The notes under the pieces are model-generated. The model saw nothing but the letters and a program-made list of their open reading frames with translations. It was not told the origin of the DNA and searched no databases. A program made the position numbers and the translations under genes. Below, in pieces: positions 1 to 64,000 of a stretch of 64,000 bases of DNA; within the stretch, counting starts at the first letter, position 1, and every line of letters begins with the position of its first letter. The DNA comes from an uncultured Gammaproteobacteria bacterium (lineage in GTDB: Bacteria > Patescibacteriota > Microgenomatia > 2-02-FULL-39-11): assembly GCA_964362665.1 (NCBI GenBank), contig CAYIFB010000004.1, positions 13,349 to 77,348 on the forward strand. The letters are read 5' to 3'.

Positions 1-1808
1 TCGTTGCTCCCAATGAGCTTACCAAGGAAACGCCATTTATAAAAAACAATATTGCCGCCACCCGACACGCTTTTGGTTTGGATAAGATTGAAGAGCGGGA
101 AATTTCAGGGGATAAACCATTAACTGCAGCTGATATTACCAACAATAACCTTACGATCAAAAACGTCCGCCTTTGGGACAGGGCCCCACTTCTTTCCACA
201 TTCTCCCAAATACAGGAAATAAGAACGTATTACGAGTTTACCTCTGTTGATAACGACCGCTATACCATTGATGGAGAAATCCGCCAAATCATGCTTTCGC
301 TGCGAGAACTGGCATCAGAAAGTCTTCCCAATAGAAGCTGGATTAACGAAAAACTGACATTTACTCATGGATATGGTCTTGCAGCAGGACCGGTCAATCA
401 GGTGACTGCAGAAGGTTTACCGGTTCTTTTCGTTAAAGACCTACCGCCAAAATCCGACGTTAAAGAACTCACTGTCACCCGTCCGGAAATTTATTTCGGA
501 GAACTGTCAAATGATTACGTATATGTCAAAACTAAATCCAAGGAATTTGATTATCCCAAAGGAGAAGAAAATGTATTCACTACATATGAAGGTAAAGGAG
601 GTGTAGAGATTAATTCACCCATCAGACGCCTTTTTTATGCAATACGTCTTGGCTCGCTCAAGCTGCTTTTATCAAACGATATTACCAGTGACAGCAAGAT
701 ACTCTACTATCGCAACATCAAAGAAAGAGTTGCTAAAATTGCCCCATTTTTAACTCTTGATCAGGATCCTTATTCAGTCGTTGCTGACGGAAAGATTTAC
801 TGGATTATCGATGCCTATACGGGAAGTAGTCTTTATCCTTATTCACAGCCTTTACCGCTAAACGGCGATAGGGTGAACTACATCAGAAACTCGGTAAAAG
901 TAGTGGTTGACGCCTATGACGGAACAGTTACTTTTTACCAGGCGGATAAAGATGATCCGATTATCGAAACCTATGCCAAGATTTTTCCAAAAACTTTTCG
1001 TCCACTTAAAGATTTACCCGATAGTCTAGTTTCTCACTTACGCTATCCCGAAGATATTTTTACCCTGCAGACAGCCATCTATACTACCTACCATATGGAT
1101 GACCCGCAGATCTTTTACAACAAAGAAGACCAATGGGAAATACCGGCGGTTGCTTCCGAAGGAGAAAAAGACACTACCAGTAAAACCCCGGTAATGACTC
1201 CAAGGCACATGATCATGAAACTTCCGGGAGAAAAGAAAGAAGAGTATATCCTTATGCTTCCTTTTACCCCGCGTGCCAAAGACAACCTCTCTGCCTGGAT
1301 GGTAGCAAGGAATGATAAAGAATTTTACGGAAAACTTCTGGTTTACCGATTCCCTAAACAAAAACTTATCTTTGGTCCTAAACAGGTTATCGGTAGGATC
1401 AATCAGGACGCGGAGGTTAGTCGGGAAATTACGCTGTGGGATCAGCGGGGATCACAAGTCATTCAAGGATCCCTTCTGGCTATCCCCATTGAGGAATCGC
1501 TCCTCTATGTTCGCCCGCTCTACCTCAAGGCGGATGCAGGCAAAATCCCCGAACTCAAACGGGTAATTGTGGCCTATGAGAATAAAATTGCTATGGAAGA
1601 AACTCTTGAGGCTGGACTCGCCCGGATTTTTGGTACAAGCGCCGCAAAACAGGCAACTGCCGTTCCTACCCAAAATGTTCAAGAAATTATCAAACAGGCA
1701 AGTGAAACTTATGACGCCGCCACCCGCGCCCAAAGAGAGGGAGACTGGGGAAGATATGGGGAGGAGATAAAACGTTTGGGAGAAATATTAAATAAGCTGC
1801 GTCAATAG
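1..1808 (+). CDS. UPF0182 family membrane protein, C-terminal portion (5' end lies outside the window)
   Basis: The frame stays open from the window edge to the stop at 1808. The translation includes [14 protein letters not shown] and other blocks typical of the UPF0182/COG1615 family. Confidence 0.6.
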
Positions 1809-1881
1809 TTTCTTGTCGTCGCTTTTTAATCACTATTGATGGTGACAGCTAAGTTAGCCGAATTTGGCCATCCTCTTATTG

Positions 1882-2451
1882 CTACTTAAGCCAGCCTGTT
1901 TGATTCAGAGTATAAAGCACACCAATTGTATAGACAACATTTCTTAGAAGTCTCCCTCCGAAACCGGCTAGGAAATAGTATCGGTAAGGAATTCCATAGT
2001 GTCCTCCTACATAGCCTGCGATCGTATATAAGAATCCAGGAAATGGCAGCACGGCCATTGTAAATATCGCGCGGAGACCATATCTTGTGATGTATTTTTC
2101 GACTATCTCGTGTGTTTTTGATTTATTTTCAAATCTTTCTGTTTGACGACCGAAGTACCAGGCGAAAAACTCATCAATTGTGGAACCAAATGCCCCGATC
2201 AAGATGAGGACAACGGGGTTAAGTTTGGTCACTATAAAGGGTAAGATATAAAGTCCGTAACCGAAATAGTTGGCCACAAAATAACCTAAGTATCCTATAC
2301 CCTTAACTGATTCCAGACTACGGTATACGAACAAGGGAATGATCATGATAGTCAGCGCTGCTGCTCCTGCTGACAAGCGAAGGATTTCCCTCTTGCTTCT
2401 GAAATTTGGTAACTTTATTCTCATAATTTTTTTTATAGTATTAATTTTCAA
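1882..2451 (-). CDS. DedA/TVP38 (VTT-domain) family membrane protein
   Basis: Polytopic membrane protein. It has the G-A-F-G-x-x-I-D-E-F-F-A-x-x-F-G block and a PFPG motif resembling the DedA/VTT signature. Confidence 0.45.
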   Translation of the reverse strand: MKINTIKKIMRIKLPNFRSKREILRLSAGAAALTIMIIPLFVYRSLESVKGIGYLGYFVANYFGYGLYILPFIVTKLNPVVLILIGAFGSTIDEFFAWYFGRQTERFENKSKTHEIVEKYITRYGLRAIFTMAVLPFPGFLYTIAGYVGGHYGIPYRYYFLAGFGGRLLRNVVYTIGVLYTLNQTGWLK

Positions 2452-2830
2452 ATATCTTGAAGATTTTTTCTAGAGTTTTAGTCTAACACATTTCATGTGG
2501 AAAAGGTTCAGTGTAAAGCGAAAACAAACTGATATACTACAAGAGCTATGATTGGTATTCGTTTGGATATCTTTCGGTGTAAACAAATTCGCAGAGCGAT
2601 CCATCACAATGAGTGGTGGTTTTCGGTTATTGATGTTGTTGAAGCATTGCTTCCGAAAGGATGAAGATGTTACTACTAGGTATAATCAGGAGAGTGCTAT
2701 TACCGCTCGTGCCTTTGGTCCTTTTTTATCTTCTGAAAAAAGGAGTGAAGAAAGATTCTAAAAAAAAATTCTCTCTATCAGATTTTGACAAAAGTAAAAT
2801 TGTAGAGGGGGAGATTGTTAAGGAGAAGAA

Positions 2831-2908
2831 ATGAAAACTGAGTCGAAGGGCAGAATTGAAGTAGGTCGTAGATTTCGAACGAAGTCGAAGGTGCTGAGCG
2901 AATTCTGA
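2831..2908 (+). CDS. Possible 25-aa basic small protein (MKTESKGRIEVGRRFRTKSKVLSEF)
   Basis: It is not in the ORF track because it is under 60 aa. AGGAG sits 5 nt upstream of the ATG. It lies inside a 525-bp non-coding gap and is GC-enriched relative to its surroundings. Confidence 0.2.
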   Translation: MKTESKGRIEVGRRFRTKSKVLSEF

Positions 2909-2976
2909 GCTTGTAGAAGACTGTAGTAAATTATCAATTTTGTACCTAAACGAGAACCATCCACTATTTTATAGAT

Positions 2977-3561
2977 TTAATTCATACCAATATACGATGA
3001 AATTCTTTTCGTCAGTTCGTCTCTCTGATTTTTTTGTTTTGAAGAATATGGTATGACTTCTGAATTTTGGCATACCTCTCTTATTTTCAAAAGTTGTTTT
3101 TCTTTTTGACCCATCTCTAGATTGTCCACTTTATTTGCCACAATAATATGATTTATATGGTGTTCAAATAAAGTTTTTAGCATATCAGCGTCGTAGCGGG
3201 TAAGACCCACTTTTGCATCGATAATAAGTATTACAAGCCTATTTGTTATCTCTGAATACATCAGATACCACAATATCATTTTCGCAAGTTTCTCCCTTTT
3301 TTCAGATGAATGTTTTGCATATCCGTACCCGGGAAAATCGACAAAATAAAAGGAGTTATTGATAAGGAAAAAATCCAAGCGGATTGTTCTACCGGGGTTG
3401 GAGCTTGAGCGGGCAAGATTTTTCCTCTTTGTCAGTGAATTTATGAGAGTTGATTTACCGACATTTGACCTGCCCAGAAATGCCACCTGAAAAATTCCGT
3501 TGTTTAAGATTTCATCAGTGCCTAGTATTCCTTTGACGAAAGCCGCTGATTTTATTTTCAT
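2977..3561 (-). CDS. engB: Ribosome biogenesis GTP-binding protein YihA/YsxC (EngB)
   Basis: G1 motif GRSNVGKSTLIN and G3 motif DFPGYGYAK; the length and layout are typical of EngB. Confidence 0.85.
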   Translation of the reverse strand: MKIKSAAFVKGILGTDEILNNGIFQVAFLGRSNVGKSTLINSLTKRKNLARSSSNPGRTIRLDFFLINNSFYFVDFPGYGYAKHSSEKREKLAKMILWYLMYSEITNRLVILIIDAKVGLTRYDADMLKTLFEHHINHIIVANKVDNLEMGQKEKQLLKIREVCQNSEVIPYSSKQKNQRDELTKRISSYIGMN

Positions 3562-4742
3562 TTATTAACTTCTAAAATTGTAGACATCATCATACTTGCC
3601 TTACCTATCTCGTATAATATTTTTTGTTTCTTATCCCCTGTTAAAAAATATGGTTGACCGTAATTTTCGATTTGCAGAGGAAAAAATTCTGCATCTATTA
3701 ATTTATCATCATAGAATGTATATTTACCGATTACCCCCTGCTTAGTCTTTATACTCCATTCCTGGTCAAAGACAAAATTGCCGTGGGAGTATGTAATAAG
3801 CTTATCTTTATAGATCTCCACCGGCTGTATCCAATGAGGATGATTGCCGATAACTAAATCAGCTCCGGCATTAACAGCCAAATGTCCCAGATATTTCTGC
3901 CTCTCATCAGGCTGATCTTTATATTCAGCTCCCCAATGAAAGGTTACTATTACTATTTTTGCCTGCATCTCCGCCTCTCTAATGTCATTTTTTATCTTTC
4001 CTTCATCAACATCCGAAATGCCCGGTTGGTTTTTAGAAATATCGTTAAATCCAAGGAAAGCAAATCTTATTCCTCTTATGTCTTTAATAACCAAATTGGA
4101 TAAAGCTGTGCCTGTTGTTTCAATTCCGGCATATTTTAAGTGGTCAATAGTCTCTTTTACTCCTTCTTCGCCATAATTACCTGCATGATTATTGGCTAAA
4201 GAAACTACATCAATACCTGCAAACATTAATCCTTCAATATTCCTATAATCACCGCAAAAAATCATCCCCTCATTTGTCATAGGACAGTTTTTTATTTCGG
4301 GAGACTCAAGGTTAGCAAATGTGATATCAGAAGCGTTGGTTAATTGATACGTCTTAAGATACGGCCAATTGAAATCTTTATGTCGTAGAATTTCAAAATT
4401 TACCGTTCTTGCCGGAATAATATCTCCTGTGGTAATCACGGTTCTTATTCTTCCGGCAGAAAGTGTGGCTACCCATTTATGGTCACTGTTAAAGATCTGA
4501 TTTATGGAAGGTGTTTTAGGCTGAAATACAGATTCTGCTTGAACATCATCCTCTTGAAATTTTTCATCTTCAATCCTGATCGGGTTCAGCATTACCGGCG
4601 GTTTTTGATAAATCAAAAAAAAGACTAGAGGAATAGAGAATATAAATACTATTAGAAGTATTTTCCAGATTATTATTAAAGTATGTGGATGATTTTCAAA
4701 TAACCTCATTTTTGATTGTTTATTTAAGGGGACGGCTCTCAA
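3558..4742 (-). CDS. CapA/PGA_cap family metallophosphoesterase-like protein with N-terminal membrane anchor
   Basis: GNHPHWIQP, HWGAEY and the NFVFDQ-type blocks of the poly-gamma-glutamate CapA family. It overlaps engB by 4 bp, so the two form an operon. Confidence 0.7.
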   Translation of the reverse strand: MRAVPLNKQSKMRLFENHPHTLIIIWKILLIVFIFSIPLVFFLIYQKPPVMLNPIRIEDEKFQEDDVQAESVFQPKTPSINQIFNSDHKWVATLSAGRIRTVITTGDIIPARTVNFEILRHKDFNWPYLKTYQLTNASDITFANLESPEIKNCPMTNEGMIFCGDYRNIEGLMFAGIDVVSLANNHAGNYGEEGVKETIDHLKYAGIETTGTALSNLVIKDIRGIRFAFLGFNDISKNQPGISDVDEGKIKNDIREAEMQAKIVIVTFHWGAEYKDQPDERQKYLGHLAVNAGADLVIGNHPHWIQPVEIYKDKLITYSHGNFVFDQEWSIKTKQGVIGKYTFYDDKLIDAEFFPLQIENYGQPYFLTGDKKQKILYEIGKASMMMSTILEVNK

Positions 4743-4763
4743 ATAGCCTTAGGATTGATAAAA

Positions 4764-5159
4764 TTATTTCCTAGCCAGTACTTCCTGAAATCTTTTAAAG
4801 TTCTTATTCCAGTCCATATACTCCATTCCAATTCCATGACTTACTCCGTATTGCTGTATTTCTTTATATTTTTCAGAATTCCATATTCCTTCATTTGGTA
4901 ATTCAAATATTTTATCTTTGAAAATAGCGTAAACTTTTTTATCGTTCCAAAATAGCAGATACCATTCCGGTAGAGTTTCACAGGTGAATTTTTTTGCCTC
5001 CTGCAAAACTTCGTTATCTTGGAATTTCAAATAATATGCGTGTACATACGGGTGATTTTGAGAAGTAGGTACAAATTCGATATCAACCTTAATGGCTTTA
5101 TAGTTATTAAGGACAAGAGGATTTCGAAGTGACTCTGACTCAATATAACCGTAATACAT
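4764..5159 (-). CDS. Hypothetical protein (131 aa)
   Basis: ORF only. It is co-oriented with, and immediately downstream of, the divergent ATPase. Confidence 0.4.
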   Translation of the reverse strand: MYYGYIESESLRNPLVLNNYKAIKVDIEFVPTSQNHPYVHAYYLKFQDNEVLQEAKKFTCETLPEWYLLFWNDKKVYAIFKDKIFELPNEGIWNSEKYKEIQQYGVSHGIGMEYMDWNKNFKRFQEVLARK

Positions 5160-5279
5160 ATATTTCTGGTCTGATTTTAATTTATCGATTATAAAATATC
5201 AACAAAAATATTGAAGGGCGATTAGGGATGATTCAAACAGAATGGAGATAAGGTTTTGATTGATTTGAAAAATTGTAAC

Positions 5280-6527
5280 TTATTTCATCCGCTTTTGGAT
5301 ATCCTCTTCAACGTCTTTCAGATTTACTCCATATTTTTGTTGCGATTGTCTTTTTATCTCGTCATTATTTGATATTTTAGAATCTAAAGCTGGATATTCT
5401 TTTTTAAAATCTACCGGTTTCTCTTTGACTACCACATCTCCGTCCTTTAATGATTTAATATATGCATTATATTTATTAAGTAAACATAATTTATCAACTG
5501 ATATCTTCTGATTATGATATTCCGGAGCTATAATTTCCGCGTCTGAAGTAGCCAATCTGAAAGAAATTACCGAACCGATTCTGAGTAATGATCTCTTAAG
5601 CTGAATGTTCGCCTCAGATATTTTATTAGAAGTTAATACCAAATTCACTCCATATCTTCTATTTTCTGTCAGCATTTCGGTAATAAATGTTGCTGGCCAG
5701 GAAACTGCTTCATCAATATAGAGATTTATCGGAGTATTTACACTATGACTTTTTAATTCGTTTATTAATTTATACAAAAGTATGGAGGTAACTACTTTAT
5801 TTGCATCATTATATTTTCTTAAGTTTCCGAAGTTGAAAAGTATTATTCTGTTTTCAGAAATAAGTGAAGGGAAATTTATTGAAGACTTTGATTGACATAA
5901 AATTGACCGCATCATTTTATCAGTTACAAAAATACTGAGTTTCGAAACAATGTAATCCAGTATTTCTGATTTATGAAAGTCAGATGTCTGGGCGACCTGT
6001 TTATTCCAGTAATTTTGTATAACCGGATCTTGAACCTTCGGAAGTATTTTTTTTACATATTCTGTATCAGTCAGACAGCGAAGAAGTTCAATAAAAGAAG
6101 ACTGCTCATCGTACATGATCGTGGAAACGGCATTTCTGACCGCATGTTCAAATCTTGGTCCAATCACCCCTGTTCTATTCGGATCATACAAATCATACAT
6201 TAAATTTATTAAGAAACTGCTTATATCTTCTCTTTTTCCTTCTTCTTTTTCTTCAAATAAATTCAAACCGACAGGATAATCTTTGTTTCCAAGATCAATA
6301 TAAGCTATTTTTTGTTGTTCTTCTTGTGTAGAAGTTGAGAGTATCTCTTCAATTAGATCTCCATATTGATCAAATAAGATAATCGGTCTTGAAGCTATAA
6401 CATCCTGATTTATCAGATCGAGTAAATATTTCGATATTCCGACACCGGGACTTCCTGTAATGAGAATATTTCGGGTTCTATCCATGTCTGATAAAATTAT
6501 TTCAGAAGATAAAGTAAGATTATTCAT
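5280..6527 (-). CDS. Divergent P-loop NTPase, HerA/FtsK/VirB4-like (DUF87/AAA_10-like)
   Basis: Degenerate Walker A (ITGSPGVGISK), Walker B-like LYIDEAVSW, and a following RRYGVNLVLTSNKIS block resembling the HerA/VirB4 'GRKYG...TQRP' region. The Q/R residues are replaced by S/N. Confidence 0.4.
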   Translation of the reverse strand: MNNLTLSSEIILSDMDRTRNILITGSPGVGISKYLLDLINQDVIASRPIILFDQYGDLIEEILSTSTQEEQQKIAYIDLGNKDYPVGLNLFEEKEEGKREDISSFLINLMYDLYDPNRTGVIGPRFEHAVRNAVSTIMYDEQSSFIELLRCLTDTEYVKKILPKVQDPVIQNYWNKQVAQTSDFHKSEILDYIVSKLSIFVTDKMMRSILCQSKSSINFPSLISENRIILFNFGNLRKYNDANKVVTSILLYKLINELKSHSVNTPINLYIDEAVSWPATFITEMLTENRRYGVNLVLTSNKISEANIQLKRSLLRIGSVISFRLATSDAEIIAPEYHNQKISVDKLCLLNKYNAYIKSLKDGDVVVKEKPVDFKKEYPALDSKISNNDEIKRQSQQKYGVNLKDVEEDIQKRMK

Positions 6528-6644
6528 ATATTTATATCTTAATCGAATGTTCCTTTTAATTCAAATTATACTTTATGAATTAGAAAATTGTGAATATTAT
6601 TGAGGAAAATCTAATAGAGTATAAGTTCTCAACCGATGGGAATT

Positions 6645-7799
6645 TTATCTGAAAATTCGCGGGTTTATTTTTATTATCTTATCATCCCCTTCTTTCACCT
6701 GTCCCCGTCCGTCTCTGTTGCTGGTAGAAAGGTATATGAATCCGTCAGTTCCCAAAACGACAGCGCGTATCCTGCCGAATCTTTGCTTAAAGTGAGTGAT
6801 TAAATTAAGCTTATTTTCTTTGGTAATTTTTGCTTCATAAAGAGCTTCTCCCCGAAGACCTGAAAAAAATAAGCTGCCATTCCAATATATCATCCCTGAA
6901 GGTGCCCAGGTGTCTTCTGATCCTGATTGAATAACTGGAGAAACAAAACCTTCTTTTGTTTGATTACCGCGAACTTCCGGCCAGCCGTAGTTTGCTCCTT
7001 TGGTAATTATATTAATTTCATCATACCCTGTTTGGATTCCCGATGGCCCATGTTCTGTTTCCCAAAGAGTTCCGTCTTTGTCCCAGGCAAGTCCTTGAGG
7101 ATTTCTATGCCCCCAAGAATAAACTGCATTTCCGAAAGGATTATCCGATGGAATATTTCCATCGTCTTTAATCCTTAATATTTTTCCATTAAGAGAGTTT
7201 TTATCCTGCGCAAGATGAGAATTTTCTGCGTCTCCCGTCGTAATGTACAGATATCCGTCAGCTCCGAAGGCTATTCTTCCACCATCGTGATTTGATGAGC
7301 CTTTAATCCCTTGTAAAATAGCTTTTCTTTCACTTAAGGTGTCATTTAAAAATTTATATCTCTCAACCCTGTTAAATATTCCACTCGCATCTTGAGATGT
7401 AGAGTAAAGATAAATATAATTATTTAGAGAAAAATTCGGATGAAGGACAAGACCCAGAAGACCCCCTTCACCTATATGTTTTACTCCTTCAATTTCTTTT
7501 ACTACTTGAGTTTCAGATCCAATTATCAGAAGTTTTCCGGACCTTTCGGTCACCAGCATATCGCCAGTAGGTAAAAATGCAATTTCCCAGGGAATGTCCA
7601 GATTTTGGGCAACAATCTTAATATCTTCGGCGTTTGACGGGGTGGTTTTTAAATTTACCTCATCCTGAATGATTTTCTGTCTTGGAGCAAAGAAATAATA
7701 TCTTAACTTTGCTCGAAAATGAAAAATAAAAAGAACAAAAATGATTATAGAGATTAATAAATAATAAAATTTATTCTTGTATAACTCATTTATCTTCAT
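6645..7799 (-). CDS. PQQ-dependent sugar (glucose/sorbosone) dehydrogenase family protein, membrane-anchored
   Basis: Beta-propeller sugar-dehydrogenase blocks NHDGGRIAFG, GHRNPQGLAWD and ANYGWP, plus an N-terminal TM segment. Confidence 0.75.
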   Translation of the reverse strand: MKINELYKNKFYYLLISIIIFVLFIFHFRAKLRYYFFAPRQKIIQDEVNLKTTPSNAEDIKIVAQNLDIPWEIAFLPTGDMLVTERSGKLLIIGSETQVVKEIEGVKHIGEGGLLGLVLHPNFSLNNYIYLYSTSQDASGIFNRVERYKFLNDTLSERKAILQGIKGSSNHDGGRIAFGADGYLYITTGDAENSHLAQDKNSLNGKILRIKDDGNIPSDNPFGNAVYSWGHRNPQGLAWDKDGTLWETEHGPSGIQTGYDEINIITKGANYGWPEVRGNQTKEGFVSPVIQSGSEDTWAPSGMIYWNGSLFFSGLRGEALYEAKITKENKLNLITHFKQRFGRIRAVVLGTDGFIYLSTSNRDGRGQVKEGDDKIIKINPRIFR

Positions 7800-7885
7800 A
7801 TTACATCAAAATTGTTTTAGGCCGCATCCGATAATAACTTGATTGTATCGGTGTTGCACAAAGAGCCGTAATCATCAATGACCCT

Positions 7886-9541
7886 TCAGGTTATTGATGA
7901 ACGGGCTCTTAGAGTTTTTTTAACTGTCATGATTTTGAAGAGAATAAAAATAACCGTAAATATTGATATCAAATTTGATATTGTCACAATAAGCGGATCC
8001 TTATAATACATTATAATTTCATGTCTGCCCTGCTCAAGCGTTATATGCGTTCCATTTATGATATCCACGGGTTGTATTCTTCTGTCATCAATCGTAATAT
8101 TCCATCCGGGAAAATATGCACGATGAATTTTTACGATACTTGCCGTATTCACCGTAATAAGAGCATAACTTACCAAATCCTGTCTTTCCTGTTTTAATAT
8201 ATTCCCATTCCCCTTTATCAATATAAATTCGTTCTTGTCACCTTTTCTGTTCTCTGCTTCAAGCAAATTTATATTCATATAATGTGGTGTCCTTTCACCA
8301 TCAACATCAAGACTTCCTTGATAATTTGGCAGAAAGGCAAGGTTTATATCTTTATTCAAAACACCCAGATGATTCCTATTTGCCACTATTACTCCTATTA
8401 CCATAAAAATACCCAAAATTATTCGTCGGGATGAATTTTTCATATTGCTTAATATTATTGCCGCGATTATCCCACTTACGATCATTGGTATATAAAGTAA
8501 CCGGAAAGGAAATTGGAGATTAGCTATAAAAGGAATGTTCAGCCAAAACCATTTTGAGACAGGAAGCATTAAAAAAACTGAAATCCAAAAAACTGACAGC
8601 CAGAATAATAACTGATAAAATATTCGTTTTTTACGTAGATAATATATCAAGAGTAAGTTTCCTAAGATAAATAAAAATATATTCATAAGACCTATTTCAT
8701 AAGACATAATCAGCTTAATACCGCTAATATATCCTCCTTCCCATGCAGAGCGTATCAATGCAATTGCAGGCGGGAAAAATAGAGTCGATATACTTTTTTG
8801 GTAATTTGCGAGTAAACGCTCAAAGTTAAGCGCTGGAAGCCAAAAAAAGGCGGAAAGTAAAAGTCCGGTTATTATAATTTTACATCTGGCCTTAAAAATA
8901 CGGAGTTTTTTATCTTTTATAAATTTTAATCCAATGAAAAAACAAATTATTATAAATGTAAAAAACGCCAAACCTTGGTGAGAGTATATTAAAAGAGACA
9001 AAGAGACAGATCCCATGATGAATATCCATGGATCCAGTGGTGATTCAAAAGAATAAAATACAAAAGGTATAAAAGCAAAAGCAAAAATTTCGCCGAGTGC
9101 CCCTCGGATAAACGTATCTAAAAACCTGTAGGGAGTCCATAAAAAGATAGTCGCAGCAACAAATGCTATAAATTTATCATGCCAACTTTTCTTCACCCAT
9201 AAATACATACCGAAGAACGAAACTATATTGGGCAAAATAAGAAGAATTTTAAATACCCCCTCATACGATGCACCTAAGATTTTGATAATTGCCCCGGTAT
9301 AATATGGTACTCCCCAATATACGGAAAAAAGAGGAGATCCATATCCATATAAGACGTTTGGCAACCAGCGGGGTAAAATTACTGCGTGCTTTATAGACTC
9401 AACAAGTATAAATATTCTTTCTATGTGCAATAGAAAATCATGACCGTCAACAAAGCGTACAAAAAATATACGGTAAAAAGGAATAATAGACCACAACAGT
9501 AATAGAAGACCGGGAAAAACTGATCTGATATTATGCCTCAT
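7886..9541 (-). CDS. Polytopic integral membrane protein, possibly GT-C/YfhO-like glycosyltransferase
   Basis: More than 10 predicted TM helices followed by a C-terminal soluble domain. It overlaps the GT39-like gene by 1 nt. Confidence 0.35.
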   Translation of the reverse strand: MRHNIRSVFPGLLLLLWSIIPFYRIFFVRFVDGHDFLLHIERIFILVESIKHAVILPRWLPNVLYGYGSPLFSVYWGVPYYTGAIIKILGASYEGVFKILLILPNIVSFFGMYLWVKKSWHDKFIAFVAATIFLWTPYRFLDTFIRGALGEIFAFAFIPFVFYSFESPLDPWIFIMGSVSLSLLIYSHQGLAFFTFIIICFFIGLKFIKDKKLRIFKARCKIIITGLLLSAFFWLPALNFERLLANYQKSISTLFFPPAIALIRSAWEGGYISGIKLIMSYEIGLMNIFLFILGNLLLIYYLRKKRIFYQLLFWLSVFWISVFLMLPVSKWFWLNIPFIANLQFPFRLLYIPMIVSGIIAAIILSNMKNSSRRIILGIFMVIGVIVANRNHLGVLNKDINLAFLPNYQGSLDVDGERTPHYMNINLLEAENRKGDKNEFILIKGNGNILKQERQDLVSYALITVNTASIVKIHRAYFPGWNITIDDRRIQPVDIINGTHITLEQGRHEIIMYYKDPLIVTISNLISIFTVIFILFKIMTVKKTLRARSSIT

Positions 9542-11139
9542 TAATTCTTTGAGTAAATATAAAACCAGGTTTTAGCAGGCTGATATATGCTTAGAGAATA
9601 AAATTGTTTTATCAGTCTTAATTTGTCCAATTTTGACGTTGAGATAAATAAAGAGTTTTCTTCTGTTAGGACTTTCTCCATAATTTTCTCTTGGGATACA
9701 AATTGAATATTGGATATTGAAAGTCTGTTATTTTCTTTCTGAATTAAACTTGGATCGATTTTATTATACCAGGCAAAAAATATAAAAGGATTTGCATATT
9801 CATCGTTAAAATAGATCGATCGATAATTTTCTCTCTGTTGCCAAACAAACGGAATAACATCCTGAAAATATCCCTGCCAGAAATATTCAGAATCTTGCTT
9901 ATAAAGCAAAGCGTAATCCTTGATATAAAAAGAAATATTGATTAAAAAAGACGCTATTATAATTATTATTGCAACTTTATAGAATTTATATTTTTTGGCA
10001 AAAGCCAATGTAAAAACCAAACCGAGTGTTATAAAGTAAGCAAAAGCCGGTAATGCTATTAATGTTCTTCCCGCATGTGGTATGTCATTTGTTAGTGAAG
10101 CCGGAATTGGGGCTAAAAACAACCAGGATACAAAAAAAATATTGATTTTATTATTAAAACCCTTCATATTAAATAAGCCGATAATTAAAAAAGGAAGACA
10201 AATAACAAGTAAATTACCATAATTCGGAAAAGAAGTTGTTGGTGAATTTCTGTCAAAAAACAAAAAGTCGGTCTGAAAATGTATTAGGTAATGTTTGAGT
10301 ATCTCTCCTGCAAGTACAAGTCTTCTATTGCTAATTATTCTGCATAATGGCAAATGCGCTTTTTGACAGCCGTCGTAAAGATTATTAGTTTTGACTGCGA
10401 TATATGGTTCATTGGTAATTAGTAAAAATTTAGCATGAATACCGGCCACTCCGTATACGGTTTGCCATAAGATTACACCGCCGGTTAAAATTATTAATGT
10501 AATAGCCAGCCATTTTTTTATTATTTCTTTCTTTAAATTTTTTCTGAAAAACACTAAAAAATAAATTAACAAAATTACTGGCACAAAAAAGCGGGAAGAA
10601 TTATATGTGTACATGGATAAACCGAAAGATAAACCAGCAAGTATCTGGAAAAATTTTCTCTCAGTAACAAAAAAATAAAATCCTGCGGACATATAAGCAA
10701 ATGAAATAATCGGATCTAATGCAGCGCGGCTAAAATGGATATGCCATGGGGATATTGCAACAATTAATGCTGTCAGGAAACTAAGAATATTATTATTTGT
10801 TACTCTAAGCATAAAAGCATATAAAAAAAGAATGCTGACAATACCTAAAATGGCCGGAACGATACGTATCGAAAAATTTGATTCTCCAAATAATCTAATT
10901 ACGGGAATATACATATATGAAAGCGCCGCAGGTTTATACTCACCAAATGATTTAAGATACATCGGGTTTTTCACTCCCCATTCGTCTTTGCCTGTGAGCA
11001 TAAGAGAATACGCGTTATAGCCATAAGCAGTTTCGTCCCAATTTAAGCCATATGGAATACTGCCTATCCACAAAATACGGAAAAATGCAGATATTAAAAT
11101 AAGGAATATATAAGTAAATAATTTATTATTACGACTCAT
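9541..11139 (-). CDS. GT-C family glycosyltransferase (GT39/ArnT/PMT-like)
   Basis: N-terminal loop with a DE motif (LNWDETAYGYNAYS) typical of ArnT/PMT GT-C enzymes; polytopic membrane topology. Confidence 0.55.
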   Translation of the reverse strand: MSRNNKLFTYIFLILISAFFRILWIGSIPYGLNWDETAYGYNAYSLMLTGKDEWGVKNPMYLKSFGEYKPAALSYMYIPVIRLFGESNFSIRIVPAILGIVSILFLYAFMLRVTNNNILSFLTALIVAISPWHIHFSRAALDPIISFAYMSAGFYFFVTERKFFQILAGLSFGLSMYTYNSSRFFVPVILLIYFLVFFRKNLKKEIIKKWLAITLIILTGGVILWQTVYGVAGIHAKFLLITNEPYIAVKTNNLYDGCQKAHLPLCRIISNRRLVLAGEILKHYLIHFQTDFLFFDRNSPTTSFPNYGNLLVICLPFLIIGLFNMKGFNNKINIFFVSWLFLAPIPASLTNDIPHAGRTLIALPAFAYFITLGLVFTLAFAKKYKFYKVAIIIIIASFLINISFYIKDYALLYKQDSEYFWQGYFQDVIPFVWQQRENYRSIYFNDEYANPFIFFAWYNKIDPSLIQKENNRLSISNIQFVSQEKIMEKVLTEENSLFISTSKLDKLRLIKQFYSLSIYQPAKTWFYIYSKN

Positions 11140-11277
11140 GATTTTTTAACTCGGTAAATAGATCTTTTATATGAGATGTCCAGACATAATTCACTTCATT
11201 TTACATCAAACTAATTTTTCTTGAATAAGTTTGATATAATCTATTTAAACCTGCTGACATATTAATACTTAAAATAA

Positions 11278-12369
11278 ATGAATTTTAAGGATTTAATCAT
11301 CGTATTTTTTTCATTATTTGATGTGGTATCAGGTGCCATAATTGCATTAAGTTATGGTTTTTTGATGCTTCCTTCAGCCATCGGTTATGCTGTCGGCGCT
11401 ATAGGAAGTTTGATTGTAGGATCCGTAACTCCGGTCAGCTTCATGTATGAAAGTATGGTTTTATCTTTCGGACAATCCTCAAATTTTAAATACAGAATAT
11501 CTATGATTCTCTGGGCAGCATTGCTGACAGGTGTTTTGGGTTTGTTCGGTCTACCTCAATTTATTGTCAATTCCATCGGTCAGGAAATTTTTTTGGGAAT
11601 GCTGGCAGGAGTCGGTCTGTATTTGGGAAAAGTTGGTTTAGAAATTGCTTATCAAAATAAAAAAATAGGGATTCCCTGCCTGATAATTGCCGTCGCCACA
11701 CAGCTTTTAAAAAACGATTTAATTCTCACGGTTTCACTCAGCATTCCCTTCGGTATTATACTTTTTTTAATTTATAACAAAAAATATGGCGAGAAAGAAA
11801 GAACTGTATACCATATAAAAATTCCTGTTTATAAATCCTGGATGCATATGGTGAAGTCAGAAATGAAATTGATTATTCCCGTAATAAACCGCAGGGTTTT
11901 AGTTGGAACACTGGCATTAAGTACTCTGACTATCGGCGGAAATATCGCTTATACCGCAGCAAATACGCAGATATCTCATACTTTAGCCACTTATAATCAA
12001 TCAACGGTTATTTCTAGCCTGGCTGATTTTGCGTCGTCTCTTTTTGGTGGAGCGAATATGGAACTTATCGTAACTCCAACAGCTTCGGCACCTCATCCTA
12101 TATTAGCCGGTATTCTGTTCATGTCAGTGGCTGCAATTATTTTAGCTACCGGCTTAGTACATAAAATAGCACGTTTTGTACCGATTGCTGCAATGGGAGG
12201 CTACCTTTTTGTAATAGGAGTGTTAATTATCTTGCCCTATAATGCTTATGATGCCTTTAAGGCCGGAAATGCGGGAATCGTCAGTTTGACGATGGCGATT
12301 ACTTTATTTACTAATCCGTTTTACGGGATTCTTGCAGGGGTTGCTTCCAAAATATTATTAGGCTCATAA
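11278..12369 (+). CDS. Integral membrane permease-like protein (family uncertain)
   Basis: About 10 hydrophobic segments. An extended -10 element (TGaTATAAT) at 11232-11240 lies upstream. Confidence 0.4.
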   Translation: MNFKDLIIVFFSLFDVVSGAIIALSYGFLMLPSAIGYAVGAIGSLIVGSVTPVSFMYESMVLSFGQSSNFKYRISMILWAALLTGVLGLFGLPQFIVNSIGQEIFLGMLAGVGLYLGKVGLEIAYQNKKIGIPCLIIAVATQLLKNDLILTVSLSIPFGIILFLIYNKKYGEKERTVYHIKIPVYKSWMHMVKSEMKLIIPVINRRVLVGTLALSTLTIGGNIAYTAANTQISHTLATYNQSTVISSLADFASSLFGGANMELIVTPTASAPHPILAGILFMSVAAIILATGLVHKIARFVPIAAMGGYLFVIGVLIILPYNAYDAFKAGNAGIVSLTMAITLFTNPFYGILAGVASKILLGS

Positions 12370-12498
12370 ATATTTATTTTTCTGCTAAACTATATCACGT
12401 GTGGATAAATATTGAACGGTTTAACCTGTTTAATTTTGTAATTATCAATCATAAATTCTTCATCAGATATTCATCTTTTTAGTGTATAATCCCCTTAC

Positions 12499-13167
12499 AT
12501 GAGAATACTTTTTGTTGAAGACGAAAGACGTCTGGCAAATATTGTCAAAAAAGGACTTGCTGAAGAAGGGTTTGCCGTAGACTTGGCATATGACGGAGAA
12601 GATGGAAAATATCTTGCGGAGTCTGAAGCATATGACCTTATAATACTGGATATAACACTTCCTAAAATAGACGGCTTGACCATTTGTAGAGAACTTCGTA
12701 AAAAGAACATCAAAACTCCCATTATGATGTTAACAGCCAGAACATTACTCGAAGAAAAAGTCATAGGATTGGACAGCGGGGCTGATGATTATCTGACCAA
12801 ACCGTTTGCCTTTTTGGAACTCCGGTCTCGAATACACGCTCTTATTAGACGAAGCAAAAAAGAATCTTCACCTATTTTAAAAATTGCTGATTTAGAACTT
12901 GATCCGATCAAGCACACCGTGCAAAGAGGTAAAAAAAAGATCAATCTAACCCCGAAGGAATTTTCGGTATTGGAATTGCTTCTTCGCCATAAAGATGGAG
13001 TAGTCTCAAGAACAATGATTACCGAACACGTCTGGGATTATAATTTTGACAGCATGAGTAACGTGGTAGATGTCTTTATCGCATCCCTTCGGCGAAAAGT
13101 TGATAAAGGTTTCAAAGTACACTTAATTCATACCCTGCACGGTATCGGATATAAAATTAGCGAATAA
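12499..13167 (+). CDS. OmpR-family response regulator, CusR/CopR-like (heavy-metal responsive)
   Basis: Receiver domain with phospho-acceptor D in LIILDITLP, K in LTAR, and a C-terminal winged helix. There is a high block-by-block resemblance to CusR/CopR. Confidence 0.85.
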   Translation: MRILFVEDERRLANIVKKGLAEEGFAVDLAYDGEDGKYLAESEAYDLIILDITLPKIDGLTICRELRKKNIKTPIMMLTARTLLEEKVIGLDSGADDYLTKPFAFLELRSRIHALIRRSKKESSPILKIADLELDPIKHTVQRGKKKINLTPKEFSVLELLLRHKDGVVSRTMITEHVWDYNFDSMSNVVDVFIASLRRKVDKGFKVHLIHTLHGIGYKISE

Positions 13168-13241
13168 ATATGATCCTTCGACATAGCTCTGGATCATAGT
13201 GAGGACTTCGGCTGAGCTCAGTCGAAGCCTCCAATCGAACT

Positions 13242-14639
13242 ATGAATACGAAAAGCGTCAGATTCCGTCTTACGATCTGGTATTCCCTGGCCTTTTTTAT
13301 AGCCAGTATTGTCATTTTTGCCAGTTTCTATTTTATCACTAAACAAGCTCTGTACTCACAAACAGACGCCACGCTTGATTCCCACGGACGTAAAATTGTA
13401 GAAGTAGTAACTCGTGAAGAAAGCAAATCCTGCCAGTCATGTCAGATGATGGCACGAGACGCTTTTCTTCGTGAATTCAGTGATATACCAGGAATGGTAG
13501 TAATTTTAATGGATAACACAGGAAATATTGTAGGCAGTTCTGTCACGGTCGACAGATCTGACAAAAAACTCTCCCAGCTTTTTGAACAGGTTTCAAAAAC
13601 CAATTCTCCCCATATTACTGATCATTTTATTTCTGACCTCAAAATGCGTTTTTGGATTGATCCAATTTATAAAAATGACCAACTGCTGGGAGTGGTTTTT
13701 GTGGGACATCCGATAGATGTAATTGAGAAATCTCTTAACGATTTGATTCTTATGCTGATAGCCGTATTTATAGTATTTTTAATTCCGACGATTTTTGGCG
13801 GGTATCTTTTAGCTAAAAGTGCGATTCAGCCAATCGCTCTGATATCGGAAAAACTGAAAAAAATCAGCAGTGAAAATCTCGATGAACGTGTCGCAACTCC
13901 AAATACCAATGATGAAATTAAAGAACTAGCCGTAACATTTAATAGCCTGCTTGACCGTTTAAGCCAGGCATTTAAAAGAGAAAGACAATTCATAGGAGAT
14001 GTTGCTCATGAACTCAAAACGCCTCTAGCAACACAGCGCAGTAATATTGAAGTAATTCTGGCAAAAGACAGAAATAAAAATGAATATGTAAGAGCACTAA
14101 ATGAAAATTTAGTAGATAACAATAGAATGTCAGTCACTCTTGATAATATTTTGGACCTGGCCTGGTCGGAAGCGGAAGTAACTACTCACTTTGAGATATT
14201 TAATCTGTCAGAACTAGTTGAAGAGATTCGCGATTTAGCAACTAAAATGGCTACATCAAAAAATATTAAAATTATTGGAGAAACCGCTCCAGATATTAAA
14301 ATACACGGGAAAAGAGATAAATTGTTCCATGCTGTACTAAATATTGTGGATAATGCAGTCAAATATACAAATGATCAAGGAACAGTAACTATTTCACTTC
14401 ATAAAACTTCAAACAAGATTAATTTACAGATAAAAGATGACGGAATCGGAATTGCAAAAAAAAATCTTCCGCATATTTTTGAAAGGTTTTATAGGGGTAC
14501 TAATAATGATAAGATTTCGGGTTCCGGGCTTGGACTGGCAATTGCGCATGCGATTATTTCCTCCCATCACGGAAACATAGATATTAAAAGTTCAATTGGA
14601 CAAGGTACAATTGTTTCTATCACATTTCTCTGTTCTTAA
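13242..14639 (+). CDS. Sensor histidine kinase (CusS/CopS-like), two TM + HAMP + HisKA + HATPase
   Basis: H-box GDVAHELKTPLA, N-box VDNAVKYT, G-boxes DDGIGI and GSGLGLAIA. Confidence 0.85.
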   Translation: MNTKSVRFRLTIWYSLAFFIASIVIFASFYFITKQALYSQTDATLDSHGRKIVEVVTREESKSCQSCQMMARDAFLREFSDIPGMVVILMDNTGNIVGSSVTVDRSDKKLSQLFEQVSKTNSPHITDHFISDLKMRFWIDPIYKNDQLLGVVFVGHPIDVIEKSLNDLILMLIAVFIVFLIPTIFGGYLLAKSAIQPIALISEKLKKISSENLDERVATPNTNDEIKELAVTFNSLLDRLSQAFKRERQFIGDVAHELKTPLATQRSNIEVILAKDRNKNEYVRALNENLVDNNRMSVTLDNILDLAWSEAEVTTHFEIFNLSELVEEIRDLATKMATSKNIKIIGETAPDIKIHGKRDKLFHAVLNIVDNAVKYTNDQGTVTISLHKTSNKINLQIKDDGIGIAKKNLPHIFERFYRGTNNDKISGSGLGLAIAHAIISSHHGNIDIKSSIGQGTIVSITFLCS

Positions 14640-14737
14640 AATATTCAACCGTGTTCTGAAAAGGAAATTTCAATTTATAAATATTAAGTAATGAGCGCCT
14701 GCGCGAAGCTACGGCGACTCTAAGGAGGTGAAATTTT

Positions 14738-15007
14738 ATGAAAAATCAATCGTATGTTTTACCAAATACTTTAGCTGTAACAACGCTAATTGTTTATGTA
14801 CTGTGCCGATTATTGGTAGGACTGTTTCCTGATACTTTTTTCACTATAGCTCAATCCTGGTTTCATGGTATTGCGCTAAATAAATTAGATTCTTGGAACT
14901 TAACCATGAGTTCATTTGTCTTGGGAATAGCATCATCAACAATTACTGTCTGGGTAATCGGTTATATTTTCGGATACGTATATAACTACTTACAAAGGAG
15001 AAAGTAA
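14738..15007 (+). CDS. Small membrane protein (89 aa)
   Basis: AAGGAGGTG ribosome-binding site 7 nt upstream; two to three TM helices. Confidence 0.45.
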   Translation: MKNQSYVLPNTLAVTTLIVYVLCRLLVGLFPDTFFTIAQSWFHGIALNKLDSWNLTMSSFVLGIASSTITVWVIGYIFGYVYNYLQRRK

Positions 15008-15010
15008 TAG

Positions 15011-15454
15011 ATGAGAAAGTATTTTTACATTACCCTAATTATTCTTTTTTTTACGGGTTGGGCGTATGTGTTTAAAATCCACCAGAATAAATTTAATGCT
15101 CCTGCCAAAAAAACTGCTTCACAAACACAAAAATATACTGACATTACCAGTGATCAACTTTTTGAAATGTTAAAAAATAAAGATTTTTATTTTATAAATG
15201 TCCACACGCCATACGAAGGAGAAATAGAAAAAACAGATGCCTTTATTCCCTATAACGAAATTGATAAAAATCTTGATAAAATGCCTAAAGATAAAAATGC
15301 TAAAATTGTTCTTTACTGCCGAAGCGGCAGAATGAGCGCAGAAGCTTCACAAAAACTTACAGAATTGGGATATACGAATGTCTACAACCAAATTTTGGGT
15401 ATGCACGACTGGCAGTCAAAAGGCTACCCTGTGAAAACCAAAAAATCTTCATAA
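15011..15454 (+). CDS. Rhodanese-domain (sulfurtransferase) protein with N-terminal membrane anchor
   Basis: Active-site loop CRSGRMS within a rhodanese fold pattern. Confidence 0.7.
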   Translation: MRKYFYITLIILFFTGWAYVFKIHQNKFNAPAKKTASQTQKYTDITSDQLFEMLKNKDFYFINVHTPYEGEIEKTDAFIPYNEIDKNLDKMPKDKNAKIVLYCRSGRMSAEASQKLTELGYTNVYNQILGMHDWQSKGYPVKTKKSS

Positions 15455-15489
15455 AATCTTCATGGAAAATACTGTACAATGAAATAACT

Positions 15490-17556
15490 ATGACCACATA
15501 CACTTGTCCTATGGATCCAGATATCATCACGGAACAACCCGGAAACTGTCCTAAATGTGGAATGAAACTTGTTCCGCTAACTGCAGTTGAACATGAAGGA
15601 CATGAAGATCACACCTCAATGGAAAAGGAATTCCGGAAACGGTTCTTTATTACACTCCCCTTTGTTTTTTTTACTATGCTGCTCTCTCCCAATATTCAGA
15701 AATGGCTGGGTTTTAGTCTTATATTTGAACAAAGTGAGATTATTCTATTTATTATCGGTACTTTTATATTCTTTTTCGGAGGTATTCCATTTTTTCGGGC
15801 AGCCAAAGGAGAGCTTTCTCATAAAAACCCCGGCATGATGACTTTAGTGGCTCTGGCCATAACAGTTGGTTTCACTTTCTCCGTCGCGGCAACCTTTCTA
15901 TTCCCTAGCGAATCACTTTATTGGGAAATCTCAACCTTAATATCAGTATTTTTACTCGGCCACTGGCTGGAAATGCGGGCTGTACGCGGAACCACCGGAG
16001 CACTGGCTGAACTGGCAAAACTTATTCCCCCATCGGCTCATCTTTTGAAAAACGGGACAACTGTCGAAGTAAAAACAAGTGAAGTCGTCAAAGGAGATAA
16101 GGTATTAGTCAAACCTGGAGAAAAAATCCCAATTGATGGAATTGTTGTTGATGGAGAAAGTTCAGTAAATGAATCAATGGTCACCGGAGAATCACGTCCT
16201 ATCGGAAAAACCAAAGGGAATAAAGTCATTGGCGGAACGATAAATCAGGATGGCGCCTTGACAATTGAAGTCACTAAAACAGGTTCAGAAACCGCTGTTT
16301 CTCAAATTATGAAATTAATCCGCGAGGCACAAAATTCCAAACCAAACGTCCAGCACCTGGCTGATCGTGCGGCTAATGTCCTCACGTTTGTGGCTCTTTT
16401 TGCCGGATCCGGAGCGTTCATTTATTGGTTTTTTATTGCGCCTTCCGGAGCTGTTTTTGCAGCAACACTTGCGGTTTCCGCGATTGTCGTCGCCTGTCCT
16501 CATGCTTTGGGGTTGGCGATACCAACTGTAACGACCATAACCTCAACTCTGGGGGCAAAAAACGGAATTCTCATTAAAGACATGAAAGGATTGGAAATCG
16601 CCCGGAAAATTGATTACGTCGTTTTTGATAAAACAGGTACACTTACCCGCGGTGAATTTGGTGTAGACAAAATAATAAAAACGAAAAAATCTTCTTTTTC
16701 AGAAGATGAATTGCTGATGCTCGCCTCTTCAGTTGAAACTAAATCCCAACATTCCATTGCTCAGGGAATCGTCAATGAAGCTAATAAAAAGATCGGCAGT
16801 ATTCCGGAAGTTTTAAATTTTAAATCATTTCCGGGACGCGGGGCGCAAGGAAAAGTAGACGGTAAAAGCGTTATAGTCGGCAATAAAAAACTCCTTGAAG
16901 AATTAAAAATTGAAATGGAAGAAATTGGTGTTTTAGGACAGGGAAAAACCCCGGTATATATTGTTGTTAATGATATTTTCCAGGGAACCATATATCTTGC
17001 CGATATTATTCGTGAAGAATCAAAAGAAGCCATAGCAAAACTCCATGAGATGGGAATAAAAACTGCCATGCTTACGGGTGATGCTCAAGATGTGGCAGAT
17101 GCTGTAGGAAAACAACTTCAGGTTGATACAATTTTTGCTCAGGTCTTGCCGGATGAAAAAGTAGATAAAGTGAAGCAGTTGCAAAAAGAGGGTCATATTG
17201 TGGCAATGGTTGGAGATGGGGTTAATGATGCCCCGTCTCTCACCCAATCCCATGTCGGAATTGCCATCGGTGCAGGTACTGATGTAGCGGTGGAATCAGC
17301 AGATATAGTTCTTATGAAAAACAACCCGCTTGATGTGGTCAAAGCGATTACACTCAGCCGCAAGACAAACACCAAAATGGTACAGAATCTCATCTGGGCC
17401 ACCGGATATAACATCTTTGCTATCCCGACCGCAGCAGGTTTATTTTATCCCTCATTTGGTATTTTACTTCGTCCTGAATGGGCTGCGCTTCTAATGAGCG
17501 CTTCATCAGTTATCGTTGTATTTAATGCTCTTTTATTGAGAAAAGCTAAATTATGA
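15490..17556 (+). CDS. copB: P1B-type heavy-metal ATPase, CopB-like (CPH motif)
   Basis: N-terminal CPMDP...CPKCGM metal-binding motif; TM6 motif CPH (IVVACPHALG); DKTGTLT; GDGVNDAP. Confidence 0.85.
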   Translation: MTTYTCPMDPDIITEQPGNCPKCGMKLVPLTAVEHEGHEDHTSMEKEFRKRFFITLPFVFFTMLLSPNIQKWLGFSLIFEQSEIILFIIGTFIFFFGGIPFFRAAKGELSHKNPGMMTLVALAITVGFTFSVAATFLFPSESLYWEISTLISVFLLGHWLEMRAVRGTTGALAELAKLIPPSAHLLKNGTTVEVKTSEVVKGDKVLVKPGEKIPIDGIVVDGESSVNESMVTGESRPIGKTKGNKVIGGTINQDGALTIEVTKTGSETAVSQIMKLIREAQNSKPNVQHLADRAANVLTFVALFAGSGAFIYWFFIAPSGAVFAATLAVSAIVVACPHALGLAIPTVTTITSTLGAKNGILIKDMKGLEIARKIDYVVFDKTGTLTRGEFGVDKIIKTKKSSFSEDELLMLASSVETKSQHSIAQGIVNEANKKIGSIPEVLNFKSFPGRGAQGKVDGKSVIVGNKKLLEELKIEMEEIGVLGQGKTPVYIVVNDIFQGTIYLADIIREESKEAIAKLHEMGIKTAMLTGDAQDVADAVGKQLQVDTIFAQVLPDEKVDKVKQLQKEGHIVAMVGDGVNDAPSLTQSHVGIAIGAGTDVAVESADIVLMKNNPLDVVKAITLSRKTNTKMVQNLIWATGYNIFAIPTAAGLFYPSFGILLRPEWAALLMSASSVIVVFNALLLRKAKL

Positions 17557-17747
17557 ATCTAATAACAAATAGTATACTAACTTGCCCATCCTGTAACAAA
17601 AAACAAACCGTAGAAATGCCAACTAATGCCTGCCAACATTTCTACAAATGTATTCACTGCAACAAATTACTCAAGCCCAAAAAAGGAGATTGCTGTGTAT
17701 TCTGTTCATATGCCGATACCAAGTGTCCACCAAAACAATCCGAATAA
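17553..17747 (+). CDS. Cysteine-rich small protein (64 aa, at least 9 Cys), probably metal-binding
   Basis: Its ATG overlaps the copB stop as ATGA, which indicates translational coupling. It contains CPSC, CIHC, GDCCVFC and KCPP motifs. Confidence 0.5.
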   Translation: MNLITNSILTCPSCNKKQTVEMPTNACQHFYKCIHCNKLLKPKKGDCCVFCSYADTKCPPKQSE

Positions 17748-17777
17748 AATCTTAAGTTTACCCCGATTAATTAATTT

Positions 17778-18449
17778 ATGGGAAAAAATTATTACAAAAG
17801 ATTTGGAGTAGTACTGAGAAATCCCCTTTTTTCAGTTTATTTACGATGGGCATATGAACAGGGTTTGAGGGATGTAGAGTCATTGGGTATTCAGCCAAAC
17901 TTTAATAAAATGGGTTTTTCCTGTTTACTTTCCGGATGTGGCAATGAACAAACTGCCGATACATTTATACAGTTTATGATCCAAAGAAACAAAAATGCAA
18001 AGATTTACATTATTGATCTGGGCGATGAACAAATACAAGCCATACAAAAGCTGGTAGCTTTAAAATATAATGATTTTAGTATTGAAGTACATAAGTTAAA
18101 CGCTCTTGATTTGGCTAGAATCATCAATCCCAAATCATTGGATTGGATAGAAACTGACGGATTTATGGAATATTTTGATCACCAGTCTTTGAAAAAACTG
18201 CTTCAAATTTGGCATCTGCTCTTGAAAAAAGATGGATTTATTACCACTCGCGATTGTGTATCAGAAGGAAAATTGACGCAAGTTGCCGATTTTTTCAGAA
18301 TTAATACTGCAAATCTCTGGTTAGGAGTGAAATTGTTCGCACATACAAAACAGGATTTTGAAAATTTATTTCATACTATCGGTTTTAAACACTTTTTTGG
18401 TAATACATGGCTTTACACTTACCGAAGATTTGCTTTGATTAAATTATAA
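17778..18449 (+). CDS. Putative class I SAM-dependent methyltransferase
   Basis: Motif I-like LSGCGNEQ, motif II-like IIDLGD, and a motif III-like LKKDGFI block. Confidence 0.4.
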   Translation: MGKNYYKRFGVVLRNPLFSVYLRWAYEQGLRDVESLGIQPNFNKMGFSCLLSGCGNEQTADTFIQFMIQRNKNAKIYIIDLGDEQIQAIQKLVALKYNDFSIEVHKLNALDLARIINPKSLDWIETDGFMEYFDHQSLKKLLQIWHLLLKKDGFITTRDCVSEGKLTQVADFFRINTANLWLGVKLFAHTKQDFENLFHTIGFKHFFGNTWLYTYRRFALIKL

Positions 18450-18475
18450 ATACAGATGCACTCCTTAGAAATACA

Positions 18476-18505
18476 TTGACAGATACGCAATCTATAGTAT
18501 ATGAT
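18476..18505 (+). promoter_or_regulatory. Sigma70-like promoter for the padR-like gene, with an adjacent 10-bp palindrome
   Basis: TTGACA at 18476-18481, a 16-18 nt spacer, then TATATG/TATGAT. The palindrome ACATATATGT sits at 18510-18519. Confidence 0.4.
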
Positions 18506-18896
18506 ATTTACATATATGTGTAAGACTTGTGGGTGTTCATCTCGTTCAAGAGAAATCGGAAACATTGAACGGTTTATCGAACCATGTATTCTCCTTCTCT
18601 TGTCTAAAAGCCCATCACACGGTTATGGACTCATGGAAGATTTGGAAAAGCATTGCGGCGAAAAGGTAGATATCGGGGATTTATACCGGACACTCAGGCG
18701 GATGGAAAAAGATATTTGGGTGAAGTCTGATTGGGAAAAGAACGAAGCCGGTCCAGACAGAAGAACATATACAATTACTGCCGATGGAAAAAGCTTCTTA
18801 AAGTCTGCTGCCTCCTCTCTCATTCGTACTGATAAACTCATTCACAGGTTTCTGGAGGGTTATAAAAAGATGTATCAAATTAATACACTAATATGA
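18501..18896 (+). CDS. PadR-family transcriptional regulator with Cys-rich N-terminal extension
   Basis: PadR winged-helix blocks (HGYGLM, GPDRRTYTITADG). The N-terminus contains CKTCGC. An alternative start at 18516 is likely given the promoter position. Confidence 0.6.
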   Translation: MIFTYMCKTCGCSSRSREIGNIERFIEPCILLLLSKSPSHGYGLMEDLEKHCGEKVDIGDLYRTLRRMEKDIWVKSDWEKNEAGPDRRTYTITADGKSFLKSAASSLIRTDKLIHRFLEGYKKMYQINTLI

Positions 18897-19213
18897 AATT
18901 TGCAGTTATCCTTTCTACTAAAAATGCAGAAACCAACTGGAATGCGTTTAGACTTGCTAATCTGGCGCTTAGTAAAGGTGATGCTGTTTCCGTATTTCTG
19001 GTTGGCGAGGGGGTAGAGTATGGAAAGAATACTTCTGCTCAATTTGACATCACTCAACAAGTACAAAAATTTATGGAATCAGACGGGAAGATTATCGCCT
19101 GTGGCACCTGCATGGCAATTCGTAAACAAAAAAGCACCCAAGAATGCCCTGCCGGTGGGATTGAAGATTTATATTCTCTGATAGTTGTAAGTGACAAGGT
19201 GTTAACATTTTAA
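18893..19213 (+). CDS. DsrE/DsrF-like family protein
   Basis: Size of about 106 aa and a pattern typical of the DsrE/DsrF/TusD-like fold, including the ACGTCM Cys motif. It overlaps padR by 4 bp. Confidence 0.55.
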   Translation: MKFAVILSTKNAETNWNAFRLANLALSKGDAVSVFLVGEGVEYGKNTSAQFDITQQVQKFMESDGKIIACGTCMAIRKQKSTQECPAGGIEDLYSLIVVSDKVLTF

Positions 19214-19232
19214 TCAAGGAGGTGGATGAATT

Positions 19233-19364
19233 ATGATGGGAAATTACTATGGAAATATGATGGCTGGATGGGGAGTATTCGGGTTAATCACTTGGATACT
19301 AATTATTACATTTCTTGTTCTGGGCATTATGTATTTTTGGAAAGAAATTAACAGGAGGAAGTAA
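19233..19364 (+). CDS. Unannotated 43-aa single-TM peptide (MMGNYYGNMMAGWGVFGLITWILIITFLVLGIMYFWKEINRRK)
   Basis: AAGGAGG 9 nt upstream of the ATG; a hydrophobic helix. Its 3' end supplies the ribosome-binding site (AGGAGG) for the DUF302 gene. Confidence 0.4.
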   Translation: MMGNYYGNMMAGWGVFGLITWILIITFLVLGIMYFWKEINRRK

Positions 19365-19367
19365 ATT

Positions 19368-19751
19368 ATGAATATTGATTATACAGTTCGAACAAAAAAA
19401 TCATTTGATGAAGCAGTTGAAAGCGTGGCGGCCGAAACAGCAAAAGCAGGATTTCGCGTTCTTTATATCCATGATGTGAAGGAAACAGTCGGTAAGAAAG
19501 GATTTGAAATTGAACCATTGAAAATCATAGAAATTTGTAATGCTAAGAATGCTTTTTATGCTCTTAAAACAGATATCCGTCTCTCTCTTTTTCTTCCTTG
19601 TAAAATCAATGTCTATGAGAAAAACGGTAAGATAATTATTTCCGGGATGAGACCGCTTATCATAAAACAGATTTTTCCATCTTTAGATATCCAGGAATTG
19701 CTACAGGAAGTTGAAGCTGCAGTCAAAACAATAGTTGACAGGTCAAAATAA
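19368..19751 (+). CDS. DUF302 domain protein
   Basis: Conserved CN(A) and LPC blocks and the length are typical of DUF302. Confidence 0.7.
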   Translation: MNIDYTVRTKKSFDEAVESVAAETAKAGFRVLYIHDVKETVGKKGFEIEPLKIIEICNAKNAFYALKTDIRLSLFLPCKINVYEKNGKIIISGMRPLIIKQIFPSLDIQELLQEVEAAVKTIVDRSK

Positions 19752-19799
19752 AGTTACTCATCAAATCTTCATAAGTGAATTGTTACTATACAATTTATT

Positions 19800-21281
19800 A
19801 TGAACAAAACAACAATACCGATAAAAGGCATGCATTGCCGTTCCTGCGAACTTTTGATTGAAGATGAGTTAAAAACAGTTTCCGGAGTAAAAAGGGTAGA
19901 AGTAAGTTGGAAAAAGGCCTGTGCGGATGTTTACTATGAAAAAGAAGTTAACAATGATGATATCCGACAAGTCATAGTGAAAGCAGGTTATAAAATAGGT
20001 ATTGAAGAAAAAAAGCCTTTATTTTCGAAAAATTTAGAGGACTATGTGGAAGTAGCCGTCGCAGGGGTTGCTCTTTTCTTCATGTATATCGCTCTTAATA
20101 TATTTGGCCTAAACCAGTATTTCAATGTTTCAACCGTCAGCCCATCCGGTTTAATTCCCATATTTCTCATTGGACTGACTGCCGGTTTTTCTACCTGCAT
20201 GGCTCTGGTTGGAGGATTAATACTTGGAGTTTCAGCCCGTTTTTCTGAAAAGCATCCCGATGCGAATACCCTCACGAAATTTAAGCCTCATATATATTTC
20301 AATACGGGAAGAATCGTCTCTTATGTTTTTTTGGGCGGTATAATTGGAATCATCGGTTCACTTTTTCAACTGTCCAGCTTTAGCTTGGGGTTGATGACTT
20401 TGGGCGTAGCTCTCGTCATGCTCACCTTGGGAATCCAACTGACGGGACTTTTTCCCAAAATAAGCAGTGCCGGCTTTACCATCCCTACAGGTATCAGCAG
20501 GTTAATCGGAATAAATGATTATCAGAAAAATACTTACAGCCACAGAAATTCTTTTGTACTCGGTGCTTTGACGTTTTTCCTGCCCTGCGGGTTTACCCAA
20601 GCAATGCAGCTTCTGGCGATTTCGAGCGGCAGTTTTTGGAAAGGCGCAACCATTATGGGTGTCTTTGCCCTTGGTACTGCTCCGGGACTTCTGGGAATAG
20701 GCAGTATTACTTCCATTCTAAAAGGATTTTTTGCACAGAAATTCTTCAGGTTTGCCGGTGTCGTAGTAACAGTCTTGGCTTTATATAACATGCAAAATGG
20801 ATTCAATCTTATGGGACTTTCTCCTATATTTTCTTTATCTTCAGGCAATAATGCCTTAGCTGCTTCTAACGTTCCAAATATTGTAGATGGAGTTCAAATA
20901 ATAAAAATGACCCAATCCGGCAACGGTTACAGCCCAAACGAATTTACTGTTGTAAGAGGAACCCCGGTAAAATGGATAATTACTTCAGTGAATTCCAATT
21001 CCTGCGCCAGCAGTATTATTTCCCAGAAATTAAATATCCGAAAAAATCTGGTATCAGGAGAAAATGTGATTGAGTTTACTCCAACAAATACAGGAAGAAT
21101 ACCGTTCTCCTGTAGCATGGGCATGTTTACTGGTGTAATTAATGTTGTTGAGAAAGGTTCTAAAGTATCAACTCTGCCACAGAATAATATTGTACAAGCA
21201 CAAGCAGTCAAAACAGGAGGATCGTGCGGTATGGGCGGAGGCTGCGGCTGTGGCGCAAGAAACCAGGCATTAGCACAGTAA
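19800..21281 (+). CDS. Multidomain protein: N-terminal HMA metal-binding domain, polytopic permease core with TM cysteines, C-terminal cupredoxin-like domain, Gly/Cys-rich tail
   Basis: GMHCRSC in the HMA fold; TM Cys in STCMA and LPCGF (DsbD/CcdA- or TauE-like core); C-terminal beta domain with FSCSMGM; tail GGSCGMGGGCGCG. Confidence 0.55.
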   Translation: MNKTTIPIKGMHCRSCELLIEDELKTVSGVKRVEVSWKKACADVYYEKEVNNDDIRQVIVKAGYKIGIEEKKPLFSKNLEDYVEVAVAGVALFFMYIALNIFGLNQYFNVSTVSPSGLIPIFLIGLTAGFSTCMALVGGLILGVSARFSEKHPDANTLTKFKPHIYFNTGRIVSYVFLGGIIGIIGSLFQLSSFSLGLMTLGVALVMLTLGIQLTGLFPKISSAGFTIPTGISRLIGINDYQKNTYSHRNSFVLGALTFFLPCGFTQAMQLLAISSGSFWKGATIMGVFALGTAPGLLGIGSITSILKGFFAQKFFRFAGVVVTVLALYNMQNGFNLMGLSPIFSLSSGNNALAASNVPNIVDGVQIIKMTQSGNGYSPNEFTVVRGTPVKWIITSVNSNSCASSIISQKLNIRKNLVSGENVIEFTPTNTGRIPFSCSMGMFTGVINVVEKGSKVSTLPQNNIVQAQAVKTGGSCGMGGGCGCGARNQALAQ

Positions 21282-21286
21282 AATCT

Positions 21287-21502
21287 ATGAATAATTATAT
21301 CTTAAATCTAAAAATATCCGGTATAACTTGTGAAGCTTGCATTAAACTGATAAAGAAAAAAGTTGGGAAAATTATCGGTGTTGAAGATGTAGTTATTAAG
21401 GACAATAATGGAGAGACTTTGATTGTAAGCGAAAATCAATTAAAAATTTCTGATATCGAAATAGCTTTAAAAGGTCTGCCTTACATAGTGCAAGAAGCAT
21501 AA
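21287..21502 (+). CDS. copZ: Copper chaperone CopZ-like (single HMA domain)
   Basis: GITCEACI motif and a 71-aa ferredoxin-like HMA domain. The ORF-track start at 21224 overlaps the previous gene in another frame and is rejected. Confidence 0.7.
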
Positions 21503-21504
21503 AT

Positions 21505-24483
21505 ATGTCAAAGAATATAAATCTGACTATTTCGGGAATGCATTGTGGATCATGTGAAACTCTGATAAAAGATGAACTGTCAGAAATCTCAGGAGTGAAA
21601 GTCGAAAGTATTGATCATAAAAGCGGAAAAGCATTACTATTTCTTGAGAAAGAAAATATCCAGCTTAATGAATTGATAGAAGCGATTAAACGGGCAGGTT
21701 ATCAGGCCAAAATTGATTTGGAGCAAGATGTGCAGGTCGGAAAAACCGGGAATGGAAAATCTGCTCATGAAAACGAAGTTTTATTTCAACATAATATTAC
21801 GAAATCAAATAAACCATTTAAAATTACGGTTGAATCTGAAGTTATCGCAGAAGGAAAGATTTCCAAAGACTCTAAAGGTGAACCATATTTTGACGGTACT
21901 GTAAAAAACAAAAAGAATACTAAAGTATCCGTCCCAGAAGGACAGGTGGGTGTCAATAATTTCCTGCAAGAAATTTTATCCTCAATAGATACAGTAAAAC
22001 TGTTTGGCCGAGTAGAATTTCCCTCAAATCCTAGTGATAATAACGGGATAACTCAAATTACAACTTCCGGGGTTGCCAATAAGGTCGCCGTTTCCGAAGA
22101 AAAGAAAGATACATTAAAAACAAACAGCCAGCAAAGAATAAATTTATCTTTATCAGGCATGCATTGTTCTTCCTGTGCCGCCATTATTGAAAGGTCTCTC
22201 AAAAAGCTGGCAGGTGTATCAAAAGCTAATGTTAATTTCGCTGCAGAAAAAGCTCTCGTTTTTTATGATGAAAATAGCACTAAGGTTGACAATCTTATCT
22301 CTGCCGTTAAAAAAGCAGGTTACCTTGCAACTGTTGTGAAAGAAAATGATACCGAGTTTGAGAGGAATAAAAGAGAAAAAGAAATAAAAAATCTTTTTGA
22401 GGCATTCATGAATAGTCTTCTGCTTTCTTTACCTATGATATATTTCATGTTATTTGATTTTATAGCTTGGATACCCGGAAAAGTATTACTCACTCCCTTT
22501 ATCGGAATATTTTCCCTTTTATTATCGACACCGGTTCAGTTTATTATCGGTTTAAGGTTTTATAAGGGCATGTGGTCGGCTCTTAGAATGAAAACCTTCA
22601 ACATGGACAGTCTGATTGCAATAGGTACATCCACAGCCTATTTCTACTCACTTCTCAATTTCGCATATTATTATATAAGGACGGGATCGCTTATCGGTCT
22701 TACGGGCACAAAGATTCCGGAATTATATTTTGAAACTGCGGCATTTCTAATCACTTTTGTCATCTTGGGCAAATGGCTGGAACTGCGGGCAAAGGGACGA
22801 ACATCTGATGCCATAAAAAAATTGATGGGCCTAGCCGCTAAAACTGCCAGAGTCGTAAGAAATGGAAATACAGAAGATATATCAATTGATGAAGTAAAAG
22901 TCGGTGATATTATTTTGGTTCGTCCGGGAGAGAAAATTCCAATAGACGGAAAAATCACAAAAGGCTCCTCCAGCGTCGATGAATCCATGCTCACTGGAGA
23001 AAGCATTCCTGTTGAAAAACATATCGGAGACATAGTTACCGGTGCAACCATGAATAAGATGGGCAGTTTTGAGTTTACGGCCACACGGGTTGGATCAGAA
23101 ACAACTCTGGCCCAAATTATAAGACTGATTGAAGAAGCTCAAGGGTCTAAAGCTCCTATTCAGGCATTTGCGGATAAAATTTCAGCTTGGTTCGTGCCTC
23201 TGGTAATTACTATTGCCATCCTGACATTCGTATCATGGTATTTCTTTTTGGGAGCATCTCTTGCTTTTTCTTTAATGGCATTCACGTCGGTAATTGTTAT
23301 CGCCTGTCCATGCGCGTTAGGATTGGCCACTCCTACTGCTCTTATGGTTGGTACTGGCAAAGGGGCGGAATACGGTGTACTAATTAAGGGTGGAGAGCCT
23401 TTGGAGTCTGCCTGCAAAATAAATACAGTTATTTTTGATAAGACGGGAACTTTAACAAACGGAAAACCAATAGTAACAGACGTTATGGGTATCGGAAATT
23501 TGAATAATGATTATATTCTCTCTTTGTCTGCAAGTCTGGAAAAATCATCAGAACACCCTTTGGCTGAAGCAATAATAAATTATGCAAAGGAGGAACGAAT
23601 CACAGTTAAAGATGCAAACAATTTCCAGGCTATTGCCGGACATGGTGTAACCGGAGAAATAGACACAGTAAAGTATTATTTCGGTAACAGAAAACTTATT
23701 ACTGATGAGGCGAGATTATCTATTGATAATATTGATCTAAAACTAGAGCGACTTGAAGATCAGGGTAAAACAGCTATGATCCTTTCAAATAATAAAGAAA
23801 TATTAGGTTTGATTGCGGTGGCTGATACTGTAAAAGAAACTTCAAAAGAAGCGGTGGCGAGTCTTAAGAAACGCGGTATTGAAATTTATATGATTACAGG
23901 CGATAACAGAAGGACTGCAGAAGCGATCGCCCGTGAGGTTGGAATTGATCATGTACTTGCTGAGGTATTGCCGGAGGATAAAGCCAGTGAAGTAAAAAAG
24001 ATTCAGGAAAATGGAAAAAAGGTTGCCATGGTTGGCGACGGAATTAATGATGCACCAGCCTTAGCGCAAGCTGATATAGGTATTGCCATGGGTAGTGGAA
24101 CTGACGTAGCTATGGAAGCGGGTGGAATCGTAATCATGAAAAATGACCTAAGAGATGTTGTAACTGCTTTTGATTTATCGAAGGAAACAATGGGCAAGAT
24201 CAAACAAAATATGTTTTTCGCGCTTTTTTATAATGTGATTGGAATCCCGATTGCTGCCAGAGTTTTTATGTCGATAGGTTTAGTGCTTAAACCGGAGCTG
24301 GCAGGACTGGCAATGGCATTCTCTTCCATATCTGTTGTGTCGAATTCCCTTCTACTGAGATATTTCCGTCCCGGAAAAAGGAATTATATTTCTATGATTG
24401 CGCCAATTGCAATGATGCTTTTCTTCACTTTTTTCTTTATAGAATTTGGCAGAATAAGCAGTTCTATGGCTGCAGGAAAATAG
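21505..24483 (+). CDS. copA: P1B-1 copper(I)-translocating ATPase CopA with two N-terminal HMA domains
   Basis: Two GMHCxSC motifs, CPC in TM6 ([10 protein letters not shown]), DKTGTLT and GDGINDAP. There is an unusually long linker of about 140 aa between the HMA domains. Confidence 0.9.
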
Positions 24484-24549
24484 TTCGCTTTCTTCATAAT
24501 ATCTTAATAATCCTCTAGGTATAATCCCCTTATTAGGAGGTAAAACAAT

Positions 24550-25086
24550 ATGAAGTTGTCTCGTTTTAGTAATATGGGTACCGATAAACTGATTTTTGCC
24601 TTGATTGGTGGATTTACGGTAATAATCCTTATTTTAATTGTCATTTTTTCCATCAATGAAGGAAAGCAAAGTCAGACCGCCGCGGATATTACCACATTTT
24701 CCGTAAAAGATAAAGACAAGCCGGAGGCTAGTGTCTCCTCCGTATTTTCAGACCTTGGCAAGATGAAAGTCAAAGATGAGAAATCTGCTGAGTTTACTAT
24801 TGAAAATAAAGGCACTAAAACTCTTTCTCTGTTTAAAGTCAAATCATCTTGCGATTGCACCTTTGGACAAATAACTATCAATGGCAACAAAAGCCCCGAA
24901 TTTGGTATGCATTCTCAAAATAGCTGGACAGGAAGCCTTGCTCCAGGTAAAAAAGCCATGCTAAATGTTACCTATAAACCATATATAATGCCGGTTAAAG
25001 GTATTATAACCCGTGATGTTTATATGCAGACAAATGACCCGCAAAAACCTCAACTTACTTTTACTGTAAAAGCGTTTGTTGAATAA
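24550..25086 (+). CDS. DUF1573 domain protein, membrane-anchored
   Basis: SCDCT motif inside an Ig-like repeat pattern typical of DUF1573 (SCGCT); N-terminal signal anchor; GGAGG ribosome-binding site. Confidence 0.6.
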   Translation: MKLSRFSNMGTDKLIFALIGGFTVIILILIVIFSINEGKQSQTAADITTFSVKDKDKPEASVSSVFSDLGKMKVKDEKSAEFTIENKGTKTLSLFKVKSSCDCTFGQITINGNKSPEFGMHSQNSWTGSLAPGKKAMLNVTYKPYIMPVKGIITRDVYMQTNDPQKPQLTFTVKAFVE

Positions 25087-25089
25087 AGT

Positions 25090-25920
25090 ATGAATTCAAA
25101 TCTTTTTTTCGGTGTATCCTTGACAGCTTCTTTTTTGGGAGGTATGGTTGCCCTTTTTGCCCCCTGTTGTATAACTTTTCTTTTTCCGTCATATCTCGGA
25201 ACAATTTTTAAAGAACGAAAAAGGATAGTTTTTCTTACACTTATCTTTGCCCTTGGTTTGGGATCAATTCTCGTTCCTGTTGCATTGGGAATGAAAATAA
25301 TAGTATCTTTCTTTGACCAATTTCATACTACCACCTATCTTTTCGGATCACTTCTTATGTTTATTCTCGGCCTGATGACTCTTTTTGACGCCAAATTGAT
25401 GCTGCCTCTCCCCCATTTCACCATGCCAAATAAAACAACAGTTGGTTCAACCTATCTTCTGGGACTATTTTCAGGCATTACTTCTTCCTGTTGTGCGCCG
25501 GTACTTTTTGGTGCGATTACTCTTTCGTCACTATCTCCCACTATCATTACTTCACTTATCGTTTCTCTGGTATACGTTCTTGGTATAGTATTTCCATTGT
25601 TCTTTCTCTCTTTGTTTTATGAAAAAATTACAAATCAATATCTTTATAACTTCAAACAGCGAGTAGAAAAACCGCTAAAAATACTTGCCTCTTTCACTTT
25701 CATGATTTCATCAATCATTATTGCTTATATGGCTTTAACTGATAGAATTAAAATGGATTCGAATATGGAATACGGCCGGGGTCTGAGGAATTTTATTTTT
25801 GATATTTCAGGAAAATTACAGAATCCTATTTTGGATATTTTGGTACTTGTCGGAATTATTCTTTTATTTAAAATTATCTTAAAGGAGGCACATAATGAAA
25901 ACAAAAAAGTTTCTAAATAA
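25090..25920 (+). CDS. Integral membrane protein with two Cys-Cys dyads in TM helices (DsbD/CcdA-superfamily-like or metal permease)
   Basis: FAPCC in TM1 and SSCCAP in a later TM suggest an inverted-repeat topology; about 6 TM helices. Confidence 0.45.
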   Translation: MNSNLFFGVSLTASFLGGMVALFAPCCITFLFPSYLGTIFKERKRIVFLTLIFALGLGSILVPVALGMKIIVSFFDQFHTTTYLFGSLLMFILGLMTLFDAKLMLPLPHFTMPNKTTVGSTYLLGLFSGITSSCCAPVLFGAITLSSLSPTIITSLIVSLVYVLGIVFPLFFLSLFYEKITNQYLYNFKQRVEKPLKILASFTFMISSIIIAYMALTDRIKMDSNMEYGRGLRNFIFDISGKLQNPILDILVLVGIILLFKIILKEAHNENKKVSK

Positions 25921-26857
25921 TATCAAATCCAGGAAAGGCTATTTTTTAGGTCTGGCAACAGGTTTACTTATTACTATTCTAGTTCTGAAACTTGTTCCAC
26001 TTTTATTAGTTAAATCACAAACCATATCTTACACACTACCGTTTTTGAAAAAACAGCCAACACTTACTCCTGACCCGGTGAAACAACAGGAAGAAATCAC
26101 TAAATCCGTATTTCCGGATAAAGTAAATCTGCAGGTCTCGTATGGGGATGTTATCGTAAAAATGGTTCAATACGGCGCGATTGATAAAGAAAAGTTTTTC
26201 AAGTTATATGAGGGACGGGGAGGATTGACTGAGGATGAGAAAAAGTTATTTGAAAGTTCCTCTGACGAACCTATAATTGTGAACCAGCAAAATGCCAACC
26301 TGATATTAAATCTTTTGTGGCCGCTTGGTATTGCTAATCAAACAAACGTGCTGGCCGAGGGCCCGATGGGAACACAATATAAAAAAGAAGTTGGTAATTT
26401 TGCTTCCACCGGAGGATGGACACTTGGCAAAGAACCAGGAGGAAGTCTTTTTAATAAATACCCTATTCTGCCATTATCCTCCGATGAGGAAAAAATCGTG
26501 ACTGAAATTGCTCAGAATATCTATCGGCCATGCTGTGGTAATAGCACTTATTTCCCGGACTGTAATCATGGAGCAGCTATGCTGGGATTTATAGAAATAG
26601 CCGTCAAACAAGAAATGTCAAAGGAAGATATTTATAAAAAAGCCTTAGCATTAAATTCTTATTGGTTCCCACAAACATATGCCGAGTTGGGAATATATTT
26701 CAAACAAAAGAAAAATATTTCATGGGATAAAGTAGATGCCAAACTTGTGTTAGGAATTGACTACTCAAGCGGACAGGGATATAGAGTAATCAATAAAGAG
26801 TTACAGACTGAAGGTCTTCTTCCTAAAGTTGAGGGCGGTGGCGGATGCGGAGTGTAG
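25895..26857 (+). CDS. Exported or anchored hypothetical protein with conserved Cys cluster and Gly/Cys C-terminus
   Basis: AAGGAGG ribosome-binding site; N-terminal TM anchor; RPCCGNSTYFPDCNHGAAM motif; ends in VEGGGGCGV. It overlaps the upstream gene by 26 bp. Confidence 0.45.
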   Translation: MKTKKFLNNIKSRKGYFLGLATGLLITILVLKLVPLLLVKSQTISYTLPFLKKQPTLTPDPVKQQEEITKSVFPDKVNLQVSYGDVIVKMVQYGAIDKEKFFKLYEGRGGLTEDEKKLFESSSDEPIIVNQQNANLILNLLWPLGIANQTNVLAEGPMGTQYKKEVGNFASTGGWTLGKEPGGSLFNKYPILPLSSDEEKIVTEIAQNIYRPCCGNSTYFPDCNHGAAMLGFIEIAVKQEMSKEDIYKKALALNSYWFPQTYAELGIYFKQKKNISWDKVDAKLVLGIDYSSGQGYRVINKELQTEGLLPKVEGGGGCGV

Positions 26858-26929
26858 AAAATATTTGCCATTTAGACAGTAATTGTCTATAATTTTTAGG
26901 GTTAATAAAATTTTAGGAGGTTAATAAAT

Positions 26930-27421
26930 ATGGCAGATACACAGGCGAGTCCCGAAAACAAAGGTGTTAATCCTTTAATTTGGGTAGTAGTTATTGTCTT
27001 GGTGGTTGTTGGAGGCGGTTATTATTTTATGAGCGCAAATAAAAAGACATCTGAACCCGCGACAAAGGAAGTCAATACAGCGCCTTCAATCCAAAAAGAT
27101 TCCAATTCTCCAGTTACAAGCGGATCAGCTTCCAAGGTAACTGAAAATATAAAAACGATAGAGATAGAGGGAGGATCTTTCTATTTCAAACCGGATAAAA
27201 TCACAGTCAAAGTTGGTGACCGTATTAAAATCTTACTCAAATCTGTGGATAAAATTCATAACTTATATATTGACGAATTTAATGTCAAAAGTTCTGATGC
27301 TAAAAGCGGTGAAGCTACTACAGTAGAATTTACCGCCGGGGAAAAAGGTTCATACGAGTTTTATTGTGCCATCGGACAGCATCGGGCAATGGGAATGAAA
27401 GGCACCCTGATTGTAGAGTAA
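26930..27421 (+). CDS. Membrane-anchored cupredoxin (type-1 copper site) domain protein
   Basis: N-terminal TM segment; C-terminal cupredoxin with the ligand pattern C-x4-H-x3-M (YCAIGQHRAMGM). Confidence 0.7.
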   Translation: MADTQASPENKGVNPLIWVVVIVLVVVGGGYYFMSANKKTSEPATKEVNTAPSIQKDSNSPVTSGSASKVTENIKTIEIEGGSFYFKPDKITVKVGDRIKILLKSVDKIHNLYIDEFNVKSSDAKSGEATTVEFTAGEKGSYEFYCAIGQHRAMGMKGTLIVE

Positions 27422-27443
27422 ATAATTCTTTATATTTTTTAAA

Positions 27444-27473
27444 ATGCTCCCCTCATCCGGGAGCATTTTTTTA
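27444..27473. terminator. Bidirectional rho-independent terminator between convergent genes
   Basis: Stem ATGCTCCC/GGGAGCAT (8 bp), 7-nt loop, followed by T7. It is preceded by an A-run on the opposite strand. Confidence 0.7.
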
Positions 27474-27474
27474 C

Positions 27475-28443
27475 CTAAATAAATTCAATAATTAAAAACA
27501 TCAGATAGGCTACGATAAGCAGAATTCCTTCCCATCTTTCAAGACTGTGTTTGGTGCGAATGAATATAAAAAACATCACAAAAGTCACGATAAAAGTAAA
27601 TATCGCTATGTAATATTCAGATATAATCTGTACGGTAATAGGACTTATAAGCGCGGTTAAACCGATGATAAACGTCCCGTTTGCTACAAGTGAACCGAGC
27701 AAATTCCCCAAAAACATTTCCGATTCTTTTTTCTTTATCGCTTCAATTTCAAAAGCCAGTTCAGGAAGAGAAGTTCCCACTGCAACAATAAATAATCCGA
27801 CTAAAATTATAGGTATACCCATCCCCTTCGCAAACGAACTGCTAAGTCTGACAATCATATCAGAGCTAAATAGTATGGCTGAAATTCCCAAAAAGGTATA
27901 CATAAAATCTTTGGCTACGTGGTTGTGATGAATTCTCCGTAGAAGTCCGACAATAATCCCGTCTTCATTTTCAAAATATTTCCGTCTCCGGTTTAATATC
28001 AGATAATTATAAAATCCATACATTGAGATAAGTATTAGTCCGTCAACTCTGGACAAGGTTTTATCAAGAAGAAGAAGAAAAGGTATTATTCCGGCAATGA
28101 ACGCATGCAATAGATCTTTTGCCTCAATATCATGGTTTTTTACTTTTAAAGATCCGCCAATAACTGCCGCTAAACCGACTATCAGCGATATATCAGCGAT
28201 GTTTGACCCTATCACATTCCCTAAAGAAAGAATCGGCTGATTTTCCAATGCTGAAGATATTCCCACAAATAGTTCCGGCAGTGATGTAGCCATTCCGATA
28301 ATTATTGCTGTCAGATAAAAACTGCCCAATTTTGTTTTGCGGGCAATTAACTTAAGATGAACAACAATAATGTCTGTTGCCTTAATTAGAATAATGGAAA
28401 ATAAGATGATGCCCAGAAACTGAAGTATCGGCAGGATAAACAT
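27475..28443 (-). CDS. Ca2+/Na+ (cation) antiporter, CaCA family (YrbG-like)
   Basis: Two alpha-repeat motifs: GNVIGSNIADISL and GTSLPEL. Confidence 0.8.
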   Translation of the reverse strand: MFILPILQFLGIILFSIILIKATDIIVVHLKLIARKTKLGSFYLTAIIIGMATSLPELFVGISSALENQPILSLGNVIGSNIADISLIVGLAAVIGGSLKVKNHDIEAKDLLHAFIAGIIPFLLLLDKTLSRVDGLILISMYGFYNYLILNRRRKYFENEDGIIVGLLRRIHHNHVAKDFMYTFLGISAILFSSDMIVRLSSSFAKGMGIPIILVGLFIVAVGTSLPELAFEIEAIKKKESEMFLGNLLGSLVANGTFIIGLTALISPITVQIISEYYIAIFTFIVTFVMFFIFIRTKHSLERWEGILLIVAYLMFLIIEFI

Positions 28444-28476
28444 AGATTATATTATATCAATAGATTTAACATTTAT

Positions 28477-28803
28477 TTAATATTTATTAATGAAGAAACT
28501 TAGATTTATTTTATCTCCGGGCTGAATACTTTTCATCATAACCGAACCTGAAGGCATTTCCATAACTTTTCTATAAACCGGATTCCAGAAAAAAAATCTG
28601 TTCGGAGATAGACCTTTTTTTATTTTACGGACAGTATTTTTTTCATCCAAAATCAGGACGTCTATCTTATGTCTCATGCCGAAAGTATGTATACCAAATC
28701 TGGTTTCTAGATAAAGAAAAGTCTTGTCATCTTTTCCAATTAATCCAACACACTTTTCCGAAAATTTATCAGCTTTAACTGCTTTTAACCTGATGGTTTT
28801 CAT
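28477..28803 (-). CDS. DUF192 domain protein
   Basis: Conserved FGIHTFGM...DVLILD block typical of DUF192/COG1430. Confidence 0.6.
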   Translation of the reverse strand: MKTIRLKAVKADKFSEKCVGLIGKDDKTFLYLETRFGIHTFGMRHKIDVLILDEKNTVRKIKKGLSPNRFFFWNPVYRKVMEMPSGSVMMKSIQPGDKINLSFFINKY

Positions 28804-28837
28804 GTGATTTTACTTCTCATTCTGTTAAAATAATATC

Positions 28838-29605
28838 ATGATTTCAAGAAAATTAATTTTCAGAGATCCCAGATTTCAGGTAAGTATCGTGCTGCTTCTG
28901 ATTTGGTTTTTAAATCTATTCTTCGCTGCGAATATTAACGTTTTAATTTATCCTTTACTTGGAGTTCTTCTTTTTTCACTTTTCGATCTGATCTACACCT
29001 ATTTCAAATCAAAAAGATTTTATCTTCCTTTTTCGGCAATTGTCTCCGGACTAATAATGGGGCTCATTCTTGATTATACTCAAGGTTTATTTCCACTATT
29101 AATCGCTGTTTTGGCGGCGTTTATCTCAAAACATTTTATTAAGATAAAACAGAATCACATTTTCAATCCCGCGGCTTTTGGTGTGTTTGTATCATCTCTA
29201 ATTACTCACTCGTCCATCTCCTGGTGGTCAGTTGTAACTGTAAAAATTTTTCTTTTACCTCTTTTATTTCTCTTGCCTATATTACATAGACTGCGAAGAC
29301 TTCATATTCCGCTTATCTTTCTGGGAGGGATGTTTATTTATCTAATTCTTACAACAGGCTTTCCATCAACGCTTACTTTGATATCCGACGGGTCTCTCCT
29401 TTTTTTCGCCTTAATAATGCTGACTGAACCCATGACAACGAAGATATTCAACTTCTGGAAATATGGTTCGCCTCTGATTTACCTAGCGATTTATATAATT
29501 TTTATCACATTAAGAGTATTTGGTCCGGATTTATTTCTTACCTCTCTACTTCTGGTAAATTTTTTAAGTTGCATTCCTAATCTATCCCCCCAACAAAGCA
29601 GATAA
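28838..29605 (+). CDS. RnfD/NqrB-like membrane protein (tentative)
   Basis: HIFNPAAFG and MLTEP blocks reminiscent of RnfD/NqrB. It is shorter than canonical RnfD. Confidence 0.3.
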   Translation: MISRKLIFRDPRFQVSIVLLLIWFLNLFFAANINVLIYPLLGVLLFSLFDLIYTYFKSKRFYLPFSAIVSGLIMGLILDYTQGLFPLLIAVLAAFISKHFIKIKQNHIFNPAAFGVFVSSLITHSSISWWSVVTVKIFLLPLLFLLPILHRLRRLHIPLIFLGGMFIYLILTTGFPSTLTLISDGSLLFFALIMLTEPMTTKIFNFWKYGSPLIYLAIYIIFITLRVFGPDLFLTSLLLVNFLSCIPNLSPQQSR

Positions 29606-30337
29606 AAAATAAACTTTTCCGAAGAGAAATAGAATTCCGATATAAAGACTAAATATTGCTGTTAAGGTACCTATTATTAGCCGTAAATTAGAATTTGTTT
29701 TTGTACTCAAATAACCGTAACTGATAATAATAGTGATTACTGAATTAGAAATCAATAATCCTAAAACAAATACAGCTACAAAGATGGCGCCCGTAAATCC
29801 ACCTCCAATACCGGCAGCCGTCACAAAAAGTAAAACCTGTGACGGAGTTTCTACTCCGATTCCGTGTATCATTCCTATCAAATAAGCCAATCTCAATCCA
29901 TAGGGATAATCATAATAAACTATTTCCTTTTTATGATGATGGCTGACTTTATTATGAAAAAATATATAAAATCGCTGAAGCAGTGAAAACAACATCATCC
30001 AACGGCTTTTCATTTTAAAATTCCTGCCGTGCAGATAAATGCTTACCAGAAGCCATAAACTGAGTAAGATTAAAGTTAGTCCGACTATCGGTTTCATCAC
30101 TCTATCCACCCAGCCTGGTAAATTTATACCGATAAGTACCGATAACAAACCTAAAACAATAATTACCGTCGCGTGTCCCAAAGCGTAAACTGATCCAAAA
30201 ATAATTCCTTGTCTTCTACTTTCACAAGATCCTGATATATCTGATATTGCCGCGATATGATCCCAATCAATTCCGTGACGAAGTCCCAACAAAAAACTTG
30301 ATGACAATAAAATTAAACTGGGTAAATTCAGGGGCAT
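29582..30337 (-). CDS. NicO-family (HoxN/UreH/RcnA-like) nickel/cobalt transporter
   Basis: LGLRHGIDWDHIAAI matches the HxxDxDHI signature; a second half-repeat has MIHGIGVETP. Confidence 0.55.
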   Translation of the reverse strand: MPLNLPSLILLSSSFLLGLRHGIDWDHIAAISDISGSCESRRQGIIFGSVYALGHATVIIVLGLLSVLIGINLPGWVDRVMKPIVGLTLILLSLWLLVSIYLHGRNFKMKSRWMMLFSLLQRFYIFFHNKVSHHHKKEIVYYDYPYGLRLAYLIGMIHGIGVETPSQVLLFVTAAGIGGGFTGAIFVAVFVLGLLISNSVITIIISYGYLSTKTNSNLRLIIGTLTAIFSLYIGILFLFGKVYFLSALLGG

Positions 30338-30359
30338 ATTTTAGATTTAATTATTAATA

Positions 30360-30620
30360 CTAGCGGCTTTTCTTTTTGAGAGGAGACTTTTTTATATCTT
30401 CGTTTTTGGTAAATTCACCATCCAATTCTTCATCTGGAGTGATCAGGATAGAAAATAATATAAAACCGGCAAATATCGGCATAATCAATGTGAATCGTGT
30501 CACTTCATCTTTTACTTTGAATAATATTCCTATCGCCAAAATTACTGAGACTACAAACGCCCAAACCATAGCTTTATTATTGCTGTAAAATTTAAGCCAC
30601 CATTTTTTCATATTATTCAT
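30360..30620 (-). CDS. Small membrane protein (86 aa)
   Basis: ORF with two hydrophobic helices. Confidence 0.35.
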   Translation of the reverse strand: MNNMKKWWLKFYSNNKAMVWAFVVSVILAIGILFKVKDEVTRFTLIMPIFAGFILFSILITPDEELDGEFTKNEDIKKSPLKKKSR

Positions 30621-30642
30621 ATCCTATGATAGTAATGTATAA

Positions 30643-31515
30643 TTGTCAAGATATATGAAAGCAGGATATGTAGCAATTATAGGCAGACCTAACAGCGGGA
30701 AGTCAACCCTTTTAAATAATATTCTGGGAAATAAAGTGTCGATCACCTCTCCTAAACCGCAGACAACCCGATTTTCAATTCAGGCTCTCTATGAAGACGA
30801 ACGGGGACAGATAATTTTTATCGATACCCCGGGTGTTTTTGGAAAAGTTAAAGATCCGGTGGCAGCCCGTATTAATCCCCAGACAGAACATACTTTAAAA
30901 TCGAAACCAAGCGTTATTGTTTATCTTGTTGATCATACCAGAGACCGGAATTTTGAGGAGAATAAAATTTTAGGCTTAGTCAGAAGAGTGGAAACCCGTA
31001 AAATTATGGCTGTTAATAAGATTGACGTCAAAAAACCCACCTTTTTCCCTCATTATAAATTTATGGAAGATGAGTTTGATGATGTCGTACAAATATCCGG
31101 GTTGAATAAAACTAATTTAAATCAACTATTGGAAAAGATTTTTATTCTATTGCCTGAAGGAGAAAAAATCATTACTGATGCTAATCCTGCTACTCCACTT
31201 CTAAATATGGACAGTAAGATGTTTATTTCAGAAATTATCAGGGAAAAAGCGTTTTTATTTTTACGTAAAGAAGTTCCATATACGCTAATGTGTATCGTTG
31301 ATGAAATTACATCTAAAAATGAAAAAACACTATACATCAAAGCACGGATTATCACTAACGACCAGAAATATAAAAGAATGATTATCGGCGAGAAAGGCAG
31401 GATGATTAAAGAAATTGGCATGGCCGCCAGAAAAGAATTACAGACAGCCACTAACAAAAGTATCTTTCTGGAGTTACTCGTAGAATCAAATCCTCACTGG
31501 CACGAAAGTTTATAA
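30643..31515 (+). CDS. era: GTPase Era
   Basis: GRPNSGKSTLLN, DTPG and NKID motifs, plus a C-terminal KH domain. An alternative start at 30655 is possible. Confidence 0.85.
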   Translation: MSRYMKAGYVAIIGRPNSGKSTLLNNILGNKVSITSPKPQTTRFSIQALYEDERGQIIFIDTPGVFGKVKDPVAARINPQTEHTLKSKPSVIVYLVDHTRDRNFEENKILGLVRRVETRKIMAVNKIDVKKPTFFPHYKFMEDEFDDVVQISGLNKTNLNQLLEKIFILLPEGEKIITDANPATPLLNMDSKMFISEIIREKAFLFLRKEVPYTLMCIVDEITSKNEKTLYIKARIITNDQKYKRMIIGEKGRMIKEIGMAARKELQTATNKSIFLELLVESNPHWHESL

Positions 31516-32106
31516 GGAAGAATAATTCATCAAGAAATCCCGGCATTTAAAAAGCGCTTTTGCTCTGTGACTTATTTTATTTTTTTCTGACAAAGTAAGT
31601 TGTGCGCTGGTTTTTTTAAATTCAGGAAGATAAAAGACAGGATCATAACCGAAACCATTATTACCCCTTGGTATTGTATTAATAAACCCTTTACAAATTC
31701 CTGTAGCGGAAAATAATAATCCATTATGCGGATGATAAATAACCGCGACCGCCACTAATTGGGCTGTTCTTTTATCCCAAATTACCCCTCTCATCTCTTC
31801 CAATAACTTTTTAACCCTGTCTGTATCTTCTCCTTCTGCATATCGTGCAGATTTTATTCCGGGTCGGCCATCCAAAGCATCCACCTCAAGACCTGAGTCT
31901 TCTGCTAATGTAAGTAAATTATGTTCTTCGGCATAACATTTAGCTTTGAGAATTGCATTATCCATGAAACTTTCTCCGGTTTCTTCAACAGGATTATGTG
32001 CTGGAAAATCATTGAGACTGAGGATTTGAAATGGAATATCTTTTAAAACCGCTATGATCTCTTTGGTTTTACCCTTATTTAAACTTGCAATCAACAGTTT
32101 TTGCAT
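31510..32106 (-). CDS. rdgB: Non-canonical purine NTP pyrophosphatase RdgB/HAM1
   Basis: SLNKGKTKE and FGYDPVF blocks, and SEKNKISHRAKA. Confidence 0.8.
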   Translation of the reverse strand: MQKLLIASLNKGKTKEIIAVLKDIPFQILSLNDFPAHNPVEETGESFMDNAILKAKCYAEEHNLLTLAEDSGLEVDALDGRPGIKSARYAEGEDTDRVKKLLEEMRGVIWDKRTAQLVAVAVIYHPHNGLLFSATGICKGFINTIPRGNNGFGYDPVFYLPEFKKTSAQLTLSEKNKISHRAKALFKCRDFLMNYSSL

Positions 32107-32108
32107 AA

Positions 32109-33521
32109 CTAAAGGATTTTTAACCGCCTTATTACTTCATCTTTACCCAATACTTCCATTGAATCATTAAGGGGAGGTGAAATTTTTTTACCGGTAATAG
32201 CGACTCTTAAAATCATAAAAAATTCGCTGTTTTTTATCTTTAATTCCTCCGCCAGATTTTGCATTGATTCTCCTATTTTTACCGCCTGCCAACTTTTTAA
32301 TTCCTGAAGTATTTCGGAAATTTTACTCATCAAGACACGTTTATCATCTAAATCAATTTCGTATATATCCGGAGGATGGAAAAAAAATTCGCAGAGAGGT
32401 AAATAATCAGAAAACTTCTTTATTCTTTCACGAATTAGCGGGATCGTTTTTTCAATTATATCTATCGGATATTTTTTATCGTAAAATTCCCAGATTTGAG
32501 ATTTAAGATTTGAGTTTTGACTTTTGCGAATATATTCTCCGTTCATCCAATCCAGTTTTTTAAGATCAAAACTAGGACCAACAGTTTTTACATCCTTTAA
32601 TTCAAAATATTGAATCATCTCATCTAATGTAAACACTTCTACATCATCAGTTTTACCCTGTCTCTTATCCGGGATTGACCAACCCATTAAAGCAAGATAG
32701 TTCAGGATAGCTTCGGGTAAATATCCCTGACTTTTATACCAGGAAGCCCAAACTGGGTTTTTTCTTTTAGATAATTTGCTGCGGTCAGGATTTCTCAAGA
32801 TTGGGGTGTGAGCAAAGACAGGCAATTCAAAACCTAAATATTTATATATCAGAATATGTTTGGGAGTGGAAGATAACCATTCTTCAGCTCTAATGACGTG
32901 TGATATTTTCATGATAAAATCATCCACCACTACAGCCAGATGATAGGTGGGAAAGCCGTCAGATTTCAAAAGTATTTGATCATCAATCAAACTATTTTGA
33001 AAACTTACCTTTCCCCGAATGAGATCATTAAACTCTGTCGTTCCTGTATCCGGAACGTTTAATCTGATCACATATTTTTGATCTTTTACCTTTGAGCTTT
33101 GATTTTTGTTATATTTGCATCTACCGTCGTAAAGAGTAGGTTTTTTTGCCGCGATTTGTTCATGCCGCATCTTTTCCAAATCGCTTGGCGTACAGTAACA
33201 ATAATAGGCATAGCCTTTCTTCACTAATTCTTCTGCGTATTGCTTGTATAGGTCAAGGCGTTCTGACTGGATATAAGGTCCGTAGGGACCACCGATATCG
33301 GGCCCTTCATCGTAATTTAAGCCAAACCAATTGAGAGTCTTTAATATCCTCTCCTGAGATCCTGGAATCAATCTCGTCTTATCTGTATCCTCAATTCTGA
33401 CAATGAATTTTCCCTTGTTTTTGCGTGCAAATACGAAATTAAGCAGAGCTGTATATACGTTTCCAATGTGTAAATCTTCCCCTGTAGGAGAAGGAGCAAT
33501 TCGTACTCTGACATTATTCAC
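32109..33521 (-). CDS. gltX: Glutamate--tRNA ligase
   Basis: RVRIAPSPTGEDLHIGN HIGH-type motif, KLSKRK KMSKS-type motif, and an anticodon-binding C-terminus. Confidence 0.9.
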   Translation of the reverse strand: MNNVRVRIAPSPTGEDLHIGNVYTALLNFVFARKNKGKFIVRIEDTDKTRLIPGSQERILKTLNWFGLNYDEGPDIGGPYGPYIQSERLDLYKQYAEELVKKGYAYYCYCTPSDLEKMRHEQIAAKKPTLYDGRCKYNKNQSSKVKDQKYVIRLNVPDTGTTEFNDLIRGKVSFQNSLIDDQILLKSDGFPTYHLAVVVDDFIMKISHVIRAEEWLSSTPKHILIYKYLGFELPVFAHTPILRNPDRSKLSKRKNPVWASWYKSQGYLPEAILNYLALMGWSIPDKRQGKTDDVEVFTLDEMIQYFELKDVKTVGPSFDLKKLDWMNGEYIRKSQNSNLKSQIWEFYDKKYPIDIIEKTIPLIRERIKKFSDYLPLCEFFFHPPDIYEIDLDDKRVLMSKISEILQELKSWQAVKIGESMQNLAEELKIKNSEFFMILRVAITGKKISPPLNDSMEVLGKDEVIRRLKIL

Positions 33522-33600
33522 ATTCGCTCCTGTCTATCGCTCAATGTAAACATATATTGATTCTATCATATGCTTTATTTTATACTAAATTAAAGAGTGG

Positions 33601-34686
33601 TTGACCATTCTTATAACGATTATGTCCAGCCTGACCGAAATTTCTATCTATTCCAAAAAAATATTTGCTTTTATAATCGGATTTTTACTTTTTATAATCT
33701 TGCTTCGGGGAATTACTTCAATATTAATTAAAAATTGGAAAGCATCTCATCCGACACCAATTCCGGGACCCGATGTCAAATTTGATAAACTTCCCTCTCC
33801 CCAATTCCCTTTTAAACTTTCAACGTCCGGAATGCATTTTACCTTAGAAAATATTGAAGGAAAACCGCCGGAAACAACCTCTGCTGCAAAAGTTTACTCA
33901 ATACCTAAAACCGTTCCAAGCTTTCTGTCGGATGAGAAAGCCCAGAAATTTGCGATGAAACTAGGATTCACCCTTAGCCCTGATGATATAAGTTCAACTT
34001 ATTATCATTATACTGATCCGATAGACAGTAATCGGACGCTTATTTTTGATATAGCTAATATGAATTTCAAGTTGAAATACGATTATTCAAAAAATCAGTC
34101 AAAGGTTTTTGATCAGGGATCTATTTTAAGTAAAGAAAGAACGATTTCCGAGGTTAAAAACTTCATCAGATACAATAATCTATTTGATGATGCAATCCTA
34201 AATGGAATTATCACCACAAATTTCTATAAATTAGATCCTATTCAAAATAAACTTGTTTCATCTACCAGTTTGTCAACTACACAAGCAGTACGGGTAAATT
34301 TTAACAGAAACGACTTAGATAAAATGCAGATTGTCTCTCCGATTTTTGGTGAAAGTTATAATTATGCTCTTTACACCTTTTCCTCACAAATAAAACCTCC
34401 AATAATTGAATTATCTTATGCGTTTTGGCCTATTGACTATAATAAATATGCAACCTATCCGCTGCGCTCAGGTCAACAAGCCTGGAAAGACTTAATCGAC
34501 GGTTACGCTCTGGTTTCTAAAATGGGAAATAATAAAAAGGAAGATAATATCATCATTCGTAAAATTTATCTAGCCTACTATGATAGTGAAGAGCCACAAG
34601 CCTTTCTCCAACCGATATTCATTTTTGAAGGGGATAATGATTTTGCGGCATACCTTCCCGCTATTTCGCCTCAATGGTTGGAATAA
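33601..34686 (+). CDS. Hypothetical membrane-anchored protein
   Basis: ORF with N-terminal TM segment; no recognised motifs. Confidence 0.4.
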   Translation: MTILITIMSSLTEISIYSKKIFAFIIGFLLFIILLRGITSILIKNWKASHPTPIPGPDVKFDKLPSPQFPFKLSTSGMHFTLENIEGKPPETTSAAKVYSIPKTVPSFLSDEKAQKFAMKLGFTLSPDDISSTYYHYTDPIDSNRTLIFDIANMNFKLKYDYSKNQSKVFDQGSILSKERTISEVKNFIRYNNLFDDAILNGIITTNFYKLDPIQNKLVSSTSLSTTQAVRVNFNRNDLDKMQIVSPIFGESYNYALYTFSSQIKPPIIELSYAFWPIDYNKYATYPLRSGQQAWKDLIDGYALVSKMGNNKKEDNIIIRKIYLAYYDSEEPQAFLQPIFIFEGDNDFAAYLPAISPQWLE

Positions 34687-35632
34687 GTTTATCTAAAGGA
34701 ACCCAATTATAATTAGTATAGATATAGTTAATCAATTTTTCAGTATCACCGAATCTATCTTTGCTTTTGAGTACGGCAAAAATTACTAAAGAATCATTCT
34801 TCTTCACCTCAGAAATTAGAATTTCGCCGGCATTTTCAGTCTGTCCTGTTTTTACCCCGGCCACTCCTGCAATTTTACCAAGCAATTCATTCACATTAAT
34901 CAGATCATGAAAATATGTATATGTCACATCAGACACTACAATTCTTTTGGTGCTGACGATTTTAGAAAATAGTTTATTGTTTAATGCATATAACGAGACC
35001 TTTACCAAGTCCTGTGCGGTGGAAAAGTGATTCTTATCATCAAAACCAGCCGGATTAGTAAAATGAGTATTGGTAAGGCCTAAATCCAATATCTTATTGT
35101 TCATTTTTTCGACAAACTTTGCTACTCCTCCCGGATAGTTCTCTGCTAAGGCGAGCGCAGCATCATTTGCAGAATGAATCAGCAACCCTTCAAGAAGTGC
35201 TTCAAAAGTAATTTTTTCTTTTTTGACCAGACCCATAATTCTTCCTTGAATATTATCTGACTGCACGATCAGAACATCATCAAGATTGTAATAATCCAGA
35301 GCAACAAGGGCTGTAACAATTTTGGTAGTTGATGCAGGTGAATATATCTCCCTTTCATTTTTAGAATATAAAGTAATTCCTGATGGAATATCTTTAATCA
35401 GTACAGCCTCTGCACTTATTAGTGGCAACTCGTTACTGGTAATTTTTACTGGAATTGGTGGCGGTTGCGGTAAACGATCATCTACGGGTAATGTTATTCC
35501 TTGAGCGAGATCTATGGGATGGGAATAGATATTTGATGAGGGGCTTAACAGCAAAAAAATTATTATCAATATAAACCATATAATTTTCCATTGATACTTA
35601 AAAATAGTGGGAATAAATTTATTTTTTGGCAT
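34661..35632 (-). CDS. D-alanyl-D-alanine carboxypeptidase (peptidase S11, PBP5/6-like)
   Basis: SxxK (SPASTTK), SxN (SAND) and KTG (KTGQT) motifs; signal peptide. Confidence 0.75.
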   Translation of the reverse strand: MPKNKFIPTIFKYQWKIIWFILIIIFLLLSPSSNIYSHPIDLAQGITLPVDDRLPQPPPIPVKITSNELPLISAEAVLIKDIPSGITLYSKNEREIYSPASTTKIVTALVALDYYNLDDVLIVQSDNIQGRIMGLVKKEKITFEALLEGLLIHSANDAALALAENYPGGVAKFVEKMNNKILDLGLTNTHFTNPAGFDDKNHFSTAQDLVKVSLYALNNKLFSKIVSTKRIVVSDVTYTYFHDLINVNELLGKIAGVAGVKTGQTENAGEILISEVKKNDSLVIFAVLKSKDRFGDTEKLINYIYTNYNWVPLDKLIPTIEAK

Positions 35633-37019
35633 TTATGACTCTTATTCCTAATTCATCAAGCTGTTGAGAACCGGCCATGCTCGGAGCCTCCATCACAGAG
35701 GTGGCGCCTGATGCTGATGTTGGAAAGGCCATAACTTCCCGGACGCTCGGTTCACCAAGAACTGCCATCAAAAATCTGTCAATCCCCGGAGCAATACCTC
35801 CGTGTGGCGGAACTCCATAGGTAAATGCTGTTAGCATATGAGAAAATTGTTTTTTTTGCTCAGTTGTAAACCCAATTAGATCAAAGACTTTCTCCTGAAT
35901 ATCGCTTTGGTGAATCCTGATACTGCCACCTCCCACTTCATAACCATTCAAGACTAAATCATGCTGTAAACCTCTTACCTTTAAAGGATCGCTGTCTAAA
36001 TATTTAATATCATCGGGGTGAGGCGCGGTAAACATATGATGGGACGGTGCAAACTTTGCATTGCCTGAACCGTGAAAAAAATCTTCTTTTGACTGTTTGG
36101 CAAATAACGGAAAATCCAATGTCCAGGCAAACGCCAGTTCATCAGGATCTTTTTTATCACTTCGAAGATCCGGCTTGTCTGAACCATATTTTTGTATGGC
36201 ATCTTTATGAGCCAGTCTGGGCCAAGGCAACTTTGTAAAATGTTTATTGGGAAAAACTTCAGCTATAAGAGTGGTGAATAATTCTTCAATTAGGATCAAA
36301 ATATCTTCCTGTGATACAAATGACATTTCCATATCAAGCTGCGTGAACTCTCCATATGCTCTATCAGCTCTGGGATCCTCATCACGAAAACATCTGACAA
36401 TTTGAAAATATCTTTCTACTCCCGCTACCATTAATAGTTGTTTATACTGTTGGGGAGACTGAGGTAAGGCATAAAATTTTCCTTTTTGTAGTCGTGATGG
36501 AACAATAAAGTCTCGTGCACCTTCGGGAGTAGTTTTGGTAAGCATGGGAGTTTCAATCTCTAAAAAATCTTTCTTCGTGAGAAAGTTCCGCATGAAAGTA
36601 GTTGTCTGTGAACGGAGTTGAAGATTTTTAAACATTCTACTGCGTCTGATATCTAAATAGCGGTATTTCATACGAACTTCTTCTTCAATATCATAACCGT
36701 CATTATCAATGGGAAAAGGCAATTCTTTGGATTTAGAAATTATTGTAAGTTTTAAAGTTTCTATTTCTACATTTCCGGTGGCTATTTTGGGGTTAACCAG
36801 TTTAGGAGGTCTCTCCTTAACTAATCCTTCAACTTCGATCACATCCTCTACACTTAATTGCGGAATTTCTCCGGTTATTACCAGCTGGATAGTGCCACTT
36901 CGATCTCTCAAATCAATAAAAGCAATTTTTCCGTGATCTCGTCTTTTATTAATCCAACCAAGAAGTAGTACTTTTTCTCCGATTTTTTTGATAGTTTCGA
37001 TGATAAGTGTTCTTTTCAT
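35619..37019 (-). CDS. aspS: Aspartate--tRNA ligase, short archaeal/eukaryal-type (no GAD insertion)
   Basis: N-terminal OB fold; class II motif 2 FRDED...RADR; GGGSIRIH; GIDRFLM. Confidence 0.8.
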   Translation of the reverse strand: MKRTLIIETIKKIGEKVLLLGWINKRRDHGKIAFIDLRDRSGTIQLVITGEIPQLSVEDVIEVEGLVKERPPKLVNPKIATGNVEIETLKLTIISKSKELPFPIDNDGYDIEEEVRMKYRYLDIRRSRMFKNLQLRSQTTTFMRNFLTKKDFLEIETPMLTKTTPEGARDFIVPSRLQKGKFYALPQSPQQYKQLLMVAGVERYFQIVRCFRDEDPRADRAYGEFTQLDMEMSFVSQEDILILIEELFTTLIAEVFPNKHFTKLPWPRLAHKDAIQKYGSDKPDLRSDKKDPDELAFAWTLDFPLFAKQSKEDFFHGSGNAKFAPSHHMFTAPHPDDIKYLDSDPLKVRGLQHDLVLNGYEVGGGSIRIHQSDIQEKVFDLIGFTTEQKKQFSHMLTAFTYGVPPHGGIAPGIDRFLMAVLGEPSVREVMAFPTSASGATSVMEAPSMAGSQQLDELGIRVINAKK

Positions 37020-37026
37020 ATCCGTT

Positions 37027-38220
37027 CTAATGATTATATTTTTCTAATGCCATACCTAACAGTCTTATAGCTCTTTGCAGCTTGTCTTCGCTCAAAACAT
37101 AAGCAATGCGGATTTTATCTTTACCTTTTTGCGGATCTTTATAAAAACCGGTTGCCGGCGCGATCATCACAGTTTCACCGTGATCGGAAAAATCACTAAG
37201 TAAAAATTCAGCAAATTTATCGCTATCCTTAACTGGGATTCGTGGCATAATATAAAAAGCCCCTTCGGGAATGACGAAAGAAACTCCCTTAATCTTACGA
37301 AGCTCCCCGACTACCATATCTCTCCTTTTTTTATAATTTTTTTTGACTTGTTCCGTATACTTACGGGAGTTAGATAATACCGGAATAAGAGCTAACTGGT
37401 CAACTGTCGCTACTGACAGCCTGGCTTGAGCAAAACGCATGATAGCACTCATCACCTCTTTATTCTTACTGGCTACACAGCCAATTCTGGCTCCGCAGGA
37501 ATTAAATCTTTTGGAAACGCTGTCGGTAATAATCAGTTGATTATGAAGTTTAGGTATAGACATAAAAGGAAGAACTTTCTTATCGTCAAAAACGATTTCC
37601 TGATAGGTTTCATCAGAGATAATGAAAAGATTGTGTTTCAGTGCAATATCAGCAATCATTTTTACCTCGTCAGGTGTATACATGGTGCCGGTTGGATTAT
37701 TAGGGTTGCAAAGTACTATCCCGCGGGTTTTTTTGCTTATTGCTTTTTCAATTACTGTTTTTGACGGAAGATGATAACCGTTTTCAACTTCCGTAGGCAG
37801 TGCTTTCAGAATAACATTGCCCATAGCAGCCATAATGGCATAACTGGTATAAAAAGGTTCAAAAACTAATAATTCTTCTCCCGGATCAGCTACCGTCAAG
37901 AATGCCATTATAAGTCCTTCTGATCCACCACTCGTTACAATAATTTCATTGTCATCAAATTTTACTGATTTATCGTGGTAAAATTTTTGCCAGGCGGCTA
38001 TTGTCTCATGCATTCCTTCAGATGGAGCATATTCCAGAGTATCGAGTGCAAATTTTCTTATCGCGTTAATGATCGGTTTGGGGGTTTCCAAATCCGGCTG
38101 TCCTATATTTAAATGGTAGACTTTTATACCTTTTTTCTTTGCTTTATCTGCCAGTGGAACCAGTTTCCTAATAGCTGAAGCTGGGCTGTTTAAGGCTCTA
38201 ACTGAAATATCAATTTTCAT
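37027..38220 (-). CDS. Class I pyridoxal-phosphate aminotransferase (aspartate aminotransferase-like)
   Basis: SKRFNSCGARIG PLP-lysine block; NPNNPTG. Confidence 0.75.
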   Translation of the reverse strand: MKIDISVRALNSPASAIRKLVPLADKAKKKGIKVYHLNIGQPDLETPKPIINAIRKFALDTLEYAPSEGMHETIAAWQKFYHDKSVKFDDNEIIVTSGGSEGLIMAFLTVADPGEELLVFEPFYTSYAIMAAMGNVILKALPTEVENGYHLPSKTVIEKAISKKTRGIVLCNPNNPTGTMYTPDEVKMIADIALKHNLFIISDETYQEIVFDDKKVLPFMSIPKLHNQLIITDSVSKRFNSCGARIGCVASKNKEVMSAIMRFAQARLSVATVDQLALIPVLSNSRKYTEQVKKNYKKRRDMVVGELRKIKGVSFVIPEGAFYIMPRIPVKDSDKFAEFLLSDFSDHGETVMIAPATGFYKDPQKGKDKIRIAYVLSEDKLQRAIRLLGMALEKYNH

Positions 38221-38249
38221 AATTGCCTCCTTGATAAAATTCTAATTAA

Positions 38250-39752
38250 TTAACCTAAACTCTTTCTTAGACTTCCTGCTAAAGAAATAAGATTAGTAGG
38301 ATTAGCTCTACTTTTTAATCTATTATAAATAGTCTCAGATAATTTGCAATGTTCTTTTTGAATATCGTCTTGAGGGCCAAGTGTAATCCCTAATATCTTT
38401 TCTATCTCCATCACATCCTCAAAAATATGCTTAAAGGCAGGTATATCAGAAGCAAGTCGCGCCAGATTATTTTTATTTAAAAAATTACCTGCTTTAATGA
38501 TGTCTTTTTTTAGGTTAACATAATATCGGAATATTTCTTCTGTCAGTCCGATTTCTTTTGCTTTTTTTAAACCTCTGCCTGTGGCAATAATTTCCGGAGG
38601 AATTCCTAAAGAATAAAGAGAGGCTGTGAAGGTAATCGCCCGGGGTAAATGTACTTTTCCCACTCCTCGGGAGTAACCAAAAAGACCGATATGTTGGACT
38701 CTTTCCCTTCTTTTTGCGACAAATAAACTCATTGAATTAATAAGAGGAGCTAATTTCTCAACTGTTTCTCTATATGGAATCTCAAAAAATGGAATTATTT
38801 CGAGAAGTTTCTTTTTAGTTCGTGTATCAATTTGATCTGCAACTCCTTTTGGTAATTTTTGTTTCAATACTTTTATAGCTGCCTGTACCTTCTTTTTGGG
38901 AAAATCATATCTGAATGCACTTTGTATAATCATTGTCTTAATTCCCCGATATTCATTCAGTACGTCTGGAATGTTAAGCGGAGACACCGATCCTCTGAAA
39001 GGAAGTGTCCCTGTACCAACCATAGGAAAAAGTCTAACACCTGTTTCGTTCTCTAAATCCCTGAATTGCGACAACGCTATTTTTAAAGCTAACATAGTGG
39101 GTACAAGTGACGAATTAAGCGCCGGATCGCTTCGGGCGCAATAAGGTCGCAGATAGTCCGGAAATTTTCCGAATTTGGCTTTATGAAGTTTAAAATACTC
39201 CCTTAAAATCTTTGAAGATCTGGTAATCACGTCCACCTGCTCGAAAAGGGGAATAATTTCGATGGATTTAATGGAATCATTCATCTTCAATAACCTATGT
39301 TCTATGCCGACAATTTCCCGGAAAGCTTCCTGAATATCAATGATTTCTTCAGCAGTTTCGGTCAAGGGAAGAATTGTTTCAAAAATTGGAGGATGTGTGA
39401 AACCCAAACTTTGTGCCAATTGACTACTGGTAATCATGACCATAAACGCTCTAGCCAATCTGAATTGTTTTTCCACGCGGGGATTAGGTATGCGAAAAGT
39501 CAGAAATTTTTCTATTCCCAAAGGATTTTTTTTGAAATAGTTGTAATATTTGCTGAGAAGTCTGTCAACCACTGCTTCATCAACAAATTTTCCCTCCCAA
39601 TCCCAGTTATATTCATCCATCTCAAGATCTGAAAAACAGAGATAACACTCTTTCAATTCCGCAAGTGTTGATATGAAGGCACTGCCCTGCCAAAAGGGTT
39701 TTCCCGCATTATCTGGATGCTGAGTTGCCATGGTTGTAGGAATTTTTCTCAT
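38250..39752 (-). CDS. ppcA: Archaeal-type phosphoenolpyruvate carboxylase (PpcA family)
   Basis: N-terminus MRKIPTTMATQHPDN. ARSDPAL, GTGTLPFRG, QSAFRYD and LPRAITFTASLYSLGIPPE match the blocks of the Clostridium/archaeal PEPC family. About 500 aa. Confidence 0.8.
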   Translation of the reverse strand: MRKIPTTMATQHPDNAGKPFWQGSAFISTLAELKECYLCFSDLEMDEYNWDWEGKFVDEAVVDRLLSKYYNYFKKNPLGIEKFLTFRIPNPRVEKQFRLARAFMVMITSSQLAQSLGFTHPPIFETILPLTETAEEIIDIQEAFREIVGIEHRLLKMNDSIKSIEIIPLFEQVDVITRSSKILREYFKLHKAKFGKFPDYLRPYCARSDPALNSSLVPTMLALKIALSQFRDLENETGVRLFPMVGTGTLPFRGSVSPLNIPDVLNEYRGIKTMIIQSAFRYDFPKKKVQAAIKVLKQKLPKGVADQIDTRTKKKLLEIIPFFEIPYRETVEKLAPLINSMSLFVAKRRERVQHIGLFGYSRGVGKVHLPRAITFTASLYSLGIPPEIIATGRGLKKAKEIGLTEEIFRYYVNLKKDIIKAGNFLNKNNLARLASDIPAFKHIFEDVMEIEKILGITLGPQDDIQKEHCKLSETIYNRLKSRANPTNLISLAGSLRKSLG

Positions 39753-39910
39753 AAAAAAATCTCACTCCTTTAAAAAGGGTGAGATTATTATAATTTCTCA
39801 CGGTACCACCTTAAACTTTCTTTTTACTGCTGTCTCGGGCTTACCCGTCGGATTCTACTATTTTCTTTCCGATGCTCCGGTGTGTCGTCACCATCATTGC
39901 AATCTACTTA
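39753..39910 (-). promoter_or_regulatory. Putative compact T-box riboswitch leader for the ppcA-aminotransferase-aspS operon
   Basis: Minus-strand GGUGGUACCGUG (39799-39810) matches the T-box core GGUGGNACCGCG. The antiterminator helix GUGAGA/UCUCAC (39796-39801 with 39779-39784) would leave a UGGUACC bulge. A mutually exclusive terminator UCUCACCC/GGAGUGAGA plus U7 (39753-39784) also sequesters the AGGAG ribosome-binding site. A candidate stem I hairpin at 39871-39895 has GACGACA in its loop. Confidence 0.5.
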
Positions 39911-41629
39911 TTAAGTAGAAATCCTAACATCTTTAAGACGCAATTGCAAGCGTGTTTTAGAATTCCATGTGTTCTCATCCAAACTGTATAATATGTCAAT
40001 CTTTCTATCAGGGTTAAACTGACTTGAAATTTCTCCCATTTTAAATCCGATGGCTTCGATAAAATCATGTTCTAAATCATGAGAGAAATTATTATTTGCC
40101 GTAATATTTTCGCTTATTTTCAATTTCATTTTCAAATGGTTTCTTTCACGACCCACCAATGAAAAACCTGCGATCATGATATTTTTACTTAAAAAAACAG
40201 GCTCAGTATTTCCTACTCCAAATGGCTCTAAAAGTAATAATTTCGCATATAAATCCCCAGTTATCTCAGTCAGGTTTAAAACCATATCTATATAGATATT
40301 TTTATCCTGTTTCTTTTTTAAATTATTTTTTTGAAAAAAATCGGTAAGTCTTGATTCAAGTAGCCCAATTTTAGATGTTTCAACAGTAAAACCTGCCGCC
40401 TGAGGATGACCGCCAACATCAATTAAGATATCTTCAAACTTTCTGATAATCGCGACGATATCGATGCCTTTAATAGATCGGGCTGAAGCTTTGGAAATTT
40501 TTTCGCCTTTAGCAATCACAATCGATGGAAGATTGGCATCTTGGGTCAGTCTTCCGGCAATAAGACCGATTATCCCTGTTTGAAAACTTTCGTGACTGAT
40601 AAAGATTAAACCAGTTTTATTAATAACCATACCCTTCGCCAATATTACCGCCTCCTCTGTCATGATCTGTCTTTTTTTATTCAAATCATAAAGTTTTTCT
40701 GATAACGACATCGCCCTAATCTTGTCATTAGTGCAAAGAAGGCGAAGCGCATCAATGGCGTGAGTCAGGCGTCCGATGGCATTAATTCTTGGTCCGATGA
40801 TATGACCCAAATCATAGACGTCAATATCTTCTTTAATGATTCCGGCATGTTTTATTAGTGTATTTAAACCAACTCTTTTGGTCTTTCTAAGTTGCTCCAG
40901 TCCTGCTTTCACAAAAATTCGATTCACTCCGGTAAGCGGGATTAAATCACAAACTGTGGCCAATGCCACTAAATCCAGATTTTCTTTTTGGGAGAATTTA
41001 CCATGTTGCAAATCTTCGGATTTTTTCAGATAACTTGTCAACTCCTCGCAAAAATACCAAACTAAAGCAGTTGCACAAATCATGGTTGTATGTACAAGAA
41101 TATTAATTTGGGGAGATTTATCCGGTTTTACGTGGTGATCGATTACAATAATATCGATTCCCCTGCTTTTGGCAAAAGCAATTTTGCTGCCGGCTGAAAT
41201 ACCATGATCAACCGTAATGATCAGAGAAGCGTTATATTTTTTCTTGACCTCTAAAATACCTTTTTCCGATAGTCCGTAACCCTCATCAATCCTGTTTGGT
41301 ACATAGGGCATCACCTTAGCACCTAATCCATAAAGACATTCCCAAAGCAGAGCACCGCTGCTTAACCCATCCACATCATAATCGGTATAGACTACTATTG
41401 ATTCAGAATTTTTTAACGCCGAATCGATTCGTTTCAGAGCTTTTAATAAACCGGTGGTTTTTATTCCTAATATTTTACGGTTTATTTGGGATAAATCAGG
41501 ATGGAGAAATTCTTTTATTTGTTTTTTGGTTTTTATACCGCGGTTTTTAAGTATTATTGATATTATTTCATCCTCTTTGGATATATTCGATTTACCCCGG
41601 CTCTCATCTAAAATTTTCCACTTATTCAT
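39911..41629 (-). CDS. recJ: Single-stranded-DNA-specific exonuclease RecJ
   Basis: DHH motifs (YTDYDVDG, DHGISAG, IVIDHH), DHHA1 domain, and a C-terminal OB-like region. Confidence 0.85.
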   Translation of the reverse strand: MNKWKILDESRGKSNISKEDEIISIILKNRGIKTKKQIKEFLHPDLSQINRKILGIKTTGLLKALKRIDSALKNSESIVVYTDYDVDGLSSGALLWECLYGLGAKVMPYVPNRIDEGYGLSEKGILEVKKKYNASLIITVDHGISAGSKIAFAKSRGIDIIVIDHHVKPDKSPQINILVHTTMICATALVWYFCEELTSYLKKSEDLQHGKFSQKENLDLVALATVCDLIPLTGVNRIFVKAGLEQLRKTKRVGLNTLIKHAGIIKEDIDVYDLGHIIGPRINAIGRLTHAIDALRLLCTNDKIRAMSLSEKLYDLNKKRQIMTEEAVILAKGMVINKTGLIFISHESFQTGIIGLIAGRLTQDANLPSIVIAKGEKISKASARSIKGIDIVAIIRKFEDILIDVGGHPQAAGFTVETSKIGLLESRLTDFFQKNNLKKKQDKNIYIDMVLNLTEITGDLYAKLLLLEPFGVGNTEPVFLSKNIMIAGFSLVGRERNHLKMKLKISENITANNNFSHDLEHDFIEAIGFKMGEISSQFNPDRKIDILYSLDENTWNSKTRLQLRLKDVRIST

Positions 41630-41760
41630 GATCTTATTTACCTTTCTTATTCTATCCGCTGGCTGGCGGATCGGTCTAGAAAGGTTTATACTGATTCCAA
41701 ATTCTAATAAAAAGAAGTATATCTTTAGGTTATAATATTAGTCAGAAAATTAATACTATC

Positions 41761-43119
41761 ATGAAATATCAAATTCCCAAAGAAGTTTTGATTGTCTTTA
41801 ATAAATTCCATAAAAAAGGATATGAGATCTTTGCTGTAGGAGGCGCTGTCAGAAATCTAATTCTTAACAGAATGACTAAGGATTGGGATTTCACCACAAA
41901 TGCCCAACCTGAAGAGATTGTCAAACTTTTTAAAGACAGTTTTTATGATAATAAATTCGGTACTGTCGGAATTCCGGTAAAAAGTCTGTCATCAGTTTTT
42001 GAAATTACTACCTATCGCAGTGAGTTGGGCTTCACCAATCATCGGCATCCCGACAAAATAATTTGGGGCAAAACCCTCGAAGAAGATTTAAAAAGACGGG
42101 ATTTTACCATTAATACTCTGGTTTTTGACGGAGATAATGTCAAGGATTTACTCGGAGGAATAGCTGATTTAGATAATCATTTGATTAAAGCAGTTGGAGA
42201 CGCTTCGGAAAGATTTCAGGAGGATGCCTTAAGGATGCTCAGGGCTGTCCGCATTGCCACACAGCTGAAGTTTATGATCGAATCCCATACTTTTGCGGCC
42301 ATCCAAAAAAACATCAAACTTTTAAATAAAATTTCCCAGGAAAGGATAAGAGATGAGTTGATAAAAATTCTATCGTCAGAATATCCTGCAGACGGTATTT
42401 TACTTCTAAGAAATTGCGGAATCCTTACCGTAATCCTGCCGGAATTGGAGGCATGTTTTGGGGTTGAACAAAAAAGTCCGAAACGTCATCATAAATATGA
42501 TGTCGGGACACATCTTGTAGAATCACTTCGTCATTGTCCATCTCTGAATCCTTATGTTCGATTAGCAACGCTTCTTCATGATATTGGAAAGCCTCGTGTA
42601 TTTAATAAGACTGACGAGGGTGTTATCACTTTTTATAATCATGAAATTATCGGTAACTCGATGGTGAAAAAAATTGTAAACCGGCTCCATCTTTCTAAAA
42701 AAGAAAGTGAAAAAATATGTCGTCTCGTCAAGTATCATCAATTTACCGTTGATGAAAGACAAACAGACAAAGCGGTAAGGCGTTTCATCAAAAATGTAGG
42801 TCTGGAAAACCTGAAAGATATTTTGGACCTTCGTATCGGTGACCGTCTGGGGGGAGGCGCCACCGAAACATCTTGGCGGCTGGATCTATTTAAAAAAAGA
42901 TTGATTGAGGTACAAAAACAGCCATTTACCATCTCAGATTTAAAAATTGACGGGTTTGACGTGATGAAAATACTTAATCTCTCCCCGGGACCAAGAGTTG
43001 GAGAAATTCTCGCTTTACTCTTCGCAAAAGTTATTGACGGAAAAATAAAAAATGATAGGGAATCTCTTCTTACCGAAATTAAAGCTTTTTTTTCTTCAAT
43101 GACCAATCTTCCCAAATAA
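41761..43119 (+). CDS. cca: CCA-adding tRNA nucleotidyltransferase with HD domain
   Basis: GGAVRN...DWDF nucleotidyltransferase head; HD motif HHKYDVGTH...LLHDIGKP. Confidence 0.8.
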   Translation: MKYQIPKEVLIVFNKFHKKGYEIFAVGGAVRNLILNRMTKDWDFTTNAQPEEIVKLFKDSFYDNKFGTVGIPVKSLSSVFEITTYRSELGFTNHRHPDKIIWGKTLEEDLKRRDFTINTLVFDGDNVKDLLGGIADLDNHLIKAVGDASERFQEDALRMLRAVRIATQLKFMIESHTFAAIQKNIKLLNKISQERIRDELIKILSSEYPADGILLLRNCGILTVILPELEACFGVEQKSPKRHHKYDVGTHLVESLRHCPSLNPYVRLATLLHDIGKPRVFNKTDEGVITFYNHEIIGNSMVKKIVNRLHLSKKESEKICRLVKYHQFTVDERQTDKAVRRFIKNVGLENLKDILDLRIGDRLGGGATETSWRLDLFKKRLIEVQKQPFTISDLKIDGFDVMKILNLSPGPRVGEILALLFAKVIDGKIKNDRESLLTEIKAFFSSMTNLPK

Positions 43120-43987
43120 CGAGAAGCGGAGCGGCGTTAAATATCGAAGAATAGGTACCTGATGTAATACCAATCAGAAGCGCAGCAATAAACCATCTTG
43201 TTGACTCTCCGCCAAATAACAACAAGGCAACCAAAGTCAGAATTACTGTCATCGATGTTGATAAAGATCGGGCAAGTGTTTGTACCACTGATTCATTAAC
43301 AATCTGAGAAAAATCTTTGCCTGTTAGATGAATCAGATTTTCTCTAATCCTGTCAAAAACAACTATTGAATCATGCACGGAAAATCCCATGACTGTCAAA
43401 AGGGCGGTAATAATTAAGCTATCAACTTCAACCTTATAAAAATGTCCAAGAATGGAAAATATTCCTAGTACCACCAAAATATCATGGATTAAGGCAAGAA
43501 CTGCACAAAATCCAAATCTCCACGATGAGTAAGGCTTAGGAATGTGACGAAAGGCTAATGCCACATAGATTATGATGGCGATGGATGCCACCACTACAGC
43601 CTTCAGCGCATTTTGAGAGGTTTCTTTACCGATGAGGGGACCTACTGTTTCACTGCGAATTTGTTTAACTTCGCCATATGTTTCAGTAAGGTCGGAAAAT
43701 AATTTCTGGCTTTTGTCTTTATCCAAAGATTTTAGTCTGATTAAAAAGGTATTTTCACCGGATTTTTGAATACTTCCGACTTCTAATTTATCTTTTTCCA
43801 ATATTTTCCGAAGATCGTCATTTTCTATCTTGGATTCTTTTTTAAGGAATTGATACTCAAGAAGAGTTCCTCCTGTAAAATCTATAGCAGGTCTGATTCC
43901 CCAGATAATTAATGATATCAAGCCCGGTATAATGACAACAGCTGAAAATATTAGATACCACCATTTTTTTCCGATAATATCGATCAT
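43079..43987 (-). CDS. secF: Protein-export membrane protein SecF
   Basis: SecF blocks including GFSVHDSIVVFDRIREN. Confidence 0.85.
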   Translation of the reverse strand: MIDIIGKKWWYLIFSAVVIIPGLISLIIWGIRPAIDFTGGTLLEYQFLKKESKIENDDLRKILEKDKLEVGSIQKSGENTFLIRLKSLDKDKSQKLFSDLTETYGEVKQIRSETVGPLIGKETSQNALKAVVVASIAIIIYVALAFRHIPKPYSSWRFGFCAVLALIHDILVVLGIFSILGHFYKVEVDSLIITALLTVMGFSVHDSIVVFDRIRENLIHLTGKDFSQIVNESVVQTLARSLSTSMTVILTLVALLLFGGESTRWFIAALLIGITSGTYSSIFNAAPLLVIWEDWSLKKKKL

Positions 43988-43989
43988 TT

Positions 43990-45321
43990 TTATTCCTTAT
44001 AAATCAGGTTGAGTAAATTGCGGGTTATCGTAATAGCACTGAAAAGCGATATCACAATTCCAATTGCTAGAGTTACGGCAAAACCCCGCACTATACCTGT
44101 ACCAAACCAATATAATATTCCGCAGGTGATAAGTGATGATATATTAGAATCCCTGATTGACGGAAAAGCCCTGTCAAAACCAAGTTTCAACGCCACTAGA
44201 TAATCTTTACCCCATCTGATTTCTTCCTTCATTCTTTCAAAAATCAATATATTAGCATCAACTGCCATACCAATCGAGAGTATAAATCCGGCAATTCCAG
44301 GCAGAGTCAAAGTTACAGGAATAAGCTTAAAGAGAGCAAAAACTATCAAGGCATAAATGATTAGAGCTGTATCTGCAATAAGACCGAGTAACCGGTAATT
44401 GACGATCATAAAAACTGCAATAATAAATAAACCTATCATGCCTGCTAAAATGCTTCTATGAACTGACTGCTGACCAAGAGTCGCCCCGACGTTTCGCTGT
44501 TCTATAACCTGTAAAGGAACGGGCAAGGCGCCGGCATTCAGGGAAATAGCTAATCTTTTTGCTTCATCCAGTGAAAATTTTCCCGTTATTGACGCTTTTC
44601 CACCGGTAATCGGCTCATTAACTTTTGGAGCCGATAAAAGTTGATTATCTAAAAAGATAGCCACTGTTTTGTTCACATTTCGAGTGGTAATATCTTCAAA
44701 CAATTTTGCTCCATCACTATCAAATTCCAAAGAAACCTGCGGCTCCCCCGTATTGGGTTGAAAAGTCACTTCAGCCTTCTTCAAATTTTTGCCATTTAAA
44801 GAAGTATTGATTGGCCAAATGTCCGCGAATGAGGAAGGAGTTGCTATTTTAGCTGATGCTGTTGCTTCCTCAAAAAATGATAATTGGGCTGTTTTTCCAA
44901 TCAACTCTATTGCCTGATCAATATTTGATATTCCCGGAATTTCGACTAAAAGTCTATATGAATCCCCGACTTTTGACTGTTGTATTATTGACTCGCTTAA
45001 CCCATATAAATTAATTCTTCGTTCGACGATGTTTTTAGCAGAATCATAAGCTTTCGCCCGGTCTGCTTTATCAACCTTACTCATATCCGCTTCCAGAACC
45101 AGATGAGTGCCCCCGGCTAAATCAAGACCATAATGAATATCTATATTTTTATTTATAGTGATATTTCCAAGGGTAAAGTTAATTTGTGGTGAACTGATGA
45201 TGCGATCAACATTAATCTTGCCTAATTGAAATTTTAACCTGTAATTTTTTGGCAAATCTATTATCCCGACTACAATCGTCAAGATAACAATAAACCAAAT
45301 AATTTTTCTTTTGCTAAACAT
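43990..45321 (-). CDS. secD: Protein-export membrane protein SecD
   Basis: GLDLAGGTHLVLEAD and the C-terminal TM bundle. Confidence 0.85.
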   Translation of the reverse strand: MFSKRKIIWFIVILTIVVGIIDLPKNYRLKFQLGKINVDRIISSPQINFTLGNITINKNIDIHYGLDLAGGTHLVLEADMSKVDKADRAKAYDSAKNIVERRINLYGLSESIIQQSKVGDSYRLLVEIPGISNIDQAIELIGKTAQLSFFEEATASAKIATPSSFADIWPINTSLNGKNLKKAEVTFQPNTGEPQVSLEFDSDGAKLFEDITTRNVNKTVAIFLDNQLLSAPKVNEPITGGKASITGKFSLDEAKRLAISLNAGALPVPLQVIEQRNVGATLGQQSVHRSILAGMIGLFIIAVFMIVNYRLLGLIADTALIIYALIVFALFKLIPVTLTLPGIAGFILSIGMAVDANILIFERMKEEIRWGKDYLVALKLGFDRAFPSIRDSNISSLITCGILYWFGTGIVRGFAVTLAIGIVISLFSAITITRNLLNLIYKE

Positions 45322-45328
45322 AAGTTTT

Positions 45329-45514
45329 TTATTTCGCAGATGAAGTTGGAAGTTTTAATTGTACAGCACCGGAGAAAAAGACAGACATCAGTCCTTTATC
45401 CAACGATGTTATTACTTTAACATTATCCCCGGGATTTATTCCCAAAGAATGAGCAAAATCGGCTGGTATGATCACCGCAAGACTGTGTTTACCTGCCCGG
45501 ATTATCTTTTTCAT
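45329..45514 (-). CDS. AbrB/MazE/SpoVT-like swapped-hairpin DNA-binding protein
   Basis: KHSLAVIIPADFAHSLGINPGDNVKV matches the SpoVT_AbrB domain pattern. Confidence 0.5.
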   Translation of the reverse strand: MKKIIRAGKHSLAVIIPADFAHSLGINPGDNVKVITSLDKGLMSVFFSGAVQLKLPTSSAK

Positions 45515-45529
45515 CTTAGAATAAATCTT

Positions 45530-46123
45530 TTAACCGATCAGTTCTTCTTCATCTCCAATTATCATAATCCTTGATCCTTTAAGAATATCCATGACGAATG
45601 GGTCTTTCCTTTTTTTACGGAATTCGAATTCTTCCTCGCTCATCACCGTATAATTTATTTCTCTTTCCCGTCTAACCTCCTCCGCCCGAATAAGTTGACT
45701 GAGTTCTGGTATGACTACTTTGCCCACCATCAATAAATCTACGTCATTAGTTGCCCTATTTTTATTTCTGGCATATTTACCTGATATCATCACAAACTTT
45801 ATTTTTCCCAGTTTTACTTTATTTTTTATAATATCACCACCCAAAGCTGAAGTTTTTACTATTAAACCCATCAGATCATAATATAGAGGGTAATCTTTGC
45901 GAAGACCGTAGAAGAGTCTATTTGCCCGTCTTTCCTTGGATAAGAGGCCTGCTTTTTCCAAGTGGGCTAGCTCGCGACGAACAGCATTAATCTCCTCTTC
46001 CACCAAACGGACTATAGCCCTAACATGATAAATTTTGGCGGGTGTTAGAAAAAAAAGTTCCAATATTTTTACCCGGACGCGGGAAATTATCAAATCGTGC
46101 AACATATTTTTCCCTCCTTTCAA
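45530..46123 (-). CDS. Winged-helix DNA-binding domain fused to a minimal nucleotidyltransferase (Pol-beta/MNT-like)
   Basis: N-terminal wHTH; C-terminal GxS...DVDLLMVG nucleotidyltransferase motif. Confidence 0.45.
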   Translation of the reverse strand: MKGGKNMLHDLIISRVRVKILELFFLTPAKIYHVRAIVRLVEEEINAVRRELAHLEKAGLLSKERRANRLFYGLRKDYPLYYDLMGLIVKTSALGGDIIKNKVKLGKIKFVMISGKYARNKNRATNDVDLLMVGKVVIPELSQLIRAEEVRREREINYTVMSEEEFEFRKKRKDPFVMDILKGSRIMIIGDEEELIG

Positions 46124-46210
46124 TTATTGCGATCCGGGACAAGGTAATGACTTTATTACATTTGTCCCCATATCCATTATTACGGATAGGGGCAGGTTAT
46201 TTCATAATTT

Positions 46211-47386
46211 TTAATAAGTCAATTGCTGTTCGCTAGGTATTAATTCTATCCAGATTGGACCTCTGATAAATTTTATTTCCTTACCTGTTGTATCAAAAAA
46301 CACTGTCCTACCGATTCTGCTTTTTTTACTCCAAGTCCCGACGATTGCCTTTCCATCCTGGAAGATTACAGCCTTTCCTGAACCGATGGTGGCATATAAA
46401 AAATGACCATGTTCATCCACTGGACCGGTAAGTTTAGTGAGTTGAACTACTACGTTTTTAGCAGTTAATTGCTCTTTTGTTTCCAGATCAAGCTGAACTA
46501 CGCCTCCGTTTTTTCGTTTATATAAATTTAAAGACTGATCGTAATCCCATTCAACATCATATTTATCATATCCCTCTGCAAAAATAATTTTTATGGTTTG
46601 TGCATTACCCCTATCGGAGGTATCAGCGTCATCTTTAAATGACCATTTTTTAAAATTCTTATCCCAGGATATTCCGTTCTCATCTGGATTAGTCCAACCT
46701 CGTTTTGCGGCTATTTTATACAGGTTTTCCGAAAAACAAACCATTGTATGTTCAGTTGCCACAGGGTGATCCAATCTGTCAGGATTTCTATAACAATCCG
46801 GGAAACCTATACCAAACTGATCTAAATCTTTTATACCAAACCGATCAATTTGACATAGCGCCTTTGCACGATCATCAACTGTGTCATCCGAACAATTACC
46901 TGCTCCACCTACATGGTTGTATAAAGCATCATATTCTGATACCCAGTCAACATAATATGTCCGGGCAGATCTGACCGGTGCAAAAGTTATATTTTCAAGT
47001 GGAGTATTACAGTAAAAAACACCCATAAGTCTGGTAATCCAACCTTCAGCTAGAGCTTCATAGATGATATCTGCTCGAGATAATCCTGATTGCGGTCTTG
47101 CTTCATCGCTATTTTCTATCATAACAGCCAAAGGTCTGACTTTATCCCAAATTTCTTTTTCTTTCTTGGTATACATGACACCATTTAAAGGACATGTTTC
47201 ATCGCGGGGGATAGCTGGATCAACTTTATTTTTTATTTTTTGAGCCGGTGAAATTTTCCCCAGAGGTGAGGTTATTTCTTTTGTGGATGATTTCAGGGAT
47301 ATATTATTAAAAACTGCATAGGACATACCTGTCGAAATAAGATATAAACCCAGTCCGGCTAAAATTGGAATAAGTTTATTTTTCAT
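46211..47386 (-). CDS. DUF3048 (YerB-like) exported protein
   Basis: Signal anchor; ARPQSGLSRADIIYEALAEGWITRLMGVFY block typical of DUF3048. Confidence 0.55.
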   Translation of the reverse strand: MKNKLIPILAGLGLYLISTGMSYAVFNNISLKSSTKEITSPLGKISPAQKIKNKVDPAIPRDETCPLNGVMYTKKEKEIWDKVRPLAVMIENSDEARPQSGLSRADIIYEALAEGWITRLMGVFYCNTPLENITFAPVRSARTYYVDWVSEYDALYNHVGGAGNCSDDTVDDRAKALCQIDRFGIKDLDQFGIGFPDCYRNPDRLDHPVATEHTMVCFSENLYKIAAKRGWTNPDENGISWDKNFKKWSFKDDADTSDRGNAQTIKIIFAEGYDKYDVEWDYDQSLNLYKRKNGGVVQLDLETKEQLTAKNVVVQLTKLTGPVDEHGHFLYATIGSGKAVIFQDGKAIVGTWSKKSRIGRTVFFDTTGKEIKFIRGPIWIELIPSEQQLTY

Positions 47387-47393
47387 GAATTAA

Positions 47394-47882
47394 TTATAAT
47401 ATATTTTGTATTTCAGTTTTTCTTTTAATACCGACTGCTTTTTTAATGGCTTTCAGCTCATCCTCTGATAATTCGTGATCTACTCCTTTGCCTAAACTGA
47501 CATTTTTAGCGTACCACCGTGTGGTTCCTCGGCTATGTAGAGACGTCAAAACAATTCCACTATCAGTTCCATCAAGAATCGCCAAAATAAAACTCTGATC
47601 TCCCCCTGTATCCGCAAAAGGATTAAATCTGAGAATTCCTATTTTTTGAATGTGACTTACAACATCTTCAGTAAGTTTTGCAACATTTTCCTTTAACTTT
47701 TCTATATTTTTACGATCCAACGTGATTTCGGTTGTGATCTGATTAAGAACTTGAGTTAAATTTCCCTTGTTATGTCCCTTCATCAACCCTTGGTAATGAG
47801 AGCTTATTTTTATCAGATATACTGTCAATCCGATTGTCCAAATGAATAAGAAAACACTTAGAATAATATAAAAATTATTCAT
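47394..47882 (-). CDS. DUF4446 family protein
   Basis: N-terminal TM segment; RFNPFADTGGDQSF...SLHSRGTTRWYAK pattern. Confidence 0.5.
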   Translation of the reverse strand: MNNFYIILSVFLFIWTIGLTVYLIKISSHYQGLMKGHNKGNLTQVLNQITTEITLDRKNIEKLKENVAKLTEDVVSHIQKIGILRFNPFADTGGDQSFILAILDGTDSGIVLTSLHSRGTTRWYAKNVSLGKGVDHELSEDELKAIKKAVGIKRKTEIQNIL

Positions 47883-47910
47883 TTTTCAAATCAATACTTA
47901 CAAGCTAATA

Positions 47911-48276
47911 ATGAGTAAACTATGTATTCGAGATTGTACTCACTTTACAAGACACTGTCAATATGTTAAGCTCGATCACGCTCGAATTGATATGCCAAAA
48001 AAAACTAAAAGGCAAAAATTACTGGCGGAACAACACCGACAAAAACTTCTAAATTCTCAACCTGTCAAGAACCAAATTAATTTACCCCGGAATAATCAAG
48101 ATATCCACCCGGAGGTTAAATATACATTTAATAAACAGAGCGTTCCAGCGGTAAAACCGGTATTCAAAAGTAATGAGTATAGTTATGTCAATAAAGATTT
48201 GAAAAGAATAAGTTTATTTACTTTTCTTGCAATCAGCCTGCAGGTTGTGATATATTTCGTTCTTAAAGGAAGCTAA
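47911..48276 (+). CDS. Hypothetical protein (start uncertain, possibly 47992)
   Basis: ORF only; C-terminal hydrophobic segment. Confidence 0.3.
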   Translation: MSKLCIRDCTHFTRHCQYVKLDHARIDMPKKTKRQKLLAEQHRQKLLNSQPVKNQINLPRNNQDIHPEVKYTFNKQSVPAVKPVFKSNEYSYVNKDLKRISLFTFLAISLQVVIYFVLKGS

Positions 48277-48309
48277 AAAATAATTTTCTTGAAGGGAGGT
48301 GACAAAAAA

Positions 48310-48450
48310 ATGGCAGAAATGTATTGTGTTAAATGTCGCGCAAAAAGAGATGATCCAAATGCACAGAAAGTGACCATGAAAAATGGTAAACCAGCTTTGA
48401 AGGGTAAATGTCCAACTTGTGGTACGGGAATGTATAAAATCGGAGGATAA
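48310..48450 (+). CDS. DUF5679-like zinc-ribbon mini-protein (46 aa)
   Basis: Not in the ORF track. GGGAGGTG ribosome-binding site 8 nt upstream. CVKC...CPTCGT four-Cys ribbon (MAEMYCVKCRAKRD...GKCPTCGTGMYKIGG). A strong terminator follows. Confidence 0.5.
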   Translation: MAEMYCVKCRAKRDDPNAQKVTMKNGKPALKGKCPTCGTGMYKIGG

Positions 48451-48480
48451 TTTTCGTTGAAGAATTTTTTAACGAATAAA

Positions 48481-48505
48481 CCCCGCCTTTGGCGGGGTTT
48501 TTCTT
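48481..48505. terminator. Bidirectional intrinsic terminator
   Basis: CCCCGCC-TTT-GGCGGGG followed by TTTTTCTT; an A/T-rich run lies on the other side. Confidence 0.75.
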
Positions 48506-48524
48506 GGGATAACTAAAAAAAATT

Positions 48525-49154
48525 TCATCTTTTAGTAGCCACAATTTTATTGACAATGTTGAAGGGGCCGAAATCAGTTCTTCTCACCTCAAAACCGGCA
48601 GATTGAAAATACTGCATATTATTTCTTTGCAGATGTAATGTAGTGTGCGGAGAAACTAAGCGAAATAAAATTCTTGCAATAAGATTATTATTCTGAGGAA
48701 TGCCGCCTGCAATAATTATAACTTTTCCGTTTTTCTTCAAAACCCTTTTCATCTCTAAAATTGCTTTTTCGAGGTGAGTTATTTCCGCCAGGACGAATGT
48801 CAGTACTATGCAATCAAACACTTCATTGTCAAAAGGTAGTTTTTCCACGCTCTGCTGTAGGATTGGAGGAGTAAATCCCGCTTTTTTTAATCTTCGTTTG
48901 GCTTCATAAGCCATACCGCGGCGAAGCTCGATACCTGTAATATCACATCCCTTCTGAACCAGCTTTAGCAACAGTTTACCGGGCCCCACTCCTATTTCCA
49001 GAATTTTATTTCCTGAAATGTCTTCAAATACCCGCTGTTGCCACTGCTCCCATTGACCGAAAGATAAAAGCTGAGTCAAATTGGAATAAATTAGAGGCCA
49101 CGCGTGGTAAGCTTTGTAGAAGAAATCGAATAATTTTATTTTAGAGAGTCGCAT
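48525..49154 (-). CDS. Class I SAM-dependent methyltransferase (Methyltransf_11-like)
   Basis: Motif I ILEIGVGPG; acidic residue in GIEL; motif III. Confidence 0.65.
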   Translation of the reverse strand: MRLSKIKLFDFFYKAYHAWPLIYSNLTQLLSFGQWEQWQQRVFEDISGNKILEIGVGPGKLLLKLVQKGCDITGIELRRGMAYEAKRRLKKAGFTPPILQQSVEKLPFDNEVFDCIVLTFVLAEITHLEKAILEMKRVLKKNGKVIIIAGGIPQNNNLIARILFRLVSPHTTLHLQRNNMQYFQSAGFEVRRTDFGPFNIVNKIVATKR

Positions 49155-49186
49155 ATAAAGCGGCTACAAGATATTGTAACACACGA

Positions 49187-49215
49187 TTGACAATAAATTC
49201 AATTAAAGATAAAAT
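49187..49215 (+). promoter_or_regulatory. Sigma70-like promoter of the leu operon leader
   Basis: TTGACA (49187-49192), 17-nt spacer, TAAAAT (49210-49215). The predicted transcription start site is about 5 nt before the leader ATG. Confidence 0.55.
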
Positions 49216-49227
49216 AATTCCAGAATC

Positions 49228-49281
49228 ATGAGAAGCAACTCTCTCTTAAATCTCGCTCTTCTCCTCCTTGGAGAGGTGTAA
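49228..49281 (+). CDS. Leu-rich leader peptide (MRSNSLLNLALLLLGEV)
   Basis: 17 codons, 7 of them Leu including a run of four (CTT CTC CTC CTT). It lies between the promoter and the attenuator hairpin. Confidence 0.55.
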   Translation: MRSNSLLNLALLLLGEV

Positions 49282-49324
49282 GCGTGGTTTGAGAGGGTAA
49301 GTTCTCATTTTTTAATAAATCTAA

Positions 49325-49351
49325 ATCTCTCTCAAACGAGAGATTTTTTTT
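49325..49351 (+). terminator. Attenuator terminator directly preceding the leuA start codon
   Basis: ATCTCTC-tcaaac-GAGAGAT hairpin plus T8 ending at 49351; leuA ATG is at 49352. Upstream GGAGAGG (49270-76) and GAGAGGG (49291-97) can pair alternatively with the CTCTCTC arm. Confidence 0.6.
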
Positions 49352-50536
49352 ATGCAACAAAAAATACACATCTTTGATACAACACTTCGGGATGGCGAAC
49401 AATCACCCGGAGCAAAACTTAATACTGACCAAAAAGTTGATCTAGCCAAACAGCTTGAAAAACTGGGTGTGGATGTGATTGAAGCCGGTTTTCCTATTTC
49501 ATCACCCGGTGATTTCAAATCTGTAGAAAAAGTGGCAAAAACAATAAAAAACTGCACTGTTTGTGGTCTTACACGCGCTCTAAAACGGGATATCGATTGT
49601 GCTTATGATGCTATAAAACACGCTAAATACCCTAGAATTCACACAGGTATCGGGGCATCGGACATTCATATAAAATATAAATTTAATTCCACCCGGGAAA
49701 AAATCTTAAAACAGGCTATAGAAGCTGTGAAATACGCCAAAAAATATGTTGACGATGTTGAGTTTTATGCCGAAGACGCAGGACGAGCTGATAATAAATT
49801 TCTGGTCTTAATGATTACTGAAGCAATTAAAGCAGGTGCAACTGTGGTCAATATTCCAGATACTACGGGTTACTGTTTACCGGAAGACTGGGGAGTAAAA
49901 ATAAAATATTTATATGAAAATGTCGCCAATATCCACAAAGCTCGTGTCTCCGTACATTGTCATGATGATCTTGGTATGGCAACTGCAAATACAATCTCCG
50001 GGGTGATAAACGGAGCCAGACAAGCGGAGGTTACCATTAATGGAATTGGTGAACGGGCCGGTAACACTTCGTTGGAGGAAGTTGTCATGGCAATCCATAC
50101 CTATAGAAATTCTTTACCATTTTATACAAAGATTAATACTCATGAGCTTTATAAAACCAGCCGGATGGTCTCGGAAATCATGGGAATTCCGGTACAACCA
50201 AATAAAGCAATCGTTGGAGTAAATGCCTTTGCCCATTCGTCAGGAATTCATCAGGATGGGATAATCAAAAGACGGGAAAATTACGAAATAATAGATCCGA
50301 AAATTATCGGGTTGGATTCATCTAAAATTGTTTTGACAGCCAGAAGCGGACGAGCTGCGCTTAGGCATAAGTTAAAAAATTTAGGGATTGATTTAACAAA
50401 GGATAAATTGGATATCTTTTATAAAGAATTTTTAAATTTCGCCGATCTGAAAAAAGAAATTCATGATGATGATTTGAAAGTTTTAATTAAAATCAGCAAT
50501 GATCAAACCTTAAAAAATAAATATTCCTCTATATGA
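49352..50536 (+). CDS. leuA: 2-isopropylmalate synthase/citramalate synthase family, short form lacking the C-terminal allosteric domain
   Basis: LRDGEQ and [13 protein letters not shown] blocks. At 394 aa it stops before the LeuA_dimer regulatory region. Followed by leuCDB. Confidence 0.8.
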
Positions 50537-51933
50537 AACCCAAGACGCTATTTGAAAAAATTTTGGGTTCTCATAGAGTATCTCTCAATCTGAATTCTCC
50601 GTCATTAATTTATATTGATATCCATTATCTTCATGAAGTGACATCTCCTCAAGCTTTTTATAATTTGAGGAAGAAAAAATTAAAAGTTCGCCGCCCTGAA
50701 AGAACTTTTGCTACTTGCGACCATAATGTTTCTACAACTAATCAATTTGAAATTAAGGATAAATTGTCGAATATTCAAATCAAGACTTTAAAAAAAAATT
50801 GCCGTGATTTTGGAATAAAACTTTACGGTTTGAATAATCCCAATCAGGGGATCGTTCATGTCATCGGGCCGGAGCTTGGAATTACCCAACCCGGTCAGAC
50901 CATAGTCTGTGGCGACTCTCATACCTCAACACACGGTGCCTTTGGCGCTCTGGCGTTCGGGATTGGCACAACTGAAATCGAACACGTTTTAACGACAAGC
51001 TGTTTGGTACAAAACCCGATGAAAACGATGCAAATTAAAATTACAGGAAATTTAAATAAAGGCGTCACGGCAAAGGATGTAATTCTGACAATACTGACAA
51101 AAATCGGGACTAAGGGCGGTTCCGGGTTTGCCATAGAATACTGCGGATCTTTAATCAATAAACTGAATATGGAAGAAAGAATGACAATCTGCAATATGAG
51201 TATTGAAGCGGGAGCCAGATGTGGAATTATAGCTCCTGACCGGAAAACTTTTGCCTATTTAAAGGGCAGATTATTTGTGCCAACAGGAAAAAAATGGAAT
51301 GAAGCTCTAAATTATTGGCAGACTTTAAAAACCGACAGAAATGCACACTTCGATAAATCAATTAATATTGATGCAAATAAAATAGAACCATTGGTCACCT
51401 GGGGTACTGATCCGTCAACAGGAATTAAAATAACACAAAAAATTCCGTCTCCCGAAACAGCGCAATCTCCTGAGGAAAAAATGTCACAGAAAAAAGCGCT
51501 ATCTTATATGAATTTGAAACCCGGCATGTCTCTTGAAGGTTTTTCTATTGATTATGTCTTTATTGGAAGTTGTACTAACGCCAGAATTTCAGATCTGAGA
51601 CAGGCTGCAATAATTGTGAAAGGAAAAAAAGTATCGGGAAGTGTAGTTGCTCTAGTCGTCCCCGGATCAAAACAGGTAAAGCTTCAGGCAGAAAAAGAAG
51701 GTTTGGATAAAATTTTTAGAGACGCAGGCTTTCAGTGGCGTTTCTCAGGATGTTCTGCCTGTATCGCCATGAATGAAGATAAAATTCCATCTGGAAAATA
51801 TTGTGTTTCTACCAGTAACCGTAATTATGAAGGCAGACAAGGCCCAGGTGCACGCACATTCTTGACAAGTCCTATCATGGCAGCTGCGGCAGCTATAGAA
51901 GGAAAAATTACTGACGTAAGAAAATTTTTATGA
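50533..51933 (+). CDS. leuC: 3-isopropylmalate dehydratase large subunit
   Basis: Aconitase-family blocks [24 protein letters not shown] and Fe-S Cys ligands. Confidence 0.9.
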
Positions 51934-52529
51934 AACATTTCATAAATATTATGTCAAATTGTATAACTATTCCGGAAGAGAATATTGATACCGACCAGAT
52001 CATCCCTGCTCAATTTTTAAAAACCACAAAAAAAGATGGCCTAGGTAAATATCTTTTTTATAATTGGCGTTTTGATAAGTTTGGTAAAACAAAGAAAAAT
52101 AATCGGTTCGACTATTCGAATCACCATATCAATAAAATATTAATTGCAGGAAATAATTTTGGTTGCGGATCAAGCCGTGAACATGCTGTCTGGGCTCTTA
52201 CCGACTTTGGATTTAAAGTTATCATCTCTTCATCTTTTGGAGATATTTTTTACACCAACTCTTTCAAAAACGGTCTGTTGTTGATTATAATCAAAAAAAA
52301 TGAAGTAGAAAAACTTTTTACGGCTGTTGAAAATCCCAAAACAAAAATAATTATAGATTTGGAAAAACAAACAATCGTCATTCCCTCAAAAAGTATTTTA
52401 ATCTCATTCCAAATCGACGAGTTTAAAAAAAATAATTTATTAAATGGTGCTGATGAGCTAGAATTCATCCTCTCACAGGAGAAAAAAATAGCAGAGTTTG
52501 AGAAAAAACATAAATTATATTTAATATGA
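51930..52529 (+). CDS. leuD: 3-isopropylmalate dehydratase small subunit
   Basis: NIDTDQIIPAQFLK swivel-domain pattern; 4-bp overlap with leuC. Confidence 0.85.
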   Translation: MKHFINIMSNCITIPEENIDTDQIIPAQFLKTTKKDGLGKYLFYNWRFDKFGKTKKNNRFDYSNHHINKILIAGNNFGCGSSREHAVWALTDFGFKVIISSSFGDIFYTNSFKNGLLLIIIKKNEVEKLFTAVENPKTKIIIDLEKQTIVIPSKSILISFQIDEFKKNNLLNGADELEFILSQEKKIAEFEKKHKLYLI

Positions 52530-53608
52530 ATAAAACTATCGCTATATTACCAGGTGACGGAATTGGCCCGGAAGTGGTCGAACAGGGTGTAAAAGTCTTA
52601 AAAGCGATAGCTTCTAAATTCCATCATCAGTTTATTTTTAAATTCGGTTTAATCGGCGCTGAAGCGATTGAAAAAACCGGTGTTCCTCTACCTGATAATA
52701 CTTTAAGTTTGTGTAGAGAATCTGATGCGGTACTCTTTGGCGCCATAGGAGATCCGAAATTTGACTTAGATCCAAAAGCTAAAGTCAGACCGGAACAGGG
52801 ACTCCTGAAACTGCGTCAATCATTAAAACTTTTTACGAATCTTCGACCTGTCAAACTTTATCAGGATTTAATAAATATTTCTCCACTCAAGAAAGAGAAA
52901 TTAAAAAATGTTGATTTAATGATTGTCAGAGAATTAACCGGCGGAATTTATTTTGGAGAGCCAAGACTTCGAAAAAATAATGGGAAAACAGCTGTGGACA
53001 CTTCAATATATTCCGTAGATGAAATTACCAGAGTTGCCAAGATTGCGTTTGAAATGGCATTAATAAGAAGAGGTAAAGTTACCTCTGTTGATAAAGCCAA
53101 TGTCTTGGAGACTTCCCGACTCTGGCGGGAAACTGTCACGGAAATTTCGAAGAATTATCCATCTGTCGAATTAAATCATATGTTTGTTGATAACGCTTCA
53201 ATGCAACTTATTAAAAATCCGTCTCAATTTGATGTTATTCTGACCGAAAATATGTTCGGTGATATTTTATCGGATGAAGCTTCGGTTTTAGCCGGATCAA
53301 TTGGACTACTCCCTTCAGCATCAATCGGTGAAAAAAATGCCTTATATGAACCGATTCATGGAGCGTTTAACAAGGCAAAGGGTAAAAATATAGCCAATCC
53401 GATCGGGTCGATATTATCCATCGCCATGATGTTGGAATTTTCCTTTAACCTTACTGAAGAAGCGCAATTAATTGAAAAAGCGATAAAAAAAACATTTTCT
53501 GAAGGATATAGAACTTCCGACCTAATTGATGTAAATACTCCTCAAAAAAAAATCTTAGGAACAAAAGAATTTACTGATTTGGTGGTAAAAAGTATCGATG
53601 AAAGTTAA
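52526..53608 (+). CDS. leuB: 3-isopropylmalate dehydrogenase
   Basis: NMFGDILSDEASVLAGSIGLLPSAS signature. Confidence 0.9.
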   Translation: MNKTIAILPGDGIGPEVVEQGVKVLKAIASKFHHQFIFKFGLIGAEAIEKTGVPLPDNTLSLCRESDAVLFGAIGDPKFDLDPKAKVRPEQGLLKLRQSLKLFTNLRPVKLYQDLINISPLKKEKLKNVDLMIVRELTGGIYFGEPRLRKNNGKTAVDTSIYSVDEITRVAKIAFEMALIRRGKVTSVDKANVLETSRLWRETVTEISKNYPSVELNHMFVDNASMQLIKNPSQFDVILTENMFGDILSDEASVLAGSIGLLPSASIGEKNALYEPIHGAFNKAKGKNIANPIGSILSIAMMLEFSFNLTEEAQLIEKAIKKTFSEGYRTSDLIDVNTPQKKILGTKEFTDLVVKSIDES

Positions 53609-54525
53609 ACTTTAGTCAACCAAGAATTATATTTTTTCTCTTTTCCCCGTACGATATCAAAAAATAATTTTTGGATTTTGGAGGTCAATGGGCCTATTTT
53701 AGAGCCGATCACTCTACCGTCAACTTCTGCAATCCAGGCAACCTGTGCCCCTGTTCCTGTCAAAAATGCTTCATCGGCAATATATACTTCGGTTCTGTCT
53801 ATTCTTCTTTCTTCAACCGGTATCTTTAAATCTTTTGCCAATTGAAGAATGGTTCTTCTTGTAATTCCTTCCAAAACATCTTCTGATCTGGCTGATGTGA
53901 TAAGAATCCCGTCTCTGATTATAAAAAAATTAGCCCCGCTTCCTTCAGCCACGTGCCCGTCCTGGGTCAACATCAAAGCATCATCAAATCCAAGCCTGAC
54001 CGCATCTCCTTTGGCAAGTGATGAATTTATGTAGCCTCCTGTAGCTTTTATTCGTGACGGAATCATATTGTCATTAATCCTGATCCAGTTGGAAACTGCA
54101 AGTTTTAATCCTTTACTTATGGATAAATATTCCCCAAGCGGAATCATATATATGGCCAGATCAAACTTGACCGGGTGAAGATCCGGCGAAATCTCATACG
54201 AAGAGGCATAAGCAAAAGGTCTGATATAACAATCAGAATGCGGATCGTTTTTTCTTGCTAGATTAAGAGTTAAGTCTACAAGCTCCTGATGCGTCAACTT
54301 TATTGACTTATTCAAGACTTTTATAGAATTTAAAAACCTCTGGAAATGGTCTTTGAGCCGAAAGATATTTATTTGCTTTTTATCATAAGACAAATAACCC
54401 CTTATCCCTCCGAAAACTCCGGTTCCGTACTGCAGGGCATTCGTCATGATGCTGACTTTTGCTTTTTCGATTGGTACTATTTCTTTTTCAAAAAATGCGT
54501 ATGTATAAGATTTATCTCCGGCCAT
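53605..54525 (-). CDS. ilvE: Branched-chain amino-acid aminotransferase (class IV)
   Basis: Class IV PLP fold blocks; convergent with leuB, with overlapping stop codons. Confidence 0.85.
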   Translation of the reverse strand: MAGDKSYTYAFFEKEIVPIEKAKVSIMTNALQYGTGVFGGIRGYLSYDKKQINIFRLKDHFQRFLNSIKVLNKSIKLTHQELVDLTLNLARKNDPHSDCYIRPFAYASSYEISPDLHPVKFDLAIYMIPLGEYLSISKGLKLAVSNWIRINDNMIPSRIKATGGYINSSLAKGDAVRLGFDDALMLTQDGHVAEGSGANFFIIRDGILITSARSEDVLEGITRRTILQLAKDLKIPVEERRIDRTEVYIADEAFLTGTGAQVAWIAEVDGRVIGSKIGPLTSKIQKLFFDIVRGKEKKYNSWLTKV

Positions 54526-54556
54526 ATTATTTTATTGGATTAATAATTATTCTGAC

Positions 54557-54973
54557 TTAACAGCAGGAACATTTCCCGCCACAATTTTCTTCGTTTCCTA
54601 AAACAGCAAGACATTCAATTTCCACCAGCGCATCTTGGGGTAAACGAGCCGCTTCTATAGTCGCCCGGGCCGGATACGGCTTTTGAAAATAAGTTGCATA
54701 CACCTCGTTCATTTGAGAAAAATCAGAAACATTTTTAAGATAAACCGTGGTTTTGACAACATCAGAAAAATCAGCTCCGGCAGATGAAAGAACGGCTTTC
54801 AGGTTTTCCAAAACCTGCTTTGTTTGCGCTGCAACTCCGCCTTCAACAAATTGATTTGTTTTTGGATCTTTCCCAACTTGCCCTGAACAAAAAATAAAAT
54901 TATTGATTACTACAGCTTGAGAATAAGGGCCTATAGCTCCCGGAGCCTTTTTGGTTTCAATTGCTTTTTTCAT
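54557..54973 (-). CDS. ridA: RidA/YjgF enamine/imine deaminase with unusual Cys-rich C-terminal tail
   Basis: RidA blocks (GPYSQAV, ARATIEAARLP, EIECLAV) plus an extra GNEENCGGKCSCC at the C-terminus. Confidence 0.8.
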   Translation of the reverse strand: MKKAIETKKAPGAIGPYSQAVVINNFIFCSGQVGKDPKTNQFVEGGVAAQTKQVLENLKAVLSSAGADFSDVVKTTVYLKNVSDFSQMNEVYATYFQKPYPARATIEAARLPQDALVEIECLAVLGNEENCGGKCSCC

Positions 54974-56838
54974 TCCTTATTTTTTCCCCCTTTTTTCAAT
55001 CTTTGATAAACTAATTCATTATAACCTTTTTCAAAAGCCTCAACAGCTGCAACGATTATATCAGGAGACGTCCCTTTTTCAACAACTTGCGTACCATACT
55101 CATCTTTTAATACCATCGTCGCTTCGACTGTAGCATCCGAACCAGTAGTTGGAATTTCCACCTGAAAATCAGTAAGTCTGAATTGTGTTTTGTCTTCCTT
55201 TTTAATGGCTGAAGTTATTGAATTTATGGCCGCATCCACCGGCCCGACTCCTTCCTGACTTATGTTGTAGTGATGGCCGTTCAATAATACTTTTACTTGT
55301 GCGACTGGCTTTTTTTTCTTGAATGTTTCGATATGAAAATCTTCCACCTCCAGAGTTTTTTTCCGCCTTTCATCCTGAATAACTGTTTCGATGATAGACT
55401 GCAGATCGGCTTTGGCAATCGATTTTCCTTTCACCTTGATAAATTTCTCGACAACATTTCGAACAATATTTACTGTTGCTTCATCCAAATCCATCTTAAA
55501 CTCTTTTTTAATTGATTCTTTTGCCTGGTTAAAATTTGGCACTGTGGTAAAAATATTTTTCTCTTTCTCCGCTGCGCCTGCCGCACGCAAAGTAAGTATT
55601 CCAGTTTTTAACACCCGATCCACTTCAGTAATGATTGGTTCAATTGTTGGAGGCTCTGCCAACACTTTCAGGGTCGTTGATGGATCTTTGAGTCCGGCAC
55701 CTGTTGCTACGCAAATTATCACTTCATCCTTTTTAAGGATTTTTCGTTTTATTAATTTTGATAAAGCTGCAATGACGGTTGCTGATGACGGCTCCACGTA
55801 CAATCCTTCCATTCTTGCCAAGGTTTGTTGAGAATGAAGCGTTTCATCATCCGTTACACTAACTGCCGCACCTTTTGAGTCTTTTAATGCTGCCATAACT
55901 TTCGGAGCATCAATTGAAATACCGCTGCAGGCAATAGCCGAACAAATAGTTTGTGCTTTATCAAGCGGCTTAACCGTGCTTTGAGTTTCATACGCGGTAA
56001 CAATAGGTGAAGCACCCTCCGCCTGTACAGCTATAATTCTAGGTAATTTTTTGATGAGTCCGAGTTCATAATATTCTTTAAACCCTTTCCAAATGTAGGA
56101 AAGGTTAGTTCCCATACCAACCGGCACTAAAACCCAATCGATTGTTTCAAACCGCAATTGTTCACAAACTTCGAAGGCGAGTGACTTTTGACCTTCTCCA
56201 CGAAATGCATAATCACCGGCTAAATAAAATCCGTATTTTTCAGAAACCTTCACACACAATCCGAAAGCGTCAGTATATGTACCCCGTACTTGTATAACAT
56301 GGGCACCATATGAAAGAGCTTGAGCAAGCTTTCCTTTCGGAGTATTTTCCGGAACCAAGACGTAACAAATCATACCAATCTGTCCCGCATACGCGGCAAC
56401 TGAAGCGGCCATGTTACCTGTTGAGGCTACACAAACAGTTTTATATCCCAGTTCTTTTGCTTTATGAAGCTCTACAAAACTTCCGCGATCTTTAAATGCC
56501 CCTGTTGGATTCATGCCTTCATTTTTTATATAAAGTCTGTTCAGATTTAATTTTTTTCCTAAATTTTGCGCATGATGAAGCGGGGTATTTCCTTCGCCTA
56601 AAGTTTTTAAATTTTGCCGATTTAAAAGCGGATAAAAATCCAGATATTTTAAGACTGATGGAGGTGCAGTTTGCATAAGGTATGAATTCATTTGATTTTT
56701 TAGCATTTCATAGTCATACACGACATCGAGCGGTCCGCCGCAGAATTCGCAGACCGTACAGTTTTGCCGTTCATCTGTTCTTTTTTTGCAAACAAAGCAG
56801 TGCAAATAATAAAAACAATTACTGGTGTGATTCATCAT
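54970..56838 (-). CDS. Fusion protein: N-terminal zinc ribbon, fold-type II PLP enzyme (threonine synthase-like), C-terminal LeuA-type allosteric/dimerisation domain
   Basis: Cys ribbon CxxC...CxxC at the N-terminus. PLP-lysine block NPTGAFKDRGS matches the ThrC 'PTxSFKDRG'. The C-terminal ~180 aa carry GVGPVDAAINSI and TTGSDATVEATMVL...GTSPDIIVAAVEAFEKGYN, typical of the LeuA_dimer regulatory domain. It sits in the ilvBN-x-ridA-ilvE operon. Confidence 0.6.
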   Translation of the reverse strand: MMNHTSNCFYYLHCFVCKKRTDERQNCTVCEFCGGPLDVVYDYEMLKNQMNSYLMQTAPPSVLKYLDFYPLLNRQNLKTLGEGNTPLHHAQNLGKKLNLNRLYIKNEGMNPTGAFKDRGSFVELHKAKELGYKTVCVASTGNMAASVAAYAGQIGMICYVLVPENTPKGKLAQALSYGAHVIQVRGTYTDAFGLCVKVSEKYGFYLAGDYAFRGEGQKSLAFEVCEQLRFETIDWVLVPVGMGTNLSYIWKGFKEYYELGLIKKLPRIIAVQAEGASPIVTAYETQSTVKPLDKAQTICSAIACSGISIDAPKVMAALKDSKGAAVSVTDDETLHSQQTLARMEGLYVEPSSATVIAALSKLIKRKILKKDEVIICVATGAGLKDPSTTLKVLAEPPTIEPIITEVDRVLKTGILTLRAAGAAEKEKNIFTTVPNFNQAKESIKKEFKMDLDEATVNIVRNVVEKFIKVKGKSIAKADLQSIIETVIQDERRKKTLEVEDFHIETFKKKKPVAQVKVLLNGHHYNISQEGVGPVDAAINSITSAIKKEDKTQFRLTDFQVEIPTTGSDATVEATMVLKDEYGTQVVEKGTSPDIIVAAVEAFEKGYNELVYQRLKKGGKNKE

Positions 56839-57317
56839 TTATATAACGCCGTTCGTCCTGTCCGGACAAACTCCAATATTTTATAAATTTTCATGTTGTC
56901 GTAAAAAGCATCAATTTTGTCTTCATCTCCCGTAACTTCAATCATCAGAGAATCTTTTGACATATTTATCACTCTGCCCCGAAAATGTTCTATAAGACGC
57001 AGTATTTCGCTTTTTTCTTCCCGGCCTTTTATTCCGATTTTAATTAAAGCTAATTCTCTGGAAACTAATAATTCGCCTAACACATCTTCAACTCTGATCA
57101 CATTAACAAGTTTATTTACTTGTCTGCAGATATTTAAAACCTGCTCTTTGTCTCCGCTGACGGTTATCGTAAACCTGGTAACTCCCTGTATTTCTGTATG
57201 TCCGACCGTGGCCGACTCGATATTGCACATTTTACGCCGGAAAAGCCATAAAATTCTATAAAAAACGCCGGGCTTATTTTCCGTCCAAATGATGATATTT
57301 GATAAGTCTTTTGTCAT
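56835..57317 (-). CDS. ilvN: Acetolactate synthase small (regulatory) subunit
   Basis: ACT domain plus the C-terminal AHAS small-subunit domain. Confidence 0.85.
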   Translation of the reverse strand: MTKDLSNIIIWTENKPGVFYRILWLFRRKMCNIESATVGHTEIQGVTRFTITVSGDKEQVLNICRQVNKLVNVIRVEDVLGELLVSRELALIKIGIKGREEKSEILRLIEHFRGRVINMSKDSLMIEVTGDEDKIDAFYDNMKIYKILEFVRTGRTALYK

Positions 57318-57318
57318 A

Positions 57319-59034
57319 TTAAATTTTCAACTCCTCTTTACAGATAACCATATCGTCGATCCCTGCTCCGGCCGGAATCATCGGAAAGACATTTTCTTCT
57401 GCTTCAACTACAAACTCCACTAAAAAGGGACCGCGGGCTTTTCTAGCTTTGGCAATTGCATATTTGGACTCTGATAACGTGGTTGCTTTCAAAGAGGGAA
57501 TACCAAAACCCTCACAAAGTTTTTGGAAATTGGGGTTTTTCAATGATACTTCTGAATAATTGCCTTTATAAAACAATTCCTGCCATTGTCTCACCATACC
57601 CAAAAAATTATTATTTAGGAGCGCTATTTTGACGGCAATTTTCTCCTGAACAATAGTTGCCAGTTCCTGCAAGGTCATTTGGATTCCTCCGTCACCTATC
57701 ACTATCCAAACTTCGCGTTTGGGATTAGCGTATTTGGCTCCCATCCCCGCAGGAAGAGCAAAACCCATTGTACCGAGACCTCCAGAGGTAAAATGACTGT
57801 TATAGGTAAGAAAATTAGAATATCTTGCTGCGTACATTTGGTTTTGACCAACATCCGCTACTATAGTCGCCAATCCTTTGGACTGCTTAGCTATTTCATT
57901 CACAACCTGTGCGGATTTGAGTTTTGGTGAATTTAATTCGATATCGTACACTTTTTCCTTTTCAATTTTTTTCCATTTCTGAAATCGGGACAGCCAACTT
58001 GGATTTTTCTTATTGATTAGCTTTGGAAAAATTTGGGTCAAAACTGTTTTCGCATCCCCCACCACACCGAGAAATGGCTTCACATTTTTACCAATTTCCG
58101 AAGGGTCAATATCAATATGGATTATTTTTGCCTGCGGCGCGTATCCTGCTACATTACTGGTCACCCTGTCATGAAAACGCATTCCAACCGCAAGCAAAAT
58201 ATCTGCTTGATTCGGGGCTTTATTTGCTGCAACATTTCCGTGCATCCCGGGCATCCCCATAAAAAGAGGGTGTGATGAAGGGATCGTAGACAGGGCAAGT
58301 TGGGTAAGGGTAATAGGAATATCCTGCCTTTCGGCGATTTTTAATAAAGTTTGTCCGTCCCCGGATAAAAGCATCCCATGTCCCGCAACGATTAATGGTC
58401 TTTCTGCATTATTTAAGAGATCCGCAATTTGCATTATTTCTATATTCGTGGCTTTCAGTTTAATTTTTTTCTTTAAATTTATGGATTTTGGGTAATTAAA
58501 CTCCGCATATGATGCTTGAGCGTCTTTGGCAATGTCGACCAGTACCGGACCTGGTCTTCCATTAGTTGATAAGTAAAATGCCTCTGTAAGACACTCTGCT
58601 ATATCTTCAGTTTTGGTAATTAAATAGTTATGCTTGGTAATAGGTAAAGTAATTCCTAAAACATCCGCCTCCTGAAAAGCATCCGTTCCGATAAGAGGAG
58701 AAGGAACCTGACCGGTAATGCAAACCATCGGAATTGAATCCATCATGGCATCAGCCAAACCTGTCACGAGATTAGTAGCTCCCGGACCGCTTGTCGCAAA
58801 ACACACACCCGGTTTACCTGTTGCCCAAGCGAAACCCTCTGCAGCATGTGCAGCGCCCTGTTCGTGCCGGACCAATACATGATGAATTTCCGGATATTTA
58901 TACAAAGCGTCGTAAATGGGTATATTAGCTCCTCCCGGATAGCCAAAAATTACGTTTATCCCCTGTCGCAGTAAACATTCACAAATAATTTCCGCGCCTT
59001 GGACTTTTTGTCCTTCTTTCAATCTAGTTTTCAT
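57319..59034 (-). CDS. ilvB: Acetolactate synthase large subunit (TPP-dependent)
   Basis: TPP-enzyme N, M and C domains; GDGG TPP-binding motif. Confidence 0.9.
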   Translation of the reverse strand: MKTRLKEGQKVQGAEIICECLLRQGINVIFGYPGGANIPIYDALYKYPEIHHVLVRHEQGAAHAAEGFAWATGKPGVCFATSGPGATNLVTGLADAMMDSIPMVCITGQVPSPLIGTDAFQEADVLGITLPITKHNYLITKTEDIAECLTEAFYLSTNGRPGPVLVDIAKDAQASYAEFNYPKSINLKKKIKLKATNIEIMQIADLLNNAERPLIVAGHGMLLSGDGQTLLKIAERQDIPITLTQLALSTIPSSHPLFMGMPGMHGNVAANKAPNQADILLAVGMRFHDRVTSNVAGYAPQAKIIHIDIDPSEIGKNVKPFLGVVGDAKTVLTQIFPKLINKKNPSWLSRFQKWKKIEKEKVYDIELNSPKLKSAQVVNEIAKQSKGLATIVADVGQNQMYAARYSNFLTYNSHFTSGGLGTMGFALPAGMGAKYANPKREVWIVIGDGGIQMTLQELATIVQEKIAVKIALLNNNFLGMVRQWQELFYKGNYSEVSLKNPNFQKLCEGFGIPSLKATTLSESKYAIAKARKARGPFLVEFVVEAEENVFPMIPAGAGIDDMVICKEELKI

Positions 59035-59053
59035 ATAAATACTCCTTAAAACT

Positions 59054-59084
59054 AAAAAAACCTCTCATTTTGAGAGGCTTTTTC
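59054..59084 (-). terminator. Terminator-like hairpin immediately upstream of the ilvB ribosome-binding site (candidate attenuator)
   Basis: On the minus strand, CCUCUCA-aaa-UGAGAGG followed by U7, then AAGGAG and the ilvB ATG 22 nt later. Confidence 0.45.
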
Positions 59085-59120
59085 TAATTTTTAATTTCTA
59101 ATTTTTAATTTCTAATTAAT
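59083..59120. repeat. 14-bp AT-rich tandem repeat, 2.7 copies (TCTAATTTTTAATT)
   Basis: Direct sequence inspection. It lies between the upstream gene stop (59220) and the ilvB leader hairpin. Confidence 0.7.
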
Positions 59121-59219
59121 TCCTCCCAAGCAAATCCCTGTCCTTTGACAAGGATAATAATCGAGAGAATAATGATAGATGCACCTGTTTGAATCAACAC
59201 AATGGTCTAATATACCAAA

Positions 59220-61316
59220 CTAAACTTTTAAAGTCAACATGAAACTCTTAACTTTAGTCCATTGTTCACCGGCATTAAGATATAAATAATCGAGAAGTTG
59301 CATTGGATTGAGAAGACATTTTTTTATTTCCTTCTTGCAGTCTGTAATGAATTTGATAGGAATATTTTTTGCAATATCAACTCCATCTGCCGTGATGGAA
59401 ATAGTGGTTGATAACGGAATATTTGAGGTAATATCAACAAACCAAGGTTTAATCCTGTATGAATAATCCGACGGCATTTGCACCTTCAAATCTGAAAGGT
59501 GATCACCTGTAACTTGGATATTTTGTACTGATGTAGGTCGGCCTAACTTATTTAACGGTAGAATAAAAAGCCTCAAGGGATTTCTACCGGCAACGGCAGT
59601 TTTATTATTCCAGTAAAATATGGAGTGGTCGGAATCCACTTTCAGACCGGATTTATCCGGCTGAAACACAGGATTAAGTTTTTGGAGTTTCGTAATATTT
59701 TCAATTGGCGTTAAATATATTGAATTCTCATCTTGGGAAAAAGTAAAAAATGGTGTGAATTCTTCTTCAACTCTCCAACCTGCTAACAGCATATTCTTTT
59801 CGGGTTTAAAGAATAAATCAAATTGATTGGGAAAACTTATAACTTGTGGCATATCTGATGAAAACAAATTATTCAGAACCATATCTTTTGAATTCGTGAA
59901 TTTCGCCTGAAGATTTTTACTCAAAATTATTTTCGCCGGTTGCAAGATAATAGAATTATTTTGTTTGTCTCTAAAAGTTATTACTACCTCACTCGTTTTA
60001 TCATCTAAATCGAAATCTCCCTGACCAATTTCAATTCCAAAAGAACTTGTCTCTATATCCGACTTATTTTCACTGATAAAGTTTTTTGTATTTTTAAAAT
60101 TTGTTTTTACTGAAGTAGCAAACGTTTTCGAGCCGTCAATTAAATAAGGAACCGTCCAATATGAATAATCTGCACTCGCAGGCTCCTTATAATACGGATC
60201 CTCTATCGGGGTAAATACTCTCAAATCATCCAAAATTAATTTTTTGTTTTTTAATAATATCCGGGCGCGGTAATTTTTCCCGAAATACCAGAGTACTCCA
60301 ATTTTACTTTTATCATTGAAATCTTTCTTCAGAAAAAACGGCGGATTTCCCGCGTATTTATTTTGAAAAGTTTCAGCATAATCAGAAGGCGAAATTACTT
60401 TTAACTTTCCACTTTTAACTAAATCCGAGAGATATTCCAACTGCCTCAAGTATTCCTGTCCGTATTTATCCCAAGGGTATGAGTTTTCAAAACCCAAAAC
60501 TCCAAAGCGGAATTCTGACGGTTGACTGACCGCGTCATCCACTAATGACTTAAAATAAGTGATGTCCTTTTTTTGAGGATTTTCCAAATAGTCGTTGGGC
60601 TGGGAAGTGAAGTATGATTTGGGAGATCCGTAATTGTGCAGGAGATCGCTTACCGTCTGGCGAATCATGACAATTCCTAATTTATCGCCGAAATTGCCCG
60701 GGATTAAGGGGTGATTTAAAGCCGGGTAATAGGGAGCATTGAATATTCCTCCCTCCAGAGAATAAGAATCGGTTTCATACTGCTCTTTGGTCAATTCATG
60801 CAAAATGACCCCGTATTGGTCATGAATATATTTTAAAGACCAGCTGTCGATCATCCAGGCAGAAGTATATGAGGGAAAATAGCCAAACTTTGCTTTAAAT
60901 TTGCCAAAAGCCGTATCGATCAGCTTCTTGCGATCTTCTTGTGAATAACCCAGTAGCATGGAATTTTTCGCGAAGAACCAATCTGTACTTTGAGAATTTA
61001 AAGATCCACTGTATTTCACCTTTGCCTCAATTGCTAATCGTGGTGTAATTTCCAAAAGTAACCCCGGATCTTTGATTTTTTTTATTTTGTCAAAGATTAC
61101 AGGATCATCAAAGACGTCGTAACGGATAGTCCAACCCATCGGTAGTGTTTGAAGTTTTTCAGATTCTAAAACTTCATCAATAAGCTCCTCGCTCCCTTTA
61201 TCACAGCAATTTTCGTTTCCCCTAATTTGGTTAATAATTAAAAAATTTGCCTCACTGGCATATACAGGTTTAATCGTGCTAATTAAAAGCACAAGAAATA
61301 CAAAGAAATACATCAT
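59220..61316 (-). CDS. Large secreted hypothetical protein (698 aa)
   Basis: N-terminal signal peptide; no recognised catalytic motif. Confidence 0.45.
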   Translation of the reverse strand: MMYFFVFLVLLISTIKPVYASEANFLIINQIRGNENCCDKGSEELIDEVLESEKLQTLPMGWTIRYDVFDDPVIFDKIKKIKDPGLLLEITPRLAIEAKVKYSGSLNSQSTDWFFAKNSMLLGYSQEDRKKLIDTAFGKFKAKFGYFPSYTSAWMIDSWSLKYIHDQYGVILHELTKEQYETDSYSLEGGIFNAPYYPALNHPLIPGNFGDKLGIVMIRQTVSDLLHNYGSPKSYFTSQPNDYLENPQKKDITYFKSLVDDAVSQPSEFRFGVLGFENSYPWDKYGQEYLRQLEYLSDLVKSGKLKVISPSDYAETFQNKYAGNPPFFLKKDFNDKSKIGVLWYFGKNYRARILLKNKKLILDDLRVFTPIEDPYYKEPASADYSYWTVPYLIDGSKTFATSVKTNFKNTKNFISENKSDIETSSFGIEIGQGDFDLDDKTSEVVITFRDKQNNSIILQPAKIILSKNLQAKFTNSKDMVLNNLFSSDMPQVISFPNQFDLFFKPEKNMLLAGWRVEEEFTPFFTFSQDENSIYLTPIENITKLQKLNPVFQPDKSGLKVDSDHSIFYWNNKTAVAGRNPLRLFILPLNKLGRPTSVQNIQVTGDHLSDLKVQMPSDYSYRIKPWFVDITSNIPLSTTISITADGVDIAKNIPIKFITDCKKEIKKCLLNPMQLLDYLYLNAGEQWTKVKSFMLTLKV

Positions 61317-62840
61317 TTATGTTTCATCCCTTACGCGGTACTGTAAAGCTTCGGCAATATGGGATGTCAAAACCTCTGTTTCTCCGGATAAATCAGCAAT
61401 GGTCCTGCCGACTTTAATTATCCTGTAGTAAGTGCGGGCGGAAAAACGCATGGCGGTAACGGCCTGTTTCAGAAGATTCAAACAACTTTCCGATAAAATA
61501 ATTTTTTCTTTGATAAAGCGTGCGGTCATGTCAGAGTTACAGACAAAATCGGTTTTGGCAAACCGCTTGCTTTGGAGATTCCTCGCTTTCTGGACCCTTT
61601 TTCTGACATCTTTTGACGACTCGCTTTTAAAATTACCTGTTAATTTTTCCGCAGTTACAGGAGGAAGATCAATATGCAGGTCAATTCTGTCCAAAATCGG
61701 GCCGGATATTCTTTTTTTGTATTGGGAAATTTGTCCAGGCAGACAGCGGCAGTTTTTTACTTTGTCTCCGAAGTATCCGCAGGGGCAGGGGTTGCTGGCT
61801 GCAATAAGCACAAATTTGGCTGGATAAGTGACTGTACCTACCGCCCGGGAAATAGTCACAATCCCGTCTTCAATCGGCTGGCGAAGAGACTCCAGAACGT
61901 GGCGCGGAAATTCCGGAAATTCATCCAGAAACAACACCCCGCGGTGCGCCATAGATATTTCACCGGGTGTTGGTTTAGTCCCTCCTCCAATCAGTCCAAT
62001 CCGGGACGTTGTATGGTGGGGAGCCCGGAAGGGCCGGACGGTAATAACTGATGCTCCTTCGGGAATACTCCCTGTGATTGAATAAATTTTGGTAACCTCT
62101 AGAGCCTCTTGTTCTGTTAATGTCGGCAAAATACCGGGAAGGGCCCGGGCAAGCATGGTTTTTCCTGCCCCCGGCACGCCTTTCATAAAAAGATTATGCC
62201 CGCCGGCGGCGCTAATCTCGAGCGCCCTTTTCCCGAGCTCCTGACCTGAAATTTCTGACAGATCAAACTCCGGATATATTTTTTCTTCCAGAGTATGAAA
62301 GGGGATGTTGGGATGAAATTTTATCGGCAAAGTTTTATTCAAATGACGGAAAAGTTCGAGGATCGAGGTGACCGGATAAATTTTAATGCCTTTGACAATC
62401 GCCGCTTCGCGGGCGTTCACAAACGGCAGGAAAACCGAGTCAAATTTTTTTTCTTTAGCAAGAAGAGTAAGAGGAAGTATTCCCTTGGTGTGGCGAAGCG
62501 TTCCATCCAGAGACAGCTCGCCGAAAAATAGAGAGTCATTCACGTCGCAGACTAATTGTTCTGACGCCATCAGAATCCCCAAAGCAATCGGCAAATCGTA
62601 GGATGGCCCTTCTTTGGGAAGATCAGCCGGGGCAAGATTGACCGTAATCCTGTGCGGAGGAAACTCTGCTCCAGAATTTTTGATGGCGGATCGCACTCTT
62701 TCCTTTGATTCCTCAATTGATTTTGAAGGAAGCCCGACTATAGTAAAAGAAGGCAGTGACTGGGAGGAAATATCCACCTCTACGGTCACAGGTAAACAAT
62801 TTAATCCAATAGTAGCTCCAGACATCACTTTTGCCAGCAT
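61317..62840 (-). CDS. comM: YifB/ComM family Mg-chelatase-like AAA+ ATPase
   Basis: N-terminal Lon-protease-like domain; Walker A GVPGAGKT; Walker B LFLDEFPEF; C-terminal domain. Confidence 0.85.
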   Translation of the reverse strand: MLAKVMSGATIGLNCLPVTVEVDISSQSLPSFTIVGLPSKSIEESKERVRSAIKNSGAEFPPHRITVNLAPADLPKEGPSYDLPIALGILMASEQLVCDVNDSLFFGELSLDGTLRHTKGILPLTLLAKEKKFDSVFLPFVNAREAAIVKGIKIYPVTSILELFRHLNKTLPIKFHPNIPFHTLEEKIYPEFDLSEISGQELGKRALEISAAGGHNLFMKGVPGAGKTMLARALPGILPTLTEQEALEVTKIYSITGSIPEGASVITVRPFRAPHHTTSRIGLIGGGTKPTPGEISMAHRGVLFLDEFPEFPRHVLESLRQPIEDGIVTISRAVGTVTYPAKFVLIAASNPCPCGYFGDKVKNCRCLPGQISQYKKRISGPILDRIDLHIDLPPVTAEKLTGNFKSESSKDVRKRVQKARNLQSKRFAKTDFVCNSDMTARFIKEKIILSESCLNLLKQAVTAMRFSARTYYRIIKVGRTIADLSGETEVLTSHIAEALQYRVRDET

Positions 62841-62968
62841 TAAGGAAAGTGTAGTATGAAGCCGGAAGATTAGTCAATGAATATAGCATCCCCATAAATT
62901 ATGATAAACTTTATCAAAGTTAAGAAAGATCATAAATATGACAATAGAATTGTGATAAATTAACCTAT

Positions 62969-63553
62969 ATGTTTTTATTAAAAGATGATTGCTGGCAAAT
63001 AAAAAAAACAGAAGGAAAAGGATATGGAGTTTTCGCCAAAAAAGAGATAAAAGCCGGCACCGTAATCGGTGACTACCTTGGAAAAGTAATAAATATCGCC
63101 GAGTATGATCTGGATAACGATAAAAAAGGGCTTTATTTAATGTACTTTACAGACACTGCTTCAATTTACCCAAATTTAAAAAAACCCGGCATCCACCTTC
63201 TGAACCATTCTTGCACACCAAACTGCTGGATTTATACCTACCGTGGCCACACTCTGTTTTTTGCGCTAAGAAAAATTGAGCCTTACGAAGAACTAACAAT
63301 CTCCTACCTGCTTAGTCCAAAAGACGAAACCTGTAAACCCTGCATGCATACCTGCAGATGCAGCAGTAATTTTTGCACCGGCACGATGCACCTCTCAAAA
63401 GATAATTACGAAAGATGGCAAAAATTTCAAAATGAAGAAAAGAAGAAAACTAAAACGGTAAAATTTGTCTTTGGTAAAAATCTGCCAAAACTCGCCTCTT
63501 ATCCAAAAAAAATCCCCTATAACCCAATCTATGCAATGATTTGTTCCTCCTAG
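62969..63553 (+). CDS. SET-domain protein (putative protein-lysine methyltransferase) with Cys-rich post-SET region
   Basis: GYGVFA, the hallmark NHSCTPNC motif, ELTISY, and the post-SET block CKPCMHTCRCSSNFCTG. Confidence 0.7.
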   Translation: MFLLKDDCWQIKKTEGKGYGVFAKKEIKAGTVIGDYLGKVINIAEYDLDNDKKGLYLMYFTDTASIYPNLKKPGIHLLNHSCTPNCWIYTYRGHTLFFALRKIEPYEELTISYLLSPKDETCKPCMHTCRCSSNFCTGTMHLSKDNYERWQKFQNEEKKKTKTVKFVFGKNLPKLASYPKKIPYNPIYAMICSS

Positions 63554-63592
63554 AAGACGCTGAAATTCACAATGGACGCTGTGTTCAATTTT

Positions 63593-63988
63593 CTAATGAA
63601 CTGTGGGTAAATCTTTTTCCGAAAAGCCTCCTCGGCACCACTCTGTATAATCAAACTTTTTCAGATCATGTAATATTATCCTTGACCTGTCCACCCAATT
63701 GAGAATAATCTGGTCGGCAGATGACTGCGCTTTATCCAGTAACGCATTTATTATCGCGATATCCCTTTCAAAATGTTTTGAGGCGCTGGTTCCTACCAGA
63801 GAGTAAAGACACTTCAAAATAGAGGCTCTCTGCGGACAATTTTGATCTGAGGCAAGGGTGAGCAAAAGATCGGCATTATCTATAATAGTTATCAGTTCAT
63901 CCCACTCCGGTATGGACTTCTGTTTTGATTTTTGGTATGCCCATTTTGTTATAGAAAGAGAAGAAGTAATAGAAAAAGATTTTATCAT
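63593..63988 (-). CDS. Hypothetical protein
   Basis: ORF only, near the window edge. Confidence 0.3.
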   Translation of the reverse strand: MIKSFSITSSLSITKWAYQKSKQKSIPEWDELITIIDNADLLLTLASDQNCPQRASILKCLYSLVGTSASKHFERDIAIINALLDKAQSSADQIILNWVDRSRIILHDLKKFDYTEWCRGGFSEKDLPTVH

Positions 63989-64000
63989 TATATTTCCTTC

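Follow-up and report, generated by a model that had tools for sequence, protein, structure and literature searches.

The open reading frame at 19800..21281 (plus strand) of the window, the whole 64,000-nucleotide stretch of DNA analysed here, has an ATG start and encodes a 493-aa protein in which an HMA domain, an extra transmembrane helix (TM0), a DsbD_2 core, a CupA-like domain and a Cys-Gly tail are joined, and which may form a Cys/Met-lined relay for Cu(I) across the membrane, alongside CopZ and CopA; this reading is given a probability of about 0.45. The link of the gene to copper is very strong, as 58 of 62 informative CPR loci have a gene for a CopA-type ATPase directly downstream in the same orientation, while in two further informative loci a CopA-type ATPase adjoins it in another arrangement. 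Domain identities, ligand conservation, predicted topology and operon linkage were computed here; copper as the substrate, the passage of metal and not of electrons through the membrane, and an outward direction are our inferences.

All four parts named in a preliminary description of this DNA were detected in the one polypeptide, with Pfam matches to HMA, DsbD_2 and Cupredoxin_1, the Cys-Gly tail, and the motifs GMHCRSC, STCMA, LPCGF and FSCSMGM in addition to the tail GGSCGMGGGCGCGARNQALAQ. In an alignment of 79 sequences with 52-89% identity to the product of 19800-21281, the residues C13, C16, C133, M134, C263, C402, C438, M440, M442, C476 and C484 never vary, and C482 is kept in more than 90% of the sequences; since the ligand residues are invariant across these homologs, the four-part architecture is not a product of chance. 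Nor is it unusual, as had been supposed, given that 1,064 clusters (50% identity) were found at E ≤ 1e-30. Tracing its phylogenetic distribution revealed a family widespread in CPR and further phyla, with at least 590 matches in species genomes across CPR (Patescibacteria) and beyond, including Actinobacteria, Deinococcus, Chloroflexota and Clostridia. The ORF stands, as described earlier, directly upstream of copZ (21290..21502, plus strand), encoding an HMA chaperone with the motif GITCEAC (Pfam), and of copA (21505..24483, plus strand), whose product is a Cu(I) ATPase of P1B type that carries two HMA metal-binding domains (NCBIfam); the gap between the ORF and copZ is 8 bp and that between copZ and copA 2 bp, and copZ was found in 27 of 80 loci. 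A truncated pseudogene of a 600-aa form was ruled out, as copZ begins 8 bp past the stop and the nearest relatives (84-89% identity) have the same short form and C-terminus.

Regarding the N-terminal part, residues 5-65 (19812..19994, plus strand; GMHCRSC) match the HMA family PF00403 with 35.8 bits (cutoff 24.8), and in the AF2 model the secondary structure over residues 2-61 is E-H-E-E-H. The fused HMA shares 41% identity with MBD1 and 35% with MBD2 of the copA product of the window and had no significant match to the CopZ of the window; by sequence it thus resembles the CopA metal-binding domains, which take Cu(I) from CopZ, more closely than CopZ itself. NCBIfam also shows it to be similar to MerP and to the HMA part of MerTP fusions, the matches to MerTP, MerP and the MerT/CopZ fusion all being confined to residues 2-66. 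A separate gene directly downstream encodes the HMA in Actinobacteria, Deinococcus and Chloroflexota. As the HMA is fused or is the product of the next gene in five unrelated lineages, the same being found in every lineage examined, a cytoplasmic metal-binding partner is obligate for the system.

The membrane part consists of TM0 (residues 79-101; 20034..20102, plus strand), assigned from AF2 DSSP and hydropathy, and a six-helix DsbD_2 core (residues 117-337; 20148..20810, plus strand), assigned from Pfam, AF2 helix breaks and invariance. DsbD_2 (PF13386) matches residues 121-329 with 114.3 bits against a cutoff of 24.9, covering profile positions 2-199 of 199. The conserved TM cysteines of the polytopic core that had been noted earlier, C133 (STCMA; codon 20196-20198) and C263 (LPCGF; codon 20586-20588), are invariant in the 79 homologs and are located where TM1 and TM4 are broken (AF2 helix breaks at residues 130-131 and 261-263), and four TM methionines beside them, M134, M207, M269 and M286, are also invariant. 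The AF2 model (pLDDT 73.5, moderate confidence) has seven TM helices, and loop charges averaged over the 79 sequences show loops 2 and 4 to be K+R-rich and loops 1, 3 and 5 to be uncharged; from the seven helices and the positive-inside rule, the HMA is predicted to lie inside and the CupA-like domain outside, that is, on opposite sides of the membrane, their relative placement having been chosen beforehand as a refutation test for a relay. TM0 is missing from HMA-less 6-TM relatives, the actinobacterial sequences beginning at TM1, and is predicted to put the HMA inside while the core begins outside.

A profile of the TM core had no match among PDB sequences even at E ≤ 10, Foldseek with the core-only AF2 model returned nothing significant (top TM-score for CcdA 5vkv, 0.42/0.49, E = 1.1), and the TM1-3 and TM4-6 halves, aligned with each other by hhalign, showed no internal 3+3 repeat. 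Alignment of the core by hhalign with two annotated CcdA proteins (probability 1-3%) and with a 276-aa Cys membrane protein of the window was limited to a local FF-x-PC motif and was not significant. DsbD_TM (PF02683) did not match the 493-aa query at E ≤ 0.01 in Pfam, and was matched by the family member of Acetoanaerobium (Clostridia) with 36.8 bits (cutoff 27.1). MerH (M. marinum pMM23) was tried as a relative of the core and rejected (hhalign probability 0.1%); NCBIfam contained no mercury-transporter match outside the HMA region, and the TM cysteines of the query are single and non-vicinal, in contrast to the vicinal CC pair in TM1 that marks mercury transporters. The family search recommended earlier recovered DsbD_2 and Cupredoxin_1 above their cutoffs and no TauE/SafE (PF01925) at E ≤ 0.01 in Pfam, nor was TauE matched in NCBIfam.

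Residues 362-451 (20883..21152, plus strand) were assigned, from PDB sequence matches, Foldseek and invariance, to a CupA-type cupredoxin-fold Cu(I) domain that is predicted to be extracytoplasmic. Cupredoxin_1 matches residues 362-447 with 37.7 bits (cutoff 27; Pfam), the PDB sequence matches are 4f2f and 2mry, and the top Foldseek match is CupA 4f2e (TM-score 0.87, rmsd 1.2 Å), with a TM-score of 0.85 for 4f2f; Pfam and Foldseek thus agree on the cupredoxin-like nature of the domain, on which the relay had also been made to depend. In the phmmer alignment C402/C438/M440/M442 fall on CupA C74/C111/M113/M115, and these four residues are proposed to be the Cu(I) ligands. On its sequence, and on the fold match (Foldseek), the domain is a CupA-type binuclear Cu(I) domain rather than a blue-copper site from which His has gone. 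The Cys and Met ligands are present and His is missing, as had been observed, but no ligand has been lost: no His would be expected here, since C...CxMxM marks a Cu(I) site of the CupA type as opposed to type-1 copper, and the His...Cys...His...Met set of the type-1 blue copper proteins (plastocyanin/azurin) is absent. The fused domain has no match to PF00127 in Pfam and no His ligands, in contrast to the stand-alone cupredoxin at 26930-27421, which matches PF00127, the plastocyanin family. The suggested kinship between the two holds as a distant one (21% identity over 94 aa), while the fused domain is not a degenerate version of that blue-copper protein, its closest solved relatives being CupA and the CopA metal-binding domain.

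The Streptococcus pneumoniae CupA protein has in common with this domain the cupredoxin-like fold (TM-score 0.85-0.87, rmsd 1.2-1.4 Å), the four ligands C...CxMxM in register and an association with a gene for a Cu(I) P1B-ATPase. CupA is, however, a stand-alone, cytoplasm-facing protein with a single N-terminal anchor, whereas the domain here is C-terminal to seven TM helices and predicted to be extracytoplasmic, and it is often found in tandem copies and is widespread in CPR and other phyla, CupA having been reported in a few streptococci only (PMC7558416). A further difference is that the CopA of the window bears two HMA metal-binding domains and not cupredoxin-type ones, such as the CopA domain to which CupA delivers Cu(I). 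The CupA-like domain is followed by a C-terminal arm (residues 455-493; 21162..21278, plus strand) with the conserved pattern C476-GMGGG-C482-G-C484-G, which is predicted to be disordered (pLDDT below 35). The CGCG tail described earlier is present here, but in most relatives it does not end the protein and leads on to a second or third beta-domain; in relatives of about 600 aa, the arm motif connects with a second CupA-like domain.

Regarding the genes in the vicinity, a possible accessory thiol module at 24550..26857 (plus strand) encodes a DUF1573 protein, a CcdA-like membrane protein (PCC/SCC) and a Cys-motif protein of 320 aa whose sequence ends in GGGGCGV; these genes accompany the fusion at 11-13 of 80 loci, and whether the module is part of the system is uncertain. 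In Actinobacteria, separate CcdA and TlpA genes are present within the same islands as the family member. With these genes, and with the CcdA-like gene in the window, a dedicated reductant path would already exist alongside the protein. In Tsukamurella merA directly follows the split pair and in Deinococcus merB/MerR are nearby, so that the metal could be another thiophilic ion; the mer genes near family members sit in multi-metal islands with multicopper oxidase and P1B-ATPase genes.

The favoured relay would comprise three soft-metal stations, the cytoplasmic HMA (MxCxxC), the membrane residues C133/C263 at the TM1/TM4 breaks together with the invariant Met, and, on the outside, the CupA-type site and the arm. 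CopZ would probably hand Cu(I) to the HMA, from which the metal would reach the Cys/Met site within the membrane through ligand exchange; this site would be exposed in turn to either side, and Cu(I) would move onward to the external CupA-like domain and arm, there to be buffered or given to extracellular acceptors. A protein of this kind in the CopZ/CopA operon may be an ATP-independent copper route or a surface copper acceptor. Counted for the relay are the domains found by Pfam, the ligand invariance, including the four TM methionines, the CupA ligands in register and the fold match to CupA, the predicted topology, the adjacency of CopA and the obligate HMA, as well as the likeness of this HMA to the CopA metal-binding domains, the separate CcdA/TlpA genes, a CsoR regulon prediction and the precedent of the LysE superfamily. 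Against it stands the membership of the core in the DsbD clan, whose characterised members carry electrons rather than metals, and the energetic logic of a passive copper route beside an ATP-driven pump is not obvious; the moderate confidence of the AF2 model and the mer genes near two relatives also count against it.

The regulon prediction concerns HMA+DsbD_2 proteins of gut Firmicutes, which are predicted members of the CsoR copper regulon (PMC4938975), this being the sole relevant item in the literature, where no functional study of any family member was found. These HMA+DsbD_2(+DUF2318) proteins (COG2836) have the same HMA + DsbD_2 module and the predicted copper regulation in common with the present protein, but their external domain is DUF2318 and not CupA-like. 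Most proteins in the LysE superfamily act as secondary exporters, of metals or of amino acids (PMC4608589). As a more far-reaching and more tentative proposal, the family may be an ATP-independent copper wire, along which Cu(I) would be exchanged from ligand to ligand, starting at the HMA, continuing through the Cys/Met site in the membrane and ending at between one and three binuclear sites of the CupA type outside the cell, with Cys-Gly arms joining them. In that case part of the DsbD electron-carrier fold would have become a metal carrier, and the family would be CopA's regular companion in CPR, would be common among Gram-positive lineages and would either load extracytoplasmic copper proteins or build a surface Cu(I) buffer.

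The best-placed alternative, rather unlikely in our estimation, is that of a DsbD/CcdA-like electron conduit, in which the TM Cys pair would take reducing equivalents outward to the CupA-like domain and the Cys-Gly arm, either keeping or resetting the external thiols to catch CopA-released Cu(I) or reducing surface Cu(II) to Cu(I), and in which the HMA would be a copper-sensing or regulatory module like the N-terminal CopA metal-binding domains. The core is a full-length DsbD_2 match and shares with CcdA/DsbD (TC 5.A.1) a six-helix core of the same Pfam clan with one conserved Cys each in TM1 and TM4 at helix breaks, and as in DsbD the N-terminus of the core is outside and soluble Cys-bearing domains are fused; however, the query matches DsbD_2 and not DsbD_TM, which is matched above cutoff by the member from Clostridia, and its TM1 has STCM and no Pro-Cys motif, the cysteines being flanked by invariant methionines. 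CcdA 5vkv gave the top TM-score for the core model, though with E = 1.1, and the match to CcdA is not significant either by profile or by fold. The soluble partners also differ, the cytoplasmic one being an HMA and not thioredoxin, and the external one having a Cu(I) chaperone fold and not that of a thioredoxin or Ig-like redox domain; a thioredoxin-fed relay would leave the obligate HMA partner unexplained. In a cell without periplasm the external cysteines would oxidise if they were not reduced, and in vitro Cu(II) is reduced by the CupA residues C74 and C111, whose source of re-reduction is stated to be unknown (PMC5646241), which are both points for the conduit, but separate CcdA/TlpA in the same islands would make a second reductant conduit redundant.

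An importer of Hg(II), Cu(I) or Ag(I) resembling the Mer system, with the CupA-like domain corresponding to MerP, the TM Cys pair to MerT and the HMA to NmerA, and with metal moving inward for reduction by MerA or for handover to CopZ and CopA, is improbable. In the mer relay (MerP-MerT-NmerA, and likewise the MerTP and MerT-CopZ fusions) an HMA domain, a TM Cys pair and a further soluble Cys site pass a thiophilic metal between their ligands with no need of ATP. Formally, a relay of three Cys stations follows that logic, and the NCBIfam resemblance of the fused HMA to that of MerP/MerTP and the merA and merB/MerR genes near the Tsukamurella split pair and the Deinococcus relative, respectively, are in line with an importer. 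The core, however, is without homology to MerT, MerC, MerF, MerE or MerH, the Mer matches falling within the HMA only, while here the HMA faces the cytoplasm, the external station has the cupredoxin fold and its CxMxM S2 site is typical of Cu(I). Furthermore, almost every locus has CopA and not MerA as the partner in the operon (58 of the 62 informative ones in CPR, where Mer genes were outside the proteins searched), the mer genes that do occur are accompanied by multicopper oxidase and P1B-ATPase genes, and copper brought in just for pumping out would be futile.

That the protein is a TauE/SafE exporter of sulfite or organosulfonates that happens to bear metal-binding domains, as the name 'sulfite exporter TauE/SafE family protein' given to homologs in NCBI and JGI and the DsrE-like and DUF302 genes upstream might suggest, has a negligible probability, this annotation being unsupported by the sequence and effectively refuted by the family scan, in which DsbD_2 was the sole core match; the invariant residues are Cys and Met metal ligands, and the conserved neighbour is CopA and not sulfur metabolism, DsrE/DUF302 genes occurring in just 3-6 of 80 loci.

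Bacterial copper export is thought to depend on P1B-ATPases, RND systems and soluble chaperones, and CupA-type domains are viewed as an oddity found in the cytoplasm of a few streptococci; we know of no established Cys-lined secondary copper carrier. The family described here is a near-obligate neighbour of copA in reduced CPR genomes. If its members move copper, they would represent a new type of transporter and would give the CupA fold an extracellular role that is new, and if they move electrons, they would provide the reductant still lacking from the model of Cu(II) reduction by CupA; either way, the 'sulfite exporter TauE/SafE' name misleads across thousands of genomes.

A scan for sigma-70 promoters and terminators over 18300-27600 gave results not above shuffled expectation, and no operon boundaries are claimed. 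Upstream in the window there are DsrE-like and DUF302 genes, of the kinds seen alongside the fusion gene in a few other loci.

The open reading frame at 19800-21281 on the plus strand (ATG start, 493 aa) encodes a protein with three Pfam domains, each above its gathering score: HMA (residues 5-65), DsbD_2 (residues 121-329, covering the entire profile, E = 9e-33) and Cupredoxin_1 (residues 362-447), and its C-terminal end is ...TGGSCGMGGGCGCGARNQALAQ. The copZ gene (21290-21502) starts 8 bp past the stop codon and copA (21505-24483) follows 2 bp beyond copZ. All elements named in the preliminary description, that is, the HMA domain, the cysteine-containing core, the beta-domain, the CGCG tail and the downstream copZ-copA, were thus recovered by ORF and Pfam analysis, and the fusion protein is a confirmed member of the Pfam families HMA and DsbD_2. 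The fused HMA shares 41% and 35% identity with the metal-binding domains of CopA itself, and no significant similarity to CopZ was detected. The database name 'sulfite exporter TauE/SafE' was not supported by the Pfam scan.

A homologue search of 5.8 billion proteins returned 4,941 matches at E ≤ 1e-5, and the same three Pfam domains were present in all 120 of the matches listed. Residue conservation was examined in an alignment of 79 of the listed matches (52-89% identity to the query), in which C13 and C16 of the HMA domain, C133 and M134 of TM1, C263 of TM4 (inside FFLPCGFTQAMQ), M207 and M286, and C402, C438, M440 and M442 of the beta-domain are invariant, as are C476 and C484 of the tail, with C482 kept in more than 90%. 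In the majority of relatives, which run to about 600 aa, the Cys-Gly motif serves as the linker joining on a second beta-domain, itself marked by CAMG(V/I/M); three beta-domains of this kind occur in a few. The short form in the window is common to its closest relatives (84-89% identity, identical C-terminus) and is therefore genuine, truncation being ruled out. Distant family representatives (P0174, P0188, P0199, P0200, P0212, P0216, P0240, P0242 and P0244) carry either C-x7-C tails (e.g. CDSSVQSCL, CNPKIQDCI) or the ending GGGCCGG, and these varied tails suggest that a flexible C-terminal cysteine arm arose in several forms.

Regarding topology, the AF2 secondary structure has seven long helices (79-101, 118-151, 162-188, 193-215, 248-276, 279-306 and 310-337), of which the second and fifth are broken at 130-131 and 261-263, that is, at C133 and C263. 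The mean Lys+Arg content over the 79 sequences is 3.5 in loop 2 and 5.7 in loop 4, and about 1, 0 and 0 in loops 1, 3 and 5. From the helix count and this charge bias, on which the relative domain placement and the Cys-Cys geometry rest, the N-terminal HMA is predicted to lie inside and the CupA-like domain with its tail outside, on opposite sides of the membrane as the relay originally proposed would have it. Relatives without the HMA domain have six helices, beginning straight at TM1, and no signal peptide was found in their separate partner HMA proteins of about 73 aa; the extra helix TM0 would be exactly what holds the fused HMA in the cytoplasm.

A PDB sequence search with the beta-domain matched only two structures, the N-terminal metal-binding domain of Streptococcus pneumoniae CopA (4f2f, E = 1.4e-7) and the copper chaperone CupA (2mry/4f2e, E = 5.6e-7), with C402, C438, M440 and M442 in register with CupA C74, C111, M113 and M115, which form the bis-thiolate S1 and Met-rich S2 sites of a binuclear Cu(I) cluster (PMC7558416, PMC5646241). 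The AF2 model is of moderate confidence overall (pLDDT 73.5; beta-domain about 80-89), and its top Foldseek match in the PDB is CupA 4f2e (TM-score 0.87, rmsd 1.2 Å, 93 columns), followed by the CopA metal-binding domain, above CuA and blue-copper domains. The beta-domain had been regarded as kin to the stand-alone cupredoxin at 26930-27421 and as having lost its histidine, but that protein belongs to the plastocyanin family (PF00127) and is only 21% identical to it; the 'missing His' is therefore no sign of a degenerate blue-copper site, and the site is of a distinct, Cu(I)-specific type. While alike in fold and ligands, the domain differs from CupA in location and architecture, CupA being described as restricted to a few streptococci and facing the cytoplasm (PMC7558416). 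The stand-alone cupredoxin (plus strand) is membrane-anchored with all of its His/Cys/His/Met ligands, has a homologue close to the fusion gene in only 3 of 80 loci, and may serve as a copper client outside the cytoplasm.

When 1.84 billion cluster representatives (50% identity) were searched exhaustively with HMMER, the family numbered 6,859 clusters at E ≤ 1e-3, falling to 1,064 at E ≤ 1e-30. Among the best 150 representatives, which are typically about 450 aa long and tail-less, 120 have all three motif sets, only 4 have a CGCG-type tail or linker and 30 have other extra C-terminal cysteines. At least 590 matching loci were found in species-representative genomes, and nearly all of the best 80 are labelled or recognisable as Patescibacteria/CPR, including Gottesman-, Roizman-, Levy-, Ames-, Moran-, Falkow-, Magasanik-, Uhr-, Buchanan- and Berkelbacteria, WWE3, Gracilibacteria and Saccharibacteria; the remainder are metagenome bins carrying, as titles only, generic 'uncultured Gammaproteobacteria', Pseudomonadales, Bdellovibrionales or Udaeobacter. 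A protein 100% identical to that of the window occurs in assemblies that, judging by their record names, come from the Hainich groundwater site (Hain_H51, 0.1 and 0.2 µm).

Of the 62 loci with sufficient flank, 58 have a CopA-type ATPase gene immediately downstream in the same orientation and 2 more have one adjoining in another arrangement; copZ is interposed in 27 of 80 loci. In annotated plasmid records of cultured bacteria (Tsukamurella, Mycolicibacterium, Streptomyces, Deinococcus and Chlorohelix) a split form was seen, with a small HMA gene coming right after a DsbD_2+Cupredoxin_1 gene. A P1B-ATPase gene is directly upstream of this pair in Tsukamurella and Mycolicibacterium and adjoins it in Streptomyces liliifuscus, genes for CcdA and/or TlpA are in the same stretch in all three actinobacterial records, and mer genes are nearby in Tsukamurella and Deinococcus. 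That HMA is either fused or adjacent argues, in Rosetta-stone fashion, for a cytoplasmic metal-binding partner as part of the system. On the Tsukamurella tyrosinosolvens plasmid (locus L082, 6000-10500) the pair is flanked by a P1B-ATPase and by merA with a multicopper oxidase, so the actinobacterial branch may differ in the metals it handles, or mercury may be among them. The three domains are fused in the Clostridia relative Acetoanaerobium, where the protein at locus L081 matches both DsbD_2 and DsbD_TM; this record (NZ_CP154629.1, Acetoanaerobium noterae 'plasmid pTPELB2'), of 2.63 Mb with just 4 annotated features in PLSDB, looks like a chromosome under a plasmid label.

The three compartments each hold one invariant ligand station in the 79-sequence alignment, and we infer that something thiophilic passes between them, which would place the protein among Cys-based transmembrane relays. 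Transfer of Cu(I) by ligand exchange is the favoured reading (probability roughly 45%), because the partner on the cytoplasmic side is an HMA domain in every case (here one close to the metal-binding domains of CopA), invariant methionines ring the transmembrane cysteines, the external domain is folded like a Cu(I) chaperone and retains the transfer (S2) site, and reductant modules of the canonical CcdA/TlpA type are present alongside as genes of their own. The substrate would accordingly be copper, and outward movement would be the more sensible direction in view of the operon with copZ and copA and of the predominance of exporters in the LysE superfamily (PMC4608589). The main rival, rather unlikely, is a DsbD-like conduit for electrons that would maintain or reset the CupA-like thiols outside. 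In its favour, the core is in the DsbD clan, one family member matches DsbD_TM itself, and the published model of Cu(II) reduction by CupA is missing a source of electrons (PMC5646241). Pfam clan membership and a single bridging sequence suggest that the core is homologous to CcdA, and the fusion protein is at most a candidate electron carrier of the CcdA/DsbD kind. A Mer-like importer, as mer genes adjoining two relatives might imply, is improbable, fitting poorly with the near-universal CopA linkage and with a core unrelated to MerH or other Mer transporters. Regarding precedents, the component parts (HMA, the DsbD_2 clan and the CupA fold) are already known, no description of their assembly or of an extracellular CupA-type site as predicted here was found in the literature, and the nearest are HMA+DsbD_2(+DUF2318) proteins computationally predicted in the CsoR regulon of gut Firmicutes (PMC4938975).

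Directly after copA, three consecutive plus-strand genes with cysteine motifs (24550-26857) encode a DUF1573 protein (SCDC), a 276-aa membrane protein (PCC and SCC) and a 320-aa protein (CCGNSTYFPDCNHG), the latter two without a Pfam match. The membrane protein aligns weakly with a Streptomyces CcdA (E = 7e-4) with both motifs in register, and the 320-aa protein ends in EGGGGCGV, a Gly-Cys tail resembling that of the fusion protein. The trio, found close to the fusion in 11-13 of 80 CPR loci, may be an extracytoplasmic thiol-reduction module. Upstream, a second heavy-metal P-type ATPase of 688 aa (15490-17556, plus strand) carries the transmembrane motif CPH and, in place of HMA, a zinc-ribbon-like motif at its N-terminus (CPMDPD...CPKCGM). 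This ATPase is probably of the CopB type, so that with copA the region would encode two copper pumps. Its stop overlaps the start of a gene (17553-17747, plus strand) for a 64-aa Cys-rich protein, which in NCBIfam matches the GDCCVxC domain (seleno)protein family at E = 1e-27. Immediately before the fusion gene (18501-19751, plus strand) come genes encoding a PadR-family regulator, a DsrE-like protein and a DUF302 protein. The regulator, whose N-terminus is unusual in being rich in cysteine (MCKTCGCSS), could act as the operon's metal sensor. DsrE and DUF302 likewise precede the fusion gene at two other loci (L006 and L009).

What the first reader, a model, noticed from the sequence alone, without database searches (positions are those of the whole stretch)
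39753..39910. Compact T-box riboswitch in front of an archaeal-type PEPC / aspartate aminotransferase / aspS operon
The minus-strand leader between recJ and ppcA contains GGUGGUACCGUG (39799-39810). This is an 11 of 12 match to the T-box core GGUGGNACCGCG. The geometry also fits. A 6-bp helix GUGAGA/UCUCAC (39796-39801 with 39779-39784) closes an 11-nt loop and leaves UGGUACC as the 7-nt bulge that normally pairs with the tRNA NCCA end. UCUCACCC can pair instead with GGAGUGAGA (39760-39768), followed by U7. That forms a terminator which also buries the AGGAG ribosome-binding site 12 nt before the ppcA ATG. The leader is only about 158 nt. That resembles the reduced T-boxes described in Actinobacteria, which have a short stem I with the specifier in the terminal loop. 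A hairpin at 39871-39895 (GAUGGUG-acgaca-CACC...CAUC) shows GAC-GAC-A in its loop, that is, an Asp codon followed by the usual purine. The downstream operon makes oxaloacetate (PEPC), converts it to Asp (class I aminotransferase) and charges tRNA-Asp (AspRS). A tRNA-Asp-sensing T-box controlling both Asp supply and aspS would be a coherent, and as far as I know undescribed, regulatory unit. One caveat: the bulge N is U, which predicts an A73 discriminator, whereas bacterial tRNA-Asp usually has G73. A G-U pair or a different specifier is possible.
Basis: partly seen in the sequence, partly recalled or inferred. Interest (0 to 1): 0.75.

Follow-up and report, generated by a model that had tools for sequence, protein, structure and literature searches.

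The report
Minimal aspartate T-box riboswitch in CPR bacterium
A very small tRNA-sensing RNA switch (a T-box) sits in front of the genes that make aspartate and load it onto its tRNA in an uncultivated groundwater bacterium; the switch lacks two parts thought to be essential, and the group it belongs to (the candidate phyla radiation) was not known to have T-boxes.

Summary
The minus-strand leader 39753-39910 is a real T-box riboswitch. RF00230 gives a full-length match of 44.4 bits. This is the only Rfam hit in the 64 kb (E 1.5e-6). It is below the gathering score of 93 but equals the score of ultrashort ileS-linked leaders from high-GC (actinobacterial-type) contigs (44.0). The leader has a K-turn, a 5-bp stem I whose 6-nt loop shows GAC followed by A, a stem II S-turn, a IIA hairpin, a UGGUACC bulge, and mutually exclusive antiterminator (-5.9) and terminator (-13.2 kcal/mol, U7, SD buried) folds. 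It has no stem I platform and no stem III. It has G-C where most T-boxes have the G.U sensor pair.

The organism is a Candidatus Gottesmanbacteria (CPR). Four related genomes keep the leader: 91 of 92 helix and motif positions are invariant, against 47.5% of third codon positions. One nested relative deleted it, and more distant relatives never had it. Similar compact leaders occur in other CPR lineages (Taylorbacteria-like aspS; Microgenomates-like ileS), and there the loop codon matches the downstream synthetase. The operon is archaeal-type PEPC, an aminotransferase and the cell's short AspRS. I rate it a new variant of a known kind. Function itself is inferred, not shown.

The parts
39753..39910 (-). 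Whole leader between the recJ stop (39913-39911) and the ppcA ATG (39752)
   Evidence: Sequence read. The RF00230 match covers 39906-39772. Model R1 matches 39903-39775 at 160 bits.
39874..39900 (-). Stem I. C-stem GC (39900-99) pairs with GC (39875-74). K-turn bulge AAU (39898-96). Tandem G.A pairs: GA (39895-94) with GA (39877-76). Stem U-GGUG (39893-89) pairs with CACC-G (39882-78). Terminal loop ACGACA (39888-83).
   Evidence: Aligned to the RF00230 stem I base with 72 model positions deleted. The helix is recovered by RNAalifold. In relatives only the K-turn bulge (AAU, GUU, AUU) and loop position 1 (A or C) vary. Across CPR and actinobacterial-type leaders, 4 of 5 stem pairs show changes on both sides.
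39883..39886 (-). Specifier GAC (39886-84, Asp) and the conserved 3' purine A (39883)
   Evidence: CGACA is invariant in four lineages. At the same loop position, AUC followed by A lies upstream of ileS in L084, L154, L056 and L082, and GAC followed by G lies upstream of aspS in L068 and L158.
39849..39871 (-). Stem II. CGGA (39871-68) pairs with UCCG (39852-49). The S-turn signature is GAA (39865-63) and AGUA (39859-56), capped by a 3-nt loop.
   Evidence: Aligned to RF00230 stem II, GAA...AGUA. Only the 3-nt cap varies in relatives: AAU, AUU, AAA. The same AAGAAA...(A/U)AG(U)AGAA occurs in L068, L084, L154 and L158.
39836..39847 (-). Stem IIA hairpin CGGG-UAAG-CCCG
   Evidence: Aligned to the RF00230 IIA hairpin. 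It is invariant in the clade and recovered by RNAalifold. IIB (pseudoknot) pairing is not established.
39812..39835 (-). Linker that takes the place of stem III. It has an invariant purine-rich part, AGACAGCAGUAAAAAG, then a variable 6-7 nt.
   Evidence: RF00230 stem III is deleted in the alignment, 19 positions to 1. No helix is predicted. The distal 6-7 nt differ in every lineage: AAAGUUU, UUGAUU, CGAUUAA.
39776..39811 (-). Antiterminator. A1 is AGG (39811-09) with CCU (39778-76). The T-box bulge is UGGUACC (39808-02). A2 is GUGAGA (39801-796) with UCUCAC (39784-79). The loop is 39795-85.
   Evidence: -5.9 kcal/mol. The helices are invariant while the loop varies between 11 and 19-20 nt. In L149 the A-U pair of A1 becomes G.U. 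The pair at the base of A2 is G-C.
39753..39786 (-). Terminator and sequestrator hairpin (39786-39758) with the U7 tract (39759-39753). The Shine-Dalgarno AGGAG (39769-65) lies in its 3' arm.
   Evidence: -13.2 kcal/mol, z = -4.6. It shares UCUCACCCU with the antiterminator, so the two folds exclude each other. GGAGUGAGA followed by U7 is invariant in the clade, and the hairpin loop varies.
38250..39752 (-). ppcA, archaeal-type phosphoenolpyruvate carboxylase (500 aa), first regulated gene
   Evidence: TIGR02751, 462.7 bits, above the cut-off of 146.
37027..38220 (-). Class I PLP aminotransferase (397 aa), presumed aspartate aminotransferase
   Evidence: NF005744, 538 bits, above the cut-off of 389. 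Aspartate aminotransferase models score below their cut-offs.
35619..37019 (-). aspS, bacterial-type AspRS of 466 aa without the insertion domain
   Evidence: NF001750, 602.9 bits, in two stretches. This short form is the usual one in Gottesmanbacteria and Patescibacteria.
34661..35632 (-). D-Ala-D-Ala carboxypeptidase-like gene. It overlaps the aspS 3' end by 14 nt and is probably the last gene of the operon.
   Evidence: The same order is found in L001, L147, L149 and L150.
39921..39949 (-). Candidate promoter TTGCAA-N17-TAGGAT inside the recJ 3' end (tentative)
   Evidence: It lies within a ~60-nt stretch that is nearly invariant at the nucleotide level in five genomes. It matches only 8 of 12 consensus positions and was not reported by the promoter scan.

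Best explanation
The leader is a tRNA-Asp-responsive T-box riboswitch of a reduced architecture. It governs the operon ppcA (PEP to oxaloacetate), aminotransferase (oxaloacetate to Asp) and aspS (Asp to Asp-tRNA), probably with dac as well, in a Candidatus Gottesmanbacteria clade.

Proposed mechanism. Only the sequence anatomy and its conservation are shown here; every functional step below is inferred by homology to characterised T-boxes.
1. The nascent RNA folds a K-turn-based stem I. Its 6-nt terminal loop presents GAC followed by A to the GUC anticodon of tRNA-Asp. The stem II S-turn docks beside this duplex, as it does in actinobacterial ileS T-boxes that also lack the stem I elbow-binding platform.
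2. If the bound tRNA is uncharged, its 3' GCCA pairs with UGGU of the 7-nt bulge (with a U.G wobble at position 73). This stabilises the weak antiterminator (-5.9 kcal/mol).
3. If the tRNA is charged or absent, UCUCACCCU pairs instead with AGG-A-GUGAGA (-13.2 kcal/mol). The hairpin followed by U7 terminates transcription just before the ATG. In any transcript that reads through, the same hairpin hides the Shine-Dalgarno sequence.

The net effect is that low charging of tRNA-Asp raises both aspartate synthesis and AspRS.
For: Homology. RF00230 matches over its full length at 44.4 bits. This is the only Rfam hit with E <= 0.1 in 64 kb (E 1.5e-6). An ileS-linked ultrashort leader from a high-GC contig scores the same, 44.0.

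Anatomy. The K-turn, the specifier followed by a purine, the S-turn, the IIA hairpin, the UGGNACC bulge and the competing helices are all present. RNAalifold recovers stems I, II, IIA and A2 without being given a structure.

Selection. The leader is present in four related genomes whose third codon positions are only 47.5% invariant. Of 92 helix and motif positions, 91 are invariant (P about 2e-28). About 27 of 38 loop and linker positions vary.

Structure across the wider group. In 12 ultrashort-stem-I leaders, 96.6% of cells pair, against 42-51% when partners are slid. Fifteen of 24 pairs change on both sides, and 0 of 500 shuffles reach these values.

Specifier rule. The codon just 5' of a purine and the 3' stem strand matches the downstream synthetase in every ultrashort-stem-I leader examined. 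AUC precedes ileS in L056, L082, L084 and L154. GAC precedes aspS in L068 and L158. GAC precedes the operon that holds aspS in the window.

Discriminator. L068 has UGGU and its close relative L158 has UGGC, with the same Asp loop. This fits a tRNA with G73.

Operon. PEPC, aminotransferase and AspRS are assigned by curated models. The short AspRS is the standard enzyme of this lineage.
Against: There is no experimental evidence of any kind and no transcript data. The score is below Rfam's gathering threshold. Stem III, which the review PMC7583486 calls indispensable for binding the tRNA 3' end, is absent. The G.U pair described there as the primary aminoacyl sensor is G-C here. The same review says transcriptional T-boxes generally need a long stem I. 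Within the clade the helices never vary, so there is no compensatory change at that level. The wider alignment was fitted to the model. The tRNA-Asp gene of this organism was not retrieved, so the anticodon and N73 are assumed. One nested relative (L001) deleted the leader and kept the operon, so the control is dispensable. The leader starts 10 nt after the recJ stop, and its promoter is uncertain. The partition into 'constrained' and 'loop' positions was finalised after I had seen the alignment.
Confidence: 0.85

Rival explanations
1. It is a T-box that acts only on translation. The hairpin merely sequesters the Shine-Dalgarno sequence, as in actinobacterial ileS T-boxes, and the U7 run is just the A/U-rich spacer before the ATG rather than a terminator tail.
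For: The CPR relatives L084 and L154 use the same CCCUU...AAGG-A-GCGAU hairpin with no U tract, and the AUG follows directly. In the leaderless L001 the spacer before the ATG is also U6. The review says ultrashort stem I goes with translational control. The hairpin is modest at -13.2 kcal/mol.
Against: A hairpin directly followed by seven U is the canonical form of an intrinsic terminator. U7 is invariant in four lineages. The compact CPR Asp leader L068 has an unmistakable terminator (-31.2 kcal/mol, followed by U5), so ultrashort stem I and termination do coexist in this group. The two modes do not exclude each other.
Confidence: 0.3
2. It is a decaying or non-functional T-box remnant. It is recognisable by homology but no longer switches, because stem III and the G.U sensor pair are gone.
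For: Stem III and the G.U pair are absent. L001 lost the whole element without losing the operon.
Against: A remnant would drift. Instead 91 of 92 helix and motif positions are invariant where synonymous sites are 47.5% invariant, and changes are confined to loops. The same reduced architecture recurs in distant CPR lineages, with compensatory helix changes and codon-to-gene agreement.
Confidence: 0.05
3. It is a T-box that reads a different tRNA. The loop ACGACA also contains ACG and ACA (Thr) and CGA (Arg). UGGU would suit the A73 of tRNA-Thr, and Thr derives from Asp.
For: The loop contains overlapping triplets. U in the bulge is the standard partner of A73.
Against: ACG is not conserved: the loop is CCGACA in L147 and L150. 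In every homologous ultrashort stem I, the codon that matches the downstream synthetase occupies the three positions before the last loop purine. Here that is GAC, not CGA or ACA. The operon contains aspS, not thrS or argS. L158 has UGGC with the same Asp loop.
Confidence: 0.04
4. It is a chance resemblance. The hairpin followed by U7 is simply the recJ terminator, and the GGUGGUACCG match is fortuitous.
For: The element lies directly after the recJ stop codon. The score is below Rfam's gathering threshold.
Against: The core motif has 0 expected occurrences in the window. The full-length RF00230 match has E 1.5e-6. Five separate T-box modules occur in the right order. The conservation pattern follows the T-box model. 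All 43 chance matches to a loose pattern in viral contigs lacked an antiterminator, whereas the window passed the same screen.
Confidence: 0.01

Closest known systems
Actinobacterial translational ileS T-boxes with ultrashort stem I (Sherwood, Grundy and Henkin 2015; Mycobacterium ileS structures), as summarised in PMC7583486 and PMC11297988
   Same: The K-turn base is followed by a 4-5-bp stem. A 6-nt terminal loop carries NN-codon-A. There is no elbow-binding distal platform. A stem II S-turn (AAGAA...UAGA) is present. The Shine-Dalgarno sequence is paired by the 3' strands of A1 and A2 in the OFF state. The RF00230 score is the same (44.0 against 44.4 bits). These comparisons were made directly with ileS-linked leaders from high-GC contigs, L056, L062, L082, L085 and L101.
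   Different: The specifier is Asp, not Ile. The host is CPR, not Actinobacteria. Stem III is absent here but present in the actinobacterial-type leaders. The base pair of A2 is G-C here and G.U there. Here the OFF hairpin is followed by U7, so transcription termination is likely. The regulon is a three-step Asp supply and charging operon rather than one synthetase gene.
Canonical transcriptional T-box leaders of Firmicutes (Rfam RF00230; for example B. subtilis tyrS and glyQS)
   Same: The T-box sequence and 7-nt bulge are present. The antiterminator competes with an intrinsic terminator that has a U tract. There is a specifier followed by a purine, a K-turn, a stem II S-turn and a IIA hairpin. 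The logic is that uncharged tRNA turns on genes for the cognate amino acid.
   Different: About 72 model positions of stem I (specifier internal loop, AG bulge, distal loop) and the 19-position stem III are missing. The leader from K-turn to A1 is 129 nt, against about 220. It has G-C instead of G.U at the base of A2, which 84% of ordinary T-boxes sampled here have as G.U. It scores far below the family's gathering threshold.
Compact T-box leaders found here in other CPR bacteria: L068 and L158 (Taylorbacteria-like, Asp, aspS) and L084 and L154 (Microgenomates-like or Patescibacteria, Ile, ileS)
   Same: They share the ultrashort stem I with a terminal-loop specifier, the AAGAAA...AGUAGAA stem II, the absence of stem III, G-C at the base of A2, AGG-UGGNACC-G, and an OFF hairpin CCCUU...AAGG-A-G... 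with a bulged A in the SD.
   Different: Those four have an 18-nt linker with no IIA hairpin and a longer distal stem II. L084 and L154 have no U tract and so look purely translational. They regulate a synthetase, with or without a small ORF, and not biosynthetic genes. I found no publication on them, so this is a comparison with sequences and not with a described family.

Membership tests
T-box leader (Rfam RF00230) | Covariance-model score at or above the curated gathering score (93 bits) | tested here: not met
   The score is 44.4 bits over the full model (1-219), with E 1.5e-6 in the window. The shortfall comes from deletion of the stem I distal part and of stem III. An ileS-linked ultrashort leader from a high-GC contig scores 44.0.
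T-box leader (Rfam RF00230) | T-box sequence with a 7-nt bulge, 5'-UGGN-3' followed by ACC, between helices A1 and A2 | tested here: met
   AGG-UGGUACC-GUGAGA...UCUCAC-CCU at 39811-39776. It is invariant in four lineages. The motif is unique in the window, with 0 expected.
T-box leader (Rfam RF00230) | A terminator or sequestrator helix that excludes the antiterminator and is more stable than it | tested here: met
   The two folds share UCUCACCCU. The energies are -13.2 and -5.9 kcal/mol. U7 follows the hairpin and the SD lies inside it. This is a computed fold only.
T-box leader (Rfam RF00230) | K-turn (GA motif) at the base of stem I | tested here: met
   GC / AAU / GA ... GA / GC. Only the 3-nt bulge varies in relatives (AAU, GUU, AUU). 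The C-stem is invariant in 12 leaders. The K-turn fold itself was not probed.
T-box leader (Rfam RF00230) | A specifier codon followed by a purine that matches the amino acid of the regulated genes | tested here: met
   GAC followed by A (39886-83) lies upstream of aspS and the Asp-synthesis genes. The position rule was checked on ileS and aspS leaders.
T-box leader (Rfam RF00230) | Stem I distal platform (AG bulge and distal loop) that stacks on the tRNA elbow | tested here: not met
   72 model positions are replaced by 2 nt, and stem I ends in a 6-nt loop. The recognised actinobacterial subclass also lacks this feature.
T-box leader (Rfam RF00230) | Stem II with an S-turn (GAA / AGUA) | tested here: met
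   CGGA-AA-GAA-AAU-AGUA-GAA-UCCG. It aligns to the model's stem II. Only the 3-nt cap varies.
T-box leader (Rfam RF00230) | Stem IIA/B pseudoknot | tested here: inconclusive
   The IIA hairpin CGGG-UAAG-CCCG is present and invariant. A 3-bp pairing of loop UAA with the UUA just 5' of A1 is possible in all four lineages but is unsupported by covariation.
T-box leader (Rfam RF00230) | Stem III with flanking purines (5'-RRRxG-stem III-AA-3') as part of the discriminator domain | tested here: not met
   No helix is present. The model's stem III is deleted. The corresponding 6-7 nt are the most variable part of the leader. A purine-rich run, GUAAAAAG, and AA before A1 remain.
T-box leader (Rfam RF00230) | G.U wobble pair at the base of helix A2 (the steric sensor of the aminoacyl group) | tested here: not met
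   It is G39801-C39779. All 8 CPR leaders have G-C and the 4 actinobacterial-type leaders have G.U. Of 56 ordinary antiterminators, 47 have G.U.
T-box leader (Rfam RF00230) | Bulge position 4 pairs with the discriminator base (N73) of the cognate tRNA | tested here: inconclusive
   No tRNA-Asp gene was recovered. Indirect evidence: the Asp leaders L068 (UGGU) and L158 (UGGC) differ by U or C, and both pair with G. That bacterial tRNA-Asp has G73 comes from general knowledge.
T-box leader (Rfam RF00230) | Binds uncharged cognate tRNA and switches gene expression accordingly | not testable with these tools
   This needs binding, in vitro transcription or translation, or reporter assays.
Actinobacterial translational ileS T-box (ultrashort stem I class) | Ultrashort stem I with the specifier in the terminal loop | tested here: met
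   The layout is the same as in L056 and L082: AAUGA-U-GGGG-CCAUCA-CCCC-G-GAGC.
Actinobacterial translational ileS T-box (ultrashort stem I class) | Ile specifier upstream of ileS, in Actinobacteria | tested here: not met
   The specifier is Asp, the target is the ppcA-aminotransferase-aspS operon, and the host is Candidatus Gottesmanbacteria.
Actinobacterial translational ileS T-box (ultrashort stem I class) | SD sequestration without an intrinsic terminator, with stem III retained | tested here: not met
   The SD is sequestered, but the hairpin is followed by U7, and stem III is absent.

The most novel reading that the evidence does not exclude
CPR (Patescibacteria) bacteria carry a previously unrecognised class of minimal T-box riboswitches, about 110-130 nt long. 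They work without the stem I tRNA-elbow platform, without stem III and without the G.U aminoacyl-sensor pair. They come in both terminator and SD-sequestering versions. In one Gottesmanbacteria clade, one of them has been recruited to couple anaplerotic CO2 fixation (PEPC), transamination and AspRS to the charging of tRNA-Asp. If these RNAs really distinguish charged from uncharged tRNA, they redefine the minimal RNA needed for that task. They also extend the T-box to a major branch of bacteria that standard Rfam annotation misses.
Probability: 0.5. Interest if true: 0.8.

Novelty: new variant of a known kind. Interest (0 to 1): 0.68.

Why it matters
There are three reasons.

1. Structure and mechanism. 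Current models hold that transcriptional T-boxes need the long stem I, that stem III is an integral and indispensable part of the aminoacylation sensor, and that a G.U pair is the steric gate (PMC7583486). This leader and its CPR relatives lack all three, yet they are under strong purifying selection. They offer a natural minimal system for asking what an RNA really needs in order to read tRNA identity and charging.

2. Distribution. In the papers I could search, T-boxes are described as limited to Firmicutes, Actinobacteria, Chloroflexi, Deinococcus-Thermus and some Deltaproteobacteria (PMC3766115). Finding them in at least three CPR lineages bears on whether T-boxes are ancient or horizontally spread. 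It also shows that threshold-based Rfam annotation misses them (31-44 bits against 93).

3. Physiology. CPR bacteria are thought to have little biosynthesis and little known regulation. An operon that makes aspartate from PEP and CO2 and charges it onto tRNA, switched by tRNA-Asp charging, is a concrete and testable regulatory circuit in an uncultivated organism.

Tried and rejected
- A whole-window Rfam search at gathering threshold found nothing. Only the E-value mode showed the T-box.
- The loose pattern AATGA-N-GGAGC-N-GGTGGTACC gave 43 hits in viral contigs. None had an antiterminator, so all were chance matches.
- The single metagenome scan returned mostly ordinary T-boxes in which AATGA...GGAGC falls inside a long stem I. 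Twenty-eight of them were one human-gut family.
- I first read L065 (tyrS) as having a short stem I, but it is a normal 105.5-bit T-box.
- L100, L102, L098, L123 and L090 scored with my model but come from very AT-rich genomes and have other architectures and other targets. I set them aside.
- No tRNA-Asp gene was found. There is none in the window or in any relevant locus, so the discriminator base could not be checked directly.
- I looked for stem III and found none. An AGAC/GUUU pairing in the single-sequence MFE fold is not conserved.
- A IIA-loop pseudoknot remains speculative.
- I first concluded from L001-L004 that the leader was a strain-specific insertion. The tree and four more relatives overturned this: the leader is ancestral to the clade and was deleted in L001.
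- The ileS upstream regions of two other CPR genomes (L152; Amesbacteria L156 and L157) have no T-box core, so the class is not universal in CPR.
- The key papers Sherwood 2015/2018 and Vitreschak 2008 are not in the held library.
Full report
**1. What is in the sequence**

I read the minus strand of 39600-40100. The recJ ORF (41629-39911; TIGR00644) ends with UAA at 39913-39911. The next ORF starts at ATG 39752. Its product begins MRKIPTTMATQHPDNA and is an archaeal-type PEP carboxylase (TIGR02751, 462.7 bits).

- GGUGGUACCGUG lies at 39810-39799. It is the only match to GGTGGNACCGYG in the window, with none expected by chance.
- GUGAGA and UCUCAC close an 11-nt loop. AGG and CCU flank them, so that UGGUACC is a 7-nt bulge.
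- UCUCACCCUU can instead pair with AAGG-A-GUGAGA. U7 follows and then the ATG. The AGGAG Shine-Dalgarno sequence lies inside the 3' arm of this hairpin.

The explicit antiterminator has -5.9 kcal/mol. The terminator hairpin has -13.2 kcal/mol (z = -4.6). The two folds share a strand, so they exclude each other.

**2. Is it a T-box?**

At gathering thresholds Rfam reports nothing in the window. With E-value reporting, RF00230 matches 39906-39772 over the whole model (positions 1-219) at 44.4 bits. The E-value is 8.5e-9 for the leader alone and 1.5e-6 for the whole 64 kb, where it is the only hit of any family with E <= 0.1.

The alignment shows why the score is low. 72 model positions in the distal part of stem I are replaced by 2 nt, and the 19-position stem III by 1 nt. 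Everything else aligns:
- the K-turn base, GC-AAUGA ... GGAGC;
- stem II with its GAA/AGUA S-turn;
- the IIA hairpin;
- the T-box sequence;
- helices A1 and A2.

For calibration, ileS-linked leaders from high-GC contigs that have the ultrashort stem I described for Actinobacteria score the same, 44.0 bits for L082. I assigned these contigs to the actinobacterial type from their 64-68% G+C, their architecture and the IleRS gene downstream. I did not run a taxonomic test on them.

**3. Organism and gene context**

PEPC relatives and identical contigs place the window in a Candidatus Gottesmanbacteria genome (CPR, Microgenomates) from groundwater.

Four genes lie downstream of the leader on the same strand:
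- ppcA;
- a class I PLP aminotransferase (NF005744, 538 bits);
- a bacterial-type AspRS of only 466 aa that matches its model in two stretches and so lacks the insertion domain;
- a D-Ala-D-Ala carboxypeptidase-like gene that overlaps the end of aspS.

The short AspRS is the ordinary enzyme of this lineage, with hundreds of homologues of about 465 aa in Gottesmanbacteria and Patescibacteria. The leader therefore most likely controls the cell's housekeeping AspRS and not a spare copy.

**4. Relatives: a first impression, then a correction**

The four genome loci found with PEPC (L001-L004) have no leader. In L001 (88% PEPC identity) recJ runs into ppcA. L002 and L004 have a stop codon 3-5 nt before the ATG. 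L003 has an unrelated spacer. None has a T-box hit. At that point the leader looked like a strain-specific insertion.

AspRS homologues of 88-90% identity then led to four more loci: L147 (identical in sequence to L148), L149 and L150. In each, recJ and ppcA are separated by 163-164 nt, and the spacer is the same leader.

A neighbour-joining tree of ppcA rooted with L002, together with the concatenated three genes, places the window as the outgroup of ((L001, L149), (L150, (L147, L148))). So the leader was present in the ancestor of this clade. L001 lost it through a deletion of about 148 nt that also removed the recJ stop codon. Gottesmanbacteria at 64-69% PEPC identity never had the leader at this site.

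**5. Selection on the leader**

Across the four lineages that carry the leader, 47.5% of third codon positions in ppcA, the aminotransferase gene and aspS are invariant. Second positions are 93.6% invariant.

In the leader, an element-by-element comparison shows that these parts are all invariant:
- both strands of every predicted helix;
- the K-turn GA/GA pairs;
- loop positions 2-6 (CGACA);
- the S-turn GAA and AGUA;
- the UGGUACC bulge;
- GGAGUGAGA followed by U7.

Substitutions and length changes are confined to these parts:
- the 3-nt K-turn bulge (AAU, GUU, AUU);
- loop position 1 (A or C);
- the 3-nt cap of stem II;
- the 6-7 nt where stem III would be;
- the A2 loop (11 nt against 19-20 nt);
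- the terminator loop;
- the spacer after the recJ stop.

The one change inside a helix turns the A-U pair of A1 into G.U.

In numbers, 91 of 92 helix and motif positions are invariant. The binomial P is about 2e-28 against the third-position rate and 4e-10 against the rate for all coding sites. About 27 of 38 loop and linker positions vary. One caveat applies. I fixed the structural model from the window and the Rfam alignment first, but I drew the final element boundaries with the alignment in view.

RNAalifold on the clade alignment recovers stems I, II, IIA and A2 without any input structure. It does not recover A1, which is expected for a helix that needs tRNA to be stable.

**6. The wider group, and the specifier**

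I used the pattern AATGA-N12-20-GGAGC-N48-78-GGTGGTACCGYG. Most of the 96 hits are ordinary T-boxes, but a few have a true ultrashort stem I:
- Leaders from high-GC contigs upstream of ileS (L056, L062, L082, L085, L101) read AAUGA-U-GGGG-CCAUCA-CCCC-G-GAGC.
- L084 has 34% G+C. Its IleRS best matches Patescibacteria, Microgenomates and Amesbacteria proteins. Its loop is AUAUCA, and it lies upstream of a small membrane ORF and ileS (TIGR00392, 890 bits).
- L068 has 37% G+C. Its DnaK is 92% identical to one from Candidatus Taylorbacteria. Its loop is UAUGACG, and it lies upstream of a small ORF and aspS.

From protein hits I then fetched two more members:
- L154 is from an 810-kb Patescibacteria genome. 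Its loop is UUAUCAA, and the leader lies directly upstream of ileS.
- L158 is from Candidatus Taylorbacteria. Its loop is UAUGACG, and it lies between trpS and aspS.

In every case the three loop nucleotides that precede the last loop purine and the 3' stem strand spell the codon of the downstream synthetase. By the same rule the window reads GAC followed by A. ACG is excluded because the loop is CCGACA in L147 and L150. CGA and ACA do not occupy the codon position.

I built a covariance model from the clade (R1). After the clade itself, its best matches are L068 and L084, followed by the ileS-linked high-GC leaders, with L102 (later set aside) scoring among them. I aligned 12 of these leaders to the model and counted pairs:
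- 96.6% of cells form standard pairs, against 42-51% when the 3' partners are slid by 1-3 columns.
- 15 of 24 pairs have changes on both sides.
- None of 500 shuffles reaches any of the observed measures.

The alignment is fitted to the model, which favours the structure. The margin is nevertheless large.

**7. The discriminator-base caveat**

That tRNA-Asp has G73 is general knowledge, not tested here. I could not recover a tRNA-Asp gene.

There is indirect evidence. L068 and L158 are close relatives, and both carry the same Asp loop upstream of aspS. Their bulges read UGGU and UGGC. U and C are exactly the two bases that pair with G. The metagenome pattern forced U at this position, so L068 says nothing about how common U is. 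L158 was found through a protein and is unbiased.

**8. How this differs from known T-boxes**

Compared with canonical T-boxes, the leader lacks the stem I platform. Compared with both canonical and actinobacterial T-boxes, it lacks stem III.

It also has G-C at the base of helix A2. There 47 of 56 ordinary antiterminators sampled here have G.U, and so do all four ileS-linked high-GC leaders in the 12-leader alignment, while all eight CPR leaders have G-C.

The review PMC7583486 makes three statements that this leader contradicts:
- stem III is indispensable for binding the tRNA 3' end;
- the G.U pair is the primary steric sensor of the aminoacyl group;
- transcriptional T-boxes generally need the long stem I.

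The window clade combines the ultrashort stem I with a hairpin followed by U7. L068 combines it with an unmistakable terminator (-31.2 kcal/mol, followed by U5). L084 and L154 use the same hairpin design (CCCUU...AAGG-A-GCGAU) with no U tract, and the AUG follows directly. They look purely translational.

RF00230 sees these RNAs poorly. The window scores 44.4 bits, L149 34.8, L084 34.5 and L068 31.0. L147, L150, L154 and L158 do not reach E 0.01. Routine annotation would miss them.

**9. Most likely mechanism**

Shown here:
- the anatomy;
- its statistical significance;
- its conservation pattern;
- the agreement between loop codon and downstream gene;
- the competing folds.

Inferred by homology:
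- tRNA-Asp binds through the GAC-GUC duplex, supported by the stem II S-turn.
- The uncharged 3' end pairs with UGGU and stabilises the antiterminator.
- Otherwise the terminator forms, stops RNA polymerase at the U7 tract and also hides the SD.

I rate 'genuine tRNA-Asp-responsive T-box' at about 0.85. I rate 'termination is part of the output' at about 0.6, against about 0.3 for translation only.

The leader begins 10 nt after the recJ stop. The last 60 nt or so of recJ are almost invariant at the nucleotide level in all five genomes, including leaderless L001. This stretch contains TTGCAA-N17-TAGGAT, which ends about 7 nt before the stop. It could be the operon's own promoter, but it matches only 8 of 12 consensus positions and the scan did not report it.

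**10. Comparison with the literature, and novelty**

Within the searchable library, no paper links T-boxes with the candidate phyla radiation or Patescibacteria. T-boxes are described as limited to Firmicutes, Actinobacteria, Chloroflexi, Deinococcus-Thermus and Geobacter (PMC3766115). Asp-specific T-boxes are noted for aspS and an ABC transporter, and there is no mention of PEPC or an aminotransferase (PMC2494555). TBDB searched for its class II (translational) T-boxes only in Actinobacteria (PMC7778990). Several key papers are not held, and I could not consult Rfam's full hit lists or TBDB itself, so prior notice cannot be ruled out.

My classification is that this is a T-box, a known kind, in a new structural variant:
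- ultrashort stem I with no stem III;
- G-C at the sensor position;
- a terminator that also acts as an SD sequestrator.

It occurs in a phylum-level group not known to have T-boxes, and it controls a regulon not described before. It is not categorically new.

Noticed in passing
window 39914-39975 (minus strand, recJ 3' end): About 60 nt of coding sequence are almost invariant at the nucleotide level in five genomes whose synonymous sites otherwise differ by about 37%. This includes L001, which lost the leader. The stretch contains a promoter-like TTGCAA-N17-TAGGAT (39949-39921) and an 8-bp palindrome, GCAATTGC. It may be an internal promoter or operator for the ppcA operon.
   Followed up: partly
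window 35619-37019 (minus strand): The AspRS is bacterial-type but only 466 aa, without the insertion (GAD) domain. This short form is standard across Gottesmanbacteria and Patescibacteria. Some homologues of about 620 aa carry a PF04073 (YbaK/tRNA_edit) domain instead. An editing domain fused into AspRS would be unusual.
   Followed up: no
L001 3990-4044: The closest genome-collection relative deleted the whole leader (about 148 nt) together with the recJ stop codon. RecJ is now extended and overlaps ppcA by 44 nt. GAGA became GAGG, a better SD, 6 nt before the ATG. This is a natural knockout of the riboswitch.
   Followed up: yes
L074 345-460; L098, L113, L124 and L141: tRNA-synthetase leaders from genomes of 28-52% G+C also have a truncated stem I (loop AUUUACG, that is UAC followed by G) and no stem II. 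L074 scores 50.4 bits against RF00230, while the tyrS leader of a close relative (L065) is a full 105.5-bit T-box. Loss of the stem I platform seems to have happened several times outside Actinobacteria.
   Followed up: partly
L084 4847-5323; L068 374-595; L158 about 13130-13290: In the other CPR compact T-boxes, a small ORF of unknown function lies between the leader and the synthetase gene. In L084 it is a membrane protein of about 148 aa. In L068 and L158 it encodes about 55-75 aa.
   Followed up: no
L003 3900-4000: A more distant Gottesmanbacteria has an unrelated spacer of about 110 nt between recJ and ppcA. It contains a long imperfect inverted repeat (GTCATCCTGATCC ... TCAGAATGAC). No Rfam family matches it at E <= 0.1.
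   Followed up: no
window 32109-33521 and 41761-43119: A GluRS gene lies 2 kb downstream of the operon and has no T-box in its short upstream region. A CCA-adding tRNA nucleotidyltransferase gene lies divergently next to recJ. No tRNA gene occurs anywhere in the 64 kb.
   Followed up: partly
L100 4119-4235; L123 1877-1986: Very AT-rich contigs (22-28% G+C) carry reduced T-box-like leaders upstream of pheS-like genes. In L123 the segment between AAUGA and GGAGC is an unpaired 12 nt that contains UUC followed by A. Their architecture differs from the CPR group.
   Followed up: no

Follow-up and report, generated by a model that had tools for sequence, protein, structure and literature searches.

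The window analysed here, a stretch of 64,000 nucleotides from a Gottesmanbacteria-like CPR bacterium, contains a leucine biosynthesis operon, leuA-leuC-leuD-leuB, on the plus strand (49352–53608), with NCBIfam equivalog or subfamily matches above the cut-off for all four genes. The genes, leuA (49352–50536), leuC (50533–51933), leuD (51930–52529) and leuB (52526–53608), follow one another with overlapping start and stop codons. No Shine-Dalgarno sequence precedes the leuA AUG at 49352, the gene upstream of the leader region is a divergent methyltransferase gene, and no tRNA genes were found within the 64-kb window. LeuA is of the short form (394 aa), covers only positions 4–387 of the 516-position IPMS model and has no PF08502 domain, which agrees with a previous interpretation of the letters and open reading frames (the sequence-only reading), where the protein had been described as lacking its allosteric domain.

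Upstream of leuA, on the same strand, lies a near-consensus sigma-70 promoter (49187–49215), which had been recognised from the sequence and matches the consensus at 11 of 12 positions. It is composed of a −35 hexamer, TTGACA (49187–49192), invariant among 10 aligned relatives, and a −10 hexamer, TAAAAT (49210–49215), separated by a 17-nt spacer; the pattern TTGACA-N16-18-TANAAT occurred twice in the window, compared to 0.41 expected occurrences. As placed from the −10 box, transcription would start at approximately 49222–49223, which would give a 5' UTR of about 5–6 nt and a leaderless or near-leaderless mRNA. A leader ATG follows at 49228, without a Shine-Dalgarno sequence, and the attenuation model proposed below therefore depends on initiation on a leaderless or near-leaderless mRNA. 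Across 15 CPR loci (L169 and L176 assessed by eye), the leader ATG was found 6–13 nt after the −10 box, a spacing that would make these mRNAs (near-)leaderless as well.

The leuL-like leader ORF (49228–49281, plus strand) encodes MRSNSLLNLALLLLGEV and ends with a TAA codon at 49279–49281. Seven of its 17 codons specify leucine, and four of these, read from the sequence as CUU CUC CUC CUU (49258–49269), are consecutive and constitute the proposed stalling, or sensor, site. This composition, already noted in the sequence-only reading, is rare by chance, with ATG-initiated ORFs containing at least four consecutive Leu codons appearing in only 0.1% of dinucleotide shuffles. The Leu runs consist of CUY codons in 15 of 15 tabulated loci, save for a single run-ending CUG in L169, and CUC accounts for just 7.6% of the Leu codons across the ORFs of the window. 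The leader ATG is invariant across the relatives, the enrichment of Leu is confined to frame 0, and the leader peptide of L163 is identical to that of the window despite two synonymous nucleotide changes. A promoter-proximal short ORF enriched in codons for the product amino acid, a hallmark of the attenuator class, was thus found here and is conserved in 16 loci.

The RNA from 49222 to 49352 folded at −49.9 kcal/mol (z = −6.7), a stability reached by none of 200 shuffles, and the alternative 2:3 and 3:4 pairings expected of an attenuator were found. In the minimum-free-energy fold, region 1 (49241–49264, plus strand), which is situated inside the leader ORF and includes Leu codons 6–13, forms the 5' arm of a 1:2 hairpin of −38.7 kcal/mol, and region 2 (49270–49297) forms the 3' arm; across 10 relatives, pairing reaches 96% in the lower helix of this hairpin and 84% in the upper. 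The 3' part of region 2, GGUUUGAGAGG (49287–49297), is also the 5' strand of an antiterminator, as it pairs with UCUCUCUCAAAC (49327–49337) at −14.3 to −15.3 kcal/mol, and again none of 200 shuffles gave as good a duplex. Within region 2, GGTTTGAGAG is invariant in the Gottesmanbacteria group except for one A-to-G change in L169. Region 3 (49323–49337) comprises the terminator 5' arm (49323–49331) and loop (49332–49337), and the antiterminator strand thereby covers the distal part of the arm and the whole loop. Region 4 (49338–49351) comprises the terminator 3' arm (49338–49346), which overlaps a U8 tract (49344–49351). The terminator itself, AAAUCUCUC / UCAAAC / GAGAGAUUU (49323–49346), has nine pairs, three of them G-C, and a stability of −9.9 kcal/mol, making it moderate and not strong, as it had been called. 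The U8 tract was read correctly, though not the single nucleotide thought to separate it from leuA; the last U directly precedes the ATG (49352–49354). Formation of the 2:3 antiterminator (−14.3 kcal/mol) excludes both the 1:2 hairpin and the less stable 3:4 terminator.

In the sequence-only reading, two purine-rich segments, GGAGAGG and GAGAGGG, were proposed to pair with the terminator 5' arm. An antiterminator was indeed found, yet its conserved strand is 49287–49297. GGAGAGG (49270–49276) can pair with UCUCUC, but it serves chiefly as the 3' strand of the hairpin with the Leu codons, and a ribosome stalled in the run would cover or border it; it was thus rejected as the antiterminator strand. 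Two further candidates for conserved parts were also set aside: an outer helix, AUGAGAA/UUCUCAU, which is found in the window only (41% paired in the relatives), and a small hairpin (49291–49307) followed by U6, which is likewise present only in the window.

The placement of codons and stop relative to these regions fits an attenuator. The Leu codons (49243–49269) are located in region 1 and the loop of its hairpin, and the leader stop codon lies 5 nt before the antiterminator strand of region 2; in every locus, the stop falls inside region 2, just ahead of it or a short way past it. Other hallmarks of the class, an intrinsic terminator between the ORF and leuA and an antiterminator exclusive with it, are likewise present. 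The effect of a ribosome was modelled by masked folds in which only RNA 3' of the ribosome was used. When any of Leu codons 11–14 occupied the A site, the RNA up to region 3 formed the 2:3 helix; when the stop codon did, this helix was excluded (−4.4) and the terminator formed.

These folds suggest the following mechanism, in which leader translation, ribosome stalling and the leucine response in vivo are inferred. Transcription would begin approximately 5–6 nt before the leader AUG, and a ribosome would translate the 17-codon ORF behind the advancing RNA polymerase. When leucine is plentiful, the ribosome would reach the UAA at 49279–49281, where its footprint would mask the start of region 2 (49287 onward), leaving region 3 to pair with region 4, and the resulting hairpin and U8 tract would end transcription before the leuA AUG. 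When CUY-reading Leu-tRNA is scarce, the ribosome would instead stall on the Leu codons, chiefly those at 49258–49269, and keep region 1 apart; the free GGUUUGAGAGG could then capture UCUCUCUCAAAC on its emergence, sequestering the terminator 5' arm and loop and permitting read-through into leuA. Finally, if the leader is not translated, the very stable 1:2 hairpin would form and the terminator would act, which would lead to basal attenuation.

Two features of the folds bear on this mechanism. When a ribosome was placed on the last Leu codons and the fold was left unconstrained, the RNA behind the ribosome re-paired with region 2, a result that was discounted on steric grounds only. Moreover, the small window-specific hairpin, UGAGAG/UUCUCA followed by U6 (49291–49313, plus strand; approximately −5.6 kcal/mol), is absent from the relatives and may be a pause or decoy element outside the conserved mechanism. 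At equilibrium, this hairpin (49291–49307) and the terminator together reach −15.9 kcal/mol and are slightly more stable than the antiterminator state at −14.3 kcal/mol, so the switch must be kinetic.

AT-rich intergenic DNA often contains short ORFs and hairpins flanked by A/T, and the hairpin before leuA appears bidirectional, as could be expected if a chance ORF merely lay beside a hairpin that separates divergent genes as an ordinary terminator or insulator, without a regulatory role. However, on neither strand does a gene end at the hairpin, the methyltransferase gene upstream of it being divergent, and the shuffles rarely or never reproduced the elements (the Leu-run ORF in 0.1%, the antiterminator in 0 of 200). 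The module is furthermore kept over 16 loci in several CPR lineages, and given these comparative data a chance origin is hardly credible and appears effectively refuted.

The 16 independent CPR loci, at which the Leu-run mini-ORF, terminator and matching antiterminator lie in a common layout upstream of leuA operons, are those of the window, L163, L003, L164, L165, L167, L083/L174, L004, L169, L176, L005, L009, L081, L085, L171 (Roizmanbacteria) and L173 (Dojkabacteria), and thereby include Gottesman-, Roizman- and Dojkabacteria. The loci were obtained mostly from exact-protein look-ups, and a scan of JGI metagenomes yielded few close relatives. The region-2/region-3 duplex ranged from −13 to −22 kcal/mol, compared to −9.5 to −19.8 kcal/mol for the terminator, and was the more stable of the two in 15 of 15 loci, in all of which it also surpassed at least 98% of shuffles. 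A covariance model (R1), built from 10 loci, recognised a new member in L005, on which it had not been trained, with 91.7 bits (E 1e-12).

Among the relatives, the terminator helix is 91% paired, with two pairs changed on both sides, and the antiterminator is 90% paired, compared to 34–75% for slid-register controls. No antiterminator pairs changed on both sides were found in the closest (Gottesmanbacteria) group, because region 2 is nearly invariant there, and the covariation argument for the antiterminator thus rests on helix swaps between groups. In the comparison between lineages, terminators with AUCUCUC were accompanied by a region 2 of GGUUUGAGAG, those with CCCGCC by AGGCGGUGAGA, AAGGCGGGGA or GGUGGGG (GGCGG-type), and the terminator with CCUCCCG by CGGGAGG.

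The position of the terminator in the window raises the question of whether control is mainly translational, with leader translation or stalling altering access to the leuA start and termination being secondary. The first base of the leuA AUG (49352), which has no Shine-Dalgarno sequence, directly follows the last U of the U8 tract (49351); the hairpin is only 5 nt from the AUG, and the 30S site would be encroached upon if the 3:4 helix formed again. The hairpins of L009, L081 and L085 are similarly close to the AUG (10–14 nt), and a precedent exists in the actinobacterial LEU element, in which Leu codons base-pair with the ribosome binding site of leuA (PMC1262725). This arrangement is, however, not conserved, as shown by attenuator–leuA distances of 110–160 nt in six close relatives and by other ORFs following the attenuator in L169, L176 and L005. 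In L003, a clear AGGAGG Shine-Dalgarno sequence is located between the attenuator and leuA. What is found at every locus is a canonical hairpin followed by 6–8 U, the signature of intrinsic termination, and a mainly translational switch consequently seems improbable.

Another possibility is that the mini-ORF is untranslated and that the hairpins bind a protein or uncharged tRNA, in a T-box-like or LEU-element-like manner, the Leu codons arising incidentally from a CU-rich strand in its pairing with a GA-rich one. The Leu run of the Gottesmanbacteria group, CUUCUCC, complements GGAGAGG, and pairing thereby constrains the sequence; the ORF also has no Shine-Dalgarno sequence, and in Streptomyces the codons of a leader ORF were without effect (PMC1262725). 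Such an incidental origin does not account for the invariant ATG 6–13 nt from the −10 box, the conserved Leu frame or the stops at region 2. Moreover, in-frame CUY Leu runs are kept at loci with unrelated stems (L009, L081, L085, L171 and L173), and neither a T-box nor any other Rfam match was obtained for the element.

The untranslated-ORF explanation is further countered by a second attenuator in the same window, in which the ORF is rich in Ile and not in Leu. This element (59054–59237, minus strand; −44.3 kcal/mol, z −4.5) precedes ilvB-ilvN-(ThrC-like/LeuA_dimer)-ridA-ilvE and consists of a promoter (TTGACT at 59237–59232 and TATATT at 59214–59209), a leader, (M)LIQTGASIIILSIIILVKGQGFAWEELIRN, with seven Ile codons (GTG 59200 to TAA 59105), an antiterminator formed by UUGGGAGG (59128–59121) with CCUCUCAA (59076–59069), and a terminator (59084–59054). 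The leader and terminator are conserved in the relative L177, and the leu covariance model gave a weak match at the site (33.6 bits, E 0.015). As judged from the sequence, the same architecture combined with an Ile-rich leader appears to follow the amino-acid logic of attenuation, which supports that mechanism. With these observations taken together, an untranslated mini-ORF is highly unlikely.

The exceptional fold, the exclusive pairings, the fitting geometry and the conservation across 16 loci instead argue for the classic leucine-codon attenuator that the sequence-only reading had placed before leuA. Very probably, the element is a ribosome-mediated leader-peptide transcription attenuator, through which expression of leuA-leuC-leuD-leuB would follow the availability of charged tRNA-Leu. 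This interpretation builds on parts, exclusive pairings, relative stabilities and conservation that are shown by sequence, folding and comparison.

A close parallel is the leu attenuator of the enterobacteria E. coli and Salmonella, which has four consecutive Leu codons, mutually exclusive 1:2, 2:3 and 3:4 pairings, and a terminator before leuA. The window element shares the promoter-proximal ORF, the four-Leu run, regions 1–4, the terminator before leuA and the same logic, but shows no similarity to enterobacterial leuL in sequence or by covariance model. The corresponding Rfam model, RF00512 (Leu_leader), gave no match at E ≤10 in 48500–50000 and none at the gathering threshold in the whole window, and there was none in 13 relatives. 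The two also differ in leader length (17 codons, compared to 28 for the E. coli leu leader peptide) and in Leu codons (CUY, compared to CUA/CUC), and the window element is distinguished by the missing Shine-Dalgarno sequence, the 5' UTR of approximately 5 nt, the terminator abutting the leuA AUG and the CPR host.

Regarding other known families, ilv-leu operons of Firmicutes such as Bacillus are controlled by the T-box, to which uncharged tRNA binds directly and for which no ORF is required. The CPR element resembles the T-box in that tRNA-Leu charging would be sensed through a choice between terminator and antiterminator, but differs in its use of an ORF, and the T-box model gave no match in the leader region (E ≤10), in the whole window (gathering threshold) or in 13 relatives. 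Phe_leader (RF01859) scored 22.8 bits, compared to a gathering score of 55, with the match confined to the terminator hairpin, and nothing relevant from the other Rfam families was found in the leader region (E ≤10), the window (gathering threshold) or the 13 relatives. Leader-peptide attenuation of branched-chain operons outside Proteobacteria is also represented by the leucine-rich attenuator peptide of ilv-leu in Staphylococcus aureus (PMC5794164) and by the Lactococcus leu/phe leader (RF01743). These leaders are, however, unrelated in sequence to that of the window, which has no Rfam match, and depend on Shine-Dalgarno sequences.

A resemblance was also found in Bacteroidota, where many leuA loci (L087, L146, L023, L029, L132, L057 and others) have an analogous Leu/Ile-rich leader, terminator and antiterminator; in Flavobacterium psychrophilum, 'strong clues' of leader-peptide attenuation have been described for amino-acid operons (PMC9723704). 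The LeuA proteins most similar to the CPR ones outside CPR come from these Bacteroidota loci (61–69% identity). In common with the CPR elements, those before leuA and ilv-leu in Bacteroidota have a Leu/Ile-rich mini-ORF with its stop at region 2, a region 2 that complements the terminator 5' arm, and a UCUCAAAC motif at the arm-loop junction, and the CPR covariance model gave weak matches at the right place (E 0.007–0.6). The Bacteroidota elements differ in their promoters (TAnnTTTG), in leaders that mix Ile and Leu, and in that the partner of region 2 (UGAGAAUGG) is the entire arm (CCAUUCUCA), whereas region 2 of the CPR elements pairs with arm and loop. The similarity of the two groups of elements may reflect homology or convergence. 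One apparent 'conserved mini-ORF' ahead of leuA in Cytophagales and Bacteroidales loci (…WTGC…GGSLSEM…) was dismissed as an artefact, being the out-of-frame 3' end of ilvC.

In actinobacteria, several leader transcripts are leaderless. Leader peptides are known upstream of leuA, ilvB and trpE in Corynebacterium, Streptomyces and Mycobacterium, and the similarity to the CPR elements extends to Leu-run mini-ORFs before leuA and to Ile/Val/Leu mini-ORFs with terminators before ilvB (PMC1262725, PMC3890552). The actinobacterial LEU element of leuA lacks a terminator, and its Leu codons pair, within a pseudoknot, with the Shine-Dalgarno sequence of leuA (PMC1262725). Neither such pairing nor the lack of a terminator was found at leuA of the window, where a complete terminator/antiterminator is present, the partner of the Leu run is GGAGAGG, within the leader, and leuA has no Shine-Dalgarno sequence. 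What counts against the proposed mechanism is that mutation of similar predicted leuA and ilvB leader peptides in Streptomyces gave results at odds with classical attenuation (PMC1262725).

The sequence-only reading had further suggested that attenuation takes the place of feedback on LeuA. As a general link this is not supported, since long-form LeuA with the regulatory domain is encoded behind the same attenuator in L004 (499 aa) and L005 (503 aa), and a connection between the attenuator and loss of the allosteric domain was consequently rejected. In the window itself, a LeuA_dimer allosteric domain is encoded 5 kb from leuA, fused to a ThrC-like enzyme.

CPR/Patescibacteria are uncultivated, ultra-small organisms with reduced genomes, in which amino-acid biosynthesis is usually said to be missing. 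The literature searched contained no report of leader-peptide attenuation in this group. The mechanism is that of the textbook, and what seems new is the CPR host, with a conserved switch and an almost leaderless mini-gene. The covariance model recognises further members and can be used to annotate such elements in CPR genomes, and the Leu-specific leader supports annotation of the short LeuA without the domain as a genuine enzyme of the leucine pathway.

A broader interpretation, possible but less likely than not, is that attenuation is conserved across Microgenomates-type CPR, that there was exchange with Bacteroidota, and that leuA of the window is under a dual gate. If true, leu and ilv would both be controlled, with close coupling of transcription and translation and leaderless mini-ORFs monitoring CUY-reading tRNA-Leu, and the leu operon may have been exchanged together with its attenuator. 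A deletion would then have set the terminator and U tract on the leuA start without a Shine-Dalgarno sequence, letting one switch gate both transcription and translation initiation.

For the organisms themselves, the conserved Leu- and Ile-specific attenuators suggest that Gottesmanbacteria-like bacteria make branched-chain amino acids and tune this synthesis to tRNA charging. The attenuation model would also imply that CPR ribosomes track RNA polymerase closely enough for such control, and that regulatory mini-ORFs are translated by leaderless or near-leaderless initiation.

On reading 48900-49560, the near-consensus promoter claimed ahead of leuA by the sequence-only reading was found to be present, with -35 TTGACA (49187-49192) and -10 TAAAAT (49210-49215) on the forward strand, separated by 17 nt and matching sigma-70 at 11 of 12 positions; the 64-kb window has only two copies of the pattern TTGACA-N16-18-TANAAT, where 0.41 would be expected. 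Twelve bases downstream of the -10 box, an ATG at 49228 opens the leader ORF MRSNSLLNLALLLLGEV (forward strand), which ends with TAA at 49279-49281 and has the claimed 17 codons and seven Leu, four of them consecutive (CTT CTC CTC CTT, 49258-49269, forward strand). An ATG ORF with a comparable Leu run arose in only 0.1% of dinucleotide shuffles of the leader stretch. A terminator hairpin, AAAUCUCUC-UCAAAC-GAGAGAUUU (49323-49346, forward strand), is likewise present, but it is moderate (-9.9 kcal/mol, three G-C pairs) rather than strong as first described, and the eight-U tract into which it runs (49344-49351, forward strand) directly adjoins the leuA ATG at 49352, with zero gap instead of the one nucleotide claimed. 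The genes 3' of the attenuator are leuA (394 aa), leuC, leuD and leuB, the stop codon of each gene overlapping the start of the next; all four exceed NCBIfam cut-offs. Since the upstream gene, encoding a methyltransferase, is divergent, the hairpin terminates no gene. A promoter-like TTGAAT-18-TACAAT site with an extended TG for this methyltransferase gene (49173-49202, reverse strand) overlaps the leu leader promoter (49187-49215, forward strand) back to back. A LeuA protein identical to that of the window occurs on Hainich groundwater metagenome contigs, and the nearest GTDB species by LeuA is Candidatus Gottesmanbacteria RIFCSPHIGHO2_02_FULL_40_13 (89% identity; Patescibacteria/Microgenomates group), by which the host is assigned to the ultra-small Patescibacteria-type bacteria (CPR).

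Folding of the leader region, which had been proposed as a check, yielded a long 1:2 hairpin, the terminator and an alternative antiterminator pairing. The minimum fold of RNA 49222-49352 reached -49.9 kcal/mol (z = -6.7 against shuffles); it holds both the terminator and the 1:2 hairpin (-38.7 kcal/mol), the 5' arm of which consists of the Leu codons (region 1, 49241-49264) and the 3' arm of GGAGAGG…GGUUUGAGAGGG (region 2, 49270-49297). When folding was limited to the RNA 3' of a ribosome with its A site on Leu codons 11-14, up to the point at which region 3 (49323-49337) has emerged, an 11-bp antiterminator formed between 49287-49297 and 49327-49337 (-14.3 kcal/mol), sequestering the distal arm of the terminator and its entire loop. 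Moving the A site to the stop codon abolishes the 2:3 helix (-4.4), and the terminator folds instead. Because the stall-position folds behave in this way, the modelled geometry is of the classical attenuator type: a ribosome stalled in region 1 would free region 2, one at the stop codon, which precedes region 2 by 5 nt, would mask it, and without translation the 1:2 hairpin and terminator would form. At equilibrium, a small window-specific hairpin (49291-49307) plus the terminator (-15.9) is slightly more stable than the antiterminator, and in unconstrained folds the RNA behind a late-stalled ribosome can re-pair with region 2; this model therefore requires a kinetic switch, like those of the known attenuator systems.

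The conservation of a Leu-rich mini-ORF upstream of leuA in relatives, proposed as a further check, was also found. Across 183 loci, gathered by LeuA scans of genomes and metagenomes plus exact-protein look-ups, the module stands upstream of the leu operon in 16 independent CPR loci (the window and the relatives' loci L163, L003, L164, L165, L167, L083/L174, L004, L169, L176, L005, L009, L081, L085, L171 from Roizmanbacteria and L173 from Dojkabacteria). The leader peptides have 16-29 residues with 3-9 Leu (e.g. MNRLTLSNLDLLLLGEDL, MIWQALLNQLNLLLLKV, MVLQIDNQSLALLLSAGFRR, MKKTTSNNTGLLLNPKT); those of the window and L163 are identical, their DNA differing at two synonymous positions. In all 15 loci tested, the duplex between the segment after the Leu run and the terminator arm and loop (-13 to -22 kcal/mol) was stronger than the terminator and better than at least 98% of shuffles. 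Region 2 changes along with the terminator arm between loci, an AUCUCUC arm pairing off with GGUUUGAGAG, CCCGCC with AGGCGGUGAGA, AAGGCGGGGA or GGUGGGG, and CCUCCCG with CGGGAGG. In an alignment of ten Gottesmanbacteria-type sequences, the lower 1:2 helix was 96%, the terminator 91% and the antiterminator 90% paired, the last against 34-75% in slid registers; no antiterminator pair was changed on both sides among these ten, because region 2 is nearly invariant there. At every locus the leader ORF stops immediately ahead of region 2, within it or a short way past it, and a covariance model from ten loci matched an untrained member in L005 with 91.7 bits (E 1e-12).

The CPR elements differ from the textbook attenuator in several respects. 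No Shine-Dalgarno sequence precedes the leader ORF in any of the CPR attenuator loci, and the leader mRNA must be leaderless or nearly so, because the ATG lies only 6-13 nt past the -10 hexamer in all of them. The Leu runs are almost exclusively CUU or CUC, even though UUA is the most frequent of the window's Leu codons (29%) and CUC accounts for just 7.6%; this bias suggests that the leader monitors a single tRNA-Leu species. For the Gottesmanbacteria group, pairing with GGAGAGG is a further constraint on the run codons. Finally, the terminator sits on the leuA start codon, a feature peculiar to the window genome. Six close relatives have a hairpin-forming spacer of 110-160 nt (-38 to -70 kcal/mol) between attenuator terminator and leuA (L003 2361-2494; L163 1043-1181; L164 1385-1500; L165 1386-1500; L167 1343-1500; L083 1365-1500). 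Its basal stem is conserved and its inserts vary; no Rfam family matched it, and the sequences examined contained no further copy. This spacer may be a second regulatory layer, apparently lost from the window through a deletion that put the terminator on the leuA ATG. A clear AGGAGG Shine-Dalgarno precedes leuA in the L003 spacer and none precedes the window leuA; by a crude count, SD-like 4-mers precede only 12 of 49 long window ORFs. At L169 (76-1501; Gottesmanbacteria RIFCSPHIGHO2_02_FULL_39_14), three extra genes (DUF2000, a YbaK/ProX-type tRNA_edit domain protein and a cupin) lie between attenuator and leuA, and L005 and L176 have an uncharacterised ORF there.

A second attenuator lies upstream of ilvB in the same window (59054-59237, reverse strand), with promoter, Ile-rich ORF, 1:2 hairpin, antiterminator and terminator. 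Its promoter is TTGACT-17-TATATT; 8 nt further on, GTG 59200 opens the near-leaderless ORF (M)LIQTGASIIILSIIILVKGQGFAWEELIRN with seven Ile (…SIIILSIIILV…), the Ile/Leu codons making up the hairpin 5' arm. The terminator arm CCUCUCAA (59076-59069) has a potential partner in the antiterminator segment UUGGGAGG (59128-59121), and the terminator (59084-59054, -17 kcal/mol) is followed by an SD-bearing ilvB. The element is kept in the relative L177 and is weakly matched by the leu covariance model. Genuine leader-peptide attenuators should match codon to product, and here Leu codons stand before leu genes and Ile codons before ilv genes.

The leu element shares its working principle with the enterobacterial leu attenuator but lies outside that sequence family. 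Rfam gave no Leu_leader match; neither Phe_leader, leu/phe leader, T-box nor any other Rfam family matched. Actinobacterial leader peptides are known upstream of leuA and ilvB (PMC1262725; PMC3890552), but the actinobacterial LEU element lacks a terminator, and Streptomyces leader mutants behaved non-classically (PMC1262725). Analogous modules precede leuA in many loci of Bacteroidota, and no LeuA proteins outside CPR are closer than those from these loci. The Bacteroidota modules have the UCUCAAAC motif in common with the CPR element and give weak covariance-model matches at the right place; common descent or co-transfer is possible. CPR LeuA (window 49352-50536, loci L004-L162) is 61-69% identical to Bacteroidota LeuA, and each group has short (about 385-395 aa) as well as long (about 497-503 aa) LeuA, which suggests that leu genes were transferred between phyla and that the regulatory domain was lost more than once. 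An apparently conserved mini-ORF (…WTGC…GGSLSEM…) about 100-350 nt upstream of leuA in the Bacteroidota loci L063, L069, L072, L073, L075, L078, L026, L028 and L030 was rejected as a screen artefact, being the ilvC 3' end out of frame; leuA simply comes after ilvC there in an ilv-leu operon.

It had been suggested that attenuation takes the place of enzyme feedback. The window LeuA does lack the allosteric domain PF08502, matching only positions 4-387 of a 516-position model, but in L004 and L005 the LeuA genes behind the same attenuator are of the long form (499 and 503 aa, respectively), so that attenuation is not a specific substitute for lost feedback. In the ilv operon, 5 kb away, a 622-aa fusion protein is encoded (54970-56838, reverse strand). 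Its threonine-synthase-like PLP domain (PF00291; TIGR00260 thrC exceeding the cut-off) is followed at the C-terminus by the allosteric/dimerisation domain of LeuA (PF08502, LeuA_dimer; residues 474-609). Its gene lies next to ridA in ilvB-ilvN-[fusion]-ridA-ilvE, and the family (about 617 aa), annotated merely as 'threonine synthase', is widespread in Gottesmanbacteria, other Patescibacteria and NC10. One may speculate that the fusion supplies 2-oxobutanoate for isoleucine synthesis under feedback control.

Anatomy, folding and conservation across the 16 loci support the core claim of a Leu-codon leader-peptide attenuator before leuA, and the element is very probably a real, conserved, ribosome-mediated leucine attenuator of the classic type. 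None of the literature searched reports leader-peptide attenuation for CPR/Patescibacteria; what distinguishes this attenuator is that its host belongs to the CPR, that its mini-ORF appears to be leaderless or nearly so, and that it has a companion at ilv.
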